A stretch of DNA of 64,000 nucleotides from positions 70,945 through 134,944 of the forward strand of contig JBAZKQ010000001.1 of the NCBI GenBank assembly GCA_041650715.1, written 5' to 3'. Position 1 is the stretch's first letter, and every line of letters starts with the position of its first letter. Below are positions 1-64,000 of the stretch, piece by piece. Below the pieces are notes generated by a model. The model did not search any database and had not been told where the DNA came from. It worked only from the letters and a program-made list of their open reading frames with translations. Made by a program: the position numbers and the translations under genes. The stretch comes from Patescibacteria group bacterium. Its GTDB lineage: Bacteria; Patescibacteriota; Patescibacteriia; Patescibacteriales; UBA12465.

Positions 1-4
1 CCAG

Positions 5-1306
5 GTGAAGTCGGCGATTGATATCCGCGACATTATGGATAATGGAAAAATTTTGATTATGAATTTGTCGAAGGGAAGAATCGGTGAAGATAATTCTGCC
101 CTATTGGGCGCCATGATGATTACCAAAATTCAATTAGCGGCCATGAGCCGTGTTGATGTTCCGGAGGCGGAGCGCCGCGATTTTTATTTATACATCGACG
201 AATTTCAAAATTTCTCGACCGATAGTTTTGCGAATATTTTATCCGAGGCCAGAAAATATCGCTTGAATTTAATTTTAGCGCATCAATATATAGAGCAATT
301 AAGCGAAAAAGTTAAACCAGCTGTTTTTGGTAATGTCGGCACGATGGTTGTTTTTCGGGTGGGGGCGGCCGATGCGGAAGAACTTGAAAAGGAGTTTTTG
401 CCGACATTTACTGAGGAAGATTTAGTGAACTTACCGAAGTACGAAATGTATTTGAAATTAATGATAGACGGTATTGCGTCATCCCCATTTTCGGCTAAGG
501 GTTTGCCGCCTTTACGTGTGGATGAACAAACCAATAATACGGAAAAAGTTATAAATTATTCTCGGGAAAAATATGCCTCCGTGAAAGAGGTGGTCGAAGA
601 GAAAATTATGCGCTGGCATTTAGAAGATGAAGCGCCGGCGAGTGCAGTGCCGACGCGAATAAATCTTGCCAATGGTCCCGCCGCCCCTGTTTATACTCCT
701 CCGCCCGCTGCGCCAAAACCCGCGACAACGGCCAGGCCCTTTACTCCCCAGTCTGTCGCGCGTCCTGTCTCAAGCCCTGTCAGCCGTCCTGTCAGCCGCC
801 CCGTGGCGCCTGCGACACCTAATACCCCGGTTCGAGCAGCCACGCCGGCTGCGTCTGCAGCCCCGGTTTCTGCGCCGCTTGGTGCAACACCGCCAAATCA
901 TCCGCGGATAGTGCGCGAGACCGGTTATAATGCGGTTTGTGCTGACTGCGGCAAGGAGACGATTATTACTTTTGTTCCCGATGGTGTCCGCCCAATATAT
1001 TGCAAAGAATGTCTGAGTAAAAAAAGAGAAGAAAAGAGAATGGATCTTGAAAAGCGCCATATCGCCAAAGAAATTGAAAAGAAAAACCTGGAAGAGGAGA
1101 CAGTTTTAGTGAGTGACGGACCGACTTTGTCATTTGCCGACCTGGCTAAGGCAAGTCCGGTTGATTTTCGCGGTCGCGAGCTGAAAAAAACGAGTCCTCG
1201 TCCGGCTGCAACTTCAGTCAACTCAGATATGACTAAGCAAAATCAAGCCCGCGAACAAGAATTTAAAGAAGGCGAGGATATTATTATCAGTAATAACCAA
1301 TTTTAA
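5..1306 (+). CDS. Type IV secretion coupling-protein-like ATPase (VirD4/TraG/TraD family), C-terminal part; 5' end cut by window edge; Pro-rich linker plus C-terminal CxxC-x17-CxxC zinc ribbon
   Basis: ORF is open to the window start. YLYIDEFQNF (Walker-B-like) and LILAHQYIEQL motifs are typical of T4CP/TraM-recognition ATPases. Aa ~215-300 are P/A/S/T/V low complexity with RPVS repeats, followed by CADC-17aa-CKEC. Confidence 0.6.
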   Translation: MKSAIDIRDIMDNGKILIMNLSKGRIGEDNSALLGAMMITKIQLAAMSRVDVPEAERRDFYLYIDEFQNFSTDSFANILSEARKYRLNLILAHQYIEQLSEKVKPAVFGNVGTMVVFRVGAADAEELEKEFLPTFTEEDLVNLPKYEMYLKLMIDGIASSPFSAKGLPPLRVDEQTNNTEKVINYSREKYASVKEVVEEKIMRWHLEDEAPASAVPTRINLANGPAAPVYTPPPAAPKPATTARPFTPQSVARPVSSPVSRPVSRPVAPATPNTPVRAATPAASAAPVSAPLGATPPNHPRIVRETGYNAVCADCGKETIITFVPDGVRPIYCKECLSKKREEKRMDLEKRHIAKEIEKKNLEEETVLVSDGPTLSFADLAKASPVDFRGRELKKTSPRPAATSVNSDMTKQNQAREQEFKEGEDIIISNNQF

Positions 1307-1320
1307 ATTTAGCAATCACT

Positions 1321-1893
1321 ATGTATTTAATATTTGATACGGAGACAACCGGCTTGCCCAAAAATTATCAAGCACCACTTGATGATTTTTCTAATTGGCC
1401 GCGGGTGGTTCAATTGGCCTGGAGTTTATATGATGCTGAAGGTAATCATTGGGAAAGTTATAATTATATAATTAAGCCAGACGGTTTTATTATTTCCGAC
1501 GAGGTAGCAAAAATCCACCGTATTACGACTGAGCGCGCCCTCGCCGAGGGCGTGGATTTGCGCGAGGCCTTAAACCATTTTATCAGTGACGTTCAAAAGG
1601 CCGAGCATTTAGTCGGCCATAATATTGATTTTGATGATAAAGTTGTCGGCTCGGAACTTTTACGCATGGGTTTGGAAAATCCGCTCCTTAGAGCCGATAA
1701 AATTTGCACAATGAAGAAGAGCGTTGATGTTTGTAAAATAAGTAACGGGCGCGGGGGCTATAAATGGCCCAATCTTACCGAGCTTTATAATTATTTATTT
1801 TCTACCGGGTTTCCCGAAGCGCATGACGCCCTGGTTGACGTTAAGGCTTGCGCTGATTGCTTTTTTGAGCTAAAAAGAAGGGGCGCAATCTAA
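1321..1893 (+). CDS. DEDDh 3'-5' exonuclease (DnaQ/epsilon-like)
   Basis: LIFDTETTGLP (Exo I), GHNIDFDDKV (Exo II) and AHDALVDV (Exo III with His) are in the correct order and spacing. Confidence 0.75.
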   Translation: MYLIFDTETTGLPKNYQAPLDDFSNWPRVVQLAWSLYDAEGNHWESYNYIIKPDGFIISDEVAKIHRITTERALAEGVDLREALNHFISDVQKAEHLVGHNIDFDDKVVGSELLRMGLENPLLRADKICTMKKSVDVCKISNGRGGYKWPNLTELYNYLFSTGFPEAHDALVDVKACADCFFELKRRGAI

Positions 1894-1909
1894 GCGGCAA
1901 CAAAGACTT

Positions 1910-3511
1910 ATGGCCGAAGGCATAAATTATCTTAAAATTGGCAAAGCCACTGAATTAACAGGTAAGGACCGAAAATTATACAGATTTTTGGAAATATTAC
2001 CTGGTTTTTTGTCTATTTTTACATTAATTATTCTTGCTGTCCTCTCATATTTTAAACCGGTTTGGGTGGCCTATTTTATCATTGCCTTTGACGTTTATTG
2101 GCTTCTTTTGGTCATTTATATGGCCATTTTTTTAATTAGCTCTTATCGTAAGCTTAATCAGGGTTTAGCTACTGAATGGGCAGAAAAATGTGCCCGTTTG
2201 AAAGAAGGCCGCTTTAGCGACCCGGATTTCGAAAAAGAGCTGGCGCCGGACGCGGTGGCGCGCCAAGGCGTGCTTTGGACCGATTTGTGGCAGTTAATTG
2301 TCTTGCCGACCAGCTTTGAGAGCGCCGAAATTATTCGCAGCTGTCTGGCGGCTCTGGTAAACGATGGGTATCCAACGGAGCGCATGATTATTAATTTGGC
2401 AATGGAAGAACGAGCGGGCGATGAGGCGCATGAGCGCGCGAAAATAATTCAAGCTGAATTTGGCGATAAATTTAAACATTTTTTAATAACTTGGCATCCG
2501 GACGGAATAGTGGGTGAGCTTAAAGGCAAGGGAGCTAATCAGGCCTGGGGCATTCAAGTGGTGCGCCGAGAAATTATTGAGAAAGAAAACTTAGATCAAA
2601 CTAAAATTTTAGTTAGTGTTTTTGATATTGATACTGTGGTCGAAGCCGGCTATTTTTTTGCGCTGACTTATAAATTTTTATCCGTGAGTGATCCTTATCA
2701 TACCAGCTATCAGCCGATACCGGTCTATCATAATAATATTTGGGATTCGCCTTTTTTTTCGCGCCTGGCCGCCTCGTCTAATACTTTCTGGCAGATGATT
2801 ATGCAAATCCGCTCAGAGAGTTTGGTTACCTATTCTTCCCATTCCATGACTTATATTGCTCTACGGGAAATCGGTTTTTGGTCAACGACGATGGTCAGCG
2901 AGGATTCGCGTATTTTTTGGCATTGCCTGCTTTATTATAACGGTAATTACCGTGTCGAGCCGCTTTATTATAAAGTTTCGATGGATGTGACTCATGATCG
3001 GAGCGCTTGGCGGACGGCGAAGAGCCTATATAAGCAGCAGCGCCGCTGGGCCTGGGGTTCGGAAAATATTCCCTATCTGATTTTTAATACGTCTAAAAGA
3101 TGGCAGACGGTTGACCGTGGAAAATTAATCGGCCATATTTTTATTCAAATTTACGGCTTTTGGTCGTGGGCAACCAACGCTTTGATTATCGCGGTGATTG
3201 GCTGGTTGCCAATGCTTTTGGGCGGCAATCGTTTTAATTCAACCGTTCTTTCGGGAAACCTTCCGGCGATAACGCAGAACCTCATGAACGTCGCCATGGT
3301 CGGTTTAATTTTGTCGGCCGTCATTTCTTCGCTCTTGTTGCCGCTCCGCCCCCACAAGTATAACGCTTGGAAAAACATCCGCATGATTTTAGAGTGGGTC
3401 TTTGTCCCCTTTACTATTGTTATCTTTGGAGCCATCCCCTGTCTTGATGCTCAAATTAGATTGATGCGCGGAAAATATATGGGTTTTTGGATTACCCCGA
3501 AGTCGCGTTAA
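1910..3511 (+). CDS. Membrane-bound family-2 glycosyltransferase (processive, cellulose/chitin-synthase-like architecture)
   Basis: N- and C-terminal TM helices flank a cytoplasmic domain with a DID (DxD) motif and a QQRRWAWG (QxxRW) motif. Confidence 0.7.
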   Translation: MAEGINYLKIGKATELTGKDRKLYRFLEILPGFLSIFTLIILAVLSYFKPVWVAYFIIAFDVYWLLLVIYMAIFLISSYRKLNQGLATEWAEKCARLKEGRFSDPDFEKELAPDAVARQGVLWTDLWQLIVLPTSFESAEIIRSCLAALVNDGYPTERMIINLAMEERAGDEAHERAKIIQAEFGDKFKHFLITWHPDGIVGELKGKGANQAWGIQVVRREIIEKENLDQTKILVSVFDIDTVVEAGYFFALTYKFLSVSDPYHTSYQPIPVYHNNIWDSPFFSRLAASSNTFWQMIMQIRSESLVTYSSHSMTYIALREIGFWSTTMVSEDSRIFWHCLLYYNGNYRVEPLYYKVSMDVTHDRSAWRTAKSLYKQQRRWAWGSENIPYLIFNTSKRWQTVDRGKLIGHIFIQIYGFWSWATNALIIAVIGWLPMLLGGNRFNSTVLSGNLPAITQNLMNVAMVGLILSAVISSLLLPLRPHKYNAWKNIRMILEWVFVPFTIVIFGAIPCLDAQIRLMRGKYMGFWITPKSR

Positions 3512-3541
3512 CCCGCTGATATTAGCGATAATAAATTCATT

Positions 3542-3569
3542 AAACCGGACCCGTTGTGGCCGGTTTTTT
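3542..3569 (+). terminator. Intrinsic terminator after the GT2 gene
   Basis: AACCGG-N11-CCGGTT stem followed by a T6 run. Confidence 0.6.
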
Positions 3570-3600
3570 AGTATTAGAATATATGCTATAATAGAAAACA

Positions 3601-4032
3601 ATGGAACGTCATAAAATTCATCCCCGCGTTTTGAGCGCCGGGGATTTGCCAAAACCGAATAATTATTTTTATCGTTTATTTTCCAGCCAGCGTTTTCTTG
3701 CGTTGGTTGGTTTGATTTTTTTATTATTAATCGTTTTTCCGCTGGCTAAAGCCTATACCCAAAAAAAAATAGTCGAGAATGAAATTAACGATGTAAAAAA
3801 GCAGATCAGTGATTTTGAACAAAGTAATTCTGACATGAAAGATATGATTAGCTATCTGCAATCTGATCAGTCGCTTGAGGACCAAGCCCGGCTTAATCTG
3901 AATTTGAAAAAACCGGGAGAAGAAGTTGTCGTGATTGAAAACGCGGCGAGCTCCAGCTCATTCGTTGAACAAAATAAAACCACCGAGCAGGAAAATAATT
4001 TCGCTAAATGGTGGCTTTATTTTTCGAGTTAA
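3601..4032 (+). CDS. FtsB/DivIC-type septum formation initiator (single TM + coiled coil)
   Basis: One TM helix, a heptad-like segment, and a C-terminal DQARLNLNLKKPGEEVVVI motif typical of the family. A TGcTATAAT box lies 8 nt upstream of the ATG. Confidence 0.6.
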   Translation: MERHKIHPRVLSAGDLPKPNNYFYRLFSSQRFLALVGLIFLLLIVFPLAKAYTQKKIVENEINDVKKQISDFEQSNSDMKDMISYLQSDQSLEDQARLNLNLKKPGEEVVVIENAASSSSFVEQNKTTEQENNFAKWWLYFSS

Positions 4033-4049
4033 ATTGATATTTATTTTTG

Positions 4050-4122
4050 AGCCGAAGAGGGGATTCGGACCCCTGACCTACGCGTTACGAGTGCGTTGCT
4101 CTACCAGCTGAGCTACTTCGGC
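4050..4122 (-). tRNA. trnT: tRNA-Thr (anticodon CGU)
   Basis: Manual cloverleaf on the reverse complement: acceptor GCCGAAG/CTTCGGC, D-arm GCTC-AGCTGGTA-GAGC, anticodon loop CTCGTAA, T-arm AGGGG-TCCGAAT-CCCCT. Confidence 0.85.
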
Positions 4123-4131
4123 CATCTCCTG

Positions 4132-4203
4132 AGCGGGTAAGCGGAATCGGACCGCCTTCCTCAGCTTGGGAAGCTGATGTAATAACCATTATACGATACC
4201 CGC
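4132..4203 (-). tRNA. trnG: tRNA-Gly (anticodon CCC)
   Basis: Manual cloverleaf on the reverse complement: acceptor GCGGGTA/TACCCGC, anticodon arm TCAGC-TTCCCAA-GCTGA, T-arm GGCGG-TCCGATT-CCGCT. Confidence 0.85.
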
Positions 4204-4283
4204 CTCTACTCTGAGGCTAATCCGCCCATTACTTACTTCAAATCTATTATAAAGGTAAGAGCTTAATTAAGTCAATTAAAATT

Positions 4284-5759
4284 ATGAAAATAAAACTGCA
4301 AAAACTTATCACGATCGGGGCACTTTTTTTGTTTATGGCGCCATCCGCGACTTTCGCCGCCAGCTTAAACTTTGCAACTCCGAGCTATAACGAAACGGCC
4401 ACTATCGTGACCAGCGCCGATACAAGCAATATTCCCTGGGAGTGGCAAGCGCTCAGCCCGGTTTATAGTTATTCATTTTCGCATCCGGAAATGTATGACC
4501 CGAGCCGACCGATGACTATCACAATTAATTATGATGGTCAGAACAATAAGTATAAACAGATTTTTATTCTTGACGAACTTTCGGGTATTTGGCAGCCTCT
4601 TTTAACGACGGATGTATCGGAAAAAAATTACGCAACGGCGATTACAACTTCAACCCAGGGTAAATTAATTTTGCTGACTAAATCTGACTTACTAAGCGTT
4701 GGGACTGCTTCCTGGTATAAATATAAGAACGGCGATTTTGCCGCTTCGCCTGATTTTGCGAAAGGCTCAATTTTGCGCGTTACTAATTTAGCAAACGGTA
4801 AATTTGTTGATGTGACCGTAAACGACTACGGTCCGGAGCGCGCTAAATTTCCGACTCGCGTTGTTGATTTGGATAAAGTCGCTTTTGCAAAAATTGCTGC
4901 CACCAGTGACGGTTTAATTAATGTTAAAGTTACTCCTCTAAAGATTGTCACGCCGACCATTAATAAATCGCCGGCCCAATTTGGAGCCATGCCGACGCTT
5001 ACCGCCTCATCAGCCGTGATTATGCTGGAAAAGGATGGCAGCATTATCTGGGGCAAGAACGAGACGGACGTCTCACCTTTGGCCAGTTTAACCAAGTTAG
5101 TGGCGCTACGTGTATTCCTCGATCGCAAGCCGAGTTTGAATCAAGTTGTTACCTATAAAGTCCAAGACGAAAAATATAATTATCTTTATGTTAATCCTTG
5201 GGAGTCAGCGCGACTGACTGTTAAAGACGGCGAGACCTTAACGATTGGTGATTTGGTTTATAGTGCGCTCGTCGGCTCAGCTAACAACGCCGTGGAAAGT
5301 TTAGTTCGCGTGAGTGGCTTAAGCCGGCCCGATTTTATTAAAAAAATGAATGAGGTGGTTGCATCTTGGGGGGCAACGAGCACAAAGTTTATCGAACCGA
5401 CCGGTTTGTCGCCGCAAAATGTGAGTTCTCCGCTTGACTATGCTATAATAATGAAAGAAGTTTTCACGAGCCCGCTACTCAGTAAAATTAGTACGACCGC
5501 GCGCTATACTTTTAAAACCATTAATACTAAAAAAACGCACACGCTTAACAATACGAGTAAATTAGTTAAGGCGGGCGATTATCCGATTATCGGTTCCAAA
5601 ACGGGATTTTTAAATGAGGCCGGTAATTGTTTGATGACACGTGTATCGTCTCCACAAGGAAATTTAATCGTGGTTAATTTCGGTTCCACGAGCAGCGCCG
5701 CCAGCTTTAGCGATAATGAGCAGATGATTCGCTATGGCCTACTCCAACTCAAAAAATAA
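4284..5759 (+). CDS. Secreted fusion of an RlpA-like double-psi beta-barrel domain and a D-alanyl-D-alanine carboxypeptidase (S11, PBP5-like)
   Basis: Signal peptide. SWYKYKNGDFAASP...ILRVTNLANGKFVDVTVNDYGP matches the RlpA/DPBB signature. The C-terminal half has SLTK (SxxK), SAN (SxN) and KTG motifs. Confidence 0.75.
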   Translation: MKIKLQKLITIGALFLFMAPSATFAASLNFATPSYNETATIVTSADTSNIPWEWQALSPVYSYSFSHPEMYDPSRPMTITINYDGQNNKYKQIFILDELSGIWQPLLTTDVSEKNYATAITTSTQGKLILLTKSDLLSVGTASWYKYKNGDFAASPDFAKGSILRVTNLANGKFVDVTVNDYGPERAKFPTRVVDLDKVAFAKIAATSDGLINVKVTPLKIVTPTINKSPAQFGAMPTLTASSAVIMLEKDGSIIWGKNETDVSPLASLTKLVALRVFLDRKPSLNQVVTYKVQDEKYNYLYVNPWESARLTVKDGETLTIGDLVYSALVGSANNAVESLVRVSGLSRPDFIKKMNEVVASWGATSTKFIEPTGLSPQNVSSPLDYAIIMKEVFTSPLLSKISTTARYTFKTINTKKTHTLNNTSKLVKAGDYPIIGSKTGFLNEAGNCLMTRVSSPQGNLIVVNFGSTSSAASFSDNEQMIRYGLLQLKK

Positions 5760-5761
5760 TT

Positions 5762-6442
5762 ATGATTACTCTCGAGAACATCACCAAGTCGTATAATAAT
5801 AAGAAGAAAATTTTACGCGCGGTTGATCTAAGAATCAAACCGGGTGAGTTTGTGTCCATTGTCGGCCAATCGGGTGCGGGCAAAACAACCTTGGTCCGTA
5901 TTTTGATTGGCGAAGAACGGGTTGATTCCGGGCGAGTTTTAATCGGGGATTGGGATATTACGAAAATATCGAAACGGGAAGTCCCTTATCTGCGTCGCCA
6001 AATCGGGGTAATTTTTCAGGACTTTAAATTATTGCCGAAAAAAACTTTAGAGGAAAATGTCGCTTTTGCGCTCGAAGTTTCTGACGGGCAGCCGGGAAAA
6101 ATAAAAAAAATTGTACCCAGTGTTTTGAAAATAGTCGGGCTGGACGATAAAAAGAAGCGCTATCCGAACGAAGTCTCCGGCGGTGAACAGCAGCGGGCGG
6201 CGATTGCGCGCGCGCTGGTGCATCAGCCGAAAATACTCTTGGCCGATGAACCGACCGGGAACCTTGATGCCATCAACGCCAATGAAATTATTGATTTATT
6301 GCTCCGCATCAATAAATTTGGAACGACCGTTATTCTTGTGACCCATAATAAAGAAATCGTTAATCGTTTAAATCGCCGGGTCGTAACCATGGAGTCTGGT
6401 CAAATTATTAGCGACCAAGAACACGGTAAATATTTACTCTAA
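5762..6442 (+). CDS. ftsE: Cell-division ABC ATPase FtsE
   Basis: Walker A GQSGAGKTT, signature SGGEQQR and Walker B ILLADEPT. Lies immediately upstream of ftsX. Confidence 0.85.
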   Translation: MITLENITKSYNNKKKILRAVDLRIKPGEFVSIVGQSGAGKTTLVRILIGEERVDSGRVLIGDWDITKISKREVPYLRRQIGVIFQDFKLLPKKTLEENVAFALEVSDGQPGKIKKIVPSVLKIVGLDDKKKRYPNEVSGGEQQRAAIARALVHQPKILLADEPTGNLDAINANEIIDLLLRINKFGTTVILVTHNKEIVNRLNRRVVTMESGQIISDQEHGKYLL

Positions 6443-6445
6443 AAT

Positions 6446-7354
6446 ATGCTGTCATTATATAGAATCATTAAATTTAGTTTTCAGGACATTGCGCGCAATG
6501 TTTGGTTGAGTATCGTGACAGTGACCATTCTCTTACTCGCTCTTTTTTCTATTAACACGCTACTTACGGTTCGGGTTATTAGCGATAATGCCGTCTCGGC
6601 GGTTAAGGAAAAAATTAATATTAGCCTGTACTTAAAAGCAGACGCACCGGAAACGGAGATTATGGCCCTGAAGGCGAAAATTGCGAGTTCCGATAAAGTG
6701 AAGAGCATAAATTATGTTTCACGCCAAAGTGCGCTTGATGCCTTTCGCGATAAATACAAAAATAATCAGGCCGTCTTGGCGGCGCTTAAAGAATTGGGGC
6801 GTAATCCGCTCTCACCGAGCTTAACGATTATTCCGAATGATTTTACGCAAGCCAATCTTTTGATTAACGAATTAAAAGTATTAGATAGTCCGATAATCGA
6901 GTCGCGCGATTTTTCCGATAATAGTAGTATTCTTTCGAAAATTAATGAAATTACCAATCGCGTTAATGAGGTCGGTTTATTTATTATCGCTATTTTTATC
7001 CTGACGAGTTTGCTCGTCGTTTATAATTCAATTCGGGTCGCAATTTATACGCACCGGGCGGAAATTGAGATTATGCGCCTCGTCGGGGCTTCTAATTTCT
7101 TTATTTATATGCCCTATATCGTTTCCGCTTTTGTTTATACTCTTTTAAGTATCCTTATAGTAATTTCTATTTTTTATCCATTTTTAAGTTTATTACAGCC
7201 GTATCTGGAGGTTTTCTTTATGGGCTATGACGTTAATATTCTTTCTTATTTTGTCGATAATTTTGCAGTAATTTTCGGTTTGCAGTTTTTGGTGGTCTTA
7301 GTCATAAATATTCTGGCCAGTTTATTCGCGGTGCGAAAATACGCGCGGATATAG
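6446..7354 (+). CDS. ftsX: Cell-division permease-like protein FtsX
   Basis: TM1, extracytoplasmic domain, then three C-terminal TM helices. Adjacent to ftsE. Ends with a TAG stop. Confidence 0.8.
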   Translation: MLSLYRIIKFSFQDIARNVWLSIVTVTILLLALFSINTLLTVRVISDNAVSAVKEKINISLYLKADAPETEIMALKAKIASSDKVKSINYVSRQSALDAFRDKYKNNQAVLAALKELGRNPLSPSLTIIPNDFTQANLLINELKVLDSPIIESRDFSDNSSILSKINEITNRVNEVGLFIIAIFILTSLLVVYNSIRVAIYTHRAEIEIMRLVGASNFFIYMPYIVSAFVYTLLSILIVISIFYPFLSLLQPYLEVFFMGYDVNILSYFVDNFAVIFGLQFLVVLVINILASLFAVRKYARI

Positions 7355-7389
7355 AGAAGTAATCAAATAAAATTAGCTTAAAAATAGGG

Positions 7390-7418
7390 TTGACATTTTC
7401 TCTATTTTTTAATACTAT
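7390..7418 (+). promoter_or_regulatory. Sigma70-type promoter for tRNA-Gln
   Basis: TTGACA (7390-7395), 17-nt spacer, TACTAT (7413-7418), 20 nt upstream of the tRNA 5' end. Confidence 0.5.
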
Positions 7419-7437
7419 TTTGAGGTAACAAACATAT

Positions 7438-7508
7438 TCGGGGATCGTCTAATGGTAGGACTCCAGGTTTTGGTCCTGGCTATCGAGGTTCGAATCCTTG
7501 TCCCCGAG
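7438..7508 (+). tRNA. trnQ: tRNA-Gln (anticodon UUG)
   Basis: Acceptor TCGGGGA/TCCCCGA (U1:A72), D-arm GTCT-AATGGTA-GGAC, anticodon arm CCAGG-TTTTGGT-CCTGG, T-arm CGAGG-TTCGAAT-CCTTG, discriminator G. No encoded CCA. Confidence 0.9.
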
Positions 7509-7510
7509 CA

Positions 7511-7729
7511 TACGAAAAAAGAAGCAGCTTAAGCTGCTTCTTTTTTCGTATACGCCTCGCAGAGGCGCGGATTCGAACAGGGCAGAAGCGAGTCTTGAGC
7601 CGCTTTAGCAAAAGCGGCGATAAGGGGAGCGTCGAACGAAGCTCCGGGGGAGCTTCGGGCGCTGACCGCGACAACGAAGCGAATGAGCGACGGCGAATTC
7701 GCTGAGGCGGAAATCCTTGTCCCCGAGCA
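7511..7729 (+). repeat. Unit 1 (219 nt) of an unclassified structured repeat ending in a tRNA-Gln 3'-end mimic
   Basis: Starts with a perfect 40-nt palindrome. Contains hairpins GCCTC-GCA-GAGGC and GCCGCTTT-AGCA-AAAGCGGC and a variable 9-bp hairpin at 7637-7657. The last 18 nt are identical to the tRNA-Gln 3' end. Confidence 0.9.
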
Positions 7730-7948
7730 TACGAAAAAAGAAGCAGCTTAAGCTGCTTCTTTTTTCGTATACGCCTCGCAGAGGCGCGGATTCGAACAGG
7801 GCAGAAGCGAGTCTTGAGCCGCTTTAACAAAAGCGGCGAAAAGGGGAGCGTAGGACGATATGCCGGGGGCATATCGGACTCTGACCGCGACAACGAAGCG
7901 AATGAGCGACGGCGAATTCGCTGAGGCGGAAATCCTTGTCCCCGAGCA
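7730..7948 (+). repeat. Unit 2 (219 nt) of the same repeat, head-to-tail with unit 1
   Basis: Outside unit positions 123-151 it differs from unit 1 at only 2 positions (98 in a hairpin loop, and 111). The variable hairpin lies at 7856-7876. Confidence 0.9.
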
Positions 7949-7955
7949 AATAGAC

Positions 7956-7981
7956 AAAAATACCACTTTCGTGGTATTTTT
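7956..7981 (+). terminator. Intrinsic (bidirectional) terminator after unit 2
   Basis: A-tract, ATACCAC-TTTC-GTGGTAT, T-tract. The sequence is unrelated to the palindrome shared by the units. Confidence 0.6.
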
Positions 7982-8004
7982 GTTATATAAATAATTCTTA
8001 TATT

Positions 8005-8502
8005 ATGAAAAAAGCACTTATCGTAATTGACGTACAAAAAGGTTTTATAAATAAATCAACAACACCCGTTATTAAGAAAATAAAAAACTATATAGTAAAA
8101 AATATAAATAATTATGATCTTATAGTTTTCACCCAATACTTTAATAGAGAGGGTAGTAATTTTATTCGAAGTTTAAAATGGCGTGGTTTTATGAATAAGA
8201 ACCAAACAGATTTGGCTGATGAAATAAAGGGATTTACTAGTAAAAAAAACTTGTTCCCTAAATACACATATAGCAGCTTTGTCGATAATAAGCTTTTTAA
8301 TTTACTCAAAAAAAATAAAATAGATCAAGTTGAGTTGTCTGGTTTTGATACGGAGAACTGCGTTTTGACTTTCGCAAGAGATGCTTTTGATCGGGGGATG
8401 TCTGTAGTTGTATTAAAAAATCTTTCGGCCAGTCATTCTATGCCTAATTTGCACAAAGCAGCCCTTGAAATCATTAAACATAACATTGGGACAATTAAGT
8501 AA
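8005..8502 (+). CDS. Isochorismatase-family cysteine hydrolase (nicotinamidase-like)
   Basis: N-terminal KALIVIDVQKGF and the C-terminal GFDTENCVLTFARDAFDRG (catalytic Cys context) are family hallmarks. The gene is visibly more AT-rich than its flanks. Confidence 0.8.
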   Translation: MKKALIVIDVQKGFINKSTTPVIKKIKNYIVKNINNYDLIVFTQYFNREGSNFIRSLKWRGFMNKNQTDLADEIKGFTSKKNLFPKYTYSSFVDNKLFNLLKKNKIDQVELSGFDTENCVLTFARDAFDRGMSVVVLKNLSASHSMPNLHKAALEIIKHNIGTIK

Positions 8503-8505
8503 ATA

Positions 8506-8538
8506 GTTGCGTTCCAACTATATCCCAGTCCCCGAGCA
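8506..8538 (+). other. Degenerate copy of the tRNA-Gln 3' end (att-like remnant) immediately before unit 3
   Basis: GTTGCGTTCCAACTATATCCCAGTCCCCGAGCA: the last 11 nt are identical to the tRNA and unit 3' ends, and the upstream part resembles a decayed T-arm. Confidence 0.5.
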
Positions 8539-8755
8539 TACGAAAAAAGAAGCAGCTTAAGCTGCTTCTTTTTTCGTATACGCCTCGTAGAGGCGCGGAT
8601 TCGAACAGGGCAGAAGCGAGTCTTGAGCCGCTTTAGCAAAAGCGGCGAAAAGGGGAGCGTCGCTAAGCATCCGGGGGATGCTTGGCGCTGACCGCGACAA
8701 CGAAGCGAATGAGCGACGGCGAATTCGCTGAGGCGGAAATCCTTGTCCCCGAACA
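8539..8755 (+). repeat. Unit 3 (217 nt) of the structured repeat
   Basis: Same 40-nt palindrome and scaffold. Differences outside the variable window: position 50 (hairpin loop), position 111, and the third-from-last base (GAGCA>GAACA). The variable hairpin lies at 8664-8684. Confidence 0.9.
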
Positions 8756-8761
8756 TTGAAG

Positions 8762-8787
8762 AAAAATGAGCCGAAAGGCTCATTTTT
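8762..8787 (+). terminator. Intrinsic terminator after unit 3
   Basis: ATGAGCC-GAAA-GGCTCAT followed by TTTTTGTTGTTTT. Confidence 0.6.
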
Positions 8788-8817
8788 GTTGTTTTAAGAA
8801 TATGTTATAATGTAGCT

Positions 8818-8985
8818 ATGAAAAAAGAAAGATTTATAAAAAAGAATAGCATTGCCGTTTATCGGGCAAAAAATGGAGCCATATAGCTGCGAGCTTATTC
8901 TAATAAGGAAACTATATGGGCGACTAAGACACTTCGAGAGCATATCACCAAAGGAGTCATTATTAATAAATTAAGAACTAAAAAT
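8818..8985 (+). pseudogene. Remnant of a RhuM-like DNA-binding/virulence-family gene (in-frame TAG, internal loss)
   Basis: MKKERFIKKNSIAVYRAKNGAI*LRAYSNKETIWATK resembles, from memory, the ...YQxKNGAIELRGDxxxETIWATQ N-termini of RhuM-family proteins. It is interrupted by TAG at 8884-8886 and lacks the rest of the domain. Confidence 0.35.
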
Positions 8986-8989
8986 AATT

Positions 8990-9709
8990 ATGAGCAACGC
9001 AATTGAAATTACCGAGCTCTGTAAGGCGTATAAAGATTTCTCGCTGAGTAATATTTCTTTTAGTTTGCCTGTCGGCCATATTATGGGATTTGTGGGTCAG
9101 AATGGCGCGGGCAAGACCACCACTATCCGCTTGATTTTAAATATGACCTCGCGAAGCAGCGGTCAGATAAAAATCCTCGGCTTAGATAATATTTCCGAAG
9201 AACAAAATATAAAACAGGACATTGCTGTCGTCTTGGACGATATTTTCTTTGTCGACGCTTGGAAAATTTCTGAAGTTGAGAAAGCGGTCGCTGGTTTCTA
9301 TACTAAGTGGAATAGCGGCTTATTTAAGCAATATATTAAAGAGTTTGATTTGCCTGCGGGTAAACGAGTGAAGGAGCTCTCACGAGGCATGAAAATGAAA
9401 CTCATGCTGGCTGTCGCTATGTCGCACGAAGCAAAACTATTAATTCTTGATGAACCGACGAGCGGGATAGATCCGGTCGCGCGGGACGAACTCTTGGAGA
9501 TACTAAGCGCTTATGTCGCGGACGGACAAAAAAGCATATTCTTTTCAACACACATAACAACGGATTTGGAAAAAATTGCAGACTATATTTCCATCATCGA
9601 TAAAGGGGCTCTCGTCTATACGGGTACAAAAGCCGGACTATTAGAAGCCTATCCGGGAGTGCCCTCGATTGATGACATTTTAGTGTCGATAAGCAAAAGA
9701 AAAATATGA
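8990..9709 (+). CDS. ABC transporter ATP-binding protein (ABC-2/DrrA-like)
   Basis: Walker A GQNGAGKTT, signature LSRGMKMK and Walker B LLILDEPTSG. Confidence 0.85.
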   Translation: MSNAIEITELCKAYKDFSLSNISFSLPVGHIMGFVGQNGAGKTTTIRLILNMTSRSSGQIKILGLDNISEEQNIKQDIAVVLDDIFFVDAWKISEVEKAVAGFYTKWNSGLFKQYIKEFDLPAGKRVKELSRGMKMKLMLAVAMSHEAKLLILDEPTSGIDPVARDELLEILSAYVADGQKSIFFSTHITTDLEKIADYISIIDKGALVYTGTKAGLLEAYPGVPSIDDILVSISKRKI

Positions 9710-10362
9710 ACAACATCCTTAATTCCATAAAACTGGATTATTTCATTCTCAGAGCCTCGGGTTTTAGAAGATTGGCGATAGTTGTGGTTGTCCCGCTCTT
9801 CGCCGGGGCTATGTCAAAAAATCCGCCGCTCGTATTGGGGCTCACTATGATGCTGTCTGGATTTATTATGAGCACTATTTTTGCCACGGTCGAAAAAAGT
9901 AATCTCAATAAGTTATATGGCATTTTGCCTATAAAAAAGAAACAAACTGTAATTGGGCGCTATTTGTTTGCGCTTATAGCCGGAGTAACGATTGCCGCTG
10001 CGGCCACGGTTTTAGCTTTTATCGTTTCGCTGATTATTAAAGTGCCTTTCGGTGGTCTTGAACTTACTGCTTGGCTCGCCGGTTCCTTTCTGGTTTTTTG
10101 CTTATTAGTTTCAATCCAGTTCCCGCTTTATTTCAGATATGATTTTTCAAAATTGGCGGCTTTAGCGAATCTGCCGTATATCGTTTTGGTTTTCAGTGTG
10201 TCCTTCTTAGTGAGGAAGCACCCAGAACTATTTACTCAAGTTGTTTCCTTTTTTGTCCGTAGCCCTTATATGCTTTGGATAGTGGGGACGGCCGGGGCAC
10301 TGATACTGCTTAGCGCCTCTACACTTGCTTCAATCGCGTTATATAATAAGAGGGAATTATAA
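9706..10362 (+). CDS. ABC-2-type permease (about 6 TM)
   Basis: ATGA start/stop overlap with the ATPase gene. Hydrophobic polytopic profile. Confidence 0.65.
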   Translation: MNNILNSIKLDYFILRASGFRRLAIVVVVPLFAGAMSKNPPLVLGLTMMLSGFIMSTIFATVEKSNLNKLYGILPIKKKQTVIGRYLFALIAGVTIAAAATVLAFIVSLIIKVPFGGLELTAWLAGSFLVFCLLVSIQFPLYFRYDFSKLAALANLPYIVLVFSVSFLVRKHPELFTQVVSFFVRSPYMLWIVGTAGALILLSASTLASIALYNKREL

Positions 10363-10375
10363 GCTGAGAGACTAA

Positions 10376-10957
10376 ATGGAATTCAAGGAACAAACACACG
10401 AAAAACAAACGTTTAAAAACATCATCTGTCCCGGGCAAGACCTGTCGGACAAGGATTTTTCGAATTGCAGTTTTGAAAAGTGCGATTTTAGTGAGGCTAA
10501 TTTTTCCGGTGCCTCTTTTATGGCTTGTACCTTTTTCGGTTGCAACCTAACTAATATAAAAGTAAATAACTGCAGTTTTCAGGGCGTGTTATTTGAGAAA
10601 TGTAAATTACTGGGCACGAGATTTACCTTAATAGATTCCTTGCTCATTGGCTGGGTTTTTAAAAATTGTGTTATTTCATTCTGCGATTTTAGCGATTTAA
10701 GCATTAAGGAAAGCAAATTTATAAACTGCGAAATAAAAGAGAGCGATTTTATAAATTCAAATTTAAGCGGGTCTGATTTTTCCGGTTCAAGCTTGCTTTT
10801 AAGTAAATTCCATAATACCAATTTAGAAAAAGTAAATTTTATCGGCGCCAGAGATTATTATCTTAATCCCGTAGACAATAAACTGAAAGGCGCGCGTTTT
10901 TCTTATCCCGAGGTCCTGTCCCTTTTGGACAACTTCGGGATTAAAGTTGAATTTTAA
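10376..10957 (+). CDS. Pentapeptide-repeat protein (Qnr/MfpA-like fold)
   Basis: Continuous A(D/N)LxX-type pentads, e.g. CSFEKCDFSEANFSGASFMACTFFGCNLTN. Confidence 0.85.
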   Translation: MEFKEQTHEKQTFKNIICPGQDLSDKDFSNCSFEKCDFSEANFSGASFMACTFFGCNLTNIKVNNCSFQGVLFEKCKLLGTRFTLIDSLLIGWVFKNCVISFCDFSDLSIKESKFINCEIKESDFINSNLSGSDFSGSSLLLSKFHNTNLEKVNFIGARDYYLNPVDNKLKGARFSYPEVLSLLDNFGIKVEF

Positions 10958-10974
10958 GCTTTCATTATTTAAGT

Positions 10975-11007
10975 AAAAAAATAACCGACCCTCTGGCCGG
11001 TTATTTT
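10975..11007. terminator. Bidirectional terminator between convergent genes
   Basis: A6, ATAACCG-N10-CGGTTAT, T-run. Confidence 0.55.
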
Positions 11008-11051
11008 AGATAGATAAGGATTCCGTCTTATCTAATATATTTCTTGTCTAA

Positions 11052-12383
11052 TTAATGATTGTTTTTCTGCTGGTTGCCCGCATTATTATTTTCATTATTT
11101 CTTTCATTATTTTGCTCGTGGTTTCTTTCATTATTTTCTTCGGCGTATCTTTGCTTATCTCCGTTGTTATTTGAGATGACGTTTCCGTGTTCTTCATTCT
11201 TATGCTCATCACCCCTTGCTTTCTGGGTATGCTCTTTATCAATCGGCGCGGTGATGGCCACAGCGTTTGAAGCGGCGGAAAGATTATTCGCCCGATCAAA
11301 AGCAATTACCGTATAAGTATGAGCTAATCCGTCTTTAATCGATTTATCTTGGTAATTTTGGTTTCTTGAGGTGCCGATGACAAGGCCGTCGCGTAATATT
11401 TTATAGCCCCAGACACCGAAATTATCAGTTGATCTTGCCCAAGTTAATTTAATTTTTTTGTGCGCGATTAGGGTGGCGACTAAATTAGTTGGTGCGCTCG
11501 GGGCAATCGTGTCGCTACCAATCGCCGGAGCGGTTGTTATGGAAACGGCGGCTGAGGGAGCGGAAACATTTCCGGCGATATCGAGAGCTGTGATTGTATA
11601 AGCATGGGTTGAGCTGGCACTTACACTAAAGTCAATATAATTAAGTGCGCTGGTTGTGGCGATAACCACGTTGTCGCGCAATACACGGTAATTTGCCAGG
11701 GCAAGAGTTGAGGAAGCCGCGTTCCAGGATAGTTTTATTTTATTGTTCGCACTGAGAACTGCGACCAGGCCAGTAGGCGCTTCGACCAGATTTGTATTGG
11801 TGCTTAAAGTGGTGGCGGATGTGGAAGCCGATAAAGCGGAAGTGTTACCACTCGTGTCGTATGCTTTAAGGCTGTAAGAATAGGTCGTTGATGTGGCTAA
11901 TCCGGTGTTTACGTATCCGGTAGTCGTTGTGGTGGCAATTTGAATGCCATCACGGAAGATTCGATAACCGCTCAGAGCGACATTATCGGTGGCCGCTGTC
12001 CACTGCAGATTTATTTGGCTTGTGGAAACGGCTTGCGCAGTTAGATTAGTTGGCACGCTCGGCGCGCTTATATCGGGAATACTTAAGTCACCGATATAAT
12101 ACCCGGCCAAGGCGGCGTTAGCGGCGGCGTTTGTACTGTGCTGGGCGTTAAATAGAGTACTACCATTTAGGCCGCATAAACTATTAATAGCGGCTTGTCC
12201 GCCCGGATGAAGAGCAACATAGGCACTAACGTTATAAACTTTGGAATTAACGATTGTCCAACAATCGCCGGCGGTATTGTGAAGAGCGACCTGCTCTCCG
12301 GTATAGCTATTCGCCGCCAAGGCTGAACCGGCCAAGGGAAGGGCAAAAGCAAGACCCAATAAAAGCATGACAAATTTTTTCAT
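11052..12383 (-). CDS. Secreted protein: cytochrome b5-like heme-binding domain + three fibronectin type III domains + N/E/H-rich tail
   Basis: Signal peptide. HNTAGDCWTIVNSKVYNVSAYVALHPGG...LFNAQHS carries both axial-His motifs of b5. Three ~95-aa repeats have W...DN(V/F)...Y(R/K)(I/V)(F/L)RDG FN3 signatures. Confidence 0.7.
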   Translation of the reverse strand: MKKFVMLLLGLAFALPLAGSALAANSYTGEQVALHNTAGDCWTIVNSKVYNVSAYVALHPGGQAAINSLCGLNGSTLFNAQHSTNAAANAALAGYYIGDLSIPDISAPSVPTNLTAQAVSTSQINLQWTAATDNVALSGYRIFRDGIQIATTTTTGYVNTGLATSTTYSYSLKAYDTSGNTSALSASTSATTLSTNTNLVEAPTGLVAVLSANNKIKLSWNAASSTLALANYRVLRDNVVIATTSALNYIDFSVSASSTHAYTITALDIAGNVSAPSAAVSITTAPAIGSDTIAPSAPTNLVATLIAHKKIKLTWARSTDNFGVWGYKILRDGLVIGTSRNQNYQDKSIKDGLAHTYTVIAFDRANNLSAASNAVAITAPIDKEHTQKARGDEHKNEEHGNVISNNNGDKQRYAEENNERNHEQNNERNNENNNAGNQQKNNH

Positions 12384-12520
12384 AAATTTAATGTTAATTA
12401 TAAAAAACGTCTTTCTACTATATGATACAAAGCTGGTTGTCTTTTGTTACATGGCGATATATAATGGTATTTACCACTTGTAACATTTCCCCTTTATTAT
12501 TGTATAAATAGATAGAAGAT

Positions 12521-13018
12521 ATGAGGAAGAAGCAGAATAATTTTTTGCCTTATTATAACCAGTATAAAGATAAAATATACAATTATTTTTTATATCGAGT
12601 TGGTTTTGATAAGCCCTTGGCCGAGGATCTAAGCTCGGAAGTGTTTATAAAGGCCTTAAAAAGTTTTGCCGACTTTGATGAAAATAAGAAATTCCAGTCC
12701 TGGATATATATGATCGCGCATAACCACTTGGTTAATCATTATAAAACGGCGGGTCGCGTTATACCGATCGAGCCCTTAGAAAATTCCTTATATTACATTG
12801 ATAAAAGCGCGGAAGAAAGACATGAATTAGCCCGAGTTTTAGAAATAATTGACGCTATGGAAAACTCCGAGTCGGAGATATTAAGGTTCCGCTTTATTGA
12901 TCAGCTGAGTAACTCGGAAATTGCCGAAATTTTAGGCAAGGAAGAAGGGGCTATTCGCACGCAAATTAGTCGCACGCTCGTAAAACTACGTGAAATATTA
13001 AATAGTAAGACCAATTAA
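12521..13018 (+). CDS. ECF-type sigma-70 family factor
   Basis: Region 2 (FQSWIYMIAHNHLVNHYK) and region 4 HTH (LSNSEIAEILGKEEGAIRTQISR). Confidence 0.8.
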   Translation: MRKKQNNFLPYYNQYKDKIYNYFLYRVGFDKPLAEDLSSEVFIKALKSFADFDENKKFQSWIYMIAHNHLVNHYKTAGRVIPIEPLENSLYYIDKSAEERHELARVLEIIDAMENSESEILRFRFIDQLSNSEIAEILGKEEGAIRTQISRTLVKLREILNSKTN

Positions 13019-13019
13019 T

Positions 13020-13847
13020 ATGGAAAATCTGGAAAAGCTCCTATCAGCTCTCCCGAAAAATAAATTAAGTCGTCGGGCTGATATAAAAATTAAATTTAGT
13101 TTGTATCGTCTTATTCTACAAAATAAACTGGCGCGCTTTTTTGATTTTTCCGCTTGGCGGCTGGTAACGATGCATAAAGCTTTGGCCTTTGCCGTGTTTG
13201 TATTTTTGGTCTTAGGAACAACTTCGTTTTATGCCTATGCGAGCGGCGATGTTCTCCCCGGGAGTCAACTATATCCGGTAAAGATTGCGCTGGAAAAGAT
13301 TGAGCAGACAATTACCGTCACCAATTCGGCAAAAATTAGTAATTTACAGAAAGTTTCTGAGCGTCGCCTGAGCGAGGCAGTTAGTTTGAGTGAAAAAGAG
13401 CAGGCCACTATTCAGGAAAGCCAGCGCATTAATGAAGATATAAAGAATAATATTGCCATCGGGGTGAATAATCATGAGGCCATCGCTAAGCATATTAATA
13501 ATCTTAGTAATAGCCCGAAAGCGCAGTCATTGATTAATGAAGCCGAAACCAATGATCAAAAAGAAATGGATTATTTGGATCAAATCGCCGCCTTTGCCGC
13601 GGAAAGTAATAATGAGGATATTTTGCAAAATGTCCAGGCGGCTAAAGAGTCGATTGGCAATCAGAAATATAATGAAGATAATAAGCGGAGACAGAACCAA
13701 GAAAAGATGGACACAGAAGAAATAAATACGGAAAAAGTGGACGAAGAAAAAGAAATAGAGCCCCAAGGCGGGGTGGCGTCTACTACGAACGATGTTAATA
13801 ATAAAAACGAAATGCGGCAGAGAGGAAGAGACAGGGGTAATGATTAA
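13020..13847 (+). CDS. DUF5667-type membrane protein, putative anti-sigma partner
   Basis: Adjacent to the sigma gene (2-nt gap). Single TM, then PGSQLYPVKIALEKIE typical of DUF5667. Charged low-complexity tail. Confidence 0.6.
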   Translation: MENLEKLLSALPKNKLSRRADIKIKFSLYRLILQNKLARFFDFSAWRLVTMHKALAFAVFVFLVLGTTSFYAYASGDVLPGSQLYPVKIALEKIEQTITVTNSAKISNLQKVSERRLSEAVSLSEKEQATIQESQRINEDIKNNIAIGVNNHEAIAKHINNLSNSPKAQSLINEAETNDQKEMDYLDQIAAFAAESNNEDILQNVQAAKESIGNQKYNEDNKRRQNQEKMDTEEINTEKVDEEKEIEPQGGVASTTNDVNNKNEMRQRGRDRGND

Positions 13848-13876
13848 ATTAATATTGGAGATAATTTAAGGATATT

Positions 13877-13907
13877 TAAAAATATGCCACCAACTGGCGT
13901 ATTTTTT
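13877..13907 (+). terminator. Intrinsic terminator
   Basis: AAAAATATGCCA-CCAAC-TGGCGTATTTTTT. Confidence 0.5.
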
Positions 13908-14024
13908 ATTCACAGGCATAAAAATGTCATTTTTCCCCATTTTTTGCTATAATTAAATAAAGAATAGCAAATATATTTATTTAGCTATTGAAATAAAATT
14001 TGTTTTTGTAGTAATTAGATTTAT

Positions 14025-17000
14025 ATGAACAATTTTGGTGAACAATTTATTGACCCAAAAGACCTCAAGGCGAACGTCATCGATCAGCCTGAAAATAAGG
14101 AGGAGCTTAATATTACTGTTGATAATAAGAATGAATTAGAAAATGATATAAGTTCCGGCTATTTAAATGATCTTAATTCTCAAATTAATCTTGAGGAGCA
14201 TGTTATAGAAGAGTTTTCAAAGACTAAAGATGATAAATTACGAGAATCTCTACGCGATCTGAGAAGATTGGGCGAAGAATCTTTAAAGACGCTATCTTCG
14301 AAAATTGTAGAAATATTTAATTCCAGTAAATTAGTTGTTAAGTTGCGTGACATTTACATTGAGAAACGGAGCATAAGCATTCATAAAGAATTGAGTGTTG
14401 AAAATAAACTGCCAAAAGTAGATGATTATGATAGTTTTCTGAAATTAATCCAATCTGATTTTTGGGGAAGTTCTGCTAACGCTGCGGATGCCACTTTTAG
14501 AGCCAATACCGCTCTATATTCGATAGCCAAGCGTTTTCCTGAAAAAAGAAAGGATATCTTAGAAATTTGGCCCGAATTATTTAGCCGGGAAATAAGTTGT
14601 AATACTGATTTGTTCGATCGGCAGATTAGGGATATTAAGGAAAATGAATATAATGTTATTAGCGGTAATGATGAAAAAATTAATTATATAAAATCGTGTG
14701 ATGATTTTACAGCTTTAACGTGTTTATTAAATCTTAACTTCAGTTCTAAAGATATTGATGTTTCCGAAGAAACCATCAAGCGTCTCGATTCGTTAATTTC
14801 AAATCATCCCAACGTTAAAGAACTACCAGGCGGTATTACTGACCAACTTTTTAATGCTTGCACGGAAAAACCTGAAGAAATAATGTCCGATGCTCGTAGG
14901 ACAGACTTCCTTTTTAATTTATGGATTAATAAAATAAGTATTTATTCGAATAAATTAACAAGCTCATCAATTATTCCGATTTTCGCCGAAAGACTCCAAA
15001 CTTGTTCTAAGGAAGAAACAGATAAACTTCTCAAAATGTTATTAAGAAATTGGAACAATTCTTATGATAGCGGTGATTTTAATTTGTTAATTGAGTTCCT
15101 ACCGCTTGATAAAAGCCATGTTAAATTAATCAATAAAAAGAAAAATTTAGTTGATGGTGAGAACTCAGATAAACTCCTGTCTTTAAACAGGGATAAAGTT
15201 TTGGGTAAAAATATCGAGAAACGGGAATATGAGGTATTACTTACCGCCGCCGAATCTTTGCGTGGTGGCAACGAAGTGATCTTTTTAAGTAATCTTATTG
15301 CCAATTATCCGGATAAAGTTTTGGGTATTAATGAAACCGAACTTGAGAACATACTTGACGTCTTGCTGAAGTACCGTCAGGAACGTTTTGATATTGATAC
15401 TTTGCACTGCTTAACAGAACTAATGAGTCGTTGCTATTGGCCTGACAATCTCAAGAAAAAGGTTTACGGTGCTAATAGCATTAGCGCCAATACTTTGAAT
15501 AAAATCGTCACCGGTTTAGATGATCCGACGTTCGATTGGTTAAGAAATAATCAATTATTATTTAGTCAATTACAAATAGATTTTCATAAAAAAGCACAAA
15601 ATAATGATTTAAGACATTATTTTTATAATGTTTTAGACGGTAAGCAGCAGTCAGATAATTTGGGTGACTTAATCAAATCGTATGGTCGCTCCGGTGCCGG
15701 TTTTGATTTTGAGGAGCTAAGGGCTTTGTTTTTAGAGAATCGCATTGATAAAAAATATATTCAATATTTTATTGACCAGATTGGTAATGAGCAAATTTTA
15801 ACGGGTTTAAATAGTGAACTTATTAATTCTGTTGATAAGACATGGTTTTTAGAATCGGCTCTCAAGTATGGAAAAGCAAATAATGCTACGGAAATACTAA
15901 GGATGCTAATGCTTGGCGGGTCGATTGATAATCAGGAAAAAAGACAAGACATTCTAAATTCATTATCCGATAATATATTACTTAAGTGTGATAATTATGA
16001 TTCAAAAAAAACAGCTTATGGGTATGGGAACGAGGTAGCCGGCGTCTCGGCACAGTTATTTAATGAGGATTTGTCAGATATTTTAAGCAGAGAAGAGCTT
16101 CTTGGTCTCAGAAAAAAAATGATGCTTGGCGCCCTCGGTTTTAGCAATTCGGAAAACGCAACCCTGCTTACTATCACTAATCGTGAAAATACCGCTAAAG
16201 CTTTTCCTGAAGAGCAAGAAAGAGCTGATTATTTGTATAAACTATTTGAGAAATTAATAAGCGATCAAGATAACCGGCAGTATTTCTCTGTCATGTCTTT
16301 CTATTTTGGAAAACCAGAATTATTTAGTGCCTTAGATAATTCTCGCAAACAGGAGTTGGAAAATAAGATATTTAATTTTAATATAACCGAGCGGAGCGAC
16401 TCTTTTCTGGGCTTATTGCCCGAGATGGATGCCAAACAAAAGGAACGTTTTATAAGCTGTTTTGAAAATAATTTTGAATTAAAAGAGCTTACTACAAACG
16501 TATTTGATTCTTTTTGTAGGAAATTGACTTATTTCAGTGAGTTCTCAAGTAATAAAGAAGTTTATACTCGGATTTACTTAAAATTATTAAATGACCCCGG
16601 TCTTAAATCGGAAGCAGCCAGCGTTCTTTTTGATAAAGAAATCGTCTTCAGTGATAGTAAAATTAAAGACGCTTTCTTCAATAATATTATTCGTTGGCCC
16701 GGTATAGACGGAACAAATATTCTTGAATCGTTGGCCTCAATGAAGGGTAATGATAAAAGTTTTTTATTAAGTAATGAGGAAGTAAAAAAAATAAGTACCT
16801 CGGTTATGGAAAACCGCGGATTATCACCAAAATTCTGGAAAGGATATTTGCAGTCGCCCAAAAAAAATCCCACCTTCTACCTTGATGAAAATATTTTTAG
16901 AAAAGGCATTAATAATATTGGCAATGATTGTTTCCGAGAGAGCGGTGAAGAGATAGTTGCTTTCATTAAATCACTTTCCGCGTCCGGGTTTGAGTTTACC

Positions 17001-18983
17001 GGTGATGATGCGCAAGCAATAGTTAGAAAAGCTTTTGAAAATACGCGTAAAATAGATAATCTTGAGGCTTTTTATAAGTATGATCAAGTTTTGATGGAAA
17101 ATATTTTAACTGAAAAAAATTATTTTAGCTATTCGCTCGATGCTAACATTAGTTATTCAAAAGAATATAATTATAAATTATTAGATAATATTGTAAATAA
17201 TAATTTTTCGCTCAATGATGTTAATAAGCTCTTAGATTACCTCAAGAAAAATGGTAATTTGGAAATGGTGAATGAGTTTAAAAAAAGATTGTCCAAGCTT
17301 GACAAAGAGCAAGCAACGGCAGGGCGCATGGCTTTGCTTAATGCCGATTTTCTTAGTGTGGTGGAATCAAAAAAATTCTATCAGGAAATAACTTCGTCGT
17401 CTTCGGACAATGCTCGCATTCAAATTATGAATTCGATCGATGTTATTGGCTCCATGCTCAGTAATCGTAATAACGTCGAGCAATTGGGACAATTTTTAAA
17501 TAAACCAAGAGCCGAAGACATTTTAAATTTAAAAGACATTTCTGATTTTATTGAAAAATATAATAAAGAAAACAAGGGCCGGAGCGTGGCGGTGATGCTT
17601 TTTGCAAGAGAATATCTTCCGAGTAGACCCCTTGAGGAAGTTATTGAAAGAGTGGCTTCTAATTTAAGAAAATATGGCGAAATAATTGAGAATAATTCTT
17701 ATAAAAACGTGCCGGAAGGGTTTAGGGCGTCAATCGGGATGGAATACGAAATTACTTCCTCAACCGCTAAGGGGTATGAGGAATTAACTTCACAAACAAG
17801 CTTAAAAGAAGACATCGCCAGAATAAGTCAGGCCGCCAGAATAGGCTCGGGGAAAGATGCTGTTCATGAAATTGCGACCAAGCCGACTGATAATCCCTAT
17901 TTAATGCTTTTAGAAATGAAGCTTCTTCATGATATTGAATATATAGATTTAAATTTTAATCGTTCGGAAAATTATCAGAAGGGAGCGCGCGGTTTCCATT
18001 TGACTATTGGCGGGGAAAAGGGTTTGACGGTTGACTCGGAAACAAATTTTTTACAAAATGCTTTGCTGGCTGCCTCTTGGGGCGGAATTCAGTCTGGAGA
18101 AACCGGCCATAAAGTTAATGGCGGACGCGGAGTGTCGTTAAGAGGGAGAGACGCCGAGCAATCTAATAATATTGCTTTTTTTGGGAAAAAAACTAATTCA
18201 GTAGAATTGCGTTCTTTATCCATAGACAAGGAGGAAACTTTGCAAAGAGCGGTTACTACCGCCTTCAACGGAGCGATCGCGATCCAGGCTTTTAAAGAAT
18301 GCTTTCCCAGGGGTTCTTCGGAGGTCCTAAATCTATTAGAGACGACGGACGGGCAAAGGAGTATCGACGAGGCTATAGACTCTAAGGATAAAAAAATTGC
18401 CGATTTAGCCAGATTATGGCTCGATTTAATTAGCCAGGTAAATTCTTCAGTCAAACGACATAATGAATCGTTTATAGATAATGAGATGTTTGGCTATTTA
18501 GATGATAAAGACGTTTGGGTCGATGCGGCCGATTTCGGCGGTGAATATAACAAAAAACGTTTTGATTCAATAATCGCCAATATCGATCCGACCCTAAGTC
18601 TGAAGGAATATGCCAAGACCACGGAAATAAATCGAGAAGAATTCTTTAAAAGTTTTAGCGTTGAGTTGTCCGATAAGCTTATTAAGATAAATAATCTCTA
18701 TCTTAAACCGGGAACAGTGTCTGCCGATGATAAAGATAAAAAAACTAATGTTTTTAAAGGTGATCACGCTAACGCAATTTCGATGTTAGAAACCACTAAG
18801 TTAGGCAATTCTGGAATTGAATATTATGATGAGGATTTTTTAGATAAGACAGTTTTTGATACGGCCGGGGAAAAAAGAAAAGGTTATTATTATCTTCAAG
18901 GGGGTAGCGAATTAATGCTTACTCACGCCATACAAAAATCTCTGATTGACTTTAATTCAAAAATAGAAAAAATGCTTAATTAA
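14025..18983 (+). CDS. Giant ORFan (1652 aa), predicted soluble helical-repeat protein with a C-terminal GS-like carboxylate-amine ligase (amidoligase) motif set
   Basis: Uninterrupted 4.96-kb ORF with no N-terminal signal peptide or TM segment. AT-rich relative to neighbours. Motifs: GMEYE (aa 1238-1242), HEIATKP (1281-1287), GFHLTIGG (1323-1330), VELRS (1393-1397). Confidence 0.8.
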   Translation: MNNFGEQFIDPKDLKANVIDQPENKEELNITVDNKNELENDISSGYLNDLNSQINLEEHVIEEFSKTKDDKLRESLRDLRRLGEESLKTLSSKIVEIFNSSKLVVKLRDIYIEKRSISIHKELSVENKLPKVDDYDSFLKLIQSDFWGSSANAADATFRANTALYSIAKRFPEKRKDILEIWPELFSREISCNTDLFDRQIRDIKENEYNVISGNDEKINYIKSCDDFTALTCLLNLNFSSKDIDVSEETIKRLDSLISNHPNVKELPGGITDQLFNACTEKPEEIMSDARRTDFLFNLWINKISIYSNKLTSSSIIPIFAERLQTCSKEETDKLLKMLLRNWNNSYDSGDFNLLIEFLPLDKSHVKLINKKKNLVDGENSDKLLSLNRDKVLGKNIEKREYEVLLTAAESLRGGNEVIFLSNLIANYPDKVLGINETELENILDVLLKYRQERFDIDTLHCLTELMSRCYWPDNLKKKVYGANSISANTLNKIVTGLDDPTFDWLRNNQLLFSQLQIDFHKKAQNNDLRHYFYNVLDGKQQSDNLGDLIKSYGRSGAGFDFEELRALFLENRIDKKYIQYFIDQIGNEQILTGLNSELINSVDKTWFLESALKYGKANNATEILRMLMLGGSIDNQEKRQDILNSLSDNILLKCDNYDSKKTAYGYGNEVAGVSAQLFNEDLSDILSREELLGLRKKMMLGALGFSNSENATLLTITNRENTAKAFPEEQERADYLYKLFEKLISDQDNRQYFSVMSFYFGKPELFSALDNSRKQELENKIFNFNITERSDSFLGLLPEMDAKQKERFISCFENNFELKELTTNVFDSFCRKLTYFSEFSSNKEVYTRIYLKLLNDPGLKSEAASVLFDKEIVFSDSKIKDAFFNNIIRWPGIDGTNILESLASMKGNDKSFLLSNEEVKKISTSVMENRGLSPKFWKGYLQSPKKNPTFYLDENIFRKGINNIGNDCFRESGEEIVAFIKSLSASGFEFTGDDAQAIVRKAFENTRKIDNLEAFYKYDQVLMENILTEKNYFSYSLDANISYSKEYNYKLLDNIVNNNFSLNDVNKLLDYLKKNGNLEMVNEFKKRLSKLDKEQATAGRMALLNADFLSVVESKKFYQEITSSSSDNARIQIMNSIDVIGSMLSNRNNVEQLGQFLNKPRAEDILNLKDISDFIEKYNKENKGRSVAVMLFAREYLPSRPLEEVIERVASNLRKYGEIIENNSYKNVPEGFRASIGMEYEITSSTAKGYEELTSQTSLKEDIARISQAARIGSGKDAVHEIATKPTDNPYLMLLEMKLLHDIEYIDLNFNRSENYQKGARGFHLTIGGEKGLTVDSETNFLQNALLAASWGGIQSGETGHKVNGGRGVSLRGRDAEQSNNIAFFGKKTNSVELRSLSIDKEETLQRAVTTAFNGAIAIQAFKECFPRGSSEVLNLLETTDGQRSIDEAIDSKDKKIADLARLWLDLISQVNSSVKRHNESFIDNEMFGYLDDKDVWVDAADFGGEYNKKRFDSIIANIDPTLSLKEYAKTTEINREEFFKSFSVELSDKLIKINNLYLKPGTVSADDKDKKTNVFKGDHANAISMLETTKLGNSGIEYYDEDFLDKTVFDTAGEKRKGYYYLQGGSELMLTHAIQKSLIDFNSKIEKMLN

Positions 18984-19113
18984 ATTTCGCTCCCTATTAA
19001 GATTATTAGGAATTGAAAAAGTGCCCCGCTGCAGTCGGGACTAAAAAACTTCTTGAAAGTCGCGTTTATCGCTATAATTTTTAGAATCAATTTCCCAATA
19101 ATCTGCGTAGTAT

Positions 19114-19135
19114 AAACAGGCGAACTCGCCTGTTT
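19114..19135 (+). terminator. Hairpin AAACAGGCG-AACT-CGCCTGTTT + T-rich tail (terminator of the giant gene or leader attenuator of the next gene)
   Basis: Perfect 9-bp stem lying 20 nt upstream of the 19155 ATG. Confidence 0.5.
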
Positions 19136-19154
19136 ATTGTTTATTAATAAGGAT

Positions 19155-20780
19155 ATGGTTCAAATATTATTCGCGTTATTAGCCGGAATTTTGACTATTG
19201 CCGCGCCTTGTATATTATTGCCCCTACCGATTATTTTAGGTGCTTCGGTCGGCCACCAGAATAAGACTAGACCCCTATTTCTGGTATTTGGTTTTATCCT
19301 GAGTTTTTCTCTTCTGGCCCTGCTAATTAATTTCTTGGTAACGGCCCTAAATTTAAACCCGAATATTTTGCGAAGCATCGCCGTTATTCTTTTGGCGCTG
19401 TTTGCGGTCTTTATGATTTGGCCGCGACCTTTTGAAATATTCATGAGCCGTTTTAGCACCCTGCTGGGTCGCGCTAATCAGACCGGGGAGAGAGCGGGCG
19501 CGGGCAATTTCGGCGGTTTTATTTTAGGGATATTAATTGGAATTATTTGGGCGCCCTGCGCCGGCCCGATTCTGGGAGCGATATTAACTTTGATTGCGCT
19601 TCAAAATAATTTTAGTCAGGCTGCTTTGCTTTTGGTGGCTTATGCCATTGGCGCCGGTTTGCCGATGCTGGCGATTGCCTACGGCGGCCAAGCGCTAACG
19701 ACAAAAATAAAAAGTATCGCCCAATATTCGCGCCGTCTCCAGCAAGTTTTTGGCGTCATCTTAATTATTTTGGCGCTGGCAATATATTTTCAATATGACA
19801 CGCTTATTCAAACTAAACTCTTAGCCAGTGTTCCCAGCTTGAACATTGGCCTGGAAAATAATCTTATGAATAATTTTATAACGCGACCTAAATTAAGCGC
19901 GCAAAAAAAAGCGCCTGACTTCGTTGGTATTAATACTTGGCTGAATTCCGAACCGCTGACCTTGGCCGACCTTAAGGGTAAAGTTGTTTTGGTAGATTTT
20001 TGGACTTACTCCTGTATAAATTGCGTGCGCACCTTGCCGTACGTAACGAGCTGGTATGATAAATATAAAGACAGTGGTTTAGTCGTGGTTGGAATACACT
20101 CTCCCGAGTTCGCTTTTGAGAAAGAAACGGCTAATGTAAAAATGGCGATTAAGCAATATAAAATAAATTACCCGGTGGCACAGGACAATAATCTTAGCAC
20201 CTGGCAGGCTTATGATAACCAGTATTGGCCCGCCGAATATTTAATCGATCAGTCGGGTAATATCGTTTATACTCATTTCGGCGAAGGCGAATATGATAAG
20301 ACGGAAAACGCCATCCGTGAGTTATTGGGAGTAGCGGGAGGAGTCGCGGCCAATAACGGGCAAGATTTAAGCCAAGTAAAGTCTCCGGAAATGTATTTCG
20401 GGGGTAATCGCCTCGAATATTTGACGGCCAAGCAAGAACCATCGATAGTCCCGATAGAATATAGTTTGCCGGCCAATTTAGGTTTAAATCAATTTGCGCT
20501 CGGAGGAAAATGGGAATTTGCGGCCGATAAGGCGACGCTGGTCGGAAATAGTGGAAAAATAAAATTACATTTCTATGCTGCCAAAGTATTTATGGTCGCC
20601 CAGAGTTTAAGCCAGCCGGTTACGCTTAGTATCGTGGTTGATGGCGTTGCTCAGCCGGAAGTAGTCGTTAATCAGTCCGAGCTCTATACGCTCTTTGACT
20701 CGCTTAAATATGCGGACCATACAATTGAGATAGACATTCCGCAGTCCGGTCTTGATGCCTTTACTTTTACTTTCGGTTAA
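19155..20780 (+). CDS. DipZ-like protein: CcdA/DsbD-type thiol-disulfide transporter domain fused to a thioredoxin-like (TlpA/redoxin) domain and a C-terminal beta-rich domain
   Basis: TM region has the paired Cys motifs IAAPCILLPLP and IWAPCAGPILG. Trx motif: FWTYSCINCVRTLP. ATG at 19155 with AAGGA upstream is preferred over the TTG at 19137. Confidence 0.75.
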   Translation: MVQILFALLAGILTIAAPCILLPLPIILGASVGHQNKTRPLFLVFGFILSFSLLALLINFLVTALNLNPNILRSIAVILLALFAVFMIWPRPFEIFMSRFSTLLGRANQTGERAGAGNFGGFILGILIGIIWAPCAGPILGAILTLIALQNNFSQAALLLVAYAIGAGLPMLAIAYGGQALTTKIKSIAQYSRRLQQVFGVILIILALAIYFQYDTLIQTKLLASVPSLNIGLENNLMNNFITRPKLSAQKKAPDFVGINTWLNSEPLTLADLKGKVVLVDFWTYSCINCVRTLPYVTSWYDKYKDSGLVVVGIHSPEFAFEKETANVKMAIKQYKINYPVAQDNNLSTWQAYDNQYWPAEYLIDQSGNIVYTHFGEGEYDKTENAIRELLGVAGGVAANNGQDLSQVKSPEMYFGGNRLEYLTAKQEPSIVPIEYSLPANLGLNQFALGGKWEFAADKATLVGNSGKIKLHFYAAKVFMVAQSLSQPVTLSIVVDGVAQPEVVVNQSELYTLFDSLKYADHTIEIDIPQSGLDAFTFTFG

Positions 20781-20782
20781 GT

Positions 20783-21070
20783 ACCGATTGTGGGGAAATA
20801 GGTATTTATCTTTGTCGCCCATGCGGCGCGACGCTTTATAATTAGGAAGCAAAATTTGAATCATTTTGCGGCTGGACGAGTTTTGATGATGAGGTTCCTG
20901 GGGCGGCGCGGCGTAAACCGGACGTCGATGGAATTAGGACCGAAATAAGCTGTGCTCAATGTGACGCTCATTTGGGCCACGTCTTTGCGGATAAATATTT
21001 AACCCCAAAAAGTATACGCCTTTGCGTTAATTCAGCCGCGCTTAAGATTGTTCCTGCTATTAAAATTTGA
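20783..21070 (+). pseudogene. msrB: Decayed methionine-R-sulfoxide reductase gene (5'-truncated, in-frame TAG)
   Basis: One frame reads [27 protein letters not shown]...RTEISCAQCDAHLGHVFADKYLTPKSIRLCVNSAAL. Both CxxC zinc motifs and the RxCxNS catalytic Cys are present. There is no start codon, roughly the N-terminal third (about 40 aa or more) is missing, and a TAG lies at 20843-20845. Confidence 0.7.
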
Positions 21071-21128
21071 TTAAACTATTATTTAAGGTATAATTAAATC
21101 ATCTAAATTTTACTTATTTCTGTAAAAA

Positions 21129-21587
21129 ATGCGCCCCAGATTCTTTGCTTCGATTGTCAATATTTTAAGCCTCTGCATCGTGATTGCCGGGGTCAGTATT
21201 TATTTTATAAACGAATCGCATCTGATGGGCTATATTATGATTGGGCTCGCACTTGTTTGCCTAGTTTCTTTGCGCCCTTTTAAAATTAGTTTTAAAGCAA
21301 CTTTACCGGATATATTTTTTGGGATGATTGATAATGGTATCTTGGCCGTTTTGGCTATTTTTGGGGGTCATTTCGCCGGAGTCACTGGGGCGGTTATGGG
21401 CGGAGTAGTTGGCAATGCGATTACCGATGGGATTGCCGGAATATTCGAAGGCCGGGCCGCCGAGACGCTACGGGCTCGTTTAGTGCCGGAGGAGAGGACT
21501 ATGCTTAAATCAGCGGTCGGAAAGATGGCAGGCTGCCTTTTGGGGGCTGGAGTAGTGCTTATTATTGATCAGGCACTTCGCTTCTAA
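21129..21587 (+). CDS. Small Gly-rich integral membrane protein, unknown function
   Basis: Four hydrophobic segments with GxxxG-rich helices. Confidence 0.55.
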   Translation: MRPRFFASIVNILSLCIVIAGVSIYFINESHLMGYIMIGLALVCLVSLRPFKISFKATLPDIFFGMIDNGILAVLAIFGGHFAGVTGAVMGGVVGNAITDGIAGIFEGRAAETLRARLVPEERTMLKSAVGKMAGCLLGAGVVLIIDQALRF

Positions 21588-21617
21588 AGTTTTTATAAGA
21601 TAGGGTTGTTCTAACTA

Positions 21618-21646
21618 TTGACAAAACAGTTAAAAAATAGTATAAT
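21618..21646 (+). promoter_or_regulatory. Consensus sigma70 promoter
   Basis: TTGACA, 17 nt, TATAAT. The downstream gene has an AAAGGAGGG Shine-Dalgarno. Confidence 0.65.
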
Positions 21647-21691
21647 AATTAGTTAAATAAATATAAACGTTCTTAAAAAAAGGAGGGTGTC

Positions 21692-21931
21692 ATGAAAGAA
21701 GCTCGTCTATCAACTATAGGTGCCACGGTAATGCTAATTATATACTTAGTTTTATCGCTGGTAGTGATTTGTGCTACCGAGCTTGGTTTCATCAGCTCGG
21801 ATATTATTTCTCAAACTTGGCTAAAGTTTTTTCAACTTAGCTTAACAAAAGTTTTGGGCGTATTCTACAGCTCTTTATTTATTTTGCTCTTTGTTTTAGA
21901 GCTATCAAATTTTAGAGAGCCGGCGGAATAA
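21692..21931 (+). CDS. 79-aa two-TM membrane protein, unknown function
   Basis: Strong SD (AGGAGGG) 6 nt upstream, own promoter, hydrophobic helices. Confidence 0.6.
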   Translation: MKEARLSTIGATVMLIIYLVLSLVVICATELGFISSDIISQTWLKFFQLSLTKVLGVFYSSLFILLFVLELSNFREPAE

Positions 21932-22066
21932 AAAAATTTTCTGGCTGCGTTTAAAACCATTTTTCTTCCGAGGAAAGTGGTTTTTTATTTGCAATAATGA
22001 TTGATTATAAAAAAGCACCGGATAATCCGATGCTTGATATGTTTTTTCAAATTTTGCCTTGAAGCC

Positions 22067-22681
22067 TCAATATACGGAACCAAAAGATAACAAGCTCATT
22101 GTTGTCTTCTCCAGTTCCTTGGTTAATCTGGGATCAGATATTCTGGCAGAATCGGCTTCAATAAATTCCCGCGCGTTAACGGGTTCGCCCTGTTTTTGGT
22201 ATTGGATTGCCCTTTTTATCCTTTGAAGCCGGACAAGTTCCTGGGCTATTTTAGCCCGGTCTGTTTTTTGCTCGGCATATTCAACCCAGAGTTTGAAAAT
22301 GGCCTTACCGCTATCACCCAGCGGCGAACAGATATCTTTCATGGCTTTATATTCGGCCATGTATTTAAGGTATTTGAGCGCCTTAGACAAGCCTTGTTCA
22401 ATCAGCAAGTTTTCGTTGGCTCGAGAGCCTTTGACTTCGTCTTTAGATTTCGGCCAGTCTACGATTTTTAGCATCTTATCCAGGCCGATTAAGTACGGAA
22501 AAAACTTTTGTGCTAATTTTATAGTGGCATCAATCTTGTCGCCAATGCTTTCCGATACCATAACCCCGCGTTCATGCCAGCCGGGGCGCGGTATTTCGTA
22601 AAGATGCTGTACGATCTTTAAAGTTTGCTCGCGGTTTTCTCCTTTTAGTTTTAGAGGGGATTGTTTGGGCTGGTTTTTCAT
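22067..22681 (-). CDS. Hypothetical protein with degenerate HD-domain (YfbR-like) N-terminal signature
   Basis: LYEIPRPGWHERGV resembles the (K/R)xxPRxGW motif of YfbR-type HD phosphohydrolases, but the following H...HD metal ligands are not visible. Confidence 0.4.
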   Translation of the reverse strand: MKNQPKQSPLKLKGENREQTLKIVQHLYEIPRPGWHERGVMVSESIGDKIDATIKLAQKFFPYLIGLDKMLKIVDWPKSKDEVKGSRANENLLIEQGLSKALKYLKYMAEYKAMKDICSPLGDSGKAIFKLWVEYAEQKTDRAKIAQELVRLQRIKRAIQYQKQGEPVNAREFIEADSARISDPRLTKELEKTTMSLLSFGSVY

Positions 22682-22854
22682 GATTATTTATTTTAAGGTT
22701 CGTAATTGGTTTTCATGCTATCCTATAATTATATCCTGGTTCTGTCAAATAGGGATATCGGCCAAGCGCTTTAATTTACGGTAAAAATAAGCTATAATTA
22801 AGTTAGATAAGAAATTAATAGGTTCAGATATTTTTAATCATTAACATTAAAATT

Positions 22855-23112
22855 ATGAAAAATTGGCAAAACGAAAACGCGACAGATCGCTGGGTTCGGG
22901 TCATCCTCGGGATCATTTTTTTGCTCCTTGCCTATTTCCAACTTACTGGCACCTGGCGCATCGTCTTCTATGTTTTAGGTATTATTGCGCTTGTGACCGC
23001 CCTAACCGGTTTCTGCGCGCTTTATAAATTATTGGGCATAAACACTAATAAAAAAGTAGAAGCGGCGGCTCCAAAACCGCTCGATGTCGAACCGGGGTCC
23101 AAACCGGAGTAA
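22855..23112 (+). CDS. DUF2892 (YgaP C-terminal-like) small membrane protein
   Basis: NATDRWVRVILGIIFLLLAYF...GFCALYKLLGINT matches the family pattern. Confidence 0.7.
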   Translation: MKNWQNENATDRWVRVILGIIFLLLAYFQLTGTWRIVFYVLGIIALVTALTGFCALYKLLGINTNKKVEAAAPKPLDVEPGSKPE

Positions 23113-23145
23113 GGAGATCGGATATCGCATAAAAACTGAATAAAT

Positions 23146-23176
23146 AAAAAGGAGGCATAATCGCCTCCTTTTGTTT
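23146..23176 (+). terminator. Intrinsic terminator
   Basis: GGAGGC-ATAATC-GCCTCC + TTTTGTTT. Confidence 0.65.
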
Positions 23177-23181
23177 AAACA

Positions 23182-23210
23182 TTGACAAAATTTACTTTAG
23201 TTGCTAAAAT
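23182..23210 (+). promoter_or_regulatory. Sigma70 promoter of the efflux operon
   Basis: TTGACA, 17 nt, TAAAAT. Confidence 0.6.
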
Positions 23211-23248
23211 AAAAGACAGTTAAATATAACTTATTATATCTTTATTTT

Positions 23249-25006
23249 ATGAGTATGCGCAGTTTTTTTACCAGAAAGAAAATTATCTGGTTTGTTATTC
23301 TTATTTTAATCGCCGCCGCCGTTTGGTATTTTGTGGCCAAAGGCAAAAATCCGGCCGCCAATATCCAAACGGCCGTGCTTAGTACCCAAAATATCGAGCA
23401 GACCGTTCTAACAACCGGCCAAGTAGTGAGCGCCACTGATTTAAACCTAAGCTTCCAAGGAAGTGGAGTGGTTAAAGAGATCATGGTTGTCTCCGGTGCC
23501 AAGGTTAAAGCGGGTGATATTTTGGCAACCTTAAATCAGGCCAATGCTTCAGCCGCTTTGCTTAGCGCTCAAGGGTCTCTGGCGCAAGCTAATGCTAATT
23601 ATCAGCGAGTTTTGTCCGGTTCGAGTGCCGAGCAAATAAAAGTTGCTCAAGAAGCGGTTAATGCCGCTCAGGTCGCTTATGATAACAATAAAAATCAATT
23701 AAGCACAATTCAGCAGTCAACCGCAGCGACAATCAGCCAAGCTCAGAAAACTTTAGCCGACTTACAGTCGCCAACCTCGACTTCGGATAATAAGCGCTCG
23801 GCTATTCTTTCCGTAATTTCCGCACAACTCGTTTCGGTGAAGAATGCACTTGATCAACAGAATCAAATTTTAAATGATAATAATCTAAAAAATTCCTTCG
23901 GCGTGACTGATACGAATGCCCGCGAAAATTTTAAGAATTCAATTACTTTAGTCCAACCCTTATTAGATAAAGCGAATGCCAGCCTATCGACCGCTCAGTC
24001 TTATAAGAGCGACGCCAATATTGATACAGCGGTGAATGATGCTTTAAATGCTTTAAACAGTAATTTAACTTCGTTAAACTATTGCTTTATCTCTTTGGTA
24101 AACTCAGTACCGAGTTCCAGTTTTAGCCAAGCCCAGCTCGACGCCTATAAGGCCACGATTAATGCGGCTCTCGCCAGTGAAAACCCGGGAGCGACATCTA
24201 TTCGCTCTGCCCGCCAAGCGTTAACTGACGCGCTGACGGCGACGCAAAACGCCGTTACTAACGCGCAACTCGCCCAAACGCAGCAATTGTCCGCCGCGCA
24301 AAATCAGATTAATAGCGCCCAAGCTTCTCTGCAACAAGCTAAGGCTAATTTAGCCCAGCAATCAGCCAAAGCAAAGCCGGCTGATATTAACGTCGCCTTG
24401 GCGCAGATTTTGTCTGCCAAAGGGCAGGTCGAAGCCGCTCAAGCTAATCTTAATAATTTAGTTATTAAGGCGCCGGTTGATGGCACGATTACTCAGATTA
24501 ATACCAAGGTCGGAGAGCAGGCGAGTGCGATGCAAGAAGTGATGATCCTTCAAGATATAAGTAGTTTACATACCGAAGCTTATGTGAGCGAAGCTAACGT
24601 GGCTTCTATTAAAATTGACCAGTCGGTTGATTATACTTTTGATGCCTTAGGCCCGGACAATCATTACGCGGGCAAGATTTTAACGATTGACCCGGCTTCA
24701 ACCGTTATTTCCGGAGTCGTTGATTATTTGGTAAAAGCGGATTTACCGCATATACCGGAGATTAAACCGGGCATGACTGTTAATATGACGATTTTGGTCG
24801 CGACTAAGGAAAATGTTATCGCCGTTCCGAGTGCAGCTATCATCAACACCGGGGAAAAGCATTTCGTCCGGGTGGTCGATGATGCTAAGACAGGTTCTTA
24901 CCACCAGGTAGAAGTTCAAACTGGCCTATCGGCCGACGGCGGTTTAGTAGAAATCCTTTCCGGACTGGAAAATGGCCAAACGATAGTCACTTATGTAAAG
25001 CCGTAA
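23249..25006 (+). CDS. HlyD/MacA-type periplasmic adaptor with an unusually long coiled-coil hairpin
   Basis: N-terminal TM, lipoyl-like halves (GDILATL... / VIKAPVDGTITQI), beta-barrel/MP domains, and ~300 aa of A/Q/N/S-rich helical sequence in between. Confidence 0.75.
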   Translation: MSMRSFFTRKKIIWFVILILIAAAVWYFVAKGKNPAANIQTAVLSTQNIEQTVLTTGQVVSATDLNLSFQGSGVVKEIMVVSGAKVKAGDILATLNQANASAALLSAQGSLAQANANYQRVLSGSSAEQIKVAQEAVNAAQVAYDNNKNQLSTIQQSTAATISQAQKTLADLQSPTSTSDNKRSAILSVISAQLVSVKNALDQQNQILNDNNLKNSFGVTDTNARENFKNSITLVQPLLDKANASLSTAQSYKSDANIDTAVNDALNALNSNLTSLNYCFISLVNSVPSSSFSQAQLDAYKATINAALASENPGATSIRSARQALTDALTATQNAVTNAQLAQTQQLSAAQNQINSAQASLQQAKANLAQQSAKAKPADINVALAQILSAKGQVEAAQANLNNLVIKAPVDGTITQINTKVGEQASAMQEVMILQDISSLHTEAYVSEANVASIKIDQSVDYTFDALGPDNHYAGKILTIDPASTVISGVVDYLVKADLPHIPEIKPGMTVNMTILVATKENVIAVPSAAIINTGEKHFVRVVDDAKTGSYHQVEVQTGLSADGGLVEILSGLENGQTIVTYVKP

Positions 25007-25028
25007 TCAAGGGAACCGTAAATAAGTA

Positions 25029-25757
25029 ATGCAATTATCTATGAATTTAATTAACGTTAAGAATTTAAAGAAGAATTACGGCAGCGACGGCGTGGTCACT
25101 CCGGTTTTGCATGATTTAAGCTTTCAGATTGATAAGGGCGAGTTCGTAGCGATTATGGGACCGTCTGGAAGCGGTAAATCAACCTTGATGCATATTCTCA
25201 GTTTCTTGGATCGTCCGACCTTTGGGCTTTATGAGTTTGAAGGACGTAATACGGAAGATTTTACGGATTCGTATCTGGCGGAACTGCGCAACGAAAGAAT
25301 TGGTTTTGTTTTTCAGTCTTTTAATTTGCTGCCGCGCACTACCGTCCTTGATAATGTTAAATTGCCCCTACTATATAGCAAGAAAAAAAATCATGACGCT
25401 TTAGCGAAGAAGGCTTTAGACGCGGTTGGCCTGTCCCATCGTTTAGATTATTATACGAACCAAATATCAGGCGGTGAAAAACAACGCGTGGCTTTAGCGC
25501 GCGCTCTCGTTTGCGATCCAGCGGTTATTTTCGCGGACGAACCGACCGGCAACCTGGATTCAAAATCAGGCAACACCGTCATGTATATTTTGCAGCAGCT
25601 CAATGATCAAGGTCATACTGTAATTCTTGTGACGCATGAAACTGATACAGCCAATCATGCCAAAAGAATTCTTCGCATCCGCGACGGTAATTTGGTGGCC
25701 GATGAAAAAGTGGCTAAGCGGACGATTGCGACTCCCGATCAAGATCTCATCAAATAA
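25029..25757 (+). CDS. MacB/LolD-type ABC ATPase
   Basis: [16 protein letters not shown] and [11 protein letters not shown] motifs. Confidence 0.85.
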
Positions 25758-25775
25758 AATTTAATTTAAATTTTT

Positions 25776-27041
25776 GTGAATATTTCGGCGGTTATTAAAT
25801 TAGTAATCAGAAATCTCCTGGCGCGTAAAGGGCGCTCGCTTTTGACGATTTTAGGAATTGTCATCGGCGTCGCCGGCGTCATTATTATTATCGCGCTGGG
25901 CGCCGGAGCGCAAAGTATGATTCTGGGCCAGGTTACGAAATTGGGCAGTAATTTATTATTTGTCGAGCCGACAAAAAATGTGGAAAATGGCGCGCCTATC
26001 CCCGGCTTAATTATTACTACTTTAGTGAATAATGATGTTGATGCTCTGCGCAGTATGAGCAGGGTCCCGCACGCGAGCGTGGTTAACGCAAGCGTTAACG
26101 GTTTGGCGACAATCACTTGGGGTAGCGAAAGTATCGATACTAATTTTACCGGAACCGATTATACCTATCCGCAGGTGACTGCTTTTACGATGCAAGCGGG
26201 GCAATTTTTTAGCCAACAGGAAGATCAGGGATCCGCTAATGTGGTTGTGCTCGGCTCGGCCGTCAGCGAAAAATTATTTGGCGCCTCCGGCGTTAATCCG
26301 ATCGGCCAGGTGATAAAAGTAAAAAGCTCGATTCAGGCCAAGGCAGGCGGAGTGCCGCTACGCGTTATCGGCGTGATTGCCGAGCGGGGCAGTTCTTTTT
26401 TCCAAAATCAGGATGAGATGATTTTTCTGCCCCTTACTCTCGGTCAGGAACAGATATTAGGGATTCATTATTTGCAGGGCATCTATATTAAAGTAGATTC
26501 CGCAGAAAACGTGGACCAAACGATTGCGGATGTCACTGCGGTTTTAACCCAGCAGCATCATATTAAAAGTGCGGTTAATATAGATTTTGCCGTGCGCAAT
26601 CAGGCCGATGCGGTAAAAATATTATCGACGATTACGAATGCTTTAAGCTTATTTCTGATCGCCATGGCCGGTATTTCTCTGGTGGTAGGCGGTATCGGCA
26701 TTTTAAATATTATGATGGTGACCGTCGGCGAGCGTACCCGAGAAATCGGTTTACGCAAAGCGGTCGGTGCGACCAATAAAGTTATCCGCAATCAGTTTTT
26801 GCTTGAAGCCGGCATGCTAACTGGCTTGGGCGGCATTATCGGTATTATTATCGGCGTAATTATTTCTTATTTACTTTCCTTGCTTATGAATTATCTGGGT
26901 TACGATTGGGCTTTTGTTATTTCTTGGGTCTCAATCGTGCTCGCCGTCGGCGTTTCGGTTTTAACCGGCGTGATTTTTGGATTACTGCCCGCGTTTAAAG
27001 CCGCTAAATTAGATCCGATTGAAGCTTTAAGATACGAATAA
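25776..27041 (+). CDS. MacB/FtsX-type ABC permease (4 TM with large extracytoplasmic domain)
   Basis: GTG start. MacB_PCD-like loop and C-terminal FtsX-domain helices. Ends ...LDPIEALRYE. Confidence 0.8.
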   Translation: MNISAVIKLVIRNLLARKGRSLLTILGIVIGVAGVIIIIALGAGAQSMILGQVTKLGSNLLFVEPTKNVENGAPIPGLIITTLVNNDVDALRSMSRVPHASVVNASVNGLATITWGSESIDTNFTGTDYTYPQVTAFTMQAGQFFSQQEDQGSANVVVLGSAVSEKLFGASGVNPIGQVIKVKSSIQAKAGGVPLRVIGVIAERGSSFFQNQDEMIFLPLTLGQEQILGIHYLQGIYIKVDSAENVDQTIADVTAVLTQQHHIKSAVNIDFAVRNQADAVKILSTITNALSLFLIAMAGISLVVGGIGILNIMMVTVGERTREIGLRKAVGATNKVIRNQFLLEAGMLTGLGGIIGIIIGVIISYLLSLLMNYLGYDWAFVISWVSIVLAVGVSVLTGVIFGLLPAFKAAKLDPIEALRYE

Positions 27042-27042
27042 T

Positions 27043-28284
27043 ATGTGGACAGCCTTTAAACAAGCGAATAAAGTATTGCTCGCGAATCCGACGCGGACGA
27101 TTTTGACGACTCTGGGAATTATGATTGGTATTGCCACAGTTATTCTTGTTCTTTCCGCGGGAGCGGGCTTTCGGGCTTTAATCGATGATCAGGTGGCGAC
27201 TCTCGGTACCAATACGTTATTTGTCGCGACCAAAGTACCGTCGGCCAGCAAGGGCTTGGCCGCATCGCGCGGCGACGAAATGTCGGGCGGAGTAATTATT
27301 ACCACTTTAAATGATCGTGATTTGGCGGATATAAAAAAATTACCGAACGTGGTTAATGATTACGGTATGGTTACGGGCCAGGCAGTCGCCAGCTACCGCG
27401 ATAATCAAAAGAATGTTATTTACCTCGGTTCCTCAGCCGCGCGCTTTGAAGTTGATAAGAGCACATTAAAATCAGGGCGCTTTTTTTCCGCTGCCGAAGA
27501 CACGGGCGGTGCGCAGGTAATTATTTTAGGAAGTAAGCTGGCCACTAATTTATTTAATGCCGACGAACCGGTTGGCAAATTGGTTCATTTGGGGAATTTA
27601 AATTTTTTGGTCATCGGCGTATATAATGCTTCAAGCGGTTTAGGCGGGGGAACAGACGACTACGCGACGATTCCTCTGGGGACGGCTCAGAAAAAAATGC
27701 TCGGCATCAATTATATTATTCGGGCGGTGGTACAAATCGACGATTTAAAGCTCGGCGACTATACGGCGGAGCAGATAACTCAGCTTTTGCGCCACAACCA
27801 CAATATTACTGATCCGAATAAAGATGATTTTGCGGTGGCGACTCAGGCACAGGTCATGGATATTTTTAATACGATTTTTAACGGCGTCACCTTATTACTT
27901 ATTGCGATCGCCGCGATTTCACTTGTGGTCGGCGGTGTCGGGATTATGAATATTATGTATGTGGTTGTCACCGAGCGCACGGCCGAGATTGGTTTGAAAA
28001 AGGCCCTGGGCGCAGATAACCGCGATATCATGCTGGAATTTTTAATTGAGTCGGTCATGGTGACAATTCTCGGGGGCGCGGTTGGTATCCTTTTTGGCGC
28101 CGCATTAAGCTGGCTGCTATCGGTAATCGCAATCGCCAATGGTTTAGCTTGGACTTTTTTAGTCCCTTGGTATGCGATTGCGATCGGCTTCGGCGTTTCC
28201 GCCGTTATCGGTATCGGTTTCGGCGTTCTCCCGGCGCGTACGGCCGCGAAATTAAACCCGATTGAGGCCTTAGGCCATGAATAA
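27043..28284 (+). CDS. Second MacB/FtsX-type ABC permease (paralogue)
   Basis: Same architecture. Ends ...LNPIEALGHE. Confidence 0.8.
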   Translation: MWTAFKQANKVLLANPTRTILTTLGIMIGIATVILVLSAGAGFRALIDDQVATLGTNTLFVATKVPSASKGLAASRGDEMSGGVIITTLNDRDLADIKKLPNVVNDYGMVTGQAVASYRDNQKNVIYLGSSAARFEVDKSTLKSGRFFSAAEDTGGAQVIILGSKLATNLFNADEPVGKLVHLGNLNFLVIGVYNASSGLGGGTDDYATIPLGTAQKKMLGINYIIRAVVQIDDLKLGDYTAEQITQLLRHNHNITDPNKDDFAVATQAQVMDIFNTIFNGVTLLLIAIAAISLVVGGVGIMNIMYVVVTERTAEIGLKKALGADNRDIMLEFLIESVMVTILGGAVGILFGAALSWLLSVIAIANGLAWTFLVPWYAIAIGFGVSAVIGIGFGVLPARTAAKLNPIEALGHE

Positions 28285-28290
28285 AAAAAT

Positions 28291-28749
28291 ATGACAGCTA
28301 ACAGACAAAAATTATTACGGACCTTAATTGAAAAATTACAGTATACGATTAAGGAAATGCACGCCGGCCAAAGTTTCCCTTTCGGCGAGTATTTGCTTAA
28401 CCAACAGCAGGTAATTATTTTATTTTTTGTCGCCAAAAATAATGATAAAGCAACGCTTAAAGAATTGGCTAAGTTAATGCATGTCACGGCGGGCGCCGTG
28501 ACGCAATTTGTCGACGCGCTCGTTGAAAAGAAATTGGTAATCAGAGAGGAGGGCCTGCGCGACCGCCGCTCCATTAATATTAAATTGACGCCGCTCGCTA
28601 AAAAACATTTTAAGCATTTTAAAGATAATTATTTTTCCGCCGTGAGCCGGGTTTTTGAAGATTTTAGCGCCGAGGAATTAGTACAGTTCGGGCACTTAAT
28701 CGGTAAAATAAAGAATCCTAATTGTGAAGCTTTAAAAATAAAGAAATAA
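28291..28749 (+). CDS. MarR-family transcriptional regulator
   Basis: Winged HTH: [45 protein letters not shown]. Confidence 0.75.
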
Positions 28750-28753
28750 TAAT

Positions 28754-30049
28754 ATGAAAATTAGCGCCATTAAAGCTCAGCAAATTTTAGACTCGCGCGG
28801 CAACCCGACTTTAGCGGCCACAGTTATATTAGAAAATGGAGTTAGTGCTTGGGCGGCCGTACCGAGCGGTGCTTCGACCGGTAGCCATGAAGCCGTCGAA
28901 CTTCGCGATGGCGACGCCAGAGTTTATAACGGACTTGGTGTTTTAAAAGCGATTAAAAATATCGAAACAAAAATTGCTCCGGCTTTAATCGGACAGGAGG
29001 CAAGCGAACAGGAAAAAATCGATAATTTAATGATTGCGCTCGACGCTACAGATAATAAATCTGTTTTGGGAGCCAACGCCATACTCGGCGTTTCTTTGGC
29101 GGTCGCCCGCGCGGCGGCGGCAAGTAGTGGTCAGCCGCTCTATCAGTATTTAACGAAGTTTAATCCTAATTTCGCGGGGACATACGAAATGCCGGTGCCG
29201 ATGATGAATGTTTTAAATGGCGGCAAGCATGCCAACTGGGCGACTGATATTCAGGAATATTTAATTCTACCGATTGGCGCTAAATCTATGGCGGCGGCAG
29301 TTAGAATGGGAGCGGAAGTTTATCAAGCCCTAAAGAAAGTTTTAAAAGAAAAAAAATATAGTATTAGCGTCGGCGACGAAGGGGGCTTTGCGCCGGCAGT
29401 TTCTTCTAACGAAGAAGCTTTTGAATTATTAACGCTGGCGGTTAAGGCGGCCGGCTATGAACTCGGTCGAGACATCGTCTTCGGTATTGATGCGGCGGCG
29501 AGCGAATTTTATGCGGCTGGTGTTTATGATTTAAAAAAAGAAAATAAGAAAATGACGAGCGCCGAGCTAATTGATTTTTATGTCGGCTTAAATGCGCGCC
29601 ATCCGATATTATCATTTGAAGATGTTTTAGCGGAAGACGATTGGGAGGGCTTTAGAAATTTTACAGCAGAATTTAATAATAGGGTGCAGGTGGTTGGGGA
29701 CGATCTCTATGTCACTAATGTGTCTCGCTTAAAACGGGGAATCGCGGAAAAGATAAGCAATTCAATTTTAATAAAATTGAACCAAATCGGAACATTGACC
29801 GAAACGGTACAAGCCATAAATTTGGCCCAGGCCAACGGGATGACAGCAGTAATTTCGCATCGGAGCGGGGAAACTGAAGATGCATTTATTGCCGATTTAA
29901 CTGTCGCGATGGGGACGGGGCAGATTAAGACGGGCGCTCCGGCGCGCAGTGAGCGGACGGCCAAATATAACCGTTTAATGGCGATTGAGGCCGAGTTGGG
30001 AGCTAAATCAGCCTACGCCAAGTTCCCCTTTTCTGGTATTGACAGATAA
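28754..30049 (+). CDS. eno: Enolase
   Basis: Full-length match to the enolase pattern (ILDSRGNPT..., [25 protein letters not shown]). Confidence 0.95.
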
Positions 30050-30139
30050 GAGATAATATTTTAACATAATACATCGCACCTTAAAATCAAATTAGCCACC
30101 ATAAACCATAATTGTCTAACCCCCCAAAAATAATTGAAA

Positions 30140-30844
30140 ATGAAAACACAAAAAGCCCTGGCAAGTGGAGCGCATATTTCTTGCGTTTATTTATTGATCG
30201 GCCTGACCTTAGCATTAATCCCTTATCTTTTATCATCAAAAGAAAGCGCACTTCATTATAATTCAACAAATGGCGCCGGCTTAATGCTTCTGCTAGCGGC
30301 ATTTCTGTATTTTGTCCATTTCATCTATGGTGTATTCTACTATCCAGCTAAGTACAAGCAAATAGCAAAAACATTCGCTTATGATGACTTCGATGTCGCC
30401 ACTAACGTCTGGGACTTGTCTTATTTACGCGCGATTTTGTCTATGTTTATTATTCCAATCGCATTTACGCGAGCTGGGTATACGTTAGGTATTTATCAGA
30501 TCTTCTATCTTGTTTGGATTTTGGTAAATTTATTTTTGCTCGTCAAAACAAAGACCAATAGTTTATTTGTGCGTGATTCATTAATGATAGATGCGCCGCT
30601 CCTGATGCCTTGGAAGAAGCCCGATAATTCCGAACATCTGTATGAAACTATTTATTTTTTGCGTCCTGTCTTGGAAGATGAAAATGTCTGGCGCCAGCAG
30701 GTAGTAAAAACATATGTACGTGCGGAAAATCAATATCATTCAACAAGGATACGAAGCGAAATGTCAGATTTAAAACTGAAGCAGTCGGCGACTGAAAAAA
30801 CCGTAAAGCTGGCAGCCGCTTTAAAAATTCCCAGTCACTCATAA
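30140..30844 (+). CDS. Polytopic membrane protein, unknown function
   Basis: Hydrophobic helices. The ATG at 30140 is preferred over the TTG at 30134. Confidence 0.5.
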   Translation: MKTQKALASGAHISCVYLLIGLTLALIPYLLSSKESALHYNSTNGAGLMLLLAAFLYFVHFIYGVFYYPAKYKQIAKTFAYDDFDVATNVWDLSYLRAILSMFIIPIAFTRAGYTLGIYQIFYLVWILVNLFLLVKTKTNSLFVRDSLMIDAPLLMPWKKPDNSEHLYETIYFLRPVLEDENVWRQQVVKTYVRAENQYHSTRIRSEMSDLKLKQSATEKTVKLAAALKIPSHS

Positions 30845-30854
30845 TTTACATCGC

Positions 30855-30879
30855 AGGAGGCTAAACCCCTCCTTTTTTA
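30855..30879 (+). terminator. Intrinsic terminator
   Basis: AGGAGG-CTAAACC-CCTCCT + T5. Confidence 0.65.
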
Positions 30880-30947
30880 TTTGTCTAATTGGGCATTATT
30901 AGCATATTTTGCTAAACTATAAGTAATTAATTCGCTAATCATATTCT

Positions 30948-33494
30948 ATGCTTTTAAGTTTACCGGATAATATTCAGGGATTATCGAGCGCGGAAGCGCG
31001 GAAGAAAATCGCCGCTGAAGGCTATAATGAATTACCGAGCGAGAAGAAACGGCGCCTTATCCGAATTGTTTTTGATATTTTACGTGAGCCGATGATTCTA
31101 CTTCTCATCGCCTGCATTACTATTTATATTTTTGCCGGTGATTTACGCGAGTCAATTGTCTTGATGATTTCTATCCTTTTTATTATTGTTATCACGGTCT
31201 ATCAAGAAAATAAAACTGAGCGCGCGCTTGACGCTTTAAAGTCCCTGGCCAGTCCGCGGGCTTTAGTGTGGCGCGATGGAAAATGTATCCAAATTGACGG
31301 GCGCGAATTGGTCCGTGAAGATGTTATTTTTTTGAAAGAAGGCGATCGGGTGCCGGCGGATGGCATCGTGATTTTAAATAAAGGGCTGAATATAAACGAG
31401 TCTCTTCTAACCGGCGAGTCGGTTTCGGTCGGCAAAAGCCAGGCGGAAAAAACTTTGCATATGGCCCGCCCCCAGGGCGATAATACGCCCTTTGTTTATT
31501 CGGGCACCATGGTTGTGGCCGGCCGCGGCATTATCGTTATAAAAGCCATCGGTCGTGAGACGGAAATCGGCCGTATCGGTAAAATATTAGATGCGGTCGA
31601 GCAGGATAGCACACCGCTGCAAAAAAATATCGCTCAATTGGTGCGGTATATTTTAATTGTCGCCATCCTTTTTTGTTTGGCGGTATTCGGTTTAAATATT
31701 TTAACAGCGCATGGTTTTATTCCAAGCGTTTTGGCGGGTATTACCTTGGCGATGGCTATTTTGCCGGAGGAATTTCCGGTTGTGCTTGCAATATTTCTTT
31801 CGATTGGCGCCTGGCGTTTATCGCGCCACCAAGTACTCGTCCGCCGCATGAGCGTAATTGAAAGTTTGGGTGCCGCCACGGTTATTTGCGTCGATAAAAC
31901 TGGCACCCTGACCCTAAACGAGATGAAAATTGCGAAAATATTTTTAGCCGATAAAAATGAAATTATTGATTACTCGGTATTTGCGAAAAGCGGGGCGGCC
32001 CTGGTTGGCAATGAATCAATATACGAGATAATTCGGGCGGGCGCTTTGGCCAGTAATCGTAATACTTTCGATCCTCTGGAAAAAGCGATTAAGGAAGCCA
32101 GGCGAAATTTATTCCATGAAAATATTTATGAAAACCTGGTGTTGGTACAGGAGTATCCTCTCTCGAGCCAGTTTTTAGCGATGGCTAATGTCTGGCAGGA
32201 AGGCAAAAAAAATTACGCTTATGTTAAGGGTGCGCCGGAAGCTATCATGTCCTTGTGTGCGCTAAGCTCACTTGAAAAAAATAATTTAATTAAAAAAATA
32301 AAGGAAATGGCGAGTTCGGGTTTACGCGTACTGGGCGTGGCGGCGCTGAACGAAGCAAAACCCGGAGTCGAGCTGAATGAATTAAAGTTTAATTTTCTCG
32401 GTCTCATCGGCTTTATGGATCCGGTTCGGCCGACGGCTGCCAAAGCTTTGCAAGAATGTTACCGGGCCGGCATTAAAGTAAAAATGATTACGGGCGATTA
32501 TTCGGAAACAGCCAAAAGTATCGCCAGTCAAATCGGTTTGGAAAATCCCGAAGCAGTTGTTAGCGGACAAGACTTTATTGATTTAGACGAAAAAGATTTG
32601 CATGAAAAAATAAAGTCCAGCAGCATTTTTGCGCGCATGATGCCGGAATATAAATTAAAAATTATTAGTGTTTTGAAGCATGACGGCCAGGTTGTTGTCA
32701 TGACCGGCGACGGCGTTAATGACGGTCCGGCTTTAAAGGCGGCGGATATTGGCGTGGCTATGGGTAAGAAGGGTACGGATGTCGCCCGCGAAGCGGCGGG
32801 CATTGTTTTACTTGATGATAATTTCTCGTCGCTCGTTAGCGGTGTCCATGAGGGGCGTCGTATTTTTGATAATCTGCAGAGGGCGGTAGTTTATCTGGTC
32901 GCCGTCCATATCCCGATAGCTCTGCTGGCACTCCTGCCGATAATTCTTGATTGGCCGTTAATCTTTTTTCCGGCGCATATCATGTTTTTGGAATTATTAG
33001 TGGATCCGATTTGTTCGGTCGTTTTTGAAGCGGAGCCGGCCAGCTCCGATTTAATGGCGCGCCAGCCGCGTGATTCGAAAAAATCAATTCTTCATTTTGG
33101 TAATCTTACTGTCGGCTTGATTCAGGGTTTTAGCATTTTGTTGTTCGTGTTTCTTATTTATTTTATCAGTATGCGCCTGGGTGAGGAAAGCGGCCGCGTG
33201 CGCGCTTTGGTTTTTACGACGCTGGTCACAGCGGACATTTTAATGGTTTTAGCTAACCGATCTTGGTCAGACAGCGTCTTCAAGTCTTTGCGAAAAAAGA
33301 ATCAATTTCTCTGGCCGATCGCCGGTTCCGCTTTCGCCTTCCTTATTTTCGCTATTTACAATCCTTTTATGCAGGGTGTCTTTAGTTTTTCTCCGCTGCT
33401 TATGTTAGACTGGCTAAGGGTTATCGCTTTTGCGCTTAGCCCGGCTCTTATTTTTGAATTGATAAAAAAAATCGAGCGCATACCGGCTGCCTAA
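30948..33494 (+). CDS. P-type cation-transporting ATPase (type II, Ca2+-ATPase-like)
   Basis: TGES, CVDKTGTLT, MITGD and TGDGVNDGPALKAADIG motifs with 10-TM topology. Confidence 0.85.
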   Translation: MLLSLPDNIQGLSSAEARKKIAAEGYNELPSEKKRRLIRIVFDILREPMILLLIACITIYIFAGDLRESIVLMISILFIIVITVYQENKTERALDALKSLASPRALVWRDGKCIQIDGRELVREDVIFLKEGDRVPADGIVILNKGLNINESLLTGESVSVGKSQAEKTLHMARPQGDNTPFVYSGTMVVAGRGIIVIKAIGRETEIGRIGKILDAVEQDSTPLQKNIAQLVRYILIVAILFCLAVFGLNILTAHGFIPSVLAGITLAMAILPEEFPVVLAIFLSIGAWRLSRHQVLVRRMSVIESLGAATVICVDKTGTLTLNEMKIAKIFLADKNEIIDYSVFAKSGAALVGNESIYEIIRAGALASNRNTFDPLEKAIKEARRNLFHENIYENLVLVQEYPLSSQFLAMANVWQEGKKNYAYVKGAPEAIMSLCALSSLEKNNLIKKIKEMASSGLRVLGVAALNEAKPGVELNELKFNFLGLIGFMDPVRPTAAKALQECYRAGIKVKMITGDYSETAKSIASQIGLENPEAVVSGQDFIDLDEKDLHEKIKSSSIFARMMPEYKLKIISVLKHDGQVVVMTGDGVNDGPALKAADIGVAMGKKGTDVAREAAGIVLLDDNFSSLVSGVHEGRRIFDNLQRAVVYLVAVHIPIALLALLPIILDWPLIFFPAHIMFLELLVDPICSVVFEAEPASSDLMARQPRDSKKSILHFGNLTVGLIQGFSILLFVFLIYFISMRLGEESGRVRALVFTTLVTADILMVLANRSWSDSVFKSLRKKNQFLWPIAGSAFAFLIFAIYNPFMQGVFSFSPLLMLDWLRVIAFALSPALIFELIKKIERIPAA

Positions 33495-33518
33495 TTTTTT
33501 CTTGATTAGACAAATTAT

Positions 33519-33543
33519 AAACACCCGTAACGGGTGTTTTTTT
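33519..33543 (+). terminator. Intrinsic terminator
   Basis: AAACACCCG-TAA-CGGGTGTTT + T-run. Confidence 0.7.
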
Positions 33544-33605
33544 GTAAAAAAATTATGGCTAAAAAGCGTAGTATAGAAAGAGTTAATAAATTAAATCTTA
33601 AACAT

Positions 33606-33998
33606 ATGAATAGAGTAACGCATTTTGAAATTCAAGTTGATAATATTGAGCGGGCGAAGAAGTTTTATGAGCAAGCCTTGGGCTGGAAAATTACTACGGC
33701 CATGTCTAAAGAAAAGGATGGCATGAATTATTGGACAGTCATGACCGGCGAAGGCGCACCGGGAATTAACGGCGGGATGTATGAGCGGCCACCCGAAAAA
33801 ATGGATCAATTTTATACTTATGATTGCACGATTGGCGTAAGCGATATTGATAAGGCGATTGCCGCTGTTCAAGCTAACGGCGGAACAATCACTAAGGGCA
33901 AGGGAGAAATTCCAAAAGTGGGTTGGTTTGCCGGTGCTAAAGATTCGGAAGGCAATCGCTTCGGTTTGATTCAAATGAATGAAGCGATGAAGGGCTAA
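33606..33998 (+). CDS. VOC/glyoxalase-family protein
   Basis: HFEIQVDNIERAKKFYEQALGWK plus the C-terminal GNRFGLIQ pattern. The annotated 33534 start lies inside the upstream terminator, so the ATG at 33606 (or 33555) is preferred. Confidence 0.7.
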   Translation: MNRVTHFEIQVDNIERAKKFYEQALGWKITTAMSKEKDGMNYWTVMTGEGAPGINGGMYERPPEKMDQFYTYDCTIGVSDIDKAIAAVQANGGTITKGKGEIPKVGWFAGAKDSEGNRFGLIQMNEAMKG

Positions 33999-34017
33999 TG
34001 TATTTAATAAAAACCAT

Positions 34018-34458
34018 ATGATTATGCTAACAAGTTCAGCCTTTAAAGAGGGCGAGCCGATACCTCAAGAGTATAGCTGTCGGGGAGCGGGTATAAACCC
34101 GCCTCTGCAAATAAGTGGCGTACCGGCCGCAACCAGGAGTCTGGCGCTCTTGGTGGATGACCCAGACGCGCCTGGCGGTGATTGGGTACATTGGGTGCTT
34201 TGGAATATTGATCCGAAAACAGCGGAGATTAAAGCAGATAGCGTACCGGCCGGCAGCCAAGTCGGCAAAAGCGGGTCCGGTGCGAATAAATATGAGGGGC
34301 CATGCCCACCCAGCGGCACGCACCACTATAAATTTAAGCTGTATGCTCTTGATAAGACTTTTGATTTGCCGCCCGCTTCGGGGAAGACAGAATTTTTAGC
34401 CGCTATTTCCGGCCACGTGGTCGATTTGACGATTCTGACCGGATTATTTCAGCGTTAA
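34018..34458 (+). CDS. YbhB/YbcL-family PEBP (Raf-kinase-inhibitor-like) protein
   Basis: DDPDAPGGDWVHWVLWNI and GPCPPSGTHHYKFKLYALD signatures. Confidence 0.8.
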   Translation: MIMLTSSAFKEGEPIPQEYSCRGAGINPPLQISGVPAATRSLALLVDDPDAPGGDWVHWVLWNIDPKTAEIKADSVPAGSQVGKSGSGANKYEGPCPPSGTHHYKFKLYALDKTFDLPPASGKTEFLAAISGHVVDLTILTGLFQR

Positions 34459-34506
34459 TTGACTTTTTACCCCAGAGCTATAAAATATGGTATTATATAA
34501 ATACCT

Positions 34507-36519
34507 ATGTTTACTGGGCTTAAAATTGAAGAGTGGCTAAAGGTTTTAATTTTTGCTGGTCTCCTCAGCCTGGTCGTTATTATTTTTTCTCAAAAAATTG
34601 AATTTACCGCTGTCGATTTAGGGCGCCATCTCGAAAACGGAAAAATCGTCTGGCAAGACAGCCGCGTCCTCTTCACAAATTTTTACTCTTATACCGAGCC
34701 TCAGACCGCATTTATTAATCACCATTGGCTAAGCGGTGTAATTTATTTCCTGGTCTATTCTCTCGGCGGATTCAAGGCGCTCACCGCCCTAAATATTATT
34801 TTAATCCTCGCGGCTTTTATTTTGGCATTTCGACTTGCTCAAAAAAAAGCCGGTTTTTATTTGCCCGCTCTGATTTCAATTCCCGTTATTTTTATACTGA
34901 GCGAACGCGTCGAGGTGCGTCCGGAAATATTTAGTTATTTTTTTATTTTTCTGATTTGGTTCATTATCGACCGGGTTAGTGCAAGCAAAAATTATCGTCG
35001 CGCTTATTGGCTCGTCCCGCTTTTTGTGCTTTGGGCCAATATGCACATCTATTTTTTTATCGGCCTGGCTTTAATCGGAATTAAAGCGGCCGCGGAATTT
35101 TTGCCGGTTTTTATCGAGACGGCCGGTGTCTTTAGGGGACGTTTAGCGGCGGCTTGGCAGGCGTCAAAAGTCTGGTTTATAAATTTGGGCGTTTTATTTT
35201 TCGCTTGTCTTCTTAATCCGAATTTTATCCGCGGTTTGCTCTATCCTTTTAATATTTTTAATAATTATGCCTACGAAATCGCGGAAAATAAAACTATTTT
35301 CTATTTGCAGCATTTAATGATCGACCCTAATATTGCGATTTTTAAAGCTTTGCTTCTGTTATTATTGTTTAGTTCCGGCACTTATTTTTTCTTTCGTAAG
35401 AAGATTCCATATTTTGAACTACTAAGCGCTTTATTTTTTTCGGCACTCGCCCTATTTGCGATTCGCAACCTGGCTATTTTCGGTCTGGCTGCCTTAGTTT
35501 TATTAAGCGCTAACTTAGTCCAGCCCTTGGCTTATCTAAAAGCTAATGTTTCATACCTCGACGCCGGCCGTCGTCAGTTCGTCCGCTATATTTTAGCCGG
35601 CCTGCTTTTATTTATAATACTTATCGGCACTATTTATCTTCTTATTGATGCGCGCCGTACGAATATATTTATGCGCAACCCACTCGGTTGGGGCTTATCG
35701 CAGGGCAGTGACGATTCGATAAATTTTTTCCGAGAAAATAATTTACAGGGCCCGATATTCAATAATTATGATTTAGGCAGCGCTTTAATTTTCTGGCTTT
35801 ACGGCCAAGAGAAAGTTTTTGTCGATAACCGGCCGGAAGCCTATAGCAATGATTTCTTTAATAATATTTACCGGCCGATGCAACTCGATGAAAATACTTG
35901 GCTTAAGGAAAGCGCGGCTTATAAATTTAAGACAGTTTATTTTTCCCACACTGATTTTACTCCCTGGGCCCAAAAGTTTTTAAGCACAACCATTGATAGC
36001 GACTGGGCCCTGGTTTATTTTGACAGGTATACGGTTATTTATTTAAGCCGTAAAAATAATGAAGCCGGGCTTATCGCAAAATTAGCCCTGAGCAATTCCG
36101 CAGTTAGAGAGAGGCTGCGTAGCTTGGCCGCCAATTCAGGCGTGGCCGATCGTTTACGCCTGGCCTCATTTGCAGTCACGATTAATCAACCCGACCTAGC
36201 CGAAGAGATTTATCAAGATATCTTGTTTAACAGTCCAGATAATGGCCAGGTTTTAAGCTCCCTGGCTTCGATATACGCGGCCAGTACGGATAGAGCGACC
36301 GAGTTTAAAGCTTTGGCGTATTATGAGCGAGCGTTAAGAGCCGGTTTTGTTTTGCCCGGTATATATAACCAAATCGGCTTAGTTGATTGGCGGCTGGGCG
36401 ACTACGTGAGCGCGGAAAGCAGCTGGCACCAAGCGCTGAAGCTGGATCGTAAAAACGAATCGGCTCTATATTATTTGAATCAAATTGAACAACTACGTTT
36501 ACAAGGCGAATTGAAATAG
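34507..36519 (+). CDS. Polytopic membrane protein with C-terminal TPR repeats; GT-C-type glycosyltransferase-like
   Basis: About 12 TM helices followed by a soluble domain and TPR-like ALAYYERALRAG...WHQALKLDRKNESALYYL. Convergent with a polyprenol-phosphate sugar GT2. Confidence 0.45.
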   Translation: MFTGLKIEEWLKVLIFAGLLSLVVIIFSQKIEFTAVDLGRHLENGKIVWQDSRVLFTNFYSYTEPQTAFINHHWLSGVIYFLVYSLGGFKALTALNIILILAAFILAFRLAQKKAGFYLPALISIPVIFILSERVEVRPEIFSYFFIFLIWFIIDRVSASKNYRRAYWLVPLFVLWANMHIYFFIGLALIGIKAAAEFLPVFIETAGVFRGRLAAAWQASKVWFINLGVLFFACLLNPNFIRGLLYPFNIFNNYAYEIAENKTIFYLQHLMIDPNIAIFKALLLLLLFSSGTYFFFRKKIPYFELLSALFFSALALFAIRNLAIFGLAALVLLSANLVQPLAYLKANVSYLDAGRRQFVRYILAGLLLFIILIGTIYLLIDARRTNIFMRNPLGWGLSQGSDDSINFFRENNLQGPIFNNYDLGSALIFWLYGQEKVFVDNRPEAYSNDFFNNIYRPMQLDENTWLKESAAYKFKTVYFSHTDFTPWAQKFLSTTIDSDWALVYFDRYTVIYLSRKNNEAGLIAKLALSNSAVRERLRSLAANSGVADRLRLASFAVTINQPDLAEEIYQDILFNSPDNGQVLSSLASIYAASTDRATEFKALAYYERALRAGFVLPGIYNQIGLVDWRLGDYVSAESSWHQALKLDRKNESALYYLNQIEQLRLQGELK

Positions 36520-36521
36520 AT

Positions 36522-37208
36522 TTATTTTTTTCGCCATTCGTCCCAAAGAGTTTGGATCGCTAAAAGTCCGTCGCGGGCTTTTATTTTTTTACCCTCGCTG
36601 TAGCTGCGCCGGTTATAGCTAATCGGCAATTCGACTATATTATAGCCGGTTCTTAGAAGCTGAGCGGTAATTTCCGGTTCAATTTCAAAGCGGCGTCCGC
36701 TCAGATTTAATTTATTTAAAGCGTCTCGCGGAATTAATTTAAAGCAGGTCTCCATGTCGCTTAGATGCGAACCGAAAAAATAATTGGTCAGGGCGGTTAA
36801 AAAATAATTAACGAGACGATGAAAATTTAAAGGATAATTATTAAGGAAGCGGGACCCAAAAACGGCCGTCTGCGGCGCCTGGTTTTTTATGGCTGTAAAT
36901 AATTTAATAATATCCTTAGGGTCGTATTCGGCGTCGGCGTCGCAGACAATAAAATAATCACCGGACATTTCTTCGAGCCCGCGCTTGACGGCCGCCCCCT
37001 TGCCTTGATTACTTACTTGATGAATTAATTTAAAGTCGTAACTCGCTTGTAGCCCGTCGAGAATAAGCTTAGTCTTATCGGTTGAGCCGTCGTTTACGAC
37101 GATAACTTCGTGGTTAATAGACAAAGCAAAAATAGTCGGCAAAGCTGAGGCGACCAGTTTTTCCTCGTTAAAAATCGGGACGATAATTGATAGTAATTTT
37201 TCGGCCAT
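36522..37208 (-). CDS. Family-2 glycosyltransferase (polyprenol-phosphate mannose/glucose synthase-like)
   Basis: SIIVPIFNEE, VVNDGSTDKT and CDADAEYDP (DxD) motifs. Confidence 0.8.
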   Translation of the reverse strand: MAEKLLSIIVPIFNEEKLVASALPTIFALSINHEVIVVNDGSTDKTKLILDGLQASYDFKLIHQVSNQGKGAAVKRGLEEMSGDYFIVCDADAEYDPKDIIKLFTAIKNQAPQTAVFGSRFLNNYPLNFHRLVNYFLTALTNYFFGSHLSDMETCFKLIPRDALNKLNLSGRRFEIEPEITAQLLRTGYNIVELPISYNRRSYSEGKKIKARDGLLAIQTLWDEWRKK

Positions 37209-37209
37209 A

Positions 37210-39729
37210 TTAATTTTTTACGGCTGTGTGCTTATAGAATATTTGTTTGACGAATTCCATAACGATCAAATAAACAATTACGAGGCCAAAGATAATTAGT
37301 AACGCCGGCCAGGGAAGAGGAGAAAATCCGAAGAACTCGCCAATCCCTTTTTGAGTGAGAATAATGCTGAGGATAACAGCCCCGACGGTTGTCATCACTA
37401 AATACTTGCTCGGGCGCGACTGAAGGAAAGGAATTTTTTGCGTGCGGATAATATAAATGACAAAAGTCTGGGTGGCCAGTGATTCAATAAACCAGCCGGC
37501 CTGAAAGGTGGCTGCGCTGAGATGCATGACGCCGAAAAGAATATAAAAAGTTAAGAGATCGAAAACTGAGCTAATCGGACCGAAAACTAACATATATTTT
37601 TTGATGAAATTTATGTTCCAGTGTTTCGGTTTTTTTAAATATTCGGTATCAACATTATCCGAGGGGATTGAGAGTTGGGAAGAATCATAGATAAAGTTGT
37701 TTAATAAAATTTGTCCGGCGGTCATCGGAAAAAAGGGTAGGAAGAGGCTGGCGCCGATGAGTGAAAACATATTACCGAAATTTGAGCTCAGTCCCATGAG
37801 TAAATATTTCATGGTATTGCCGAATGTTTTACGGCCCTCAATCACGCCCTCCATCAATTCTTTTAAGCCCTTTTGGAGCAAAATAATGTCGGCCGTTTCT
37901 TTGGCGACATCGACCGCATTATCGACGGATATGCCGACGTCCGCCGCTTTAAGCGAGGGGGCGTCATTAATGCCGTCGCCGAGATAACCGACGATATTGC
38001 CATTGCGCTTTAATTCAATAATGATTTTTTCTTTTTGACTTGGGGAGAGGCGGGCACAGATGGTCGCTCCGCTGACTTTTTTATAAATTTCTTCATCGCT
38101 TAAAATATTTAAATCCAATTCTTCGCCGGTAACAATGCCCGTGACCGGCAAGCCCAAATCTTGGCAGATTTTTTTTGTGACGAGCGGACTGTCGCCGGTT
38201 AAAATTTTAATGGCGACGCCATGCGCTTTCATGAATACTAAAGTTTCTTTAACGTCTTCTTTGGGCGGATCATAAAAAGCCATGAAGCCGCATAAAGTTA
38301 GAGCCGACTCTTCGCTAAGTGCATAACGTTCTTTCTTCTCGCTAATATCTTTTTCGGCGATGGCAAGAATGCGTAAACCGTCGGCGCTTAATTCATCATA
38401 AAGCTTTTTGGCTTGTTTTATTATTTCCGGAGTAATCGGTTTTCGTACCCCCTTATCTAAATAGAAGCCGGAAATTTTAAAAATTTCTTCAGGGGCGCCT
38501 TTGGTCACAAGCTTTAAAAGTTTCGCGCGTTCAAATATAATCGAAGAGCGTTTGCGGTTAAAATCATAAGGCAATTCTTCAATCTTAAGACAATCTTTAA
38601 GGTCAAGCTCTTTATGCGCTAAAATCGCCTGGTCAAGAATGCTTTTAATGCCGGTTTCAAAGAAGCCGTTGACATAAGCGGTTTCGAAGACTGAAGGCGA
38701 GTCGGCGCCGAAAATATCGATATGCTTAATGACGGTTATTCGGTCCTGCGTTAAGGTGCCGGTCTTATCGGTGCAGAGAATATCCATCGAGCCGAAAGTC
38801 GGGATTGAATTGAGACGTTTAACGAGAACGCCGTTTTTTTCCATTTTCATTGCACCCTTAGACATATTAACGCTCATGATCATGGGCAAAAGTTCTGGGG
38901 TAACGCCGACCGCCACGGCGAGCGCAAAGAGAAAGGAATCAAAGAGGCCTTTATTCAAAGCGGCGTTAATAAAAAAGATGATCGCGACAATAAGAGCAAT
39001 GACGCGGATAATAAGATACCCGAAACTTTTAATCCCTTTTTCAAAAGCATTTTCCGCTTCGGGGCGGGCAATTTTCTGGGCGATTTTTCCGAACTCGGTA
39101 TTTAAGCCGATTGCGGTCACTAAGTATTCGCCGAAACCGGACACGACGTTCGTTCCGGAAAAAATTATATTATTTTCCGTCGCTTCTTTTTCGACGGGAA
39201 GGCTTTCGCCGGTGAGGCTGGATTCATTTAGAAAAAAATCATTAGCAGAAATAATTTTTCCGTCGGCTGGCGCGATATCGCCGGCGGCGAGATAAACGAT
39301 ATCGCCGGGCACAATATATTTTGTATCAATTTCTTGGCGTAAACCGTCGCGCAGAATTTGGGAGCGGATAGCGATGCGGCGCGCGATTTTTTCCGCGGCT
39401 TTGTCCGATTTATGTTCTTGATAAAAATTTAGGACAACGCTTAAGAGAATCATGGTGAGAATAATAACCATGCTCCGGATTTCGCCAATGGCCCCAGAGA
39501 TTGAAGCGGCGCCAATTAGAATTAGAATCAGGGGGTTTTTAAAATAACGGAGAAATTTTACAAAAGCATTCATTTTTTTCGCTGCCTCTATTTGGTTATA
39601 GCCGAAGAGGCGGGAACGCTTAATGGCTTCGTCCGTGTTTAAACCCTGTTCGCGCGATTCGGTTAAGAGTAGGAGCTCATTTAAGGTGGATTTTTTCAGA
39701 TCGCTGACGCTGATTATAATGTTTTTCAT
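37210..39729 (-). CDS. mgtA: Mg2+-importing P-type ATPase (MgtA type)
   Basis: TGES, CTDKTGTLT and GDGINDAPSLKAADVG motifs, plus the MgtA-specific PFFPMTAGQILLNNFIYDSSQLSIPSDNVD segment. Confidence 0.8.
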   Translation of the reverse strand: MKNIIISVSDLKKSTLNELLLLTESREQGLNTDEAIKRSRLFGYNQIEAAKKMNAFVKFLRYFKNPLILILIGAASISGAIGEIRSMVIILTMILLSVVLNFYQEHKSDKAAEKIARRIAIRSQILRDGLRQEIDTKYIVPGDIVYLAAGDIAPADGKIISANDFFLNESSLTGESLPVEKEATENNIIFSGTNVVSGFGEYLVTAIGLNTEFGKIAQKIARPEAENAFEKGIKSFGYLIIRVIALIVAIIFFINAALNKGLFDSFLFALAVAVGVTPELLPMIMSVNMSKGAMKMEKNGVLVKRLNSIPTFGSMDILCTDKTGTLTQDRITVIKHIDIFGADSPSVFETAYVNGFFETGIKSILDQAILAHKELDLKDCLKIEELPYDFNRKRSSIIFERAKLLKLVTKGAPEEIFKISGFYLDKGVRKPITPEIIKQAKKLYDELSADGLRILAIAEKDISEKKERYALSEESALTLCGFMAFYDPPKEDVKETLVFMKAHGVAIKILTGDSPLVTKKICQDLGLPVTGIVTGEELDLNILSDEEIYKKVSGATICARLSPSQKEKIIIELKRNGNIVGYLGDGINDAPSLKAADVGISVDNAVDVAKETADIILLQKGLKELMEGVIEGRKTFGNTMKYLLMGLSSNFGNMFSLIGASLFLPFFPMTAGQILLNNFIYDSSQLSIPSDNVDTEYLKKPKHWNINFIKKYMLVFGPISSVFDLLTFYILFGVMHLSAATFQAGWFIESLATQTFVIYIIRTQKIPFLQSRPSKYLVMTTVGAVILSIILTQKGIGEFFGFSPLPWPALLIIFGLVIVYLIVMEFVKQIFYKHTAVKN

Positions 39730-39871
39730 ATGTTTATTTACTGTATTATTATATCATTTTTTGCTAAGTTTCGGCCACTGGGGGAGAATTGAGGCCCACC
39801 CTCTCCGCAAATTGTAAATAGCCCTGAAATATTGGCTATTTTTGTAGGGAGTTTATCGCTTGCAAATGGCG

Positions 39872-39880
39872 TGATATAAT
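39872..39880 (+). promoter_or_regulatory. Extended -10 box TGaTATAAT placed 7 nt before the ATG (leaderless transcript predicted)
   Basis: TG at 39872-39873, TATAAT at 39875-39880, ATG at 39888. Confidence 0.45.
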
Positions 39881-39887
39881 CATTAAT

Positions 39888-40766
39888 ATGATAAATGAAT
39901 CATCATTTTTAAAACAGGAGAATAAAGAACCTACCTTGGACGCGGTTTTGGGGAAAATAATGACCATGGAAGAATATGCCGGTCTGCACCATGAAACACC
40001 CTATAATTTTTCTCTGAAATCCGGAGACAAAGAGCTTTTTTATTTTGGCGCACCGCATGTTCGCGACCCTAAAGATTCAATATTTTATGAAATTAAAGCG
40101 GCTTTTGATAAAGCCGATCCTGATTTGGTTGTTATTGAAGGAATGAGTGATAGTATCGACAGAAATATAATAAATGAAAAAGCCGGACAGTCTAGTTATG
40201 AAGAAGTTATTGATAGTGCCGGTGAGGCTGGTTACGCCCTGAAGTTAGGCTTAGAAAAAGGAATAGAATGGCTTTCACTGGAACCGAAAGACAAAGATAT
40301 TTATAAGCATTTATTAGACCAAGGATTTTCTAAAGATGAAATTTTTTCAAGAGCCGTTCTTCTCGTTCTGCCCCAGTATAACCGACAAATAAATAAGCAA
40401 GAATTTAAAGAATATAGCCAGTCCTTTATTGAGCAATTTAAAAAAGAGACGAATTGGGAAGGATTTGATTATTCGTATGAGCGGGCTATACAAATTGCCG
40501 AGCTTATTCTTGGTAAGACGATTAATTTTAGTGATGAAGAAGAGGCCTCAGATTATATTGATCCTACGCCTTGGTCAGAAAAGAAAGAAAAACAAACAGT
40601 ATTAAATCGTATTGGGGAGGCATCGTCTGCGTTTAGAGACAAGAATATTGTCGAAGACATTGCCGAAGCTCTTAAAAAATATAAACGCTTGTTTATTGTG
40701 TATGGGGCGAGCCACGCGGTGATGCAAGAGTCTGCCTTGAAGGAGCTTTTTAAATCTAAGCTTTAG
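39888..40766 (+). CDS. Hypothetical protein, weak TraB/GumN(ChaN)-like pattern
   Basis: FGAPHVRDPKD...PDLVVIEG near the N-terminus and IVYGASHAV near the C-terminus resemble TraB/GumN motifs. Confidence 0.4.
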   Translation: MINESSFLKQENKEPTLDAVLGKIMTMEEYAGLHHETPYNFSLKSGDKELFYFGAPHVRDPKDSIFYEIKAAFDKADPDLVVIEGMSDSIDRNIINEKAGQSSYEEVIDSAGEAGYALKLGLEKGIEWLSLEPKDKDIYKHLLDQGFSKDEIFSRAVLLVLPQYNRQINKQEFKEYSQSFIEQFKKETNWEGFDYSYERAIQIAELILGKTINFSDEEEASDYIDPTPWSEKKEKQTVLNRIGEASSAFRDKNIVEDIAEALKKYKRLFIVYGASHAVMQESALKELFKSKL

Positions 40767-40778
40767 GCTCTAAAATTT

Positions 40779-41018
40779 ATGTATAGTGTCTATATTGTGG
40801 AATGCTCCGACAAAACATTGTATACCGGCATTACGGTTGATATCGAGCGAAGAGTAGGCGAACACAATTCGTCTCAGCGCGGGGCAAAATATACGCGAGC
40901 GCGCCGGCCGGTAAAACTGGTTTATGCCAAGAAGTTTCGCGACAAATCCGCAGCGCTCAAGGAGGAAGATAGAATTAAGAAACTATCAAGAAACGATAAA
41001 TTAGAATTAATTAAATAA
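40779..41018 (+). CDS. Stand-alone GIY-YIG domain protein (UPF0213-like)
   Basis: YSVYIVECSDKTLYTGITVDIERRVGEHN. Confidence 0.8.
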   Translation: MYSVYIVECSDKTLYTGITVDIERRVGEHNSSQRGAKYTRARRPVKLVYAKKFRDKSAALKEEDRIKKLSRNDKLELIK

Positions 41019-41022
41019 TTTT

Positions 41023-41679
41023 ATGAAATTACTCCTAACCTCTAACGGTCTTTCCAATCAGTCGATTGCTAACGCTTTATTTGAATTGACTGGTAAGCCG
41101 GCGTCAGAGACCACGCTTGTTTTTATACCGACCGCGATGAACGTCGCTCGCGGAAGCAAGGACTGGTTTATTAATGATCTTTATAATATCAAAAAGCAGG
41201 GATTTAAATTTATTGACATCGTCGATATTTCCGCACTTCCGAAAGAAGTTTGGTTGCCAAAGATAGAAAGTGGAGACGTTTTATTTTTTTCGGGAGGAAA
41301 CAATTATCACTTGATGTATTGGCTAAAAGAGTCGGGATTATTTGAGTTATTGCCTGAATTATTAAAAACCAGAGTTTACGCCGGAATCAGTGCCGGGAGC
41401 ATAGTAACGAACCCGAGTTTAGCTTATTCTAATAGTGACAAGAAGGAATATTACGAGAATCATTTCGGTTATAAAGACGACACAGCTTTAAATTTTGTCG
41501 ATTTTTATACTTTTCCTCATTTTAACTCTCCGAAACATTTAGCTTCCAGTAGAGAAAACTTGGAGAAGACCGCCAAAGAAACCGGGAAAGCTGTTTATGG
41601 TCTTGATGATGAGTCGGCCTTGAAAGTCGTGGACGGCGGGGTCACGGTAATTACTGAAGGGGATTATTTAAAATTATAG
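41023..41679 (+). CDS. Peptidase S51 (dipeptidase E-like)
   Basis: LLLTSNG..., FFSGGNNYHL and YAGISAGS (nucleophile Ser). Confidence 0.75.
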   Translation: MKLLLTSNGLSNQSIANALFELTGKPASETTLVFIPTAMNVARGSKDWFINDLYNIKKQGFKFIDIVDISALPKEVWLPKIESGDVLFFSGGNNYHLMYWLKESGLFELLPELLKTRVYAGISAGSIVTNPSLAYSNSDKKEYYENHFGYKDDTALNFVDFYTFPHFNSPKHLASSRENLEKTAKETGKAVYGLDDESALKVVDGGVTVITEGDYLKL

Positions 41680-41741
41680 GGATATCAAGAAGCCTGGGGT
41701 ATAGGGATTATCAAAAAAATGATAATTTAATTGCTAATTTT

Positions 41742-42083
41742 ATGAAAATCATTCACAAAGAACAGACAAAAAGAGTTGCAAATGGTAAAAATTGCATCGC
41801 CGTGGAATATCCCTTGGGAGATGAAGATATTAACGGCTCTATTATAGAATTGACCGGGAGAGAACCGGATACCGGAGGAGCTATGAATAGGGAATGCAAA
41901 GAGTTGGCCTATATCATTCACGGCTCAGGTAAGGTTACGATTGATGATAGGATCATCGCCTTGTCTCCGGGCGATTTGGTTTTAATAGAATCAGGAGAAA
42001 AATTTTTTTGGGAGGGGAACATGACGATGTTTATGCCCTGCACTCCGGCTTGGCGGCCCAATCAATATATAAAAGTAGAATAG
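41742..42083 (+). CDS. Cupin-domain protein
   Basis: 113 aa. Pattern ELAYIIHGSGKVTIDD...GDLVLIESGEKFFWEG. Confidence 0.6.
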   Translation: MKIIHKEQTKRVANGKNCIAVEYPLGDEDINGSIIELTGREPDTGGAMNRECKELAYIIHGSGKVTIDDRIIALSPGDLVLIESGEKFFWEGNMTMFMPCTPAWRPNQYIKVE

Positions 42084-42134
42084 CCATGAGAGTTTTTACA
42101 AAGCTATATCTCATATAAAATAATAAGCATATTT

Positions 42135-42581
42135 ATGAAATCTCAATTTGTTATTGCATCGTTTGGTTTTATTTTCGATGAGAATAATAGAATTTTACTC
42201 TGCCACCGCCGTGATTATGATTTATGGAATTTACCAGGCGGGACAATGGAACTTGGAGAATCTCCTTGGGAATGTGTTGTGCGGGAAGTTAAAGAAGAAA
42301 CAGGCCTGGAAGTAGAAATATCAAAACTGGCTGGAATATATAATAAGCCAGACAAGGGGGCCTTAGCCTTTTCTTTTATCTGTAAGGTTGTTGGTGGCCA
42401 ATTAACCCTGAATGAAGAAGCCGACAAAATTGAATACTTTGGAATCGAAGAAATCCCAGCTAATATTTCTCAGAAACAAGTTGCCAGAATACGTGACGCC
42501 CTAAAAGAAAAAGAGTTAGTACTAAAAAATCAAACCGGTAAGGGCGCGATTGAGCTAATCCAAGAAAGTAATAAGAAATAA
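42135..42581 (+). CDS. NUDIX hydrolase
   Basis: Nudix box GGTMELGESPWECVVREVKEETGL. Confidence 0.85.
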   Translation: MKSQFVIASFGFIFDENNRILLCHRRDYDLWNLPGGTMELGESPWECVVREVKEETGLEVEISKLAGIYNKPDKGALAFSFICKVVGGQLTLNEEADKIEYFGIEEIPANISQKQVARIRDALKEKELVLKNQTGKGAIELIQESNKK

Positions 42582-42594
42582 TTAATAACAAGCT

Positions 42595-43332
42595 ATGAAA
42601 CTAATTTCTTTAAATGTTTGGTGCGGAATTAAATATGAAGCATTAATAAAGTTTCTTGAACTTCAACTAAAAGACACCGACATTTTTTGTTTCCAGGAAG
42701 TGAGAAATGGTGAGTATCTAAACCAAGAGGCGGGTCCCGAAGAAAGGACCAATCTCTTCAAAGACTTAGAGGGCGCGTTACCTGACTTTACGGGGTATTT
42801 CGCGGAGATGGTCCCAGGCGTTGGTATGGCAACTTTTATTCGCAATAATATTAAAGTAGAAAAAGTAGAACCGGTAGTAATGTTTACCATAGATGAAATT
42901 AAGCACTTGAAAATTCCGGTCGGATTTCGTCATTACCCGCGCCTAATGCAATCAATTTATTTGCAAAACAATAATTTAATTGTCCATAATTTTCACGGTA
43001 TTCCCGGCAATTCTAAGCAAGACACGCCGGAAAGAGATATCCAAACAAATCGTTTGCTGAAAATTATTAATAGTAGCATTGCCCCTCAAATTATAGTCGG
43101 TGACTTTAATTTAGATATGAACACGGAGGCGATTTCAAGATTGGGTCAGAAGATGAAAAATTTAGTTAAGGAAGGCGGATTTAAGACGACAAGAAATGCA
43201 AATTATAATAATATTGAAGCGTTGCCTTATGCCGACTATGCTTTTGTAACGGAGAATCTTAAAATTGATAAGTTTGAAGTTTTGCCGGATGAAGTATCGG
43301 ATCATCTTGCACTATCTTTGAATTTTACGTAG
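42595..43332 (+). CDS. Endonuclease/exonuclease/phosphatase (EEP) family protein
   Basis: FCFQEV, VGDFNLD and SDHLAL motifs. Confidence 0.75.
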   Translation: MKLISLNVWCGIKYEALIKFLELQLKDTDIFCFQEVRNGEYLNQEAGPEERTNLFKDLEGALPDFTGYFAEMVPGVGMATFIRNNIKVEKVEPVVMFTIDEIKHLKIPVGFRHYPRLMQSIYLQNNNLIVHNFHGIPGNSKQDTPERDIQTNRLLKIINSSIAPQIIVGDFNLDMNTEAISRLGQKMKNLVKEGGFKTTRNANYNNIEALPYADYAFVTENLKIDKFEVLPDEVSDHLALSLNFT

Positions 43333-43403
43333 ATTATTAGTTAATATCGATTAATAACGCATTGCTCCCGCTGCTCATTGTGGTTGAATGATATAAAATA
43401 GAT

Positions 43404-43898
43404 ATGAATTCGCAGATTGAAACGACAATTGTCATCAAAGACTTAGTCAGAGACATCAAGAGTCCCTTAACCATAGACTCGCTTGTTAGGATTAGGGATC
43501 TAATGTATTCAAAAATAGAAATTCGTCCCTATGACAATACGACGAAAGAATATGAAAAAGAAATAAGATGGAAAAGGACGGCCAGTGAAATTTTGGAAGA
43601 CGCCTATGTTTATAGTGGCAAGGCCTGCACAGATTTAACGATTTTGTTTATTGCTTTGTGCAAGGCGCTTGGTCTGAAAACAAATTTTGTTAAAGTGATG
43701 AATGATAAGTCGGTCCATTCTGTAGCTGAGATTAAATTGAATGACGGCTGGTATATATTTGACGTCGCAATGAAAAGTATCCCGGTCAAAGGTTCAATCA
43801 CCAATAAAAAGCCTTATGGGGAGTGGATATTATGGAAAAAGGGCAGAGACGCTTGGGATTTAGGGCTGACAGAATTTGAAAGTATTTCCAAAATTTAG
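43404..43898 (+). CDS. Transglutaminase-like cysteine protease-fold protein
   Basis: GKACTDLTILFIALCKALGL...HSVAEIKL..GWYIFDV (Cys-His-Asp order). TGaTATAAA lies 6 nt upstream of the ATG. Confidence 0.7.
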   Translation: MNSQIETTIVIKDLVRDIKSPLTIDSLVRIRDLMYSKIEIRPYDNTTKEYEKEIRWKRTASEILEDAYVYSGKACTDLTILFIALCKALGLKTNFVKVMNDKSVHSVAEIKLNDGWYIFDVAMKSIPVKGSITNKKPYGEWILWKKGRDAWDLGLTEFESISKI

Positions 43899-43941
43899 CA
43901 ATATTTTTGACTTCTGCTTTGAAATAGTGTATAGTATTAAT

Positions 43942-44025
43942 GTGCTTGTGGGGCGTCAGCCCTATTCGGCTGAATAAGCTGAAGGCAGGCATAATAAAAA
44001 AGACTTCATTTCTGAAGTCTTTTTT
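43942..44025 (+). ncRNA. Candidate ~85-nt small RNA defined by an orphan promoter and terminator
   Basis: TTGACT (43907-43912), 17 nt, TATAGT (43930-43935). The transcript region has TGCTTG/CAGGCA and CAGCC/GGCTG pairings and ends at the 43996-44025 terminator. No plausible ORF. Confidence 0.3.
43996..44025. terminator. Bidirectional intrinsic terminator
   Basis: A5-AGACTTCA-TTTC-TGAAGTCT-T5 between convergent genes. Confidence 0.7.
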
Positions 44026-44039
44026 ATTATGTAATCGGG

Positions 44040-44519
44040 TTAGTCTTCTTCCGGACGACCATCCATGGTGGTGAAAAATTTAGTATCCCTGTATTTGTTT
44101 GTAGTCCAGGCAGGGATTATGCTCCAAAAATGCAAAGATCCATTATCACCTATTTTCCTCAAAATCACTTTTATTTTTTGTCCATCCATAATAGCAATAA
44201 TGCCCCAGTATTTTATTATTCGGCTTTCCCTCGTTTTCTTTTTATATTTTTTGATGAACACTTCCTTTATCGACTCCTCAAATTCCTGGTAGGTAGTAGA
44301 TAGTTCAATTAATTTTTTAGCCAGAGATAATAATTTAAAACGTAAAATCTGCGATGGCTCCTCTCTCATTGAATGGCGTTTTTTAAATATTATGTGATTA
44401 AAACCTTCGGCAGAAAATGTAACCTTTTCTTTAAAAGCAGGCGAAAAGACAGAATTAATATTATTATATATCTTCTGAGCGGAGTCTTTTAAATTTTGAT
44501 AGTCTGTCAAATTTTCCAT
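44040..44519 (-). CDS. Hypothetical protein (159 aa), no recognised domain
   Basis: Clean ORF ending at the bidirectional terminator. Last gene of the two-component cluster strand. Confidence 0.55.
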   Translation of the reverse strand: MENLTDYQNLKDSAQKIYNNINSVFSPAFKEKVTFSAEGFNHIIFKKRHSMREEPSQILRFKLLSLAKKLIELSTTYQEFEESIKEVFIKKYKKKTRESRIIKYWGIIAIMDGQKIKVILRKIGDNGSLHFWSIIPAWTTNKYRDTKFFTTMDGRPEED

Positions 44520-44571
44520 GGTAGGCAGTCTTGAAATATGTTAATAGAGTCGGACGGCGTTTATTTTTTTG

Positions 44572-45366
44572 CTACATTCCCGCCACCATCGCGCGGAAAG
44601 CTTCGACTTCTTGGCAGCTTTTTTCAAATGGAGTAATGAGCTTAATCAGGGCGGCCGGTTTCTCCCCGCCGATTCGAATTAGCTCGCGCCGAGCGGAGCG
44701 ACAATGACTTTTGAGATTTTTAATAATAAGGGGTGAGGCCTCAGTAGCATATAGAAGATACGCGGTTTCCGGCGCGCGCTCCAAATCGATTTTTATCTTT
44801 TGTTTTTTGGCCGCCAAAATAATCGGCCGGTTAGCGTCCGTTATTAAACCATTTTTTAAATCTTCAAGCCAATCAAGACTGTCGTCAGCCAATTGCTTGG
44901 TTGCTAAAATATGGCGGAAAAAATTTAGAGTCGCTCGACTTAGAGTATCATTCATTTTATATCCGCAAAACGAGAGCAGTGCGAGCGGGCCGAGCGCCAG
45001 GGCCAGGGATTTATAGACGGCCGGGAAAGCGCCAAAACTTTTCAGTGCTTCCGCCCGGTTAGCCGTATTTAGATTTTTTATAATTCTATTAAATAGGCGA
45101 TAGTAATCGTCAGTCAAAGATAAGCGATAATGTGTTTCTAAAAAATCGCCGTAGTATTGGTTAGCCAAAGGCAGATTTTCCGGTCTTGCTTCGCCATCTA
45201 AAAAATCATCGTAAATATTTAGAGCTCGCCATAAAAAAATTTGGGCGCGAGAAATTTGAGGCAGAATAATCTTTGCCTTTTTTTGATTCTTAGCGCTTAA
45301 ATTCAGACTCAACCATAAGGGCCAATAATAAGGCTCTTCTTTTTTTCTATTATTTTTCTGTTTCAT
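44572..45366 (-). CDS. Helical protein with two DDxxD-type Asp-rich motifs (class I isoprenoid-synthase-like)
   Basis: IYDDFLDGE and LADDSLDWLEDL lie ~108 aa apart. The start is 1 nt from the histidine kinase stop. Confidence 0.35.
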   Translation of the reverse strand: MKQKNNRKKEEPYYWPLWLSLNLSAKNQKKAKIILPQISRAQIFLWRALNIYDDFLDGEARPENLPLANQYYGDFLETHYRLSLTDDYYRLFNRIIKNLNTANRAEALKSFGAFPAVYKSLALALGPLALLSFCGYKMNDTLSRATLNFFRHILATKQLADDSLDWLEDLKNGLITDANRPIILAAKKQKIKIDLERAPETAYLLYATEASPLIIKNLKSHCRSARRELIRIGGEKPAALIKLITPFEKSCQEVEAFRAMVAGM

Positions 45367-45367
45367 T

Positions 45368-46747
45368 TTATCGAGGAAGAATAATTGTAAAGGTTGTACC
45401 CTGACCGACTTGGCTATTCACATGAATAGTACCGCTGAAATCTTTTTCGACAATTGTTTTAGTTGAAGCCAGCCCAAGACCGAGGCCGCGGCCCATAGTC
45501 TTTTTTGTACTGAAGAAAGGTTCAAAAATATGCGATATTATCTCTGGTGCGATTCCGCCGCCGCTGTCGGCAATTATAATTTTAAGTTCTAATTCGGTCG
45601 AGTTTAAAGTAATCGAAATTTCTTTCTTTGAACTTTCTTCACAGGCTTCAATCGCATTAGCGAGCAAGTTGCTGATGATTTGACCAAACTTAAGAGCGTC
45701 GCCCGTAATTTTAATATCACCAGTCGGCAAGAAATTAATTTCGACTCCCGCCCGGCGTGCTTTATAGCAGAGAATTTGCATGATTTGTTCGATTTCTTGG
45801 TTTACGGAAAAAAGACCAATGATATTTTCCCGCGCCAATTGTTTTTTGATGCTTAAGATTAAGCTTTCCATCTTGCCGGTTGCTAGCAGGGCTTGTCCAA
45901 GATAGGATTTGGCGCTTAATATTTTTGAATCAGTTTCGCTTTTAATTTGTTCAAGGTTTAGAGACACGGCCGTCAGGGGATTAATTAAATCATGGAAAAT
46001 TCCCGAAGAAAGCCGGCCGAATTCGGCAAAGCGGTAAAGCTGATTAATTTTATCTGCTTCCAGCTCTTGGATTTCTTGTGTGCGTTCAATTACTTTCTGT
46101 TCCAAGGAATCGCGTTCCGCTTGAAGTAATTTTTCACTTTCACGGGCCCGTTTGAGCGCGCGATTAATTGTCCGGATAAATAGCCAGGCGATAGCAGCAA
46201 TAATAAAAAGCAAAATAACATTACTGGCGGCATCGGCAATTTGCGCCGTTGCACAGCGCCAATAAGATTGGACCGGGATGAGACCGCTACCCTGAAGATA
46301 GGTAAATATTATTAGCATGAGCGCAATGAGAAAAGTGCTTAAAAAAGCGAGGCGGGCACCAAGCAAAATCCCGGAGAGAGTAATCACCAAGACTGCCAAA
46401 AGCAGGGCGGCGGGCAGGTCCGCGCCCCAGACAAAGAGCGAGTATATCATCGGTATGGCAAAAGTAATAATAAGCAAGACGGAAGCCGTTTTTAGCTTAC
46501 CGCGTCGGCTGAGATAAAATAAAAAGGCGAAAAAAAAGAAGATAATTAGCGTAACGCCGAGCGGAAGCCCGCGTTTATCGACATAAAGAATATAGTCGGC
46601 AATGCGGATGATATTAATAATAAAAAAACTGAGTAGAGAAAATATTAAAAGGATATTGAGAATTAATTCTTGACGCTGGCGATCTTCATCAACCTGGCGC
46701 GCCCTGACTAAATTTCCGAGCCAGGTTCTAATTTTAATTATTTCCAT
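45368..46747 (-). CDS. Sensor histidine kinase (multi-TM sensor, HisKA + HATPase_c)
   Basis: H-box SSGIFHDLINPL, N-box LLANAIEA and G-boxes DSGGGI / GRGLGLGL. Confidence 0.85.
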   Translation of the reverse strand: MEIIKIRTWLGNLVRARQVDEDRQRQELILNILLIFSLLSFFIINIIRIADYILYVDKRGLPLGVTLIIFFFFAFLFYLSRRGKLKTASVLLIITFAIPMIYSLFVWGADLPAALLLAVLVITLSGILLGARLAFLSTFLIALMLIIFTYLQGSGLIPVQSYWRCATAQIADAASNVILLFIIAAIAWLFIRTINRALKRARESEKLLQAERDSLEQKVIERTQEIQELEADKINQLYRFAEFGRLSSGIFHDLINPLTAVSLNLEQIKSETDSKILSAKSYLGQALLATGKMESLILSIKKQLARENIIGLFSVNQEIEQIMQILCYKARRAGVEINFLPTGDIKITGDALKFGQIISNLLANAIEACEESSKKEISITLNSTELELKIIIADSGGGIAPEIISHIFEPFFSTKKTMGRGLGLGLASTKTIVEKDFSGTIHVNSQVGQGTTFTIILPR

Positions 46748-46792
46748 AATATTAAAAAATACTCCCGGGTTTAGGCGGAAGTATTTTGAGCT

Positions 46793-46876
46793 TTAATAGC
46801 GCCACGGTATGCCCGCATTGACTGCGAGCGCGTACAGGGTGGCTAAAGTTTGTATTTTTTTGCTTACTTTTTTCAT
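46793..46876 (-). CDS. Possible 27-aa micro-ORF (MKKVSKKIQTLATLYALAVNAGIPWRY) between the response regulator and kinase genes
   Basis: ATG preceded by AAGGA at the right spacing. Basic N-terminus plus hydrophobic core. Too short for statistics. Confidence 0.3.
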   Translation of the reverse strand: MKKVSKKIQTLATLYALAVNAGIPWRY

Positions 46877-47000
46877 ATCCTTAGTATTGATTGATATTTA
46901 TTAAGTGCAATATCGACCTTGATTCGCCGGTTCAGGCTATTGCTAAATAAATTTTAGCAAAGGACCGATGAAGAAAATCTAAAAAAGATAAAAAATTTTT

Positions 47001-47672
47001 TTATCTTTCCGTATCAACCTTATAGCCGCGGTTGGAAGCGGTAAAAATATAGTGTTCTGAAGCGGTTTCCAGTTTTTTGCGGACGTTCATAATATGAACC
47101 TCAACCGTATTGGAAAAGGGATCGGCATTTTCATCCCAGACTTTATCCAAAAGGGTTTGGCGGGAGAGGAATTTTCCTTTATTAAGCATTAGGAATTCTA
47201 AAAGCGAAAACTCTCGCGACGACATCGGCACGCGGACACCAGAGCGGGTGACGAGAAATTTATCAGGGTCAAGCTCAAGATTACCGACCCGCAAAACTTC
47301 TCCTTGAATATTTTGCGGTCGCCGGAGCAGCGCCTTTAAGCGCGCGAGCAACTCCGAAAAAGGAAAAGGCTTGATGAGATAATCGTCGGCGCCCAAATTA
47401 AATAATTCCAATTTGTCATTAAGCTCGCCAAGAACAGTTAAAATTATTATGGGAGTAAAAATCTTGGCCGCGCGCAGCCTTTTGACGATTTCAAATCCGC
47501 TTAAGCGCGGCAGATTGCAGTCGAGCAAGATTGCCTCGTATTTATTGTTCAGGGCGAAGTCCAGGCCTTCGGCGCCGTCGGAAGAGGTTTCGACTTTAAA
47601 GCCGGCGTTAGCGAGCGATAACGATAAAGAGAGAACCATGTTGACGTCGTCTTCGATGAGAAGTAAAGACAT
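47001..47672 (-). CDS. OmpR-family response regulator
   Basis: Receiver domain (LLIEDD, LLDCNLP, KP) plus winged-helix trans_reg_C (LSSREFSLLEFLM...RGYKV). Confidence 0.9.
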   Translation of the reverse strand: MSLLLIEDDVNMVLSLSLSLANAGFKVETSSDGAEGLDFALNNKYEAILLDCNLPRLSGFEIVKRLRAAKIFTPIIILTVLGELNDKLELFNLGADDYLIKPFPFSELLARLKALLRRPQNIQGEVLRVGNLELDPDKFLVTRSGVRVPMSSREFSLLEFLMLNKGKFLSRQTLLDKVWDENADPFSNTVEVHIMNVRKKLETASEHYIFTASNRGYKVDTER

Positions 47673-48089
47673 ATATACGTATAGTTTATAAAAATATCAC
47701 AAGTCTGGCAATGAAATTATCCCCGACTCCGTATTTTTTTGAGAGGCGGGGATATTTTTAAGGAAGAATAATGTCTTCCAATTGATAGCGCCCATAGGGT
47801 AGGGGCGCGCGGTAAGAACAAAAGGGCTGTTTTCTCGGATGTAAAACCCGGCACAAAGCAAGGCGCGCCAGCCAGATTTTTTTCGGGCAGTCATCTTTTT
47901 TAAAACATTGGTGTCCGCGACAAGTTTTATTCATGTTTTATTTTTTCTTTATTATAGCTTAAACAAGATAAAGAAAATCTAAAGTATTTTCTCCTTTGGG
48001 GATAAGTAATCGCGGTCTAACATTAAAGGGAGGGACGGGCGTACTATGGTTTGCCATAATCAATAATTCGCGATATTATAAGGAGTATT

Positions 48090-50222
48090 ATGAGTGCAAA
48101 AATCTTCAAAATGACTCGCAAAAGCCGATTATTGGATGTTCTGCGCGACAAAGAATCCGACCCTTTTTCAATTAAAGAGGGCGGTTTTAAATATGGGCAA
48201 CTTAAGGACTCTTTTTATTATACTGACTGGACCGAGCAATCGTTCTTATCGGACACTGGGAGCAAGGAGATGGTTAGCCGCTCTTTTAGCTATTCTAAGC
48301 TGAAATATTTCGTAGCTGCGGTTTTACTCGCCATTTTTGTCATTGTGGGGCGCTCAATCTGGCTGCAAGTCGTTAAAAATGACTATTATAGCGTTTTAGC
48401 GGAGGGGAATCGCTTGCGAGCGGAAACCATCGAGCCGAAACGCGGCATTATTTATGCAAAGGGATTAGAGCCCTTGGTGCGGAATAAGGCTAATTTTGTT
48501 TTATATTTGCGGCCGATAGATTTACCGAAGAATGAATTAGTACGCGATGATTTAATCCGCCAGATTGGCGGGATTTTAGATAATGGCCAAGCACCTAAAA
48601 GCACTTTGACGAATGCGGTCGCGAGTAGTACCGGCGCGGACGGAATCGACCTGGTTGCCGATCAGCCAACTTTTTATAAAATTAAGGAAATGCTCGCGGG
48701 AGTGAAAATCGGTTCGCTTGAATCCTATCAACCCTTATTTGTCGCTGATAATATTGATTATGATAAGGCCATGCTTTTGGAAATAGAGTTACCGAATTGG
48801 CCGGGGGTGTTTTTAACCAGTAAAACACGGCGGGAATATTTATTGCCCTCAGCCACGAGTACGCCAGCGATTCTGGGCGAAAATAGTTTGTCGCATATTC
48901 TCGGTTATACGGGGAAAATTAATGATACGGAGATTAAGGCGATGGGCAAAGATTATTCCTTGATTGATTATATTGGCAAAGCCGGCTTGGAATATTCTTG
49001 GGAGAAAGAATTGAAGGGCAAAGCGGGTGCCAAGAATATTGAAGTCGACGCTTTGGGGCGTCAGAAAAAAGTGATAAACGAAATACCGGCAGTTGACGGT
49101 TCTAATTTGCAGTTAGCGCTTGATCTTGAATTGCAGGAAAAAACAGAGGAGATTGTAAAAAGCTATTTGGAAAAAGCAGGCCTGCACCGCGCTTCGGTTA
49201 TTATTATGAATCCGAATAACGGGGAAATTTTAACTTTACTGTCTTTGCCGGCTTATGATAATAATCTGTTCGCGAAAGGAATTAGCCAAACTGATTATAA
49301 TAAATTTTTAAATGATAAGGACCAACCATTGTTTAATCGGGCAATTAGCGGTGAATTTCCCTCGGGCTCAACGATTAAGCCTATTTTTGCGGCCGGCGCT
49401 CTTCAAGAAAAAATCATTACCGAAAATACGAGCGTGCTTAGTACCGGCGGTTTAAGTATCGGGGAATGGTTTTTTCCGGATTGGAAAGCGGGCGGCCACG
49501 GCGTCACCAATGTGCGCAAAGCCATTGCTGAATCGGTTAATACCTTTTTCTACTATATCGGCGGGGGCTATAAAGATTTTAAGGGATTGGGTTTAACCGG
49601 CCTGGTTAAATACTCGCGTTTATTCGGTTTGGGAGAACTAACCGGGATTGATTTGCACGGCGAGCGCAAAGGCTTTGTGCCGACGCAAGCGTGGAAAGAA
49701 GAAACGAAAAACGAACCTTGGTATATTGGTGATACCTACCATTTTTCTATTGGTCAAGGCGATGTAATCGTTACTCCTTTGCAAGTCGCTAATTATACGG
49801 CCGCGATTGCTAACGGCGGCACGCTTTATGAACCGCATTTAGTGAGTAAGATTTTGGATACTAATAATAATGTCGTGCAAGATGTGGCGCCGGTAATTAT
49901 CCGTAGTAATTTTATTGATCCTGATAATTTGCGCATTGTTCGCGAGGGGATGCGTCAAACCATTACCGCCGGAAGCGCCCGTTCTTTGAGCATCGTGCCC
50001 GTCGCGGTCGCCGGTAAGACCGGAACGGCGCAATGGTCAACCAAAAAAGCGCCGCATGCTTGGTTTATCGGCTTCGCGCCATATGATAAGCCGGAGCTCG
50101 TCATTACTGTTTTAGTTGAAGAGGGAGTCGAGGGCAGTACAATCGCCGCCCCAATCGCTCGTGATATTTTAAACTGGTATTTTACGGTTCACCCGGAACC
50201 GGCAGCGGCAAGCACGAATTAA
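48090..50222 (+). CDS. Class B penicillin-binding protein (PBP2/FtsI-type transpeptidase)
   Basis: N-terminal TM and dimerisation domain. STIK (SxxK), SVN (SxN) and KTGTA motifs. AAGGAG Shine-Dalgarno. Confidence 0.85.
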   Translation: MSAKIFKMTRKSRLLDVLRDKESDPFSIKEGGFKYGQLKDSFYYTDWTEQSFLSDTGSKEMVSRSFSYSKLKYFVAAVLLAIFVIVGRSIWLQVVKNDYYSVLAEGNRLRAETIEPKRGIIYAKGLEPLVRNKANFVLYLRPIDLPKNELVRDDLIRQIGGILDNGQAPKSTLTNAVASSTGADGIDLVADQPTFYKIKEMLAGVKIGSLESYQPLFVADNIDYDKAMLLEIELPNWPGVFLTSKTRREYLLPSATSTPAILGENSLSHILGYTGKINDTEIKAMGKDYSLIDYIGKAGLEYSWEKELKGKAGAKNIEVDALGRQKKVINEIPAVDGSNLQLALDLELQEKTEEIVKSYLEKAGLHRASVIIMNPNNGEILTLLSLPAYDNNLFAKGISQTDYNKFLNDKDQPLFNRAISGEFPSGSTIKPIFAAGALQEKIITENTSVLSTGGLSIGEWFFPDWKAGGHGVTNVRKAIAESVNTFFYYIGGGYKDFKGLGLTGLVKYSRLFGLGELTGIDLHGERKGFVPTQAWKEETKNEPWYIGDTYHFSIGQGDVIVTPLQVANYTAAIANGGTLYEPHLVSKILDTNNNVVQDVAPVIIRSNFIDPDNLRIVREGMRQTITAGSARSLSIVPVAVAGKTGTAQWSTKKAPHAWFIGFAPYDKPELVITVLVEEGVEGSTIAAPIARDILNWYFTVHPEPAAASTN

Positions 50223-50252
50223 GCGGCTAATACTAATTCATATTTAATTTTC

Positions 50253-50750
50253 ATGACTATACCATTACCTTTGCATCTAACTATACATTTGACGCTGGCC
50301 ATTATTGTCGGCTTTTTAGTCGGGCGTTATTATAAAAAACCGGGCTTAGGAATTATTCTGGGTATCATCGGCGGATTCCTAATCGACCTGGACCATGTTT
50401 TGGAATATTTTTTAGTTTACGGTCTGCATTTTAACCTCTTATATTTTTCTCAAGGCCGCGAATTTTTGCTGAGCGACAAAGTTCATCTTTGGTTTCATGC
50501 CTGGGAGTATTTTCCGATTTTATTAATTTGTGCCTGGATATTCAGAAAGAAGAAAACAATACAAATGGTGCTCGTGACTTTGGCTTTTGCCGGTCTCATT
50601 CATCTCGCTACGGACTGCCTAATCAATCATTACCCGCCGAAATTTTACTCTTTGATTTACCGGGCTAAAGCCGACTTTTCCGCTCAAACCTTAGTATCAC
50701 CAGCGGACTACCAAAAGAACATGGAATTAAAGGCAGAACTGGGTTTATAA
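50253..50750 (+). CDS. Membrane protein, YdjM/DUF457-like metal-dependent hydrolase pattern
   Basis: Four to five TM helices with an LIDLDHVLEY motif. Confidence 0.45.
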   Translation: MTIPLPLHLTIHLTLAIIVGFLVGRYYKKPGLGIILGIIGGFLIDLDHVLEYFLVYGLHFNLLYFSQGREFLLSDKVHLWFHAWEYFPILLICAWIFRKKKTIQMVLVTLAFAGLIHLATDCLINHYPPKFYSLIYRAKADFSAQTLVSPADYQKNMELKAELGL

Positions 50751-50766
50751 AAAATAATTTTCAAAA

Positions 50767-50803
50767 TAAAAAGGCCCGCTCAGATTTGAACGGGCTTATT
50801 TTG
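50767..50803. terminator. Weak bidirectional terminator
   Basis: A-run, GCCCG-N12-CGGGC, T-run between convergent genes. Confidence 0.45.
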
Positions 50804-50821
50804 TTGGTTTTTGTTCACTAC

Positions 50822-53074
50822 TTATTTGAGCAATTCAGGCTTAGATACATAGGGGCATACTTTATTAAATAATTCCCAAAGATCCTTAAGGGTAAGGAAG
50901 AATTCTTTAATCTTTTTTCCCGTCCAGGTAATTCCTTGCCAGCAGTAGGCGAATGGCCAAAGCATTATCTTAAATACATTCGTAATATTTTCCCAGATTA
51001 TATTTTTTTTAATCTCACGGGAGTTAATTACATCTTTGGCATCTTCAACCGATAAACCGGCCACAATCTCTCCGATAAGCTCCATTCGATAATCACGATT
51101 ATTTCCAGCTTTTATTATTTTTCCCATATTCTCGGATAAGAGATCTATTTTTTCCTGGCTCCCCTTTTTTATTAAAAGTTCAGAAAAATTAACACGTAAA
51201 TCCCTTTCATTCGGAAAAAAGAAGAAAGCCAGATAATCAATCTGACAAATTATTTCCCAGCGCGCTTGGTTTTCCAGTTGACCGAGCCATTGGCTGTTGA
51301 GAAACAGAGAAATGTGGCTCTTATATCCCAGGTTCCCCATTTTTCGGTCCATCTTGTAAAAAAAGTCAAAGGCTTGTTCTCGTTTCTCAATATTGCTTGC
51401 GTTGGCGATATTCGACATCAGAAGCGAGAAGCTGAAGATTAGAATTACAAGGGGAAAAAATAGAATAGGCAAGACACCAAAAGCGGTGAAATCAAACTCT
51501 CCAATTTTCCAAAACAGAATTCCAAAGACGATGACAGTTAACACCAGAAAGCCCTTGGCCAGGCGATTTAGTATTTTTTCAAACTTGATGAATTTACTCT
51601 CATTATTTAGGAACAAGTTAACCAGGTAAACAAATAGGAGACTGAAGAGGAGGGTAAAGATAAACCAGTTTGATAACAGGAGGTTGTCCGTGTACCATGT
51701 CCAGAATGACTTCGCCACGCTAACGATAAATTTAACTATCGGTAGGGTGAGATATTTATCGAAGAGAACAATTATTGGCGCCCCGATAGAAAGATGCAGA
51801 AGAAATCTGACAAAAGAGGGGATATCGTCATAATCGAACAGGCCATCGTTGTTGTTACTTTCTGGAGCCACACAAGTGACAAAGAAGAAAATGTAAAACA
51901 GTGCGCTGAGCATAAACATTGTAGTGAGCAGAAATCCGACTTGTGCGGCCAGGAAAGTAAAGATAGAGACCAGTAACAAAACGAGGCCTCCAATTATGGC
52001 AATGGCAACAACTAATGCAATGGGTGTCAAAATAATTTTAATAAGTATTTTGAGTGACTTACTTTTTTTGCCCCAGAGTATTAACAGATTTACAATAAGG
52101 CGAACTATTGCGACGTAGGCCCAGGAAATCATCGGCAACGCGAAGGCGGCCGGTATTAGGGCTAAAGCAGAAAAGCCGCTTTGTTGAATAACGCTCGCGG
52201 TACTGATAAGGGCAATAGGAGACACTATCCAGAACAGCGTTTGCATTATTAATGTCATCCAGAAGCCAGGACAGATATGATCTTTTAAGATCACTTCTTT
52301 TTTAGGGAAGAAAGCATAATTAGATCTTACCGTCCGGTAAAGCCACCAATATTTTCCGTCCTCTTGGTTCACGATAAAGTCATTAATGTGTTCCTTTATG
52401 GAGAGGAAGCGGGTAAAACTTTTGTTGGTGATTTTGCTGTCGTTGTTGCTACCTTTTGGATAGAGGCTAAAACCAAAGTCGAGAGAGAGCAGGCTGAAGG
52501 CCCAAGCACCCTTAGTTTGATTTCGTTTTTCTGCACAATAATCTTCCTGCAAGAGTTTTGTTACGGTTACGGTTCCGAACAAAATTTTTAGGCGGTCACG
52601 CAAACTTTTTTTGAATACGCGAGAGACTACTGGTTCGCCTGTTTGCGGAAACAGATCATTGTAATTGTCTTTAATGGCTTGAATCTGTTGAGTTGTGAGG
52701 CGACGCAAAAAGGATTCGTAAGACATCATATCAATGTTTTCACGCCAGATTAGCTTGCGCCAAACGCTCGTTGGTAATGATTCAACCATGATGATAATTT
52801 GGATTAGCGGATTCTTTTGTGCATAATTTTCCTTTAAGAAAATGAGGAAAAATTCGCGTAGCTCTTTCGGGGTGAGTGACATTTTATTAATTAAAGTGTC
52901 GTGGATGTAATCCCAAAAAATTAACGCGTGAGCCATTTGTACTTTTCCCCCCACATCGGATAACGTGTTGTAATAAGGAAAAATAATAAGACCTTCATCG
53001 GGATCGAGGTAAGTCTTGATTTTACTTGTCAGAAATTTATAAAATTTCTTGACTTCAATCGGTTTTTGTTTCAT
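50822..53074 (-). CDS. 750-aa ORFan: soluble N-terminal domain, ~10 TM core, soluble C-terminal domain
   Basis: Long clean ORF with no motif I recognise. Divergent from the hrcA operon. Confidence 0.75.
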   Translation of the reverse strand: MKQKPIEVKKFYKFLTSKIKTYLDPDEGLIIFPYYNTLSDVGGKVQMAHALIFWDYIHDTLINKMSLTPKELREFFLIFLKENYAQKNPLIQIIIMVESLPTSVWRKLIWRENIDMMSYESFLRRLTTQQIQAIKDNYNDLFPQTGEPVVSRVFKKSLRDRLKILFGTVTVTKLLQEDYCAEKRNQTKGAWAFSLLSLDFGFSLYPKGSNNDSKITNKSFTRFLSIKEHINDFIVNQEDGKYWWLYRTVRSNYAFFPKKEVILKDHICPGFWMTLIMQTLFWIVSPIALISTASVIQQSGFSALALIPAAFALPMISWAYVAIVRLIVNLLILWGKKSKSLKILIKIILTPIALVVAIAIIGGLVLLLVSIFTFLAAQVGFLLTTMFMLSALFYIFFFVTCVAPESNNNDGLFDYDDIPSFVRFLLHLSIGAPIIVLFDKYLTLPIVKFIVSVAKSFWTWYTDNLLLSNWFIFTLLFSLLFVYLVNLFLNNESKFIKFEKILNRLAKGFLVLTVIVFGILFWKIGEFDFTAFGVLPILFFPLVILIFSFSLLMSNIANASNIEKREQAFDFFYKMDRKMGNLGYKSHISLFLNSQWLGQLENQARWEIICQIDYLAFFFFPNERDLRVNFSELLIKKGSQEKIDLLSENMGKIIKAGNNRDYRMELIGEIVAGLSVEDAKDVINSREIKKNIIWENITNVFKIMLWPFAYCWQGITWTGKKIKEFFLTLKDLWELFNKVCPYVSKPELLK

Positions 53075-53110
53075 CGCTGCTTTATTTATTGGTTATTATT
53101 AGAATTAGAA

Positions 53111-53165
53111 TTTTTATTGGGTTGTCCCAGTTTTCAAGCAAAAAACAAGGATAACCCAATAAAAA
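53111..53165. promoter_or_regulatory. 17-nt inverted repeat (1 mismatch) with 21-nt spacer upstream of the 750-aa gene
   Basis: TTTTTATTGGGTTGTCC ... GGATAACCCAATAAAAA. Confidence 0.4.
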
Positions 53166-53267
53166 TAGGTATTTCGTAATAACCGATTGTCAATGAACAA
53201 AATCATAGTAATATAACATATTTGATAAATTAAGTCAATGGATAAATTTCGAGAATTTCTAACCGTT

Positions 53268-53294
53268 TTAGCACTCTCTTGACTTGAGTGCTAA
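53268..53294 (+). promoter_or_regulatory. CIRCE operator (HrcA binding site)
   Basis: TTAGCACTC-N9-GAGTGCTAA is a perfect match to the CIRCE consensus. Confidence 0.9.
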
Positions 53295-53307
53295 TTTTGT
53301 TTATAAT
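53279..53307 (+). promoter_or_regulatory. Sigma70 promoter overlapping CIRCE
   Basis: TTGACT, 17 nt, TATAAT. The -10 ends 8 nt before the hrcA ATG. Confidence 0.6.
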
Positions 53308-53315
53308 ATATTTGT

Positions 53316-54008
53316 ATGATAAGTGAACGCAAAAAATTTATCCTGGAAACGATAATTAAGGAATACCTAAAAACGGCTATGCCGGTGTCTTCGGGCGTGC
53401 TGGTCGAGAAGTATAAGTTTGATATTTCGACGGCGACTGTCCGCAACGAAATGATGGAGCTCGAAGATGAGGGCTATATCTACCAGCCCCATACTTCCGC
53501 CGGACGCGTGCCCACGGAAATGGCTTATGAATTATTCGTGGGCGATCTTGAAGATATTAAGAAGAGACGTGAGCTTAAACGACCGGAAAGCGAAATGCTC
53601 GAAAAATTATTTCGTCATGACGAAACCTCGTTCCGGCAGACCGCGAAAGCGATTGCCGAAATGTCTGGGGGCGCGGTTTTTTGGGCCTTCCATAAAAATG
53701 ATTTGTATTATACCGGTTTAAGCAATCTTTTTGCCCAACCGGAATTCAGCCAGCTCAATATGGTTTGCGATGTGTCGGAAATTATTGATCGCCTTGAAGA
53801 TATTATTGACGAAATATTTGAAGAGCTTGAAGACGGTCAGAAAATTCTCATTGGTTCGAAAAATCCTTTCGGTAATTTCTTGAGTACAGTATTGGTGAAA
53901 TATAAAAATAATAATGCGAGCGGAATTTTCGGCATTCTCGGTCCGATGCGCATGGACTACGCCCGTAATTTAGCGCTCACGGAATTTATTAAAAAGAAAT
54001 TTGATTAA
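53316..54008 (+). CDS. hrcA: Heat-inducible transcription repressor HrcA (short form, 230 aa)
   Basis: N-terminal wHTH ERKKFILETIIKEYLKTAMPVSSGVLVEKY...ATVRNEMMELEDEGYIYQPHTSAGRVPT, with CIRCE upstream. Confidence 0.85.
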   Translation: MISERKKFILETIIKEYLKTAMPVSSGVLVEKYKFDISTATVRNEMMELEDEGYIYQPHTSAGRVPTEMAYELFVGDLEDIKKRRELKRPESEMLEKLFRHDETSFRQTAKAIAEMSGGAVFWAFHKNDLYYTGLSNLFAQPEFSQLNMVCDVSEIIDRLEDIIDEIFEELEDGQKILIGSKNPFGNFLSTVLVKYKNNNASGIFGILGPMRMDYARNLALTEFIKKKFD

Positions 54009-54009
54009 T

Positions 54010-54627
54010 ATGAAGGAAATTAAAAAAGGAATTTATCGCCATTATAAAGGCGGTGAGTATCGGGTCTTAAACGAAGGCCTTAACTCGGAGAATAAAGAAG
54101 CGGTCGTTATCTACCAGGATCTTAAAGACTTGAAAAAAATTTGGTCACGGCCGAAAAAAATGTGGCTGGAAGAAGTTGAGGTCGAGGGAGAAACCAAACC
54201 GCGTTTTGAATTCATCGCTGAAGACGAAATGGAAAGCTGGGAGCACATGCATAAGCGCGCCCTCGCCGATTACCAAAATTTATTAAAACAAACCGCGAAG
54301 GAAAAGGAAGAATTTGTGAAATATGCGCTGAGTGATTTCTTATTTGATATTTTGCCGGTTTACGATCATTTAAAAATGTCGCTTGCCGGGCTAAAGGAAG
54401 AGGAAGCGAAAAATCCTTGGGTAGAAGGCGTTAAATATGTTTTGAAACAATTTAAAGATGTCTTACTTGCCCGCGGCGTTGAAGAAATAGAGACGCTGGG
54501 CCAGAAATTTGATCACGCGACTATGGAAGCCTTGGATGGCAGCGGGGAAAAAGTAAAACAGGAAGTCATGCCGGGCTATAAATTAAACGGTAAAGTAATT
54601 CGGCCGGCTAAAGTAATCGTTGAATAA
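54010..54627 (+). CDS. grpE: GrpE nucleotide-exchange factor with an N-terminal DUF1653 domain
   Basis: GIYRHYKGGEYRVL...VIYQDL...WSRPKKMW...PRFEFI is the DUF1653 pattern. This is followed by the GrpE coiled coil and the C-terminal beta domain (GQKFDHATMEAL...PGYKLNGKVIRPAKV). Confidence 0.8.
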   Translation: MKEIKKGIYRHYKGGEYRVLNEGLNSENKEAVVIYQDLKDLKKIWSRPKKMWLEEVEVEGETKPRFEFIAEDEMESWEHMHKRALADYQNLLKQTAKEKEEFVKYALSDFLFDILPVYDHLKMSLAGLKEEEAKNPWVEGVKYVLKQFKDVLLARGVEEIETLGQKFDHATMEALDGSGEKVKQEVMPGYKLNGKVIRPAKVIVE

Positions 54628-54701
54628 ATAATATATTTAATTTAATTCTTTCTCTGTCTACTGCGGACGAGCCGCCGTTTCCGGGAAAGATATCTAATTC
54701 T

Positions 54702-55133
54702 ATGTCACTTATAAAATGGACCCCATTTTTGTCGGAATTCGACGACATGGATAAAGTGATGGAATCCATGTTGCCGGCCGTGCGCGGCAATCAATTCGGG
54801 TTTACGCCCGCCGTTGATATGTACGAAGATAAAGACAATATCGTTATTGAAACTCAGCTGGGCGGAATCGACCCGGAGCAGGTCGATATCTCGATTGAGA
54901 ATAATGTTTTATCAATTAAAGGGGAAAGCGAAAAGAGAAGCGAAGTGGAAGATAAAAATTATTATCGCAAGGAAATTCGCCGCGGTTCTTTTTATCGCTC
55001 CATTCCGCTGCCGACTAAAGTTGACGGCGATAAAGCGAGCGCCGTAAATGAAGACGGTATATTGAAAATAACAGTACCGAAAGCCGCCGAAGTCAAGCCC
55101 AAGACCATTAAAATCGAGACCAAGAAAAAATAA
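54702..55133 (+). CDS. Hsp20/alpha-crystallin small heat-shock protein
   Basis: PAVDMYEDKDNIVIETQLGGI...FYRSIPLP...GILKITVPK. Confidence 0.9.
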   Translation: MSLIKWTPFLSEFDDMDKVMESMLPAVRGNQFGFTPAVDMYEDKDNIVIETQLGGIDPEQVDISIENNVLSIKGESEKRSEVEDKNYYRKEIRRGSFYRSIPLPTKVDGDKASAVNEDGILKITVPKAAEVKPKTIKIETKKK

Positions 55134-55160
55134 AAGCGTAAATAATTTAAGAAAAATAAT

Positions 55161-55376
55161 ATGAAATATTTTTCCGACGTTTATAAAAAAGAAACCAAGA
55201 TGTGCGCTCGAATGTTTAAAGAAAAACAGGGCTGTGCCTGGGGTAAATGCGCGACTTGTGGCGTTGTGCCGCTTCTCTATAAGTTAGAAACTGGGAGTGT
55301 CGTGGATAACGAGGAAGATATTAAGGCACTGAAAGAAGAAGTGTTAAATTCTAAAGAAGAAACACTGAATATTTAG
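55161..55376 (+). CDS. 71-aa Cys-containing protein of unknown function inside the chaperone cluster
   Basis: ORF with C15, C25, C30, C33 (CAWGKCATCG). Same strand and tight spacing between hsp20 and dnaK. Confidence 0.5.
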   Translation: MKYFSDVYKKETKMCARMFKEKQGCAWGKCATCGVVPLLYKLETGSVVDNEEDIKALKEEVLNSKEETLNI

Positions 55377-55414
55377 GAAAAAATAAAAAATAATAAAAGT
55401 AAATATAAATTAAT

Positions 55415-57346
55415 ATGTCAAAAATTTTAGGAATTGATTTGGGAACGACCAACTCCGCCATGGCGATCATGGAGGGCGGACTTCCGAAAATCATCGAAAA
55501 CATTGAAGGCAATCGGACAACCCCGTCGGTCGTCGCGATTTCTAAAAACGGCGAACGCTTAGTCGGCCAAGCCGCCAAGCGCCAAGCGGTCATTAACCCG
55601 GAAAACACCGTTTACGCGGTTAAGCGCCTGATCGGCCGCCATTTCGGCGAAGACGAAGTGCAGCGCGATTTAAAAACTGCGCCTTATAAAATCGTCCAGG
55701 CCGGCGAAGGCGTAAAAGTTAAGATGGGTGATAAGGATTATAGCCCGCAAGAAATTTCCGCGATGATTTTATCGAAATTAAAAGCGGACGCCGAAGCCAA
55801 AATCGGTGAGAAAATTACGGAAGCGATTATTACTGTCCCGGCCTATTTTAATGACTCGCAAAGACAAGCGACTAAAGATGCCGGATTAATTGCCGGTCTT
55901 GATGTGAAGCGGATTATTAATGAGCCGACGGCCGCGGCGCTTGCTTATGGCTTCGATAAAAAACAAGGTCAAAAGATTGTCGTCTATGATTTAGGCGGCG
56001 GCACTTTTGATGTTTCCGTGCTTGATATCTCCGCCGATACGGTTGAAGTGAAATCGACGAATGGCGATACGCATTTAGGTGGTGAAGATTTTGATCAGAG
56101 AATTATTAATTGGATTATTGAGGAATTTAAAAAAGATCAGGGCATCGATTTATCGAAAGATACTTTAGCGCTCCAGAGAATTAAAGAATCTGCCGAAAAA
56201 GCCAAGATTGAATTATCAACTGCGCAGGACACGGAAATTAATCAGCCTTTTATAACGACCGACGCGAACGGTCCGAAGCATTTGGTTATGAAACTGACGC
56301 GCGCGAAATTAGAAAGTTTAATTATGGATTTAGTCGAGAAAACGATTGAGCCTTGCAAAAAGGCCTTGGCCGATTCCGGTTTCCAAATGAGTGAGATTAA
56401 TGAAATCTTAATGGTCGGCGGAATGACTCGCATGCCTTTAGTTCAGCAAAAAGTGAAAGAATTTTTCGGTAAAGAACCGAATCTGACAGTTAACCCGGAC
56501 GAAGTTGTCGCGATGGGCGCAGCGGTCCAGGCCGGTGTTTTGCAAGGTGATGTTAAGGACGTTTTGCTCCTTGATGTTACGCCTTTAACTTTAGGAATCG
56601 AAACTTTAGGCGGCGTAGCGACACCGCTCATCGAAAGAAATACTACCATCCCAACTTCGAAGGCACAGGTTTTTTCGACTGCGGCTGATGGTCAGACCGC
56701 TGTGGAAATTCATATTGTCCAAGGCGAACGCCCAATGGCGACCGACAATAAAACTTTAGGCCACTTTACTTTAGACGGTATTCCGTCTGCACCGCGCGGT
56801 ATTCCGCAGGTTGAAGTAAAGTTTGATTTGGACGCGAACGGAATTTTAAATGTTTCGGCGACCGACAAGGCGACTAATAAACAGCAGAAAATTACCATAA
56901 CCGCTTCATCCGGTTTGTCGAAAGATGAAATTGAGAAGATGAAGAAAGAAGCGGAGCTTCATGCCGAAGAAGATAAAAAGAAAAAAGACGAAGCGGAAAT
57001 AAAAAATCAGGCGGACGCCGTTGTCTTTACCATGGAAAAAATGATTAAAGAATCTGGCGATAAGATGAAACCGGAAGATAAAAAAGAATTGGAAGATAAG
57101 ACGGCCGAGCTTAAGAAATCTAAAGAGGCTGGCAATCTTGAAGAAATGAAAAAACAGATGGAAGATATCAATGCGGTAGCACAAAAGATTGGCGCCGCGA
57201 TGTATCAACAGCCGGGAGCCGGAGCACCGGGCGCTGAAGCCGGTGCCGGGAATGCGGAAGCCGGACAGGCCGGTACCGAGCCCGGTGCAAATTCAGAAGA
57301 GAAAAAAGACGACGTCGTTGAAGGCGAAGTCGAAGAAAAGAAATAA
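55415..57346 (+). CDS. dnaK: Chaperone DnaK (Hsp70)
   Basis: Full-length Hsp70 signatures ([25 protein letters not shown]). Confidence 0.97.
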
Positions 57347-57360
57347 TTGTCTATTCATTG

Positions 57361-57396
57361 CTTGCCCCTCTGGCGTTTTTAGTCCCGAGGGGCAAG
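57361..57396 (+). terminator. 10-bp hairpin between dnaK and dnaJ (attenuator or partial terminator)
   Basis: CTTGCCCCTC-N16-GAGGGGCAAG + TTGTTG. Confidence 0.5.
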
Positions 57397-57413
57397 TTGT
57401 TGAATAAAAAATT

Positions 57414-58508
57414 ATGGCTAAAGATTATTACGATATATTAGGTGTTTCTAAAGGCGCTTCCGCTGACGAAATAAAAACTGCTTTCCGCAAAAAAGCGCAC
57501 GAGCATCATCCGGATAAAGGCGGCGACGCGGAAAAGTTTAAGGAGCTTAATGAGGCTTATCAAGTTTTGGGTAATACCGAGAAGCGTCAGCGCTATGACC
57601 AATTCGGGGAGGCCGCTTTTAACGGCGGCGGAGGAGGTGGTGGCTACGGCGGCTATAGCCAAGGCTTTGGTGGTTTTCAAAACGGACAAGGTTTCGGCAA
57701 TATGGATTTTGAAGATTTAGGCGATCTCTTCGGGGGCTTTGGCGATATTTTTGGTTTTGGCGGCGGGCGCCAGAGCACAAAGCGCGACAGGCGTGGGCGT
57801 GATATGGAAATGGCACTTAGTTTGGATTTTATGGATGCCGCTTTCGGCACCGAAAAAGAAATTAGTTTTAATAAAAATATTCAGTGCGACCGTTGCCATG
57901 GTAATGGCGCCGAACCGGGCGCTAAGATTGAAACCTGCTCGACCTGCCACGGCAGCGGGCACGTAACGCGCATTCAGCGCACGATTTTAGGCAATATCCA
58001 AGCGCAAACAACTTGCACGACTTGCGGCGGTGAAGGGAAAATTTATAGCCAGAAATGTACGAAGTGCGGCGGTAGCGGTATCCATCGCGAAGCGGTCAAG
58101 ATTAAAGTTAAAATTCCGGCCGGTATTAATGATGGCGAATCGATTCGTTTAACGGGGCAAGGCGAGGCGGGCGAAAAAGGGGCAGCCGCGGGCGATTTAT
58201 ATTTACGCATTAAATTACAGACTCATAAAAAATTTCGCCGCGAAGGCTATGATATTCGGACAGAAGAAACTGTTAGCATTAAGCAGGCGGTTTTGGGGGA
58301 CAAGATTGATATTGAAACCGTCCATGGACCGGTTAAATTAAAAATTCCAGAAGGCACGCAGTCGGGGACTATTTTTAAATTAAAAGAAAAGGGAATAACG
58401 CGTTTGCACAATCGCGGTATCGGTGATCAGTATGTAAAGGTAACGATTAAAATTCCGAGCGCGGTCACTAAAAAGCAGAAACAATTATTAGAAGAGTTGG
58501 GGATATAA
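57414..58508 (+). CDS. dnaJ: Co-chaperone DnaJ (type I: J domain, G/F region, 4x CxxCxGxG zinc finger)
   Basis: YYDILGV...HPDK, a Gly/Phe-rich linker, and CDRCHGNG / CSTCHGSG / CTTCGGEG / CTKCGGSG. Confidence 0.95.
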   Translation: MAKDYYDILGVSKGASADEIKTAFRKKAHEHHPDKGGDAEKFKELNEAYQVLGNTEKRQRYDQFGEAAFNGGGGGGGYGGYSQGFGGFQNGQGFGNMDFEDLGDLFGGFGDIFGFGGGRQSTKRDRRGRDMEMALSLDFMDAAFGTEKEISFNKNIQCDRCHGNGAEPGAKIETCSTCHGSGHVTRIQRTILGNIQAQTTCTTCGGEGKIYSQKCTKCGGSGIHREAVKIKVKIPAGINDGESIRLTGQGEAGEKGAAAGDLYLRIKLQTHKKFRREGYDIRTEETVSIKQAVLGDKIDIETVHGPVKLKIPEGTQSGTIFKLKEKGITRLHNRGIGDQYVKVTIKIPSAVTKKQKQLLEELGI

Positions 58509-58521
58509 TTATAATAAGGTT

Positions 58522-58986
58522 ATGCCTCACATTCACGACAAAATAGATTTTACAGTTGAGGTCTTTATCGTTTATAGAAATACCGTACTCCTCAGAAAAC
58601 ATGATAAATATAAAATCTGGCTAAGCGTGGGCGGACATATCGAATTGAATGAAGATCCGGTTGAAGCCGCGCTGAGAGAAGTTAAAGAAGAGGTCGGCTT
58701 AGATATTAAAATTGTCGGCGAACTTAAGAAATTTGCGCCTCTGGACGGCTATCAAGAATTAATAGCTCCGCGCTTTCTTAATCGTCACCGTATTAACGAA
58801 ACCCATGAACATGTCACCCTGGTCTATTTCGCGACGACGGACGATAATAAAGTGATTCAAGGCGAGAAAGAGATAAGCGACGATATTCATTGGTTCACGG
58901 CCGCACAGCTTGATGATAGTCAGTATGTTTTTCGGGAAAGTGTCAGATATTATGCACAAAAGGCATTGGAAGAATTACAAGCTTAA
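58522..58986 (+). CDS. NUDIX hydrolase
   Basis: GGHIELNEDPVEAALREVKEEVGL. Confidence 0.8.
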   Translation: MPHIHDKIDFTVEVFIVYRNTVLLRKHDKYKIWLSVGGHIELNEDPVEAALREVKEEVGLDIKIVGELKKFAPLDGYQELIAPRFLNRHRINETHEHVTLVYFATTDDNKVIQGEKEISDDIHWFTAAQLDDSQYVFRESVRYYAQKALEELQA

Positions 58987-59198
58987 ATCTGCAATAATTA
59001 GGTATATATTAATTATAAAATAGGCTAAAATTAGTCTATTTTTTGTATATATTGACATTATATTAATAATATGTTAGTATTCTTTCATAGTACAATCGCA
59101 CTTTAATAAAAAGTTATTAATATTTATCGGATTCTCTGAGCTTCTTGATGGAGGTTGAGAAAATCCCATAAATTATTATTAACCTTAAATTTTACAAA

Positions 59199-59666
59199 AT
59201 GACACCTAAAAGAAGAATGAAACGTAATGTGCTGGTCTGTAATGTCTTTATCGGCATATTTGCAGTGATCCTTGTTATTGCTTTAGCGATAAATTCAAGT
59301 GCCGTTAACTCAATGACGAGCTATATCGCAATCGCTGTAAGCTGTGCCTCCCTATTTTTTGGGGTTTTCCTTTTTATCCTTGCCTCTTATCTTAAGTTAA
59401 GCTGGTGGAACGGTCTTTCTGTGTATGGTAGGGCTGAAGAACTCGCCAGCGAATTAAAGGCTGGCAAGCGCGATTGGTACTTAAATCCGATGCCATTGGG
59501 TCAGTATATATTTGCCCCGCTGCGGCCAAATAAACTAAATGAACTGGGTGGCGGTAATCATATTGAAACCAATCGCCTGAACGTAGTTTCGTTACTTGCC
59601 GAAGGAAAAATCGACAATTCCGAAATTACTCGGCTAATTATCTATCACTTCGATTCTATTTTGTAA
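59199..59666 (+). CDS. Two-TM membrane protein, unknown function
   Basis: Hydrophobic N-terminal half and soluble C-terminal half. No motif recognised. Confidence 0.5.
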   Translation: MTPKRRMKRNVLVCNVFIGIFAVILVIALAINSSAVNSMTSYIAIAVSCASLFFGVFLFILASYLKLSWWNGLSVYGRAEELASELKAGKRDWYLNPMPLGQYIFAPLRPNKLNELGGGNHIETNRLNVVSLLAEGKIDNSEITRLIIYHFDSIL

Positions 59667-59677
59667 AAAACAAGTCA

Positions 59678-59715
59678 ACCCTACGAAAAAGCCTACTGCT
59701 TATCGTAGGGTTTTT
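59678..59715 (+). terminator. Intrinsic terminator
   Basis: ACCCTACGA-N16-TCGTAGGGT + T5. Confidence 0.65.
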
Positions 59716-59751
59716 CATATCCGAAGATAATTCTTGATTCATTATCTATAA

Positions 59752-59779
59752 TTGACTTTCCCCTCTAAAATGCTATAAT
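59752..59779 (+). promoter_or_regulatory. Sigma70 promoter with extended -10
   Basis: TTGACT, 16 nt, TGcTATAAT. Confidence 0.6.
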
Positions 59780-59813
59780 TAGCTTGTATTTATTATTAAT
59801 TTCAAGCAAATCT

Positions 59814-60002
59814 ATGAGTAATTGGTTCAAGAAATTGTTTGGCGGGAGCGATCACGGTTCTTGCGAACATTGCGGTCATTGCGACCATTGCGAAGAAAAA
59901 GATGAGGTTAAAGAAGCTAAAAATGAAGAAATGCAAATTACTTCAGCCCCGGAATTAAAAGCTGAAAATATGGCGGCCGAAGACATCACAAAAAATCAAT
60001 AA
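59814..60002 (+). CDS. 62-aa His/Cys-cluster protein (HGSCEHCGHCDHCEE), putative metal binding
   Basis: The ATG at 59814 is preferred over the TTG at 59784. Has its own promoter and terminator. Confidence 0.5.
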   Translation: MSNWFKKLFGGSDHGSCEHCGHCDHCEEKDEVKEAKNEEMQITSAPELKAENMAAEDITKNQ

Positions 60003-60018
60003 TTTTTTAAAATAGACT

Positions 60019-60043
60019 AAAAAACGCGTGTTTCGCGTTTTTT
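60019..60043 (+). terminator. Intrinsic terminator
   Basis: AAAACGCG-TGTTT-CGCGTTTT. Confidence 0.65.
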
Positions 60044-60056
60044 ACGTAAAAGACCC

Positions 60057-60908
60057 ATGTTTATCGATACCCATGCCCATGTTAACTTTAATGCTTTTAA
60101 AGACGACGCCGAAGAGGTGATTCGCCGCTCTTTGGATAATGATACTTGGATGGTTTTGGTCGGCGCGGAGTTTAAGACCTCTAATCGGGCTCTGCATTAC
60201 GCCAATAAATACGAAAAAGGCGTTTATGCGGCGATTGGTCTTCACCCAGTTCATTTAGAGGAAGGCTTTATCGATAATCAGGAAGAAGATAATAGTTACG
60301 CTTTTGCCCCGCGTTTTGAGGTTTTTGATTATGGCAGTTATGAAAAATTAGCTAAGTTCGAAAAGGTGGTGGCAATAGGCGAAATCGGCCTTGATTATTA
60401 CCATTTAGATCCAACTAAAGATGTTACCGCGGTTAAAAAGAAACAGCATGAGGTTTTTGCTCAGCAATTACTACTAGCACGTAGTCTTGACTTGCCGGTG
60501 ATTATTCATTGCCGCCAAGCGCATGACGATTTACTCGAAATTCTTCAGGAATTCAAGAAAGAATATGGCCATATTATACCGAGCGACCGCCCCTGGGGCG
60601 TTATTCATTGCTTTTCTGGCGATGAGGACTTGGCCTGGAAATATTTTAGATTGGGGCTATTAATCTCTTTTACTGGTTTAATTACTTTTAGTAAGCAATG
60701 GGACGATTTAATTAGAAAAATCCCTCTTGATAAAGTGATGATTGAAACCGATACACCCTATATGACCCCTGAGCCCTATCGCGGCCAGAGAAATGAGCCT
60801 GTTTTGGTCCAATATGTAGCCAAAAGGATAGCGGATATAAAAAGTATTAAGATTGAAAAGGTGGCCGAGATTACCACGCGCACGGCGCGGGAATTATTCC
60901 GAATTTAG
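60057..60908 (+). CDS. tatD: TatD-family metal-dependent hydrolase/DNase
   Basis: FIDTHAHVNF, GEIGLDY, IIHCR, IHCFSG and ETDTPYM motifs. Confidence 0.9.
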   Translation: MFIDTHAHVNFNAFKDDAEEVIRRSLDNDTWMVLVGAEFKTSNRALHYANKYEKGVYAAIGLHPVHLEEGFIDNQEEDNSYAFAPRFEVFDYGSYEKLAKFEKVVAIGEIGLDYYHLDPTKDVTAVKKKQHEVFAQQLLLARSLDLPVIIHCRQAHDDLLEILQEFKKEYGHIIPSDRPWGVIHCFSGDEDLAWKYFRLGLLISFTGLITFSKQWDDLIRKIPLDKVMIETDTPYMTPEPYRGQRNEPVLVQYVAKRIADIKSIKIEKVAEITTRTARELFRI

Positions 60909-60941
60909 GGGCAATTTTCGAAAAAAAGGAAAATCGCAGTC

Positions 60942-60970
60942 TTGACACTTAGTCAATTCTGCGCTATAAA
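60942..60970 (+). promoter_or_regulatory. Sigma70 promoter of the atp operon
   Basis: TTGACA, 17 nt, TATAAA, followed by a CCCTTT-N6-AAAGGG leader hairpin. Confidence 0.6.
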
Positions 60971-61029
60971 TGAGTCGGACCCTTTGCGTCGAAAGGGCAT
61001 TTAGCCCTTTTTATTTTTGCGCTAAGATT

Positions 61030-61314
61030 ATGAAAAATGAATCTTGGGCCTTAGCCCTGAAAGTCATGGCCAAGCTCTCCGGTTGGATTGCTTTCCCGGT
61101 AATTATTGCGACTTTTCTTGGCAAGTGGCTCGACAAAAAATTTGGTAGCGAACCATGGCTATTTCTTGGCACCGTTGGCCTGGCCTTTATAGTTTCTATG
61201 TATGGATTGATCATAAATGCGCTTCAAGAATTTAAAAAGATTGACGCGGAGTACGCCAAAAATAAAAAAGAAGAAGAAAATAATAAAGATAGCAATAATT
61301 TAAGTAAGAAATAA
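61030..61314 (+). CDS. AtpI/AtpZ-like small membrane protein of the ATP synthase operon
   Basis: Two TM helices, first gene of the atp cluster. The 60970 start would overlap the -10 box, so the ATG at 61030 is preferred. Confidence 0.6.
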   Translation: MKNESWALALKVMAKLSGWIAFPVIIATFLGKWLDKKFGSEPWLFLGTVGLAFIVSMYGLIINALQEFKKIDAEYAKNKKEEENNKDSNNLSKK

Positions 61315-61315
61315 A

Positions 61316-62128
61316 ATGGCCGAGGAAATAATTCATGAAAATACACTGTTCGCCGAACCGATTGCGCATTTCGGCAATTTTCCGATTACGAATTCATTGA
61401 TGACTTCGGGTGTCGCTCTTATAATTATTATTACGATTGCGCTGTTAATCGGCCGGAAAATAAAAAAAGTACCGACCGGAATTCAGAACGCGATGGAAAT
61501 GATTATTGAAGGATTCTTAGATATTTTTGACGGGGTTACCGGGAGCCGAAAAAAATCTTTACAATTCGCCCCGCTCGTTTTAGCCTTTTTCTTTTTTGTC
61601 CTCATTAATAATTGGATGGGGATATTACCGGGTGTCGGCTCAATCGGTCAAATCGTGCAAACGGCCGATGGTAAATTATTTATTCCATATTTGCGTGGCG
61701 GCACGGCTGATTTAAATACGACTTTAGCTTTAGCGACAATTGGCGTCGTCGTGAGCCATATTATCGGCGTCATTTCCGTTGGTTGGTGGAAGTATTTAAA
61801 TAAGTTTATTAATATCAAAGCGTTTTTAGAAATTCCGAAGAAGGTACGCAAGGATCCGACCATCCTTTTAGTAAATCCGATTAAAGCTTTTGTTGGTATT
61901 ATTGAAATCATTGGTGAGCTCGCGAAAGTCGCCAGTCTCTCCTTCCGTTTATTCGGTAATGTTTTTGCCGGTGAAGTTTTACTGGCCTCGATGTCGGCGA
62001 TTCTCGCCTTCGGCATCCCGATTCCGTTTCTCTTCTTGGAAGTTTTAGTTGGCCTGATTCAAGCGCTTATTTTTGCCATGCTGATTCTGACATATCTGAC
62101 TATTAACACGACCGCCGAAGAACACTAA
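61316..62128 (+). CDS. atpB: F0 ATP synthase subunit a
   Basis: Conserved LSFRLFGNVFAGE (essential Arg) and operon position. Confidence 0.9.
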   Translation: MAEEIIHENTLFAEPIAHFGNFPITNSLMTSGVALIIIITIALLIGRKIKKVPTGIQNAMEMIIEGFLDIFDGVTGSRKKSLQFAPLVLAFFFFVLINNWMGILPGVGSIGQIVQTADGKLFIPYLRGGTADLNTTLALATIGVVVSHIIGVISVGWWKYLNKFINIKAFLEIPKKVRKDPTILLVNPIKAFVGIIEIIGELAKVASLSFRLFGNVFAGEVLLASMSAILAFGIPIPFLFLEVLVGLIQALIFAMLILTYLTINTTAEEH

Positions 62129-62163
62129 TTTAGAAATTATTAATTAAAATATAAATAATTTAA

Positions 62164-62382
<219 letters not shown>

Positions 62383-62412
62383 TCATTTCTCAGCAAATAA
62401 TCGTTTGACGCA

Positions 62413-62461
62413 TTTCCCCTGTATCCGCCTGCGCAATCCGTAGAGATCGGATCGGGGGAAA
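62413..62461 (+). other. GC-rich imperfect hairpin in the atpE-atpF spacer
   Basis: TTTCCCC..ATCCG ... CGGAT.GGGGGAAA (about 12 bp). No T-tract follows. Confidence 0.4.
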
Positions 62462-62486
62462 ACGCTTGATTATTATTTACATTAAT

Positions 62487-62975
62487 ATGGAATCATTAAT
62501 TTCAACCTTTCATATCGACCTAAAATTATTCATCGCGCAATTAATTAATTTTGCGATTGTTTTTTCCGTCCTTTATTTTTTTGCGTTCAAACCGCTGGTA
62601 AAAACCATGGGTGAAAGAACCGAAAAAATTGATAAGAGTTTGAAGGACGCCGATGCGATTGAAAAAAGATTGGCGCTTACTGAGAAGGAAAGAGAAGAAA
62701 TTATTACAGCTGCAAAGCGGCAGGCTAATTTAATCGTCGAAGAAGCGAATAAGAGGGGGGAAGAGAGAAAGGGTGAAATGGTAGCCAAGGCTAAAGAAGA
62801 AATTGGCCAAGTGATTAATGCGGAAAAGGAAAAGTTAGTTCGGGAGAAATCGGAAACCCTGAAAGAAATTAAAAAAGAAGTCGCCGATTTAGTTGTACTG
62901 ACAGTTGAAAAATTATTAAGTGAAAAAATGACGGGTGATAAGGATAGAGAATTGATTAAAAAATTAGTGAAGTAA
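62487..62975 (+). CDS. atpF: F0 ATP synthase subunit b
   Basis: One N-terminal TM plus a long charged helix. The ATG at 62487 is preferred over the TTG at 62466. Confidence 0.8.
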   Translation: MESLISTFHIDLKLFIAQLINFAIVFSVLYFFAFKPLVKTMGERTEKIDKSLKDADAIEKRLALTEKEREEIITAAKRQANLIVEEANKRGEERKGEMVAKAKEEIGQVINAEKEKLVREKSETLKEIKKEVADLVVLTVEKLLSEKMTGDKDRELIKKLVK

Positions 62976-62995
62976 TAATGATGAGCTAAAAAGTT

Positions 62996-63397
62996 ATGAA
63001 AATATCAGTCGCACAATATACGCAGAGTTTATTTGAATCAGTTTTCGATAAAAACGAAAAGGAAGTTAAGGCTGCCCTGAAAAATTTTGTCGCGCTCTTG
63101 GGTCGGAATATGGATTTGGCGAAAGCACCGGCGATTGAAGACGCGTTTCAAGCACTTTGGGAAAAAGAAAAGGGAGAAGTGCGGGCGCAGCTAATTAGTG
63201 CGCGCGAACTCGGACCGACAGCGCGGGAAACTGTGCTCGATTATTTAAAGAAGAAAACGAGCGCCCAGAAAATTACCCTGACGGAAGAAATTGATAAAAA
63301 ATTGCTAGGTGGTTTTGTTTTAAAATATAATAGTAAAGTTTTAGACGGCAGTTTGAAAACCAGTTTAGAGGAATTGAAAGTTGAGATGGGTGGGTAG
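62996..63397 (+). CDS. atpH: F1 ATP synthase subunit delta (OSCP), short 133-aa form
   Basis: Operon position, with C-terminal ...GGFVLKYNSKVLDGSLKTSLEEL typical of delta. Confidence 0.7.
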   Translation: MKISVAQYTQSLFESVFDKNEKEVKAALKNFVALLGRNMDLAKAPAIEDAFQALWEKEKGEVRAQLISARELGPTARETVLDYLKKKTSAQKITLTEEIDKKLLGGFVLKYNSKVLDGSLKTSLEELKVEMGG

Positions 63398-63413
63398 TTC
63401 TTTTATTTTTTGG

Positions 63414-63443
63414 AAATAAAAAACCATCGCAAGCGATGGTTTG
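63414..63443. terminator. Bidirectional hairpin after atpH
   Basis: A-run, CCATCG-CAAG-CGATGG, TTT. Confidence 0.5.
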
Positions 63444-63463
63444 ACTAAAAAAATGTTTCGTTT

Positions 63464-63658
63464 TTAGTCTTTTAAGTCCGATATGATTTTTGATAATCCC
63501 AGAATTATAAGCGCGGATATTAACTCCAAAAAGGGAGTCGCACCACATCCGAGCAGAAAGAGAATAGCGGGATCGGCGGGATTTTCAAGATACAGAACGA
63601 ATTCTGAAATGCCTAAGACTATCAATAAAGCGGCGACAACAACAAGGAATTTTCCCAT
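63464..63658 (-). CDS. Possible 64-aa two-TM protein encoded antisense in the atpH-atpA gap
   Basis: Two clear hydrophobic helices. The ORF ends at the bidirectional hairpin. No obvious SD. Confidence 0.35.
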   Translation of the reverse strand: MGKFLVVVAALLIVLGISEFVLYLENPADPAILFLLGCGATPFLELISALIILGLSKIISDLKD

Positions 63659-63725
63659 GACAATATTTTTTTAAGAACCATTAATACTCAATTAACTAAA
63701 TTCATTATACAACAATTTAAACTAT

Positions 63726-64000
63726 ATGTCAAGTACAAAAGATTTCATCATCGAACAGTTAAAGTCGGAAATATCCGGCTATAAGGCGGAAATTAGCGAA
63801 AAATCAGTCGGCCAGGTCCTTAAGGTCTCTGATGGTATTGCTTTAGTCTCCGGTTTAGCTGAGGCGATGATGAGTGAAATTTTAATGTTTAAAACCGACA
63901 AAGGCGAAGTGGCCGGCGTTGCGCTTAACCTTGAAGAAAGCCAAGTCGGTGTTATTATTCTCGGCGACTATACTGCGATTAAAGAAGGCGACGAAGTCCG
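63726..64000 (+). CDS. atpA: F1 ATP synthase subunit alpha, N-terminal fragment (runs off the window)
   Basis: GQVLKVSDGIALVSGL...MLMFKTDKGEVAGVALNLEE..VGVIILGDYTAIKEGDEV is the alpha N-terminal beta-barrel. Confidence 0.9.
   Translation, partial: MSSTKDFIIEQLKSEISGYKAEISEKSVGQVLKVSDGIALVSGLAEAMMSEILMFKTDKGEVAGVALNLEESQVGVIILGDYTAIKEGDEV

Follow-up and report, generated by a model that had tools for sequence, protein, structure and literature searches.

What are the structured repeats that follow a tRNA-Gln gene in a Patescibacteria genome, and why does each of them end in the last nucleotides of that tRNA? The locus lies in a 64,000-nt stretch of contig JBAZKQ010000001.1, hereafter the window. 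With a probability of about one half, we consider each repeat unit to be a non-autonomous, non-coding mobile module of a cassette array located at the 3′ ends of tRNA-Gln genes in Falkowbacteria-like Patescibacteria. The features of the locus are as follows.

7390–7418, plus strand: sigma-70-type promoter of tRNA-Gln (TTGACA, 17 nt, TACTAT; promoter match)
7438–7509, plus strand: tRNA-Gln(UUG), anchor of the array (ARAGORN, Rfam)
7488–7510, plus strand: attB-type half-site (T-loop heptamer GTTCGAA, 9 nt, CCGAGC(A))
7511–7550, no strand: perfect 40-nt palindrome (A-tract, stem, T-tract), left end of unit 1 (inverted-repeat search)
7552–7729, plus strand: unit 1, core and tRNA-derived tail (tail 7712–7729; covariance model R1, 211.1 bits; alignment)
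7629–7662, plus strand: P3 variable hairpin of unit 1, allele GAAGCUCC-GGG-GGAGCUUC (alignment, covariation)
7730–7769, no strand: palindrome, left end of unit 2 (inverted-repeat search)
7771–7948, plus strand: unit 2, core and tail (tail 7931–7948; R1, 208.3 bits)
7848–7881, plus strand: P3 of unit 2, allele GAUAUGCC-GGG-GGCAUAUC
7949–8538, plus strand: protein-coding cassette (PF00857; nhmmer E = 4e-6; composition; site spacing)
7949–7992, plus strand: recurrent cassette 5′ module with terminator
8005–8502, plus strand: isochorismatase-family ORF, 165 aa (PF00857)
8511–8538, plus strand: attP-type half-site (GTTCCAA, 14 nt, CCGAGC, A)
8539–8578, no strand: palindrome, left end of unit 3 (inverted-repeat search)
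8580–8755, plus strand: unit 3, core and tail (tail 8738–8755; R1, 198.2 bits)
8657–8688, plus strand: P3 of unit 3, allele UAAGCAUCC-GGG-GGAUGCUUG
8759–8790, plus strand: ancestral-flank terminator, sequence TTGAAGAAAAATGAGCCGA, also found 3′ of the single unit of L101

Both ARAGORN and Rfam place tRNA-Gln(UUG) at 7438–7509 on the plus strand (57.7 bits). As stated in a preliminary description of this DNA, three units follow it (7511–7729, 7730–7948, and 8539–8755), each ending in its last 18 nt. Tandem Repeats Finder reports over 7493–7948 a period of 219 with 2.1 copies, 94% matches, and a score of 814; the mean column identity in the alignment of the three units is 96%. The claim that the copies are nearly invariant outside the variable hairpin of about 29 nt also holds: only four columns differ (50, 98, 111, and 217), in loops, a junction, or the tail. 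The tail of unit 3 shows one change, GAGCA to GAACA. The 11-mer GTCCCCGAGCA occurs five times, always on the plus strand (7500, 7719, 7938, 8528, and 8745, the last with one mismatch), for a chance expectation of 0.46, and five occurrences were reached in none of 100 shuffles. The fourth copy of the tRNA end, at 8528–8538, had been overlooked. It closes a 590-nt segment (7949–8538) with a GC content of 24–35%, versus 55–57% in the units, and this segment, also overlooked, is itself a cassette. Each unit opens with a 40-nt palindrome that is perfect and contains A and T tracts, the whole unit has a folding z of −6.1, and its plus strand shows a positive GC skew. A 185-aa minus-strand ORF spanning units 1 and 2 was dismissed as a repeat artefact. 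The insertion junction lies directly 3′ of the attB-type half-site at 7488–7510. As in tRNA-targeting elements, the tRNA is intact and its 3′ part is directly repeated (five copies in the window). The units depart from MITEs and insertion sequences in having no terminal inverted repeats, a single orientation, and a duplication consisting of 15–18 nt of one specific target.

Covariance model R1 retrieved 23 copies of the unit, all on Patescibacteria contigs and always in arrays linked to tRNA-Gln: three in the window, one in L108 (the second locus of the same genome), two each in L099, L119, and L120, and single copies in L009, L040, L079, L049, L078, L085, L075, L097, L098, L100, L101, L107, and L110. 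A divergent type-B unit in L078 comes on top of these. All 23 copies share the orientation of the tRNA, and in most loci a unit lies directly 3′ of tRNA-Gln. Alleles of the P3 hairpin recur among genomes, that of unit 1 in L097 and L098, that of unit 2 in L009, L040, L079, L107, and L099b, and that of unit 3 in L101. Unit similarity does not track host relatedness: FtsX nucleotide identity is 71.5% for L040 and 75.0% for L119, for unit identities of 95.6% and 65.5%, respectively. This shows that the units move horizontally. Furthermore, types A, A′, and C occupy one syntenic site among genomes with FtsX 80–86% identical to that of the window. In L078, the tRNA is directly joined to the flank (ACAAAATCAGGC..TTTTAATATTAGA) that trails the unit in L040, L049, and L107. 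This arrangement resembles an empty site, and the unit is then probably an insertion module. No unit was found in L118, L121, and L122, nor in viral or plasmid collections; phage and plasmid collections gave no real match, and IMG/VR pattern scans and a protein scan likewise gave no match. An accessory-gene array beside a different tRNA (L114) contains neither a repeated att motif nor a unit.

These distributions bear on two other explanations. The unit might be a resident, vertically inherited small-RNA gene, passively duplicated as islands insert alongside; its usual position directly 3′ of tRNA-Gln would fit, as would the units that flank a cassette as long direct repeats, in L119 and in the order unit 2, cassette, unit 3 of the window. 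We consider this quite unlikely, given that neither unit type nor unit identity follows host relatedness, that three types share a syntenic site, and that the tRNA is joined straight to the flank in L078 and stands without units in L118, L121, and L122. A reading of the units as scars without meaning, or as artefacts of assembling repeats next to a tRNA, deserves hardly any credence. Many contigs do break close to the locus, but the same architecture is found in independent ENA, NCBI, JGI, and Logan assemblies, covariation is strong, and all type-A copies, that of the distant L040 included, agree completely over the 55-nt 3′ half.

Downstream of its palindrome, each unit contains a GC-rich core of about 160 nt with four covarying hairpins (H1, H2, P3, and H4) and nearly invariant joining strands (GGAUUCGAACAGGG, AGCGA, CGACAACGAA, and UGAGGCGGAAAU). 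In the covarying helices, 95% of the cells are paired and 24 of the 45 pairs show double changes. None of 500 shuffles equalled the observed pairing, and slid controls were 34–46% paired. There are 14 G.U pairs versus no A.C pair, and all 14 wobbles fit the plus strand. The element is thus maintained in homologues through compensatory changes in its hairpins and not just at its 18-nt end, and its folded strand is the plus strand, both as previously proposed. Compensatory changes combined with strand-specific wobbles characterize structured RNAs in general. As also anticipated, no curated RNA family explains the core: searched with type A, type B, or the L110 variant, Rfam 15 gives only terminator-type chance matches. 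The invariant nucleotides are mostly located in the unpaired joining strands. A further helix, P1, in which the 5′ region pairs with the att tail, is 96% paired but lacks compensatory changes, and its pairing is disrupted in U4 and L110. The triloops of H1 are of the form C(GNA)G; one of them, GCGAAGC in L078, forms an unusually stable DNA mini-hairpin. A GNRA tetraloop (GGAA) takes the place of AGCA in H2 of L097 and L107. On the 5′ side, the motif GGATTCGAAC exactly inverts the T-loop heptamer. RAGCG is present in four to five plus-strand versus zero to one minus-strand copies in types A, A′, B, and C (three versus zero in L110), about 2-fold above shuffles (p about 0.02–0.04 per unit type). 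In our preferred reading, the core is a gene for a small structured RNA, carried as cargo or serving in cis, with a putative function as RNA.

Is the tRNA-identical end part of this structure? In eight of eight loci, including the two of the window's genome, unit ends match the local tRNA-Gln variant. As the tail (the last 15–18 nt) copies the local tRNA variant, it is an attachment-site duplication and not a selected RNA end. The preliminary description had modeled the unit as a tRNA-like structured RNA, whose T-arm/acceptor mimic would be recognized by RNase P, RNase Z, or the CCA-adding enzyme. The window's genome does allow pairing of GGGGA (unit positions 114–118) with UCCCC, UGAGG/CCUUG keeps the T-stem, and the P3 tip (CCGGGGG) resembles a tRNA 5′ acceptor strand. 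However, the 3′ strand is fixed in homologues while its 5′ partner is not conserved, GGGGA being replaced by AGUGA (L099a, L101, and L119), AGCGA (L099b), or GGAGA (L097), so that this fold is not supported. The T-loop is altered to CGGAAAU, ARAGORN and Rfam RF00005 find the true tRNA only, and in L110 the tail is another tRNA end, for which nothing in the core compensates. A tRNA mimic is therefore very improbable. A tmRNA, standard or permuted, was also rejected: ARAGORN gives no match in the window, the order of elements is wrong, and no frame is conserved, the candidate frames 3′ of CGACAACGAA stopping at differing places according to type (alignment inspection). Two resemblances to tmRNA were noted, of GGAUUCGAAC to a D-loop analogue and of CGACAACGAA to a tag start.

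An intrinsic terminator in plus orientation does follow each unit, but the interpretation given to the differing terminators, as a sign that transcription ending just past the tRNA-like end is maintained, did not stand. The hairpin 3′ of unit 2 (7954–7983) is part of the 5′ module with which the next cassette begins and which recurs in L079, L101, L108, and L120; that 3′ of unit 3 (8762–8787) belongs to the ancestral flank common to L101. The units contain no detectable sigma-70 promoter, as first reported, the sole good match near them being the tRNA-Gln promoter at 7390–7418. By inspection only, all types have a TATTTT-like hexamer 20–26 nt ahead of the core. The left-end palindrome is present in every genome compared, with a wholly different sequence from one genome to another; at 7511–7550 it acts as the replacement terminator of tRNA-Gln. 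Since the core has no detectable promoter and each unit lies behind a strong palindromic terminator, we can only infer transcription of the core. RNA polymerase would either read through from the promoter of the tRNA or start at a weak −10 element within the T-tract, and would stop at the next terminator.

The array genes are unidirectional, small, and accessory (NUDIX, glyoxalase, toxin–antitoxin, and isochorismatase), and a conserved site ends each of them. GTTC[CG]AA and CCGAGC are separated by 14 nt in 18 cassette ends from 10 contigs versus 9 nt in 11 of 11 tRNA-Gln genes. The T-loop heptamer of the cassette ends therefore sits exactly 5 bp further out than in the tRNAs. In serine integrases, the ZD motif is shifted by 5 bp between attP and attB; for A118/LI, Bxb1, and phiC31, a distal motif of 7–9 bp lies 5 bp nearer to the center in attB than in attP (PMC3783163). 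The 5-bp shift, together with the similarity of the proximal parts, thus corresponds to the attP/attB geometry of large serine recombinases, for ORF cassettes versus tRNAs and in left half-sites only. At the unit end, by inspection, the proximal part is that of the tRNA, and a heptamer GCGGAAA occupies the attB position with none at the attP position; with attB-type spacing but a mutated heptamer, this end is not an obvious attP or attB half-site. Right half-sites deduced from post-junction sequences are A-rich (AATA.ACAAAA) but coincide with the A-tract arms of terminators and were not counted. An inverted heptamer at attB-type distance, with the palindrome and H1 looped out, was rejected because its spacing is inconsistent between genomes.

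In agreement with the preliminary description, no recombinase is encoded among the 35 ORFs scanned in the 64-kb window, and the gene table of the 20-kb second array (L108) contains none either. In relatives, large serine recombinase elements abut exactly the terminal ...GAGCA of tRNA-Gln(UUG) in L118 and L122 and that of tRNA-Gln(CUG) in L121. Another such element is located in L123, at the ...GAGCA of a tRNA that we assign to Asn (GUU) from sequence alone. Besides the recombinase, the elements at tRNA-Gln carry a gene for a rolling-circle Rep of the type of filamentous-phage gene II, and no unit was found inside these Rep/recombinase elements. Their distal end (…TTTTTTTGTATAGACA) is unlike the cassette ends and, unlike in serine-integrase pairs, the left arm of their own attP shows no heptamer. 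The distal end has a reverse complement resembling the A-rich consensus AATA.ACAAAA. Most likely, a large serine recombinase acting in trans moves the protein-coding cassettes, its identity being suggested by site geometry.

According to the mobile-module reading, the unit combines three parts: a palindromic terminator that re-terminates the upstream sequence, the core of about 160 nt with its plus-strand fold of H1, H2, P3, and H4, and a tail arising by att duplication from site-specific insertion or from exchange between att copies. The protein-coding cassettes carry an attP-type tRNA 3′ end and would be mobilized in trans by the large serine recombinase, and the units would be inserted or duplicated at the junction that the cassettes use. 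A serine-recombinase crossover at the central dinucleotide would not alone copy 15–18 nt of the local tRNA, which counts against this scheme. A more elaborate and doubtful proposal is an integron-like cassette system of Patescibacteria, with a large serine recombinase, docking at tRNA-Gln, and the unit of about 160 nt as a cis-acting platform. Its strand-specific RNA or single-stranded DNA fold would restore the tRNA terminator, re-create a tRNA-type half-site, and keep the locus receptive, the unit being a portable attB or a giant attC analogue; alternatively, it might yield a cofactor or guide RNA that recognizes the target's T-loop through its GGAUUCGAAC motif.

Two further alternatives treat the core as DNA. 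It might act as folded single-stranded DNA, either as a structured recombination or landing site comparable to the integron attC or the folded attP of phage CTX, or as a single-strand origin or oriT-like cis signal of cassettes travelling as single strands. Such a role would suit a core without promoter and with terminators on both sides, the positive GC skew of the plus strand, the C(GNA)G triloops of H1 with GCGAAGC in L078, the exact inversion of the T-loop heptamer by GGATTCGAAC, a P1 pairing with the att tail that would rebuild a duplex half-site, and the rolling-circle Rep of the elements at tRNA-Gln; the strand specificity of the folding is compatible too, as DNA also tolerates G.T. Yet chiefly unpaired invariant nucleotides are typical of RNA tertiary cores and not of protein-bound duplex DNA, and the GNRA tetraloops of L097 and L107 point the same way. 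Compensatory changes are lacking in P1, which U4 and L110 do not maintain, and no unit was found in the Rep/recombinase elements or in the viral and plasmid collections. Taken jointly, the two forms of the single-stranded DNA explanation are possible though unlikely. The unit could otherwise be the bare double-stranded attP of a lambda-type tyrosine integrase, a cargo-less circulating mini-element whose core would be the tRNA identity block and whose arms of about 150 and 60 bp would carry repeated arm-type sites. Its size of about 219 bp resembles that of a complete attP, the plus-strand bias of RAGCG could mark such arm sites, and the identity of the tail with the local tRNA would be accounted for. 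The 18-nt identity block starts in the T-loop, the classical pattern of tyrosine integrases at tRNA targets as described for the Islander database of tRNA/tmRNA islands (PMC4383910). However, the enrichment of RAGCG is modest, double-stranded DNA leaves the hairpin covariation and the 14:0 G.U asymmetry unexplained, and no tyrosine integrase was identified in the approximately 200 kb of array context examined, making this explanation improbable.

Several other identities were discarded. For a hammerhead or other self-cleaving ribozyme, CUGAGG..GAAA comes without stem II and without an Rfam match; for a riboswitch, a promoter is lacking upstream, and the genes that follow differ between loci or, in L040, point the other way. 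The repeat is identical, not complementary, to the tRNA end, unlike a primer-binding site for tRNA-primed reverse transcription, and the changes in P3 are not adenine-specific and recur as the same alleles in distant genomes, unlike hypermutation by a DGR. An IS110 bridge RNA or a TnpB/IscB guide RNA is of similar size (about 177 nt), but no such protein gene is adjacent and the variable part is a perfect stem, not internal loops. The boundaries misfit IS91 or HUH rolling-circle insertion at GTTC/CTTG, and Xer/dif-type modules are contradicted by the two separate loci and the lack of dif-like symmetry. An integron attC is an imperfect palindrome of 57–141 nt with RYYYAAC...GTTRRRY boxes and IntI nearby; the unit is a branched four-hairpin fold, in which the boxes were checked by eye only, and no IntI or tyrosine recombinase Pfam match occurs in any context table examined.

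How does the array compare with known systems? Staphylococcal cassette chromosomes (SCC) are mobilized by the Ccr large serine recombinases, target rlmH, and form composite islands by tandem accretion at the 3′ end of this conserved gene, an end that is repeated at every junction; many cassettes, such as the ccr-less pseudo-SCC, have no recombinase and are served in trans. The array similarly combines the 3′ end of a conserved gene, tandem accretion, repetition of the target end, many cassettes without a recombinase that would be served in trans, and a probable recombinase of the large serine type. It differs in its target (two tRNA-Gln isoacceptor genes), in the size of its cassettes (0.2–2 kb), in its CPR/Patescibacteria lineage, and in that a structured element without coding capacity recurs among the cassettes. 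Like chromosomal integrons, it contains unidirectional small accessory and toxin–antitoxin cassettes, each with a 3′ recombination site, as well as non-coding cassettes, and a strand-specific folded element is tied to the cassettes. Unlike integrons, it has no IntI or attI, its sites derive from a tRNA 3′ end and not from R″-L″/L′-R′ palindromes, and its cassettes have their own terminators and probably their own promoters; unlike attC, the core of about 160 nt has conserved unpaired strands. The core recalls ROOL, GOLLD, and raiA, candidate structured RNAs that comparative genomics revealed close to tRNAs or within mobile elements, in being a GC-rich, covarying, multi-helix structure with conserved junctions in an AT-rich genome, adjacent to a tRNA and with a 3′ terminator. 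It is distinguished from them by its much smaller size, its multiple copies per genome, its swappable hairpin, and its fusion to an att site. As in Islander-type islands and the tycheposons of Prochlorococcus, an intact tRNA is followed by elements parted by partial tRNA copies, and, as for tycheposons, newcomers displace older elements outward, leaving remnants and integrase-less satellites. However, tycheposons rely on tyrosine recombinases, are kilobases long, and have replication modules (bioRxiv 10.1101/2020.12.28.424599), whereas the site geometry here points to a serine recombinase and the cassette ends, instead of being tRNA fragments in decay, are a conserved derived site whose heptamer is shifted by 5 bp.

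The genomes of CPR/Patescibacteria are tiny, and their exchange of accessory genes is poorly understood. In one genome of 758 kb, both tRNA-Gln genes anchor arrays of miniature cassettes encoding hydrolases, NUDIX enzymes, toxin–antitoxin pairs, and detoxification genes. Junctions of the serine-integrase type would mean a compact, integron-like route to genome plasticity built on a different enzyme family, and serine integrases recognizing short tRNA-derived sites could be of interest for genome engineering. The recurrent non-coding element without Rfam match would represent either a new class of RNA associated with mobile DNA or a new folded recombination element.

The tRNA-Gln(UUG) gene of the window, called by both ARAGORN and Rfam, is followed by three units (U1-U3), each made of a palindromic left end, a folded core of ~160 nt and a tail copying the 3′ end of the tRNA gene. 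The preliminary description had recorded these units, and ARAGORN, Rfam, Tandem Repeats Finder and our alignment all bear it out. It had overlooked a fourth copy of the tRNA end, which closes the segment between U2 and U3, so that the order is tRNA, U1, U2, ORF cassette, U3, flank:

7390-7418: sigma-70 promoter of the tRNA gene
7438-7509: tRNA-Gln(UUG)
7511-7729: U1
7730-7948: U2
7949-8538: ORF cassette, closed by the fourth tRNA-end copy (8528-8538)
8539-8755: U3

Tandem Repeats Finder detects a 219-nt period across 7493-7948 (2.1 copies, 94% matches, score 814). In the alignment of U1, U2 and U3, mean column identity is 96% and only four columns differ apart from a ~29-nt hairpin, P3. Five plus-strand copies of the 11-mer GTCCCCGAGCA are present (expected 0.46), and each unit opens with a perfect 40-nt palindrome containing A and T tracts. 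The units have a GC content of 55-57% versus ~42% in the flanks and fold far better than shuffled sequences (z = -6.1). As previously stated, they contain no sigma-70 promoter, the tRNA promoter being the sole good match nearby. The ORF cassette is low in GC (24-35%), starts with its own terminator module and encodes a 165-aa isochorismatase-family protein (PF00857). A minus-strand 185-aa ORF across U1-U2 (7480-8037) is no gene: it arises artefactually from the GC-rich repeat. Small accessory genes (peptidase S51, NUDIX, Exo_endo_phos, transglutaminase-like) form a further run at 41023-43898, where neither the cassette-end HMM nor R1, the covariance model of the unit, gave a match.

A second array of the same genome, on L108, lies behind tRNA-Gln(CUG) (L108:5170-5241) and carries a fourth unit, U4 (L108:5283-5458; 182.8 bits). 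The cores of U1-U4 are nearly identical despite different tails: that of U4 is CCCTATCCCCGAGC, agreeing with its own tRNA-Gln(CUG), and those of U1-U3 are CCTTGTCCCCGAGC, agreeing with tRNA-Gln(UUG). The tail is identical to the local tRNA variant in 8/8 loci and is therefore an attachment-site (att) duplication. In contig L078, a tRNA is immediately followed by the flank found after the unit in L040, L049 and L107, which marks the unit as a discrete insert. The sequence 3′ of U3, also present 3′ of the single unit of L101, is the ancestral flank. The L108 array (L108:5170-10500, contig position ~428.9 kb) also has four or more attP-type cassette ends, as well as another isochorismatase gene sharing 81% identity with that of the window.

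Homologues were sought in GTDB representative genomes with an 18-mer and in JGI metagenomes with two anchors, and further copies were gained by tracing neighbouring proteins onto other contigs. In both scans, true homologues were found solely on Patescibacteria or Falkowbacteria contigs, the other matches being due to chance in GC-rich genomes. The family is confined to Patescibacteria. Searches of Rfam and with a covariance model had been proposed: no Rfam 15 family matches any unit type, and R1 scored 23 copies at 25-215 bits, with no additional match in the window or control loci. No unit was found in IMG/VR, INPHARED phages or PLSDB plasmids. Four divergent body types are distinguishable:

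Body types of the unit and the contigs carrying them
Type A: window, L108, L009, L040/L079, L049, L078, L097, L098, L100, L107, L075/L085
Type A′: L099, L101, L119, L110
Type B: L078
Type C: L120

Common to all types are the leading palindrome, with unrelated sequences in different genomes, the 5′ motif GGATTCGAAC (GGGTTCGAAC in L110), a terminal hairpin and, after it, GAGG(G)CGGAAAT (in type B, the T-arm-like GGTTCGCAAA instead), and the tRNA-derived tail. Every type also contains several RAGCG repeats (7552-7930 in the window), with 4-5 plus-strand versus 0-1 minus-strand copies in A, A′, B and C, and 3 versus 0 in L110. The enrichment over dinucleotide shuffles is ~2-fold (p ~0.02-0.04 in A, A′, B and C, without significance in L110), and the repeat could be protein-binding. 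One unit (L120:12440-12583) has an internal deletion removing H2 and P3, and finishes in a cassette-type tail (CCCAACCTCGGAGCC), not in a copy of the local tRNA end. The pseudo-T arm of another (L009, reverse complement, 330-357) is interrupted by a GC-rich palindrome, CTGCCTGCCTGCCGGCAGGCAGGCAGG, and a shorter version lies within a partial 5′ duplication of tRNA-Gln (L099, reverse complement, 3183-3202); it may be a tiny mobile palindrome. Among close FtsX homologues, very many encoding contigs (e.g., L002) are only 1-3 kb long, which suggests that the repeated units routinely cause assemblies to break just beyond FtsX/tRNA-Gln.

The units are evidently transferred horizontally. The L040 unit is 95.6% identical to U2, for an FtsX nucleotide identity to the window of 71.5%, whereas L119, a closer relative by FtsX (75.0%), carries a type A′ unit only 65.5% identical; the corresponding values for L120 (type C) are 71.2% and 56.3%. 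The syntenic tRNA of L118, L121 and L122 has no unit. P3 exists as a handful of alleles common to distant genomes and even to different body types: AAGCTC (U1, L097, L098), ATATGC (U2, L009, L040, L107, L099b), AAGCAT (U3, L101) and CTAAAGCTC-like (U4, L075, L085). Outside P3, units are homogenised within each genome. This can be explained neutrally, by gene conversion that evens out the flanks but cannot cross the 29-nt heterology of P3; a specificity role for P3 is also conceivable.

Downstream of tRNA-Gln in L101, L079, L108, L119 and L120, we identified unidirectional small accessory genes, including NUDIX, glyoxalase, nitroreductase, methyltransferase, acetyltransferase, isochorismatase and a toxin-antitoxin pair. 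Each cassette has a ~28-nt conserved end, GTTCCAAC(T/C)ATATCCCA(A/G)(A/T)C(T/C)CCGAGCA, then a terminator palindrome, often the recurrent module AAT(A/G)GACAAAATACCAC-loop-GTGGTATTTTTGTTATATAA. This terminator-containing module, possibly with a -10 element (TATAAT/TATAAA), precedes unrelated genes in different genomes (window 7949-7992; L079, L101, L108, L120). The cassette ends are not tRNA fragments in decay; their derived features are common across genomes. An isochorismatase homologue also occurs in another Patescibacteria genome of the same sample, where it directly follows gyrA and adjoins a Y1_Tnp (IS200/RAYT-like) gene (L116:10001-11129); this 20-kb locus has neither tRNA-Gln nor unit, and looks like a separate mobility route for the same gene.

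In the cassette ends, the T-loop heptamer GTTC[CG]AA lies 14 nt from CCGAGC (n = 18 on 10 contigs), versus 9 nt in 11/11 tRNA-Gln genes, a shift of exactly 5 bp; other spacings are chance matches only. The same offset distinguishes serine-integrase sites, where the motif of the zinc-ribbon domain is 5 bp closer to the centre in attB than in attP, a difference underlying directionality (Rutherford et al., PMC3783163). In their geometry, the sites of the arrays are those of large serine recombinases. Close relatives carry a ~5 kb element, its size deduced from the end of the L118/L122 similarity, encoding a 537-aa Resolvase/Recombinase protein, whose homologues also match a zinc-ribbon domain, and a rolling-circle Rep. 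It is inserted exactly after ...GAGCA of its target tRNAs:

L118:10996-12620: large serine recombinase ORF, at tRNA-Gln(UUG)
L122:10001-11625: the same, at tRNA-Gln(UUG)
L121:647-2271: the same, at tRNA-Gln(CUG)
L123:3872-5479: the same, at a tRNA that ends in GTTCGAATCCCACCCTGGGAGCA and was read by eye as Asn (GUU)

Given this shift and these insertions, the arrays are most likely driven by a serine recombinase acting in trans; as the preliminary description had stated for integrases in the window, no recombinase is present there or in L108. The heptamer is absent from the element's own distal end, and in the unit end, which has attB-type spacing, it is mutated. That the unit tail copies the local tRNA does not follow from a dinucleotide crossover; it would need a T-loop crossover, gene conversion or unequal exchange among att copies. 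The recombinase ORF extends ~61 nt into the antisense strand of the abutting tRNA gene in L118, L121 and L122; at the Asn-like tRNA of L123, an earlier stop gives 530 aa, versus 537 aa at tRNA-Gln. Overlap on four independent contigs places the attachment junction within the 3′ end of the recombinase gene. Besides the recombinase, a REP_ORF2-G2P rolling-circle replication protein is encoded in the element (L118:11070-15910; also L122 and L123), together with a 357-aa ORF and two ORFs of ~59 aa. L118 and L122 are similar up to and including ...TTTTTTTGTATAGACA, beyond which L122 has a type I restriction-modification system.

The proposal that the unit is a structured element was upheld by a model-guided alignment of 16 copies: standard pairs occupy 95% of cells and 24/45 pairs show both-sided changes, values matched by 0/500 shuffles, and pairing falls to 34-46% when partners are slid 1-3 columns. 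Covariation supports hairpins H1, H2 and H4 and both parts of P3. The 5′ motif and the tail could also form a closing helix (UUCG/CGAG plus ACAGGG/CCUUGU), which is 96% paired with no double changes and is disrupted in U4 and L110. The tRNA-like fold suggested earlier is unsupported, the tail being an att duplication and the acceptor-like GGGGA:UCCCC pairing unconserved: its 5′ strand is AGUGA, AGCGA or GGAGA in other members and its 3′ strand is invariant. The structural conservation of the unit is real and new, without a curated family.

The hairpins contain 14 G.U and no A.C pairs, so the folded molecule is the plus strand, as RNA or as single-stranded DNA. Because the core lacks a promoter and a terminator precedes every copy, the core might instead act as single-stranded DNA, as a folded site for recombination or landing, or as some other strand-specific cis element. 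Conserved unpaired strands, a GNRA substitution in H2 and the terminator after every copy favour a structured RNA, whose expression would depend on read-through or on a weak -10 element within the T-tract. The tail is an att duplication in an integron-like tRNA-Gln cassette array, probably driven by a serine recombinase.

Follow-up and report, generated by a model that had tools for sequence, protein, structure and literature searches.

A tRNA-Gln-anchored cassette array in Patescibacteria carries a putative folded non-coding element with one variable, pairing-preserving helix

The genomes of candidate-phyla bacteria are tiny, and their mobile elements and non-coding RNAs are poorly known. Integrons, like the array studied here, consist of head-to-tail, promoter-poor single-gene cassettes in one orientation, each with a short conserved terminal recombination-type site; non-coding cassettes occur among them, and sites within one chromosomal array can be very similar. 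In attC sites, too, one hairpin varies in sequence and keeps its structure. The present array differs in being anchored on a tRNA gene rather than on attI/intI, with no IntI-type integrase nearby, and in having a terminator hairpin that opens every cassette. Its boundary sites mimic the tRNA-Gln 3′ end (...TCCCCGAGCA) instead of R''/L''/L'/R' boxes, and its non-coding body folds into several helices, where attC is a single imperfect palindrome. REP/REPIN and RAYT- or IS200/IS605-dependent miniature elements are likewise short, multi-copy, non-coding and hairpin-forming, with compensatory stem changes and strand-specific insertion beside a fixed short motif that leaves no obvious target duplication. 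The unit described here, by contrast, lacks a GTAG-type head, paired inverted REPs and similar hairpins at its two ends, and it is inserted at one type of locus (tRNA-Gln 3′ ends) rather than dispersed between genes. A further parallel lies in the peripheral helices of structured RNAs, in which a conserved core bears a helix whose sequence is free but whose pairing and length are fixed, beneath a conserved loop. Tycheposon islands of Prochlorococcus are tRNA-anchored and are built by successive site-specific integrations (bioRxiv 10.1101/2020.12.28.424599). They share with this locus a tRNA-adjacent position, partial tRNA copies that flank the elements, the outward displacement of older elements by newer ones, cargo-only remnants and a content that varies from strain to strain; however, tycheposons are kilobases long and carry integrases and replication genes (bioRxiv 10.1101/2020.12.28.424599), whereas the arrays here hold single-gene cassettes and a non-coding unit of 219 bp that folds like an RNA, and no integrase.

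In the window (the whole 64,000-nt stretch of DNA that was analysed), the repeat unit behind tRNA-Gln is made up of a terminator hairpin, a folded, GC-rich ‘body’ of ~160 nt and a tRNA-Gln 3′-end copy, or core copy (Table 1). Five such core copies lie 3′ of tRNA-Gln in the window, and the same arrangement is found in 20+ other loci. Junctions fall directly 3′ of ...GAGCA, where the unit behaves as an inserted non-coding cassette. A promoter scan found the promoter-like TTGACA-17-TACTAT at 7390-7418, ahead of the tRNA-Gln gene, and an extended -10-like motif (TGTTATAAT, 8805-8813) lies between the hairpin that ends the array and ABC-transporter genes. The termB hairpin of the single-gene cassette also stands before different ORFs in two other loci (L006 and L013). 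Our best explanation, to which we assign an overall probability of roughly 0.55, is that three hairpins singled out in an earlier note on this DNA are one helix (H5) of a conserved, folded non-coding element, a reading built on the observed anatomy, covariation, distribution, cassette context and allele sharing of the unit. A bidirectional terminator hairpin, this element and the tRNA-Gln 3′-end copy together make up the cassette; such cassettes, along with single-ORF cassettes that end in tRNA-Gln-3′-end-like sites, are stacked head-to-tail behind tRNA-Gln and give rise to a strain-variable island.

Table 1 Features of the tRNA-Gln locus in the window (positions are those of the window).
Feature	Position	Strand	Details and evidence
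tRNA-Gln(UUG) gene	7438..7509	+	ARAGORN; Rfam RF00005, 57.7 bits
tRNA-Gln 3′ end AATCCTTGTCCCCGAGCA	7493-7510	+	Recurs at every unit boundary
Unit 1, 219-nt cassette	7511..7729	+	Repeat search, alignment, covariance model R1 198.8 bits
Unit 1 parts			Terminator palindrome 7510-7551; hairpin H1 7553-7567; body 7569-7711; tRNA-Gln 3′-end copy 7712-7729
H3, unit 1, GCCGCTTT-AGCA-AAAGCGGC	7599..7618	+	7/8 pairs covary
H5, unit 1 (allele B)	7628..7663	+	Sequence, MFE fold, allele table, pair counts
H5, unit 1, lower part			A7628-T7663, G7629-C7662; CGT bulge 7630-7632; C7633-G7661, G7634-C7660
H5, unit 1, mismatches			Tandem A·G, 7635/7636 with 7659/7658
H5, unit 1, top			Variable stem 7637-7645 with 7649-7657; loop GGG 7646-7648
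H6 region, unit 1, CCGC...AGCGAAT-GAGCGACGGCGA-ATTCGCT...GCGG	7666..7710	+	Purine-rich, nearly invariant
Unit 2, architecture as unit 1	7730..7948	+	Repeat search, alignment, R1 193.9 bits
Unit 2 parts			Terminator 7729-7770; body 7788-7930; core copy 7931-7948
H3, units 2 and 3	7818-7837 and 8627-8646	+	
H5, unit 2 (allele A), layout as unit 1	7847..7882	+	Sequence, allele table
H5, unit 2, parts			A7852-T7880 in place of C-G; tandem G·A/A·G; variable stem 7856-7864 with 7868-7876
Single-gene cassette between units 2 and 3	7949..8538	+	Pfam PF00857 at 2e-26
Its parts			Hairpin ‘termB’ ~7949-7990; isochorismatase-family ORF 8005-8502; site Xb 8509-8538
Xb, tRNA-Gln-3′-end-like site GCGTTCCAACTATATCCCAGTCCCCGAGCA	8509-8538	+	
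Unit 3	8539..8755	+	Repeat search, alignment, R1 183 bits
Unit 3 parts			Terminator 8538-8579; body 8597-8737; core copy 8738-8755, one change (GAACA)
H5, unit 3 (allele C)	8656..8689	+	Sequence, allele table
H5, unit 3, parts			AG/CT base; CGT bulge 8658-8660; 12 continuous pairs 8661-8672 with 8676-8687; loop GGG 8673-8675
Terminator-like hairpin past last core copy, array end	8762..8787	+	

The earlier note had described H5 as hypervariable, with every change a compensatory swap around a fixed tip. The sequences and coordinates that it gave are correct (CGAAGCTCC-GGG-GGAGCTTCG at 7637-7657 in unit 1, CGATATGCC-GGG-GGCATATCG at 7856-7876 in unit 2 and TAAGCATCC-GGG-GGATGCTTG at 8664-8684 in unit 3), and its list of four consecutive pair swaps from unit 1 to unit 2 holds exactly. 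The clustering of differences also holds: 12 of the 14 positions (out of 219) at which units 1 and 2 differ lie within the 36-nt hairpin at 7628-7663 (binomial P = 2.6e-8), as do 13/18 between units 1 and 3 (P = 2e-7) and 17/22 between units 2 and 3 (P = 5e-10). The unit 3 stem, whose swapped pairs had been called all Watson–Crick, contains a T8664·G8684 wobble and is in a different register, with 12 continuous pairs. The letters quoted for the internal loops are right, but one architecture, rather than distinct loops, fits all three units: AG/CU, a 3-nt CGU bulge and then a 12-13-pair helix, which in units 1 and 2 includes a tandem purine–purine mismatch. In unit 2, the flanking changes C>A at 7852 and G>T at 7880 compensate for each other, as a C-G>A-U swap. 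A kink-turn, with a Watson–Crick C-stem and tandem G·A/A·G directly after the 3-nt bulge, can be parsed in alleles A, B, D, E and G; it is not conserved across members and is disfavoured by covariation. The C-G>A-U (unit 2, L008 and allele F) and G-C>A-U (L012a) changes favour a parse in which two Watson–Crick pairs separate the bulge from the G·A pairs. Alleles C, F and H have no such G·A pairs, and A·G/A·G takes their place in unit 1.

Homologous units (30+ copies) were collected from other Patescibacteria (Falkowbacteria-like) genomes, among which the H5 stem occurs as about 10 alleles. In a model-fitted alignment, the variable helix of H5 was 98.2% paired, with changes on both sides in 7/9 pairs (7/8 in H3), and the observed covariation score was reached by 0/500 shuffles; 95.9% of cells were paired, compared with 85.2% in shuffles and 30-44% when partners were slid. 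Given the relatedness of the sequences, many of them near-duplicates, these counts exceed the number of independent events. Covariation persisted in 6/9 H5 pairs on a structure-blind MAFFT alignment. Pairing of the variable helix, which the earlier note had proposed to check on further homologues, is thus kept far beyond chance. The CC-GGG-GG tip, described there as invariant, is nearly so (column entropy 0.07 bits), with 1.25 bits in the variable arms and 0.13-0.18 bits in neighbouring helices. Stepwise paths through G·U can be followed, both within H5 (CGACTTGCC > CGGCTTGCC (G·U) > CGGCCTGC) and at the position of T8664·G8684, which is U-A in L010, U·G in window unit 3 and C-G in L042. The scaffold is highly conserved: it is ~90% identical in nucleotides between genomes whose FtsX proteins share only 62-85% identity. 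Taken together, these comparisons support selection on the H5 stem for pairing and bear out the view that this is not the neutral decay of a dead repeat.

Other helices show related behaviour. H1 covaries (CGCCUC/GAGGCG versus UUUGC/GCAAA), and H3 keeps its AGCA loop, with a stem that is wholly replaced in the divergent L029 and L012b. The inner helix of H6 (H6b) is swapped for an unrelated GGCGC/GCGCC in L042 and is missing in L029. Conservation of H2, H4 and H6 does not extend to the most divergent members (L029, L012b and L044), so the fold of the whole molecule is uncertain. A candidate closing helix, NNGGAUU/AAUCCNN, from the start of the body to the core, covaries in part, being G-C in ~9 lineages and mismatched in 5. 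The plus strand of the unit folds with z = -3.6 relative to shuffles, the minus strand with z = -1.7, and divergent members likewise fold well (z = -3.6 and -2.3). Over all pairs, G·U outnumbers A·C by 64 to 15, and by 24 to 15 when minority pair types are counted (p = 0.2). The strand-specific evidence is modest. A promoter scan found no sigma-70-type promoter before any body, and a strong terminator lies directly upstream, so that a transcript of the body is only putative.

The history of the H5 alleles bears on how the variation arose. Each allele in the window recurs elsewhere with its own idiosyncratic flanks: that of unit 1 is close to L013, that of unit 3 is close to L010 and L042, and unit 2 is identical to L008 throughout the H5 segment. 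The 5′ part of the unit (terminator and H1) is genome-specific, whereas H5 alleles are common to several genomes. This combination indicates old alleles that have been shuffled by recombination, with no hypermutation in situ. Of the earlier description as ‘hypervariable’, the diversity of alleles stands; their origin in place does not, and is replaced by old shared polymorphism and mosaic recombination.

Synteny is kept upstream of tRNA-Gln and is gone downstream, and the unit is absent from close relatives, which makes it accessory. Many contigs break inside units. The locus has full and partial tRNA copies, lies beside a tRNA gene and varies among strains, as expected of a tRNA-targeting island. 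L013 contains four ORF+Xb cassettes; the order is tRNA, unit, native terminator in L029, and tRNA, native terminator in L026. At the same site, L036 and L038 carry a large-serine-recombinase element with a rolling-circle Rep and without units, and Y1_Tnp was seen in one related array only (L050), where the hairpins that belong to it are unrelated. Insertion 3′ of a fixed pentanucleotide and in one orientation would fit an IS200/IS605-type (PATE) or REP-RAYT element; the dissimilar end hairpins of the unit would not. Genes for serine recombinase, Y1 and IS110 were found only in the arrays of other relatives, which have no units. No tyrosine recombinase (IntI-type) was detected by phmmer with XerD in the window and 23 loci, or in Pfam tables; searches with XerD and gamma-delta resolvase gave no integrase in the first 24 sources. 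In ~400 kb of context sequence there was no recombinase except in unrelated elements, and neither units nor ORF cassettes contain an integrase or replication module. The arrangement suggests that the cassettes are, or once were, moved by a recombinase encoded elsewhere. The earlier likening of the hairpin to attC or REP elements is fitting in spirit, given that the unit belongs to a cassette array.

The 219-base cassette is undescribed, with no Rfam, phage or plasmid match. Against Rfam 15 at the gathering threshold, true tRNAs alone pass in the window; permissive E-values for the window, the unit region and one divergent locus returned sub-threshold chance matches, mostly to the terminator hairpin. 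Searches of phage and plasmid collections (blastn) and viral contigs (pattern scan) gave no match to the unit, and a literature search on tRNA-like repeats or cassettes in CPR bacteria yielded no relevant report. ARAGORN and Rfam (RF00005/RF00023) detected no tRNA or tmRNA in the unit, only the genuine tRNA-Gln, and the tRNA-identical part of the unit is limited to its 3′ 18-20 nt. The unit resembles tmRNA and viral tRNA-like structures in its 3′ T-arm-like hairpin (UGAGG-CGGAAAU-CCUUG) and acceptor 3′ strand, and its 5′ motif GGAUUCGAAC resembles the tmRNA segment GGAUUCGAC. A tRNA-like domain (GGGGAgCGUC with a T-arm mimic) was nevertheless rejected: L029 and L012b lack the acceptor-like GGGG/CCCC pairing, and the 5′ strand of the T-arm ignores changes in the core. 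A tmRNA-like reading fails for want of a conserved tag frame, as the window, L029 and L042 differ in how the candidate frames end. We also rejected a small plus-strand ORF (MSDGEFAEAEILVPE...): its frame is open in the window and in L029, but L042 lacks it and its middle is not conserved.

We weighed several other explanations for the variable stem. It might be an address or specificity module that picks a partner (protein, RNA or DNA site) for each copy, with alleles kept by diversifying or balancing selection. Three near-identical units of one genome do carry three alleles, the alleles are discrete, old and shared with their flanks between genomes, in the pattern of balanced specificity types, and the middle of the stem varies between a conserved tip and base. 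However, the H5 arms, which the earlier note had proposed to compare with other genomic or phage sequences, have no excess of matches in the 64-kb window (counts at chance level); the cassette next to a unit, its upstream junction type and the tRNA-Gln isoacceptor show no correlation with the allele; and five multi-unit arrays (L002/L006, L020, L022, L029 and L011) carry the same allele in two units. Base-paired stems are also poor sequence readers for RNA–RNA addressing, and no candidate partner gene accompanies the unit. We consider such a module quite unlikely; the structure-preserving variation of one helix is a real signal, and the address label is a conjecture that drew no positive support. 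A guide-type RNA, in which the body would be a scaffold, H5 a peripheral scaffold stem and the terminal 16-20 nt a guide that brings a trans-encoded protein to tRNA-Gln for homing, would suit the layout of scaffold, target-identical 3′ segment and terminator at what is an insertion hotspot. The 3′ segment follows the resident tRNA-Gln variant in 12/13 genomes, although the crossover maps after GAGCA, and the bases just upstream differ (TTCGAA in the tRNA, CGGAAA in the unit) in the manner of a self/non-self motif. Yet recombination or gene conversion with the tRNA explains the core identity equally well, no TnpB, IscB, Cas or bridge-type recombinase lies beside any unit or in the window, and no HEARO or other guide family was matched in Rfam; we regard this reading as very unlikely.

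A DNA-level signal, with the body or H5 recognised as single-stranded DNA or a cruciform by a cassette-moving enzyme, as attC or an HUH/Y1 hairpin is, and palindromy perhaps maintained in part by intrastrand template switching, is unlikely. The unit does lie at cassette boundaries of an integron-like array without a promoter before the body; Y1 transposase, IS110 and rolling-circle Rep genes are found in such arrays; and DNA hairpins also tolerate G·T. A palindromic insertion (CCTGCCTGCC/GGCAGGCAGG) inside the core of L001, L017 and L034 indicates that palindrome-generating events occur here. Against this, the unit does not form a single long imperfect palindrome bearing R/L boxes: it is a multi-branched fold with at least three independent hairpins, bounded by CCCGAGCA and not by GTTRRRY. 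The hairpins at its left and right ends bear no relation to each other, in contrast to those of IS200/IS605, and a matching enzyme was not found nearby. ORF cassettes of the same arrays use short Xa or Xb sites without a body, so the body is dispensable for junctions, and high GC with several independent covarying helices in an AT-rich genome is a signature of structured RNA. A decaying repeat, chance palindromes or a coding repeat on the minus strand (ORF 7480-8037) has a negligible claim. The 185-aa minus-strand ORF across units 1 and 2 is open because 219 is divisible by 3 and the GC-rich sequence has no stop codons; the tRNA end and the terminators lie within it in reverse complement, its translation is of low complexity with no Pfam match, and coding there cannot explain paired substitutions. 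Conservation of the unit between genomes exceeds that of neighbouring protein genes, and clustering and pairing statistics exclude chance; these data together refute the reading.

The folded non-coding element is thus our preferred reading. It would work as a folded single strand, most likely as RNA read in the direction of the tRNA; that it is RNA rather than single-stranded DNA is what we infer from the evidence above. H5 would be constrained in its base, its 3-nt bulge, its total length (12-13 pairs) and its CC-GGG-GG tip; its 5-7 middle pairs would need only to pair, and could therefore drift by compensatory change through G·U intermediates. Old H5 alleles would have been joined to a locally homogenised 5′ part (core, terminator and H1) by recombination or gene conversion, and the three alleles would not stem from a local diversifying mechanism. 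A sequence-free helix, constrained in length and pairing and presenting a conserved tip, is the simpler reading and would account for all observations, with the mid-stem probably serving as a neutral spacer; a neutral spacer alone, however, does not account for three alleles kept in three near-identical adjacent units. More speculatively, and decidedly improbable, the unit could be a new type of RNA-centred mobile or homing element: a conserved scaffold RNA whose 3′ tRNA-Gln copy would guide a trans-encoded enzyme to that site or be its recognised substrate, which would seed and extend a tRNA-anchored cassette array in Patescibacteria, and whose H5 alleles would mark RNA–enzyme compatibility groups.

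The locus is a compact, tRNA-anchored array of single-gene cassettes punctuated by a conserved covarying fold outside described RNA families. If the element is only a passenger small RNA, it would still add a well-supported candidate, with clean covariation, to the structured RNAs. If an RNA proves to be needed for insertion at the tRNA end, streamlined genomes would have in it a new way to acquire and reshuffle accessory genes.

The last 18 nt of the tRNA-Gln gene (AATCCTTGTCCCCGAGCA, 7493–7510) recur four times downstream of it, at 7712, 7931, 8521 (two mismatches) and 8738 (one mismatch), against a chance expectation of 0.35. A 219-nt non-coding unit occurs three times between these tRNA-end copies, the first two times in tandem. 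Each unit opens with a perfect 42-nt palindromic, terminator-like hairpin (ATACGAAAAAAGAAGCAGCTT/AAGCTGCTTCTTTTTTCGTAT), continues with a body of about 160 nt that has 61% GC in a genome of roughly 40% GC, and closes with the following copy of the tRNA 3′ end (the core). Units 2 and 3 are separated by another, different hairpin (termB), an ORF and a degenerate tRNA-end-like site. All bodies begin with GGATTCGAAC, 10 nt whose reverse complement is exactly GTTCGAATCC, the T-loop and 3′ T-stem of tRNA-Gln; the complementarity would allow pairing with the tRNA, and a closing helix with the 3′ AAUCC of the same body is another possibility, its adjoining pair covarying only partially.

Features of the window and of homologous loci (L numbers) from other genomes and metagenomes
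Locus	Feature	Position	Strand	Remark
Window	tRNA-Gln(UUG) gene	7438–7509	+	
Window	T-loop and 3′ T-stem of tRNA-Gln	7486–7495		GTTCGAATCC
Window	unit 1	7511–7729		tandem with unit 2
Window	unit 2	7730–7948		tandem with unit 1
Window	unit 3	8539–8755		after isochorismatase cassette
Window	first 10 nt of bodies	7569–7578, 7788–7797, 8597–8606		GGATTCGAAC
Window	variable hairpin H5, unit 1	7628–7663		36 nt
Window	single-ORF cassette array	7949–8538		
Window	isochorismatase-family ORF	8005–8502		between units 2 and 3
Window	degenerate tRNA-end-like site	8509–8538		after the ORF
Window	large ORFs	14025–18983, 34507–36519, 50822–53074		1652, 670, 750 aa
L001	palindrome in core	5904–5950		
L005	distant body	2437–2610		
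L012	unit next to tRNA-Gln(UUG)	1139–1426		core and tRNA disagree
L013	single-ORF cassette array	1–3501	−	
L017	palindrome in core	about 9900–9945		
L022	unit with 8-nt deletion	552–703		second of tandem pair
L029	single-ORF cassette array	9255–10130		
L034	palindrome in core	about 2075–2091		
L036	large serine recombinase gene	7006–8664		
L038	large serine recombinase gene	7007–8620	−	
L038	small ORFs, rolling-circle Rep	9140–9970		PF23343
L044	distant bodies	9127–9289, 10497–10580		second a mosaic
L050	Y1 transposase gene	10299–10631		IS200/IS605-type
L050	IS110-family transposase gene	13186–14139		

Genome and metagenome collections were scanned with exact patterns (22–28-mers), which yielded 23 loci, the named ones all from Patescibacteria, including Candidatus Falkowbacteria; the exact-match requirement biases this sample to close relatives, a bias partly corrected by further loci added by walking from homologues of FtsX, whose gene lies directly upstream of the window tRNA-Gln. 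A covariance model trained on 17 copies matched 35 times in the first locus set and three more times in the later loci; many of these sequences are near-duplicates, and copy counts do not equal independent events. The body had no match in Rfam or in phage and plasmid collections. Because its identity between genomes (around 85–97%) exceeds that of their FtsX proteins (just 62–85%), the body is either conserved by strong purifying selection or transferred horizontally. More distant bodies, rich in GC and purines, in L005 and L044 share with the unit no more than the ends (5′ GGATTCGAACAGG; 3′ GGCGGAAATCC and the tRNA end) plus recurring GAGCGA motifs. There is thus a wider superfamily whose termini are conserved and whose interior varies. 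The internal hairpins of these distant bodies are different, without the CC-GGG-GG helix, and the second L044 copy is a mosaic with an internal deletion. A further unit, in L022, has lost the 3′ end of helix H3 and the linker (GGCGAAAA), which points to decay of some copies.

The plus strand folds better than shuffled sequences (z = −3.6), the minus strand not clearly so (z = −1.7). RNAalifold with refinement by hand gave helices H1, directly 3′ of the terminator; H2 (GGAUUCG/CGAGUCU); H3, with a conserved AGCA loop; H4, in which GGGG pairs with CCCC in the core; H5, the variable hairpin at issue; and H6. On the covariance-model-based alignment, which is biased towards structure, 95.9% of cells are paired, compared with 85.2% after shuffling and 30–44% with slid partners; both sides have changed at 25 pairs, 0 of 500 shuffles reached the observed covariation, and H3 covaries at seven of eight pairs. 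H1 switches wholesale between CGCCUC/GAGGCG and UUUGC/GCAAA, the H3 stem of L029 is entirely replaced with its AGCA loop kept, and the inner H6 helix of L042 is replaced by GGCGC/GCGCC. The most divergent members (L029, L012b and L044) do not keep H2, H4 and H6, and only H1, H3 and H5 are secure.

Column entropy in H5 is 1.25 bits in both variable arms, against 0.07 at the tip; H2 and H6 have 0.18 and 0.13. The earlier note had given the three hairpin sequences and their coordinates exactly. Its clustering of differences was borne out (12 of the 14 between units 1 and 2 lie within H5; binomial P = 2.6e-8) and extends to both comparisons with unit 3, and the swap of four successive pairs between the first two units is genuine. 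The stem of unit 3, which it took to be Watson–Crick throughout, has a T·G wobble at 8664·8684 and a different register of 12 continuous pairs. In place of the differing internal loops that it described, a single architecture fits, consisting of AG/CU, a CGU bulge, 12–13 'pairs' and the closing CC-GGG-GG; units 1 and 2 have a tandem purine–purine mismatch at pairs 3–4, and flank bases A7852 and T7880 of unit 2 form a compensatory A-U replacing C-G. The variable helix is 98.2% paired and covaries at seven of nine pairs on the model-based alignment, two pairs showing four pair types each, and at six of nine on a structure-blind MAFFT alignment. Its length is conserved at 12–13 pairs.

H5 stem alleles (about 10 among 31 copies)
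Allele	5′ arm	Copies
A	CGATATGCC	11
B	CGAAGCTCC	2
C	CGCTAAGCATCC; CGCCAAGCATCC in L042	4 (window unit 3, L010, L012a, L042)
D	CGACTTGCC	6, plus CGGCTTGCC with G·U in L003
E	CGGCCTGC	1
F	AGTTAAAGCTCC	2
G	CGAATATCC	1
H	CGATAAGCTTCC	4

The tip is missing from one aberrant copy, L018. Two substitution series pass by way of G·U intermediates: A-U to G·U to G-C across alleles D, D′ and E, and U-A (L010) to U·G (window unit 3) to C-G (L042). Both bear the classical signature of independent paired substitutions selected for single-strand pairing, and their intermediates contradict an origin by single palindromic insertions, the outcome that the earlier note had named as fatal to its proposal. Its view that this is not the drift of a dead repeat also holds, decay being rejected on the clustering and pairing data; coding, chance and decay as origins were all rejected on coding, covariation and clustering tests.

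Each of the window's three alleles is found elsewhere along with its flanks: the entire H5 segment of unit 2 is identical to that of L008, and those of units 1 and 3 each differ by two bases from those of L013 and L010, respectively. Judging by these matches, the alleles are old and shared, those of the window recurring in other genomes, and nothing suggests that new ones are generated in place. The terminator and H1 are identical in all three window units and differ between genomes. Because H5 alleles are shared while the 5′ part is genome-specific, the units are mosaics, produced either by local homogenisation of the 5′ part or by exchange of H5 modules through invariant flanks. Distinct alleles per array are not a rule, because several arrays hold the same allele in two units (L002/L006, L020, L022, L029 and L011).

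Every unit stands downstream of tRNA-Gln (UUG or CUG) and shares its orientation, lying either directly 3′ of it or 3′ of a tRNA-end-like site, and all junctions fall immediately 3′ of GAGCA. Regular single-ORF cassette arrays occur in the window, L013 and L029, most clearly in L013, where four such cassettes stand in succession. A cassette opens with a hairpin (TTGACAAAA-stem-TTTTTGTTGTATA) and, behind it, an extended −10-like motif, and ends in a site of roughly 30 nt (GGTTCCAACTATATCCCAG-TCCCCGAGCA) that reproduces the tRNA-Gln 3′ end except for 5 inserted nt; elsewhere this role falls to a second family of sites, TTAGCCAC...TTCNAA-N16-GAGCA. The termB hairpin occurs behind a unit in three loci (window, L006 and L019) and behind an ORF-cassette site in L013; the ORFs that come after it differ among the window, L006 and L013. 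In L026, tRNA-Gln is joined straight to a terminator, GATTGACAAAAATATACC..., and in L029 a unit is inserted exactly between the tRNA end and this same terminator, with the caveat that the acceptor stem of the L026 tRNA differs. Synteny is conserved upstream (ftsE, ftsX and a penicillin-binding protein gene) and not downstream; many metagenome contigs end inside units, as expected of multi-copy repeats; and there are close relatives without any unit. From this variable downstream context and the unit-less relatives, we conclude that the unit is an accessory, cassette-like insertion at an integration hotspot.

Two unit-less close relatives, L036 and L038, carry on this flank a large serine recombinase gene (Resolvase, Recombinase and Zn_ribbon domains) adjoining the tRNA-Gln terminator, then small ORFs and a rolling-circle Rep; this is a different mobile element exploiting the same flank. 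The tRNA-Gln-anchored array of another relative, L050, contains a short Y1 transposase gene, with GTAG in its flanking hairpins, and an IS110 transposase gene. Neither the window nor the surroundings of any unit yielded a recombinase; three large window ORFs show nothing in Pfam beyond TPR repeats.

The array operates in the manner of an integron, or of an island of the tycheposon type, tycheposons being tRNA-anchored islands built by successive integrations (bioRxiv 10.1101/2020.12.28.424599). It has neither attC anatomy nor intI, which define the former, and neither the integrase nor the replication module of the latter: the cassette arrangement is integron-like, but the anchor is a tRNA and no integrase is nearby. 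A single-stranded DNA recombination signal, resembling attC or HUH hairpins, is a less likely but live alternative, favoured by the cassette context and by a palindromic insertion that arose within the core in L001, L017 and L034, although ORF cassettes exist with no body and the unit shows neither attC anatomy nor IS200/IS605 ends. The perfect palindrome (CCTGCCTGCC/GGCAGGCAGG) sits between TCCCTG and TCCCC, and insertions of this kind occur in two different body lineages.

The layout of scaffold, 3′ segment identical to the tRNA-Gln end and terminator would also fit a guide-type RNA, and this segment follows the resident tRNA-Gln variant in 12 of 13 genomes; however, such tracking is equally well explained by recombination with the tRNA, and no effector gene was found. 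In the exception, L012, a unit beside tRNA-Gln(UUG) has a core (TCCCTATCCCC) of the variant present in the tRNA-Gln(CUG) genes of other genomes. For H5 as an address module, the suggestion of the earlier note, we found no positive support: its arms have no excess matches in the window, its alleles are uncorrelated with neighbours, and no partner gene accompanies the unit. An address module is unlikely but conceivable, as neutrality does not fully explain why three old alleles coexist in three adjacent, otherwise homogenised units.

Our default reading is that the element folds as a single strand, probably as an RNA in the tRNA direction. This is consistent with several independently covarying helices, high GC within an AT-rich genome, the better plus-strand fold and an excess of G·U over A·C (64 versus 15, falling to 24 versus 15 among minority pair types; p = 0.2). 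Its weak point is expression: no sigma-70-like promoter was found ahead of the body, and a strong terminator stands there instead. The unit belongs to none of the RNA families tested. H5 looks like a rigid arm that would hold its conserved tip at a fixed distance from the conserved bulge and base, with middle pairs free in sequence, a reading that accounts for the compensatory swaps, G·U intermediates and conserved length. We file the unit as a structured non-coding cassette, with a well-supported fold, in a tRNA-anchored array.
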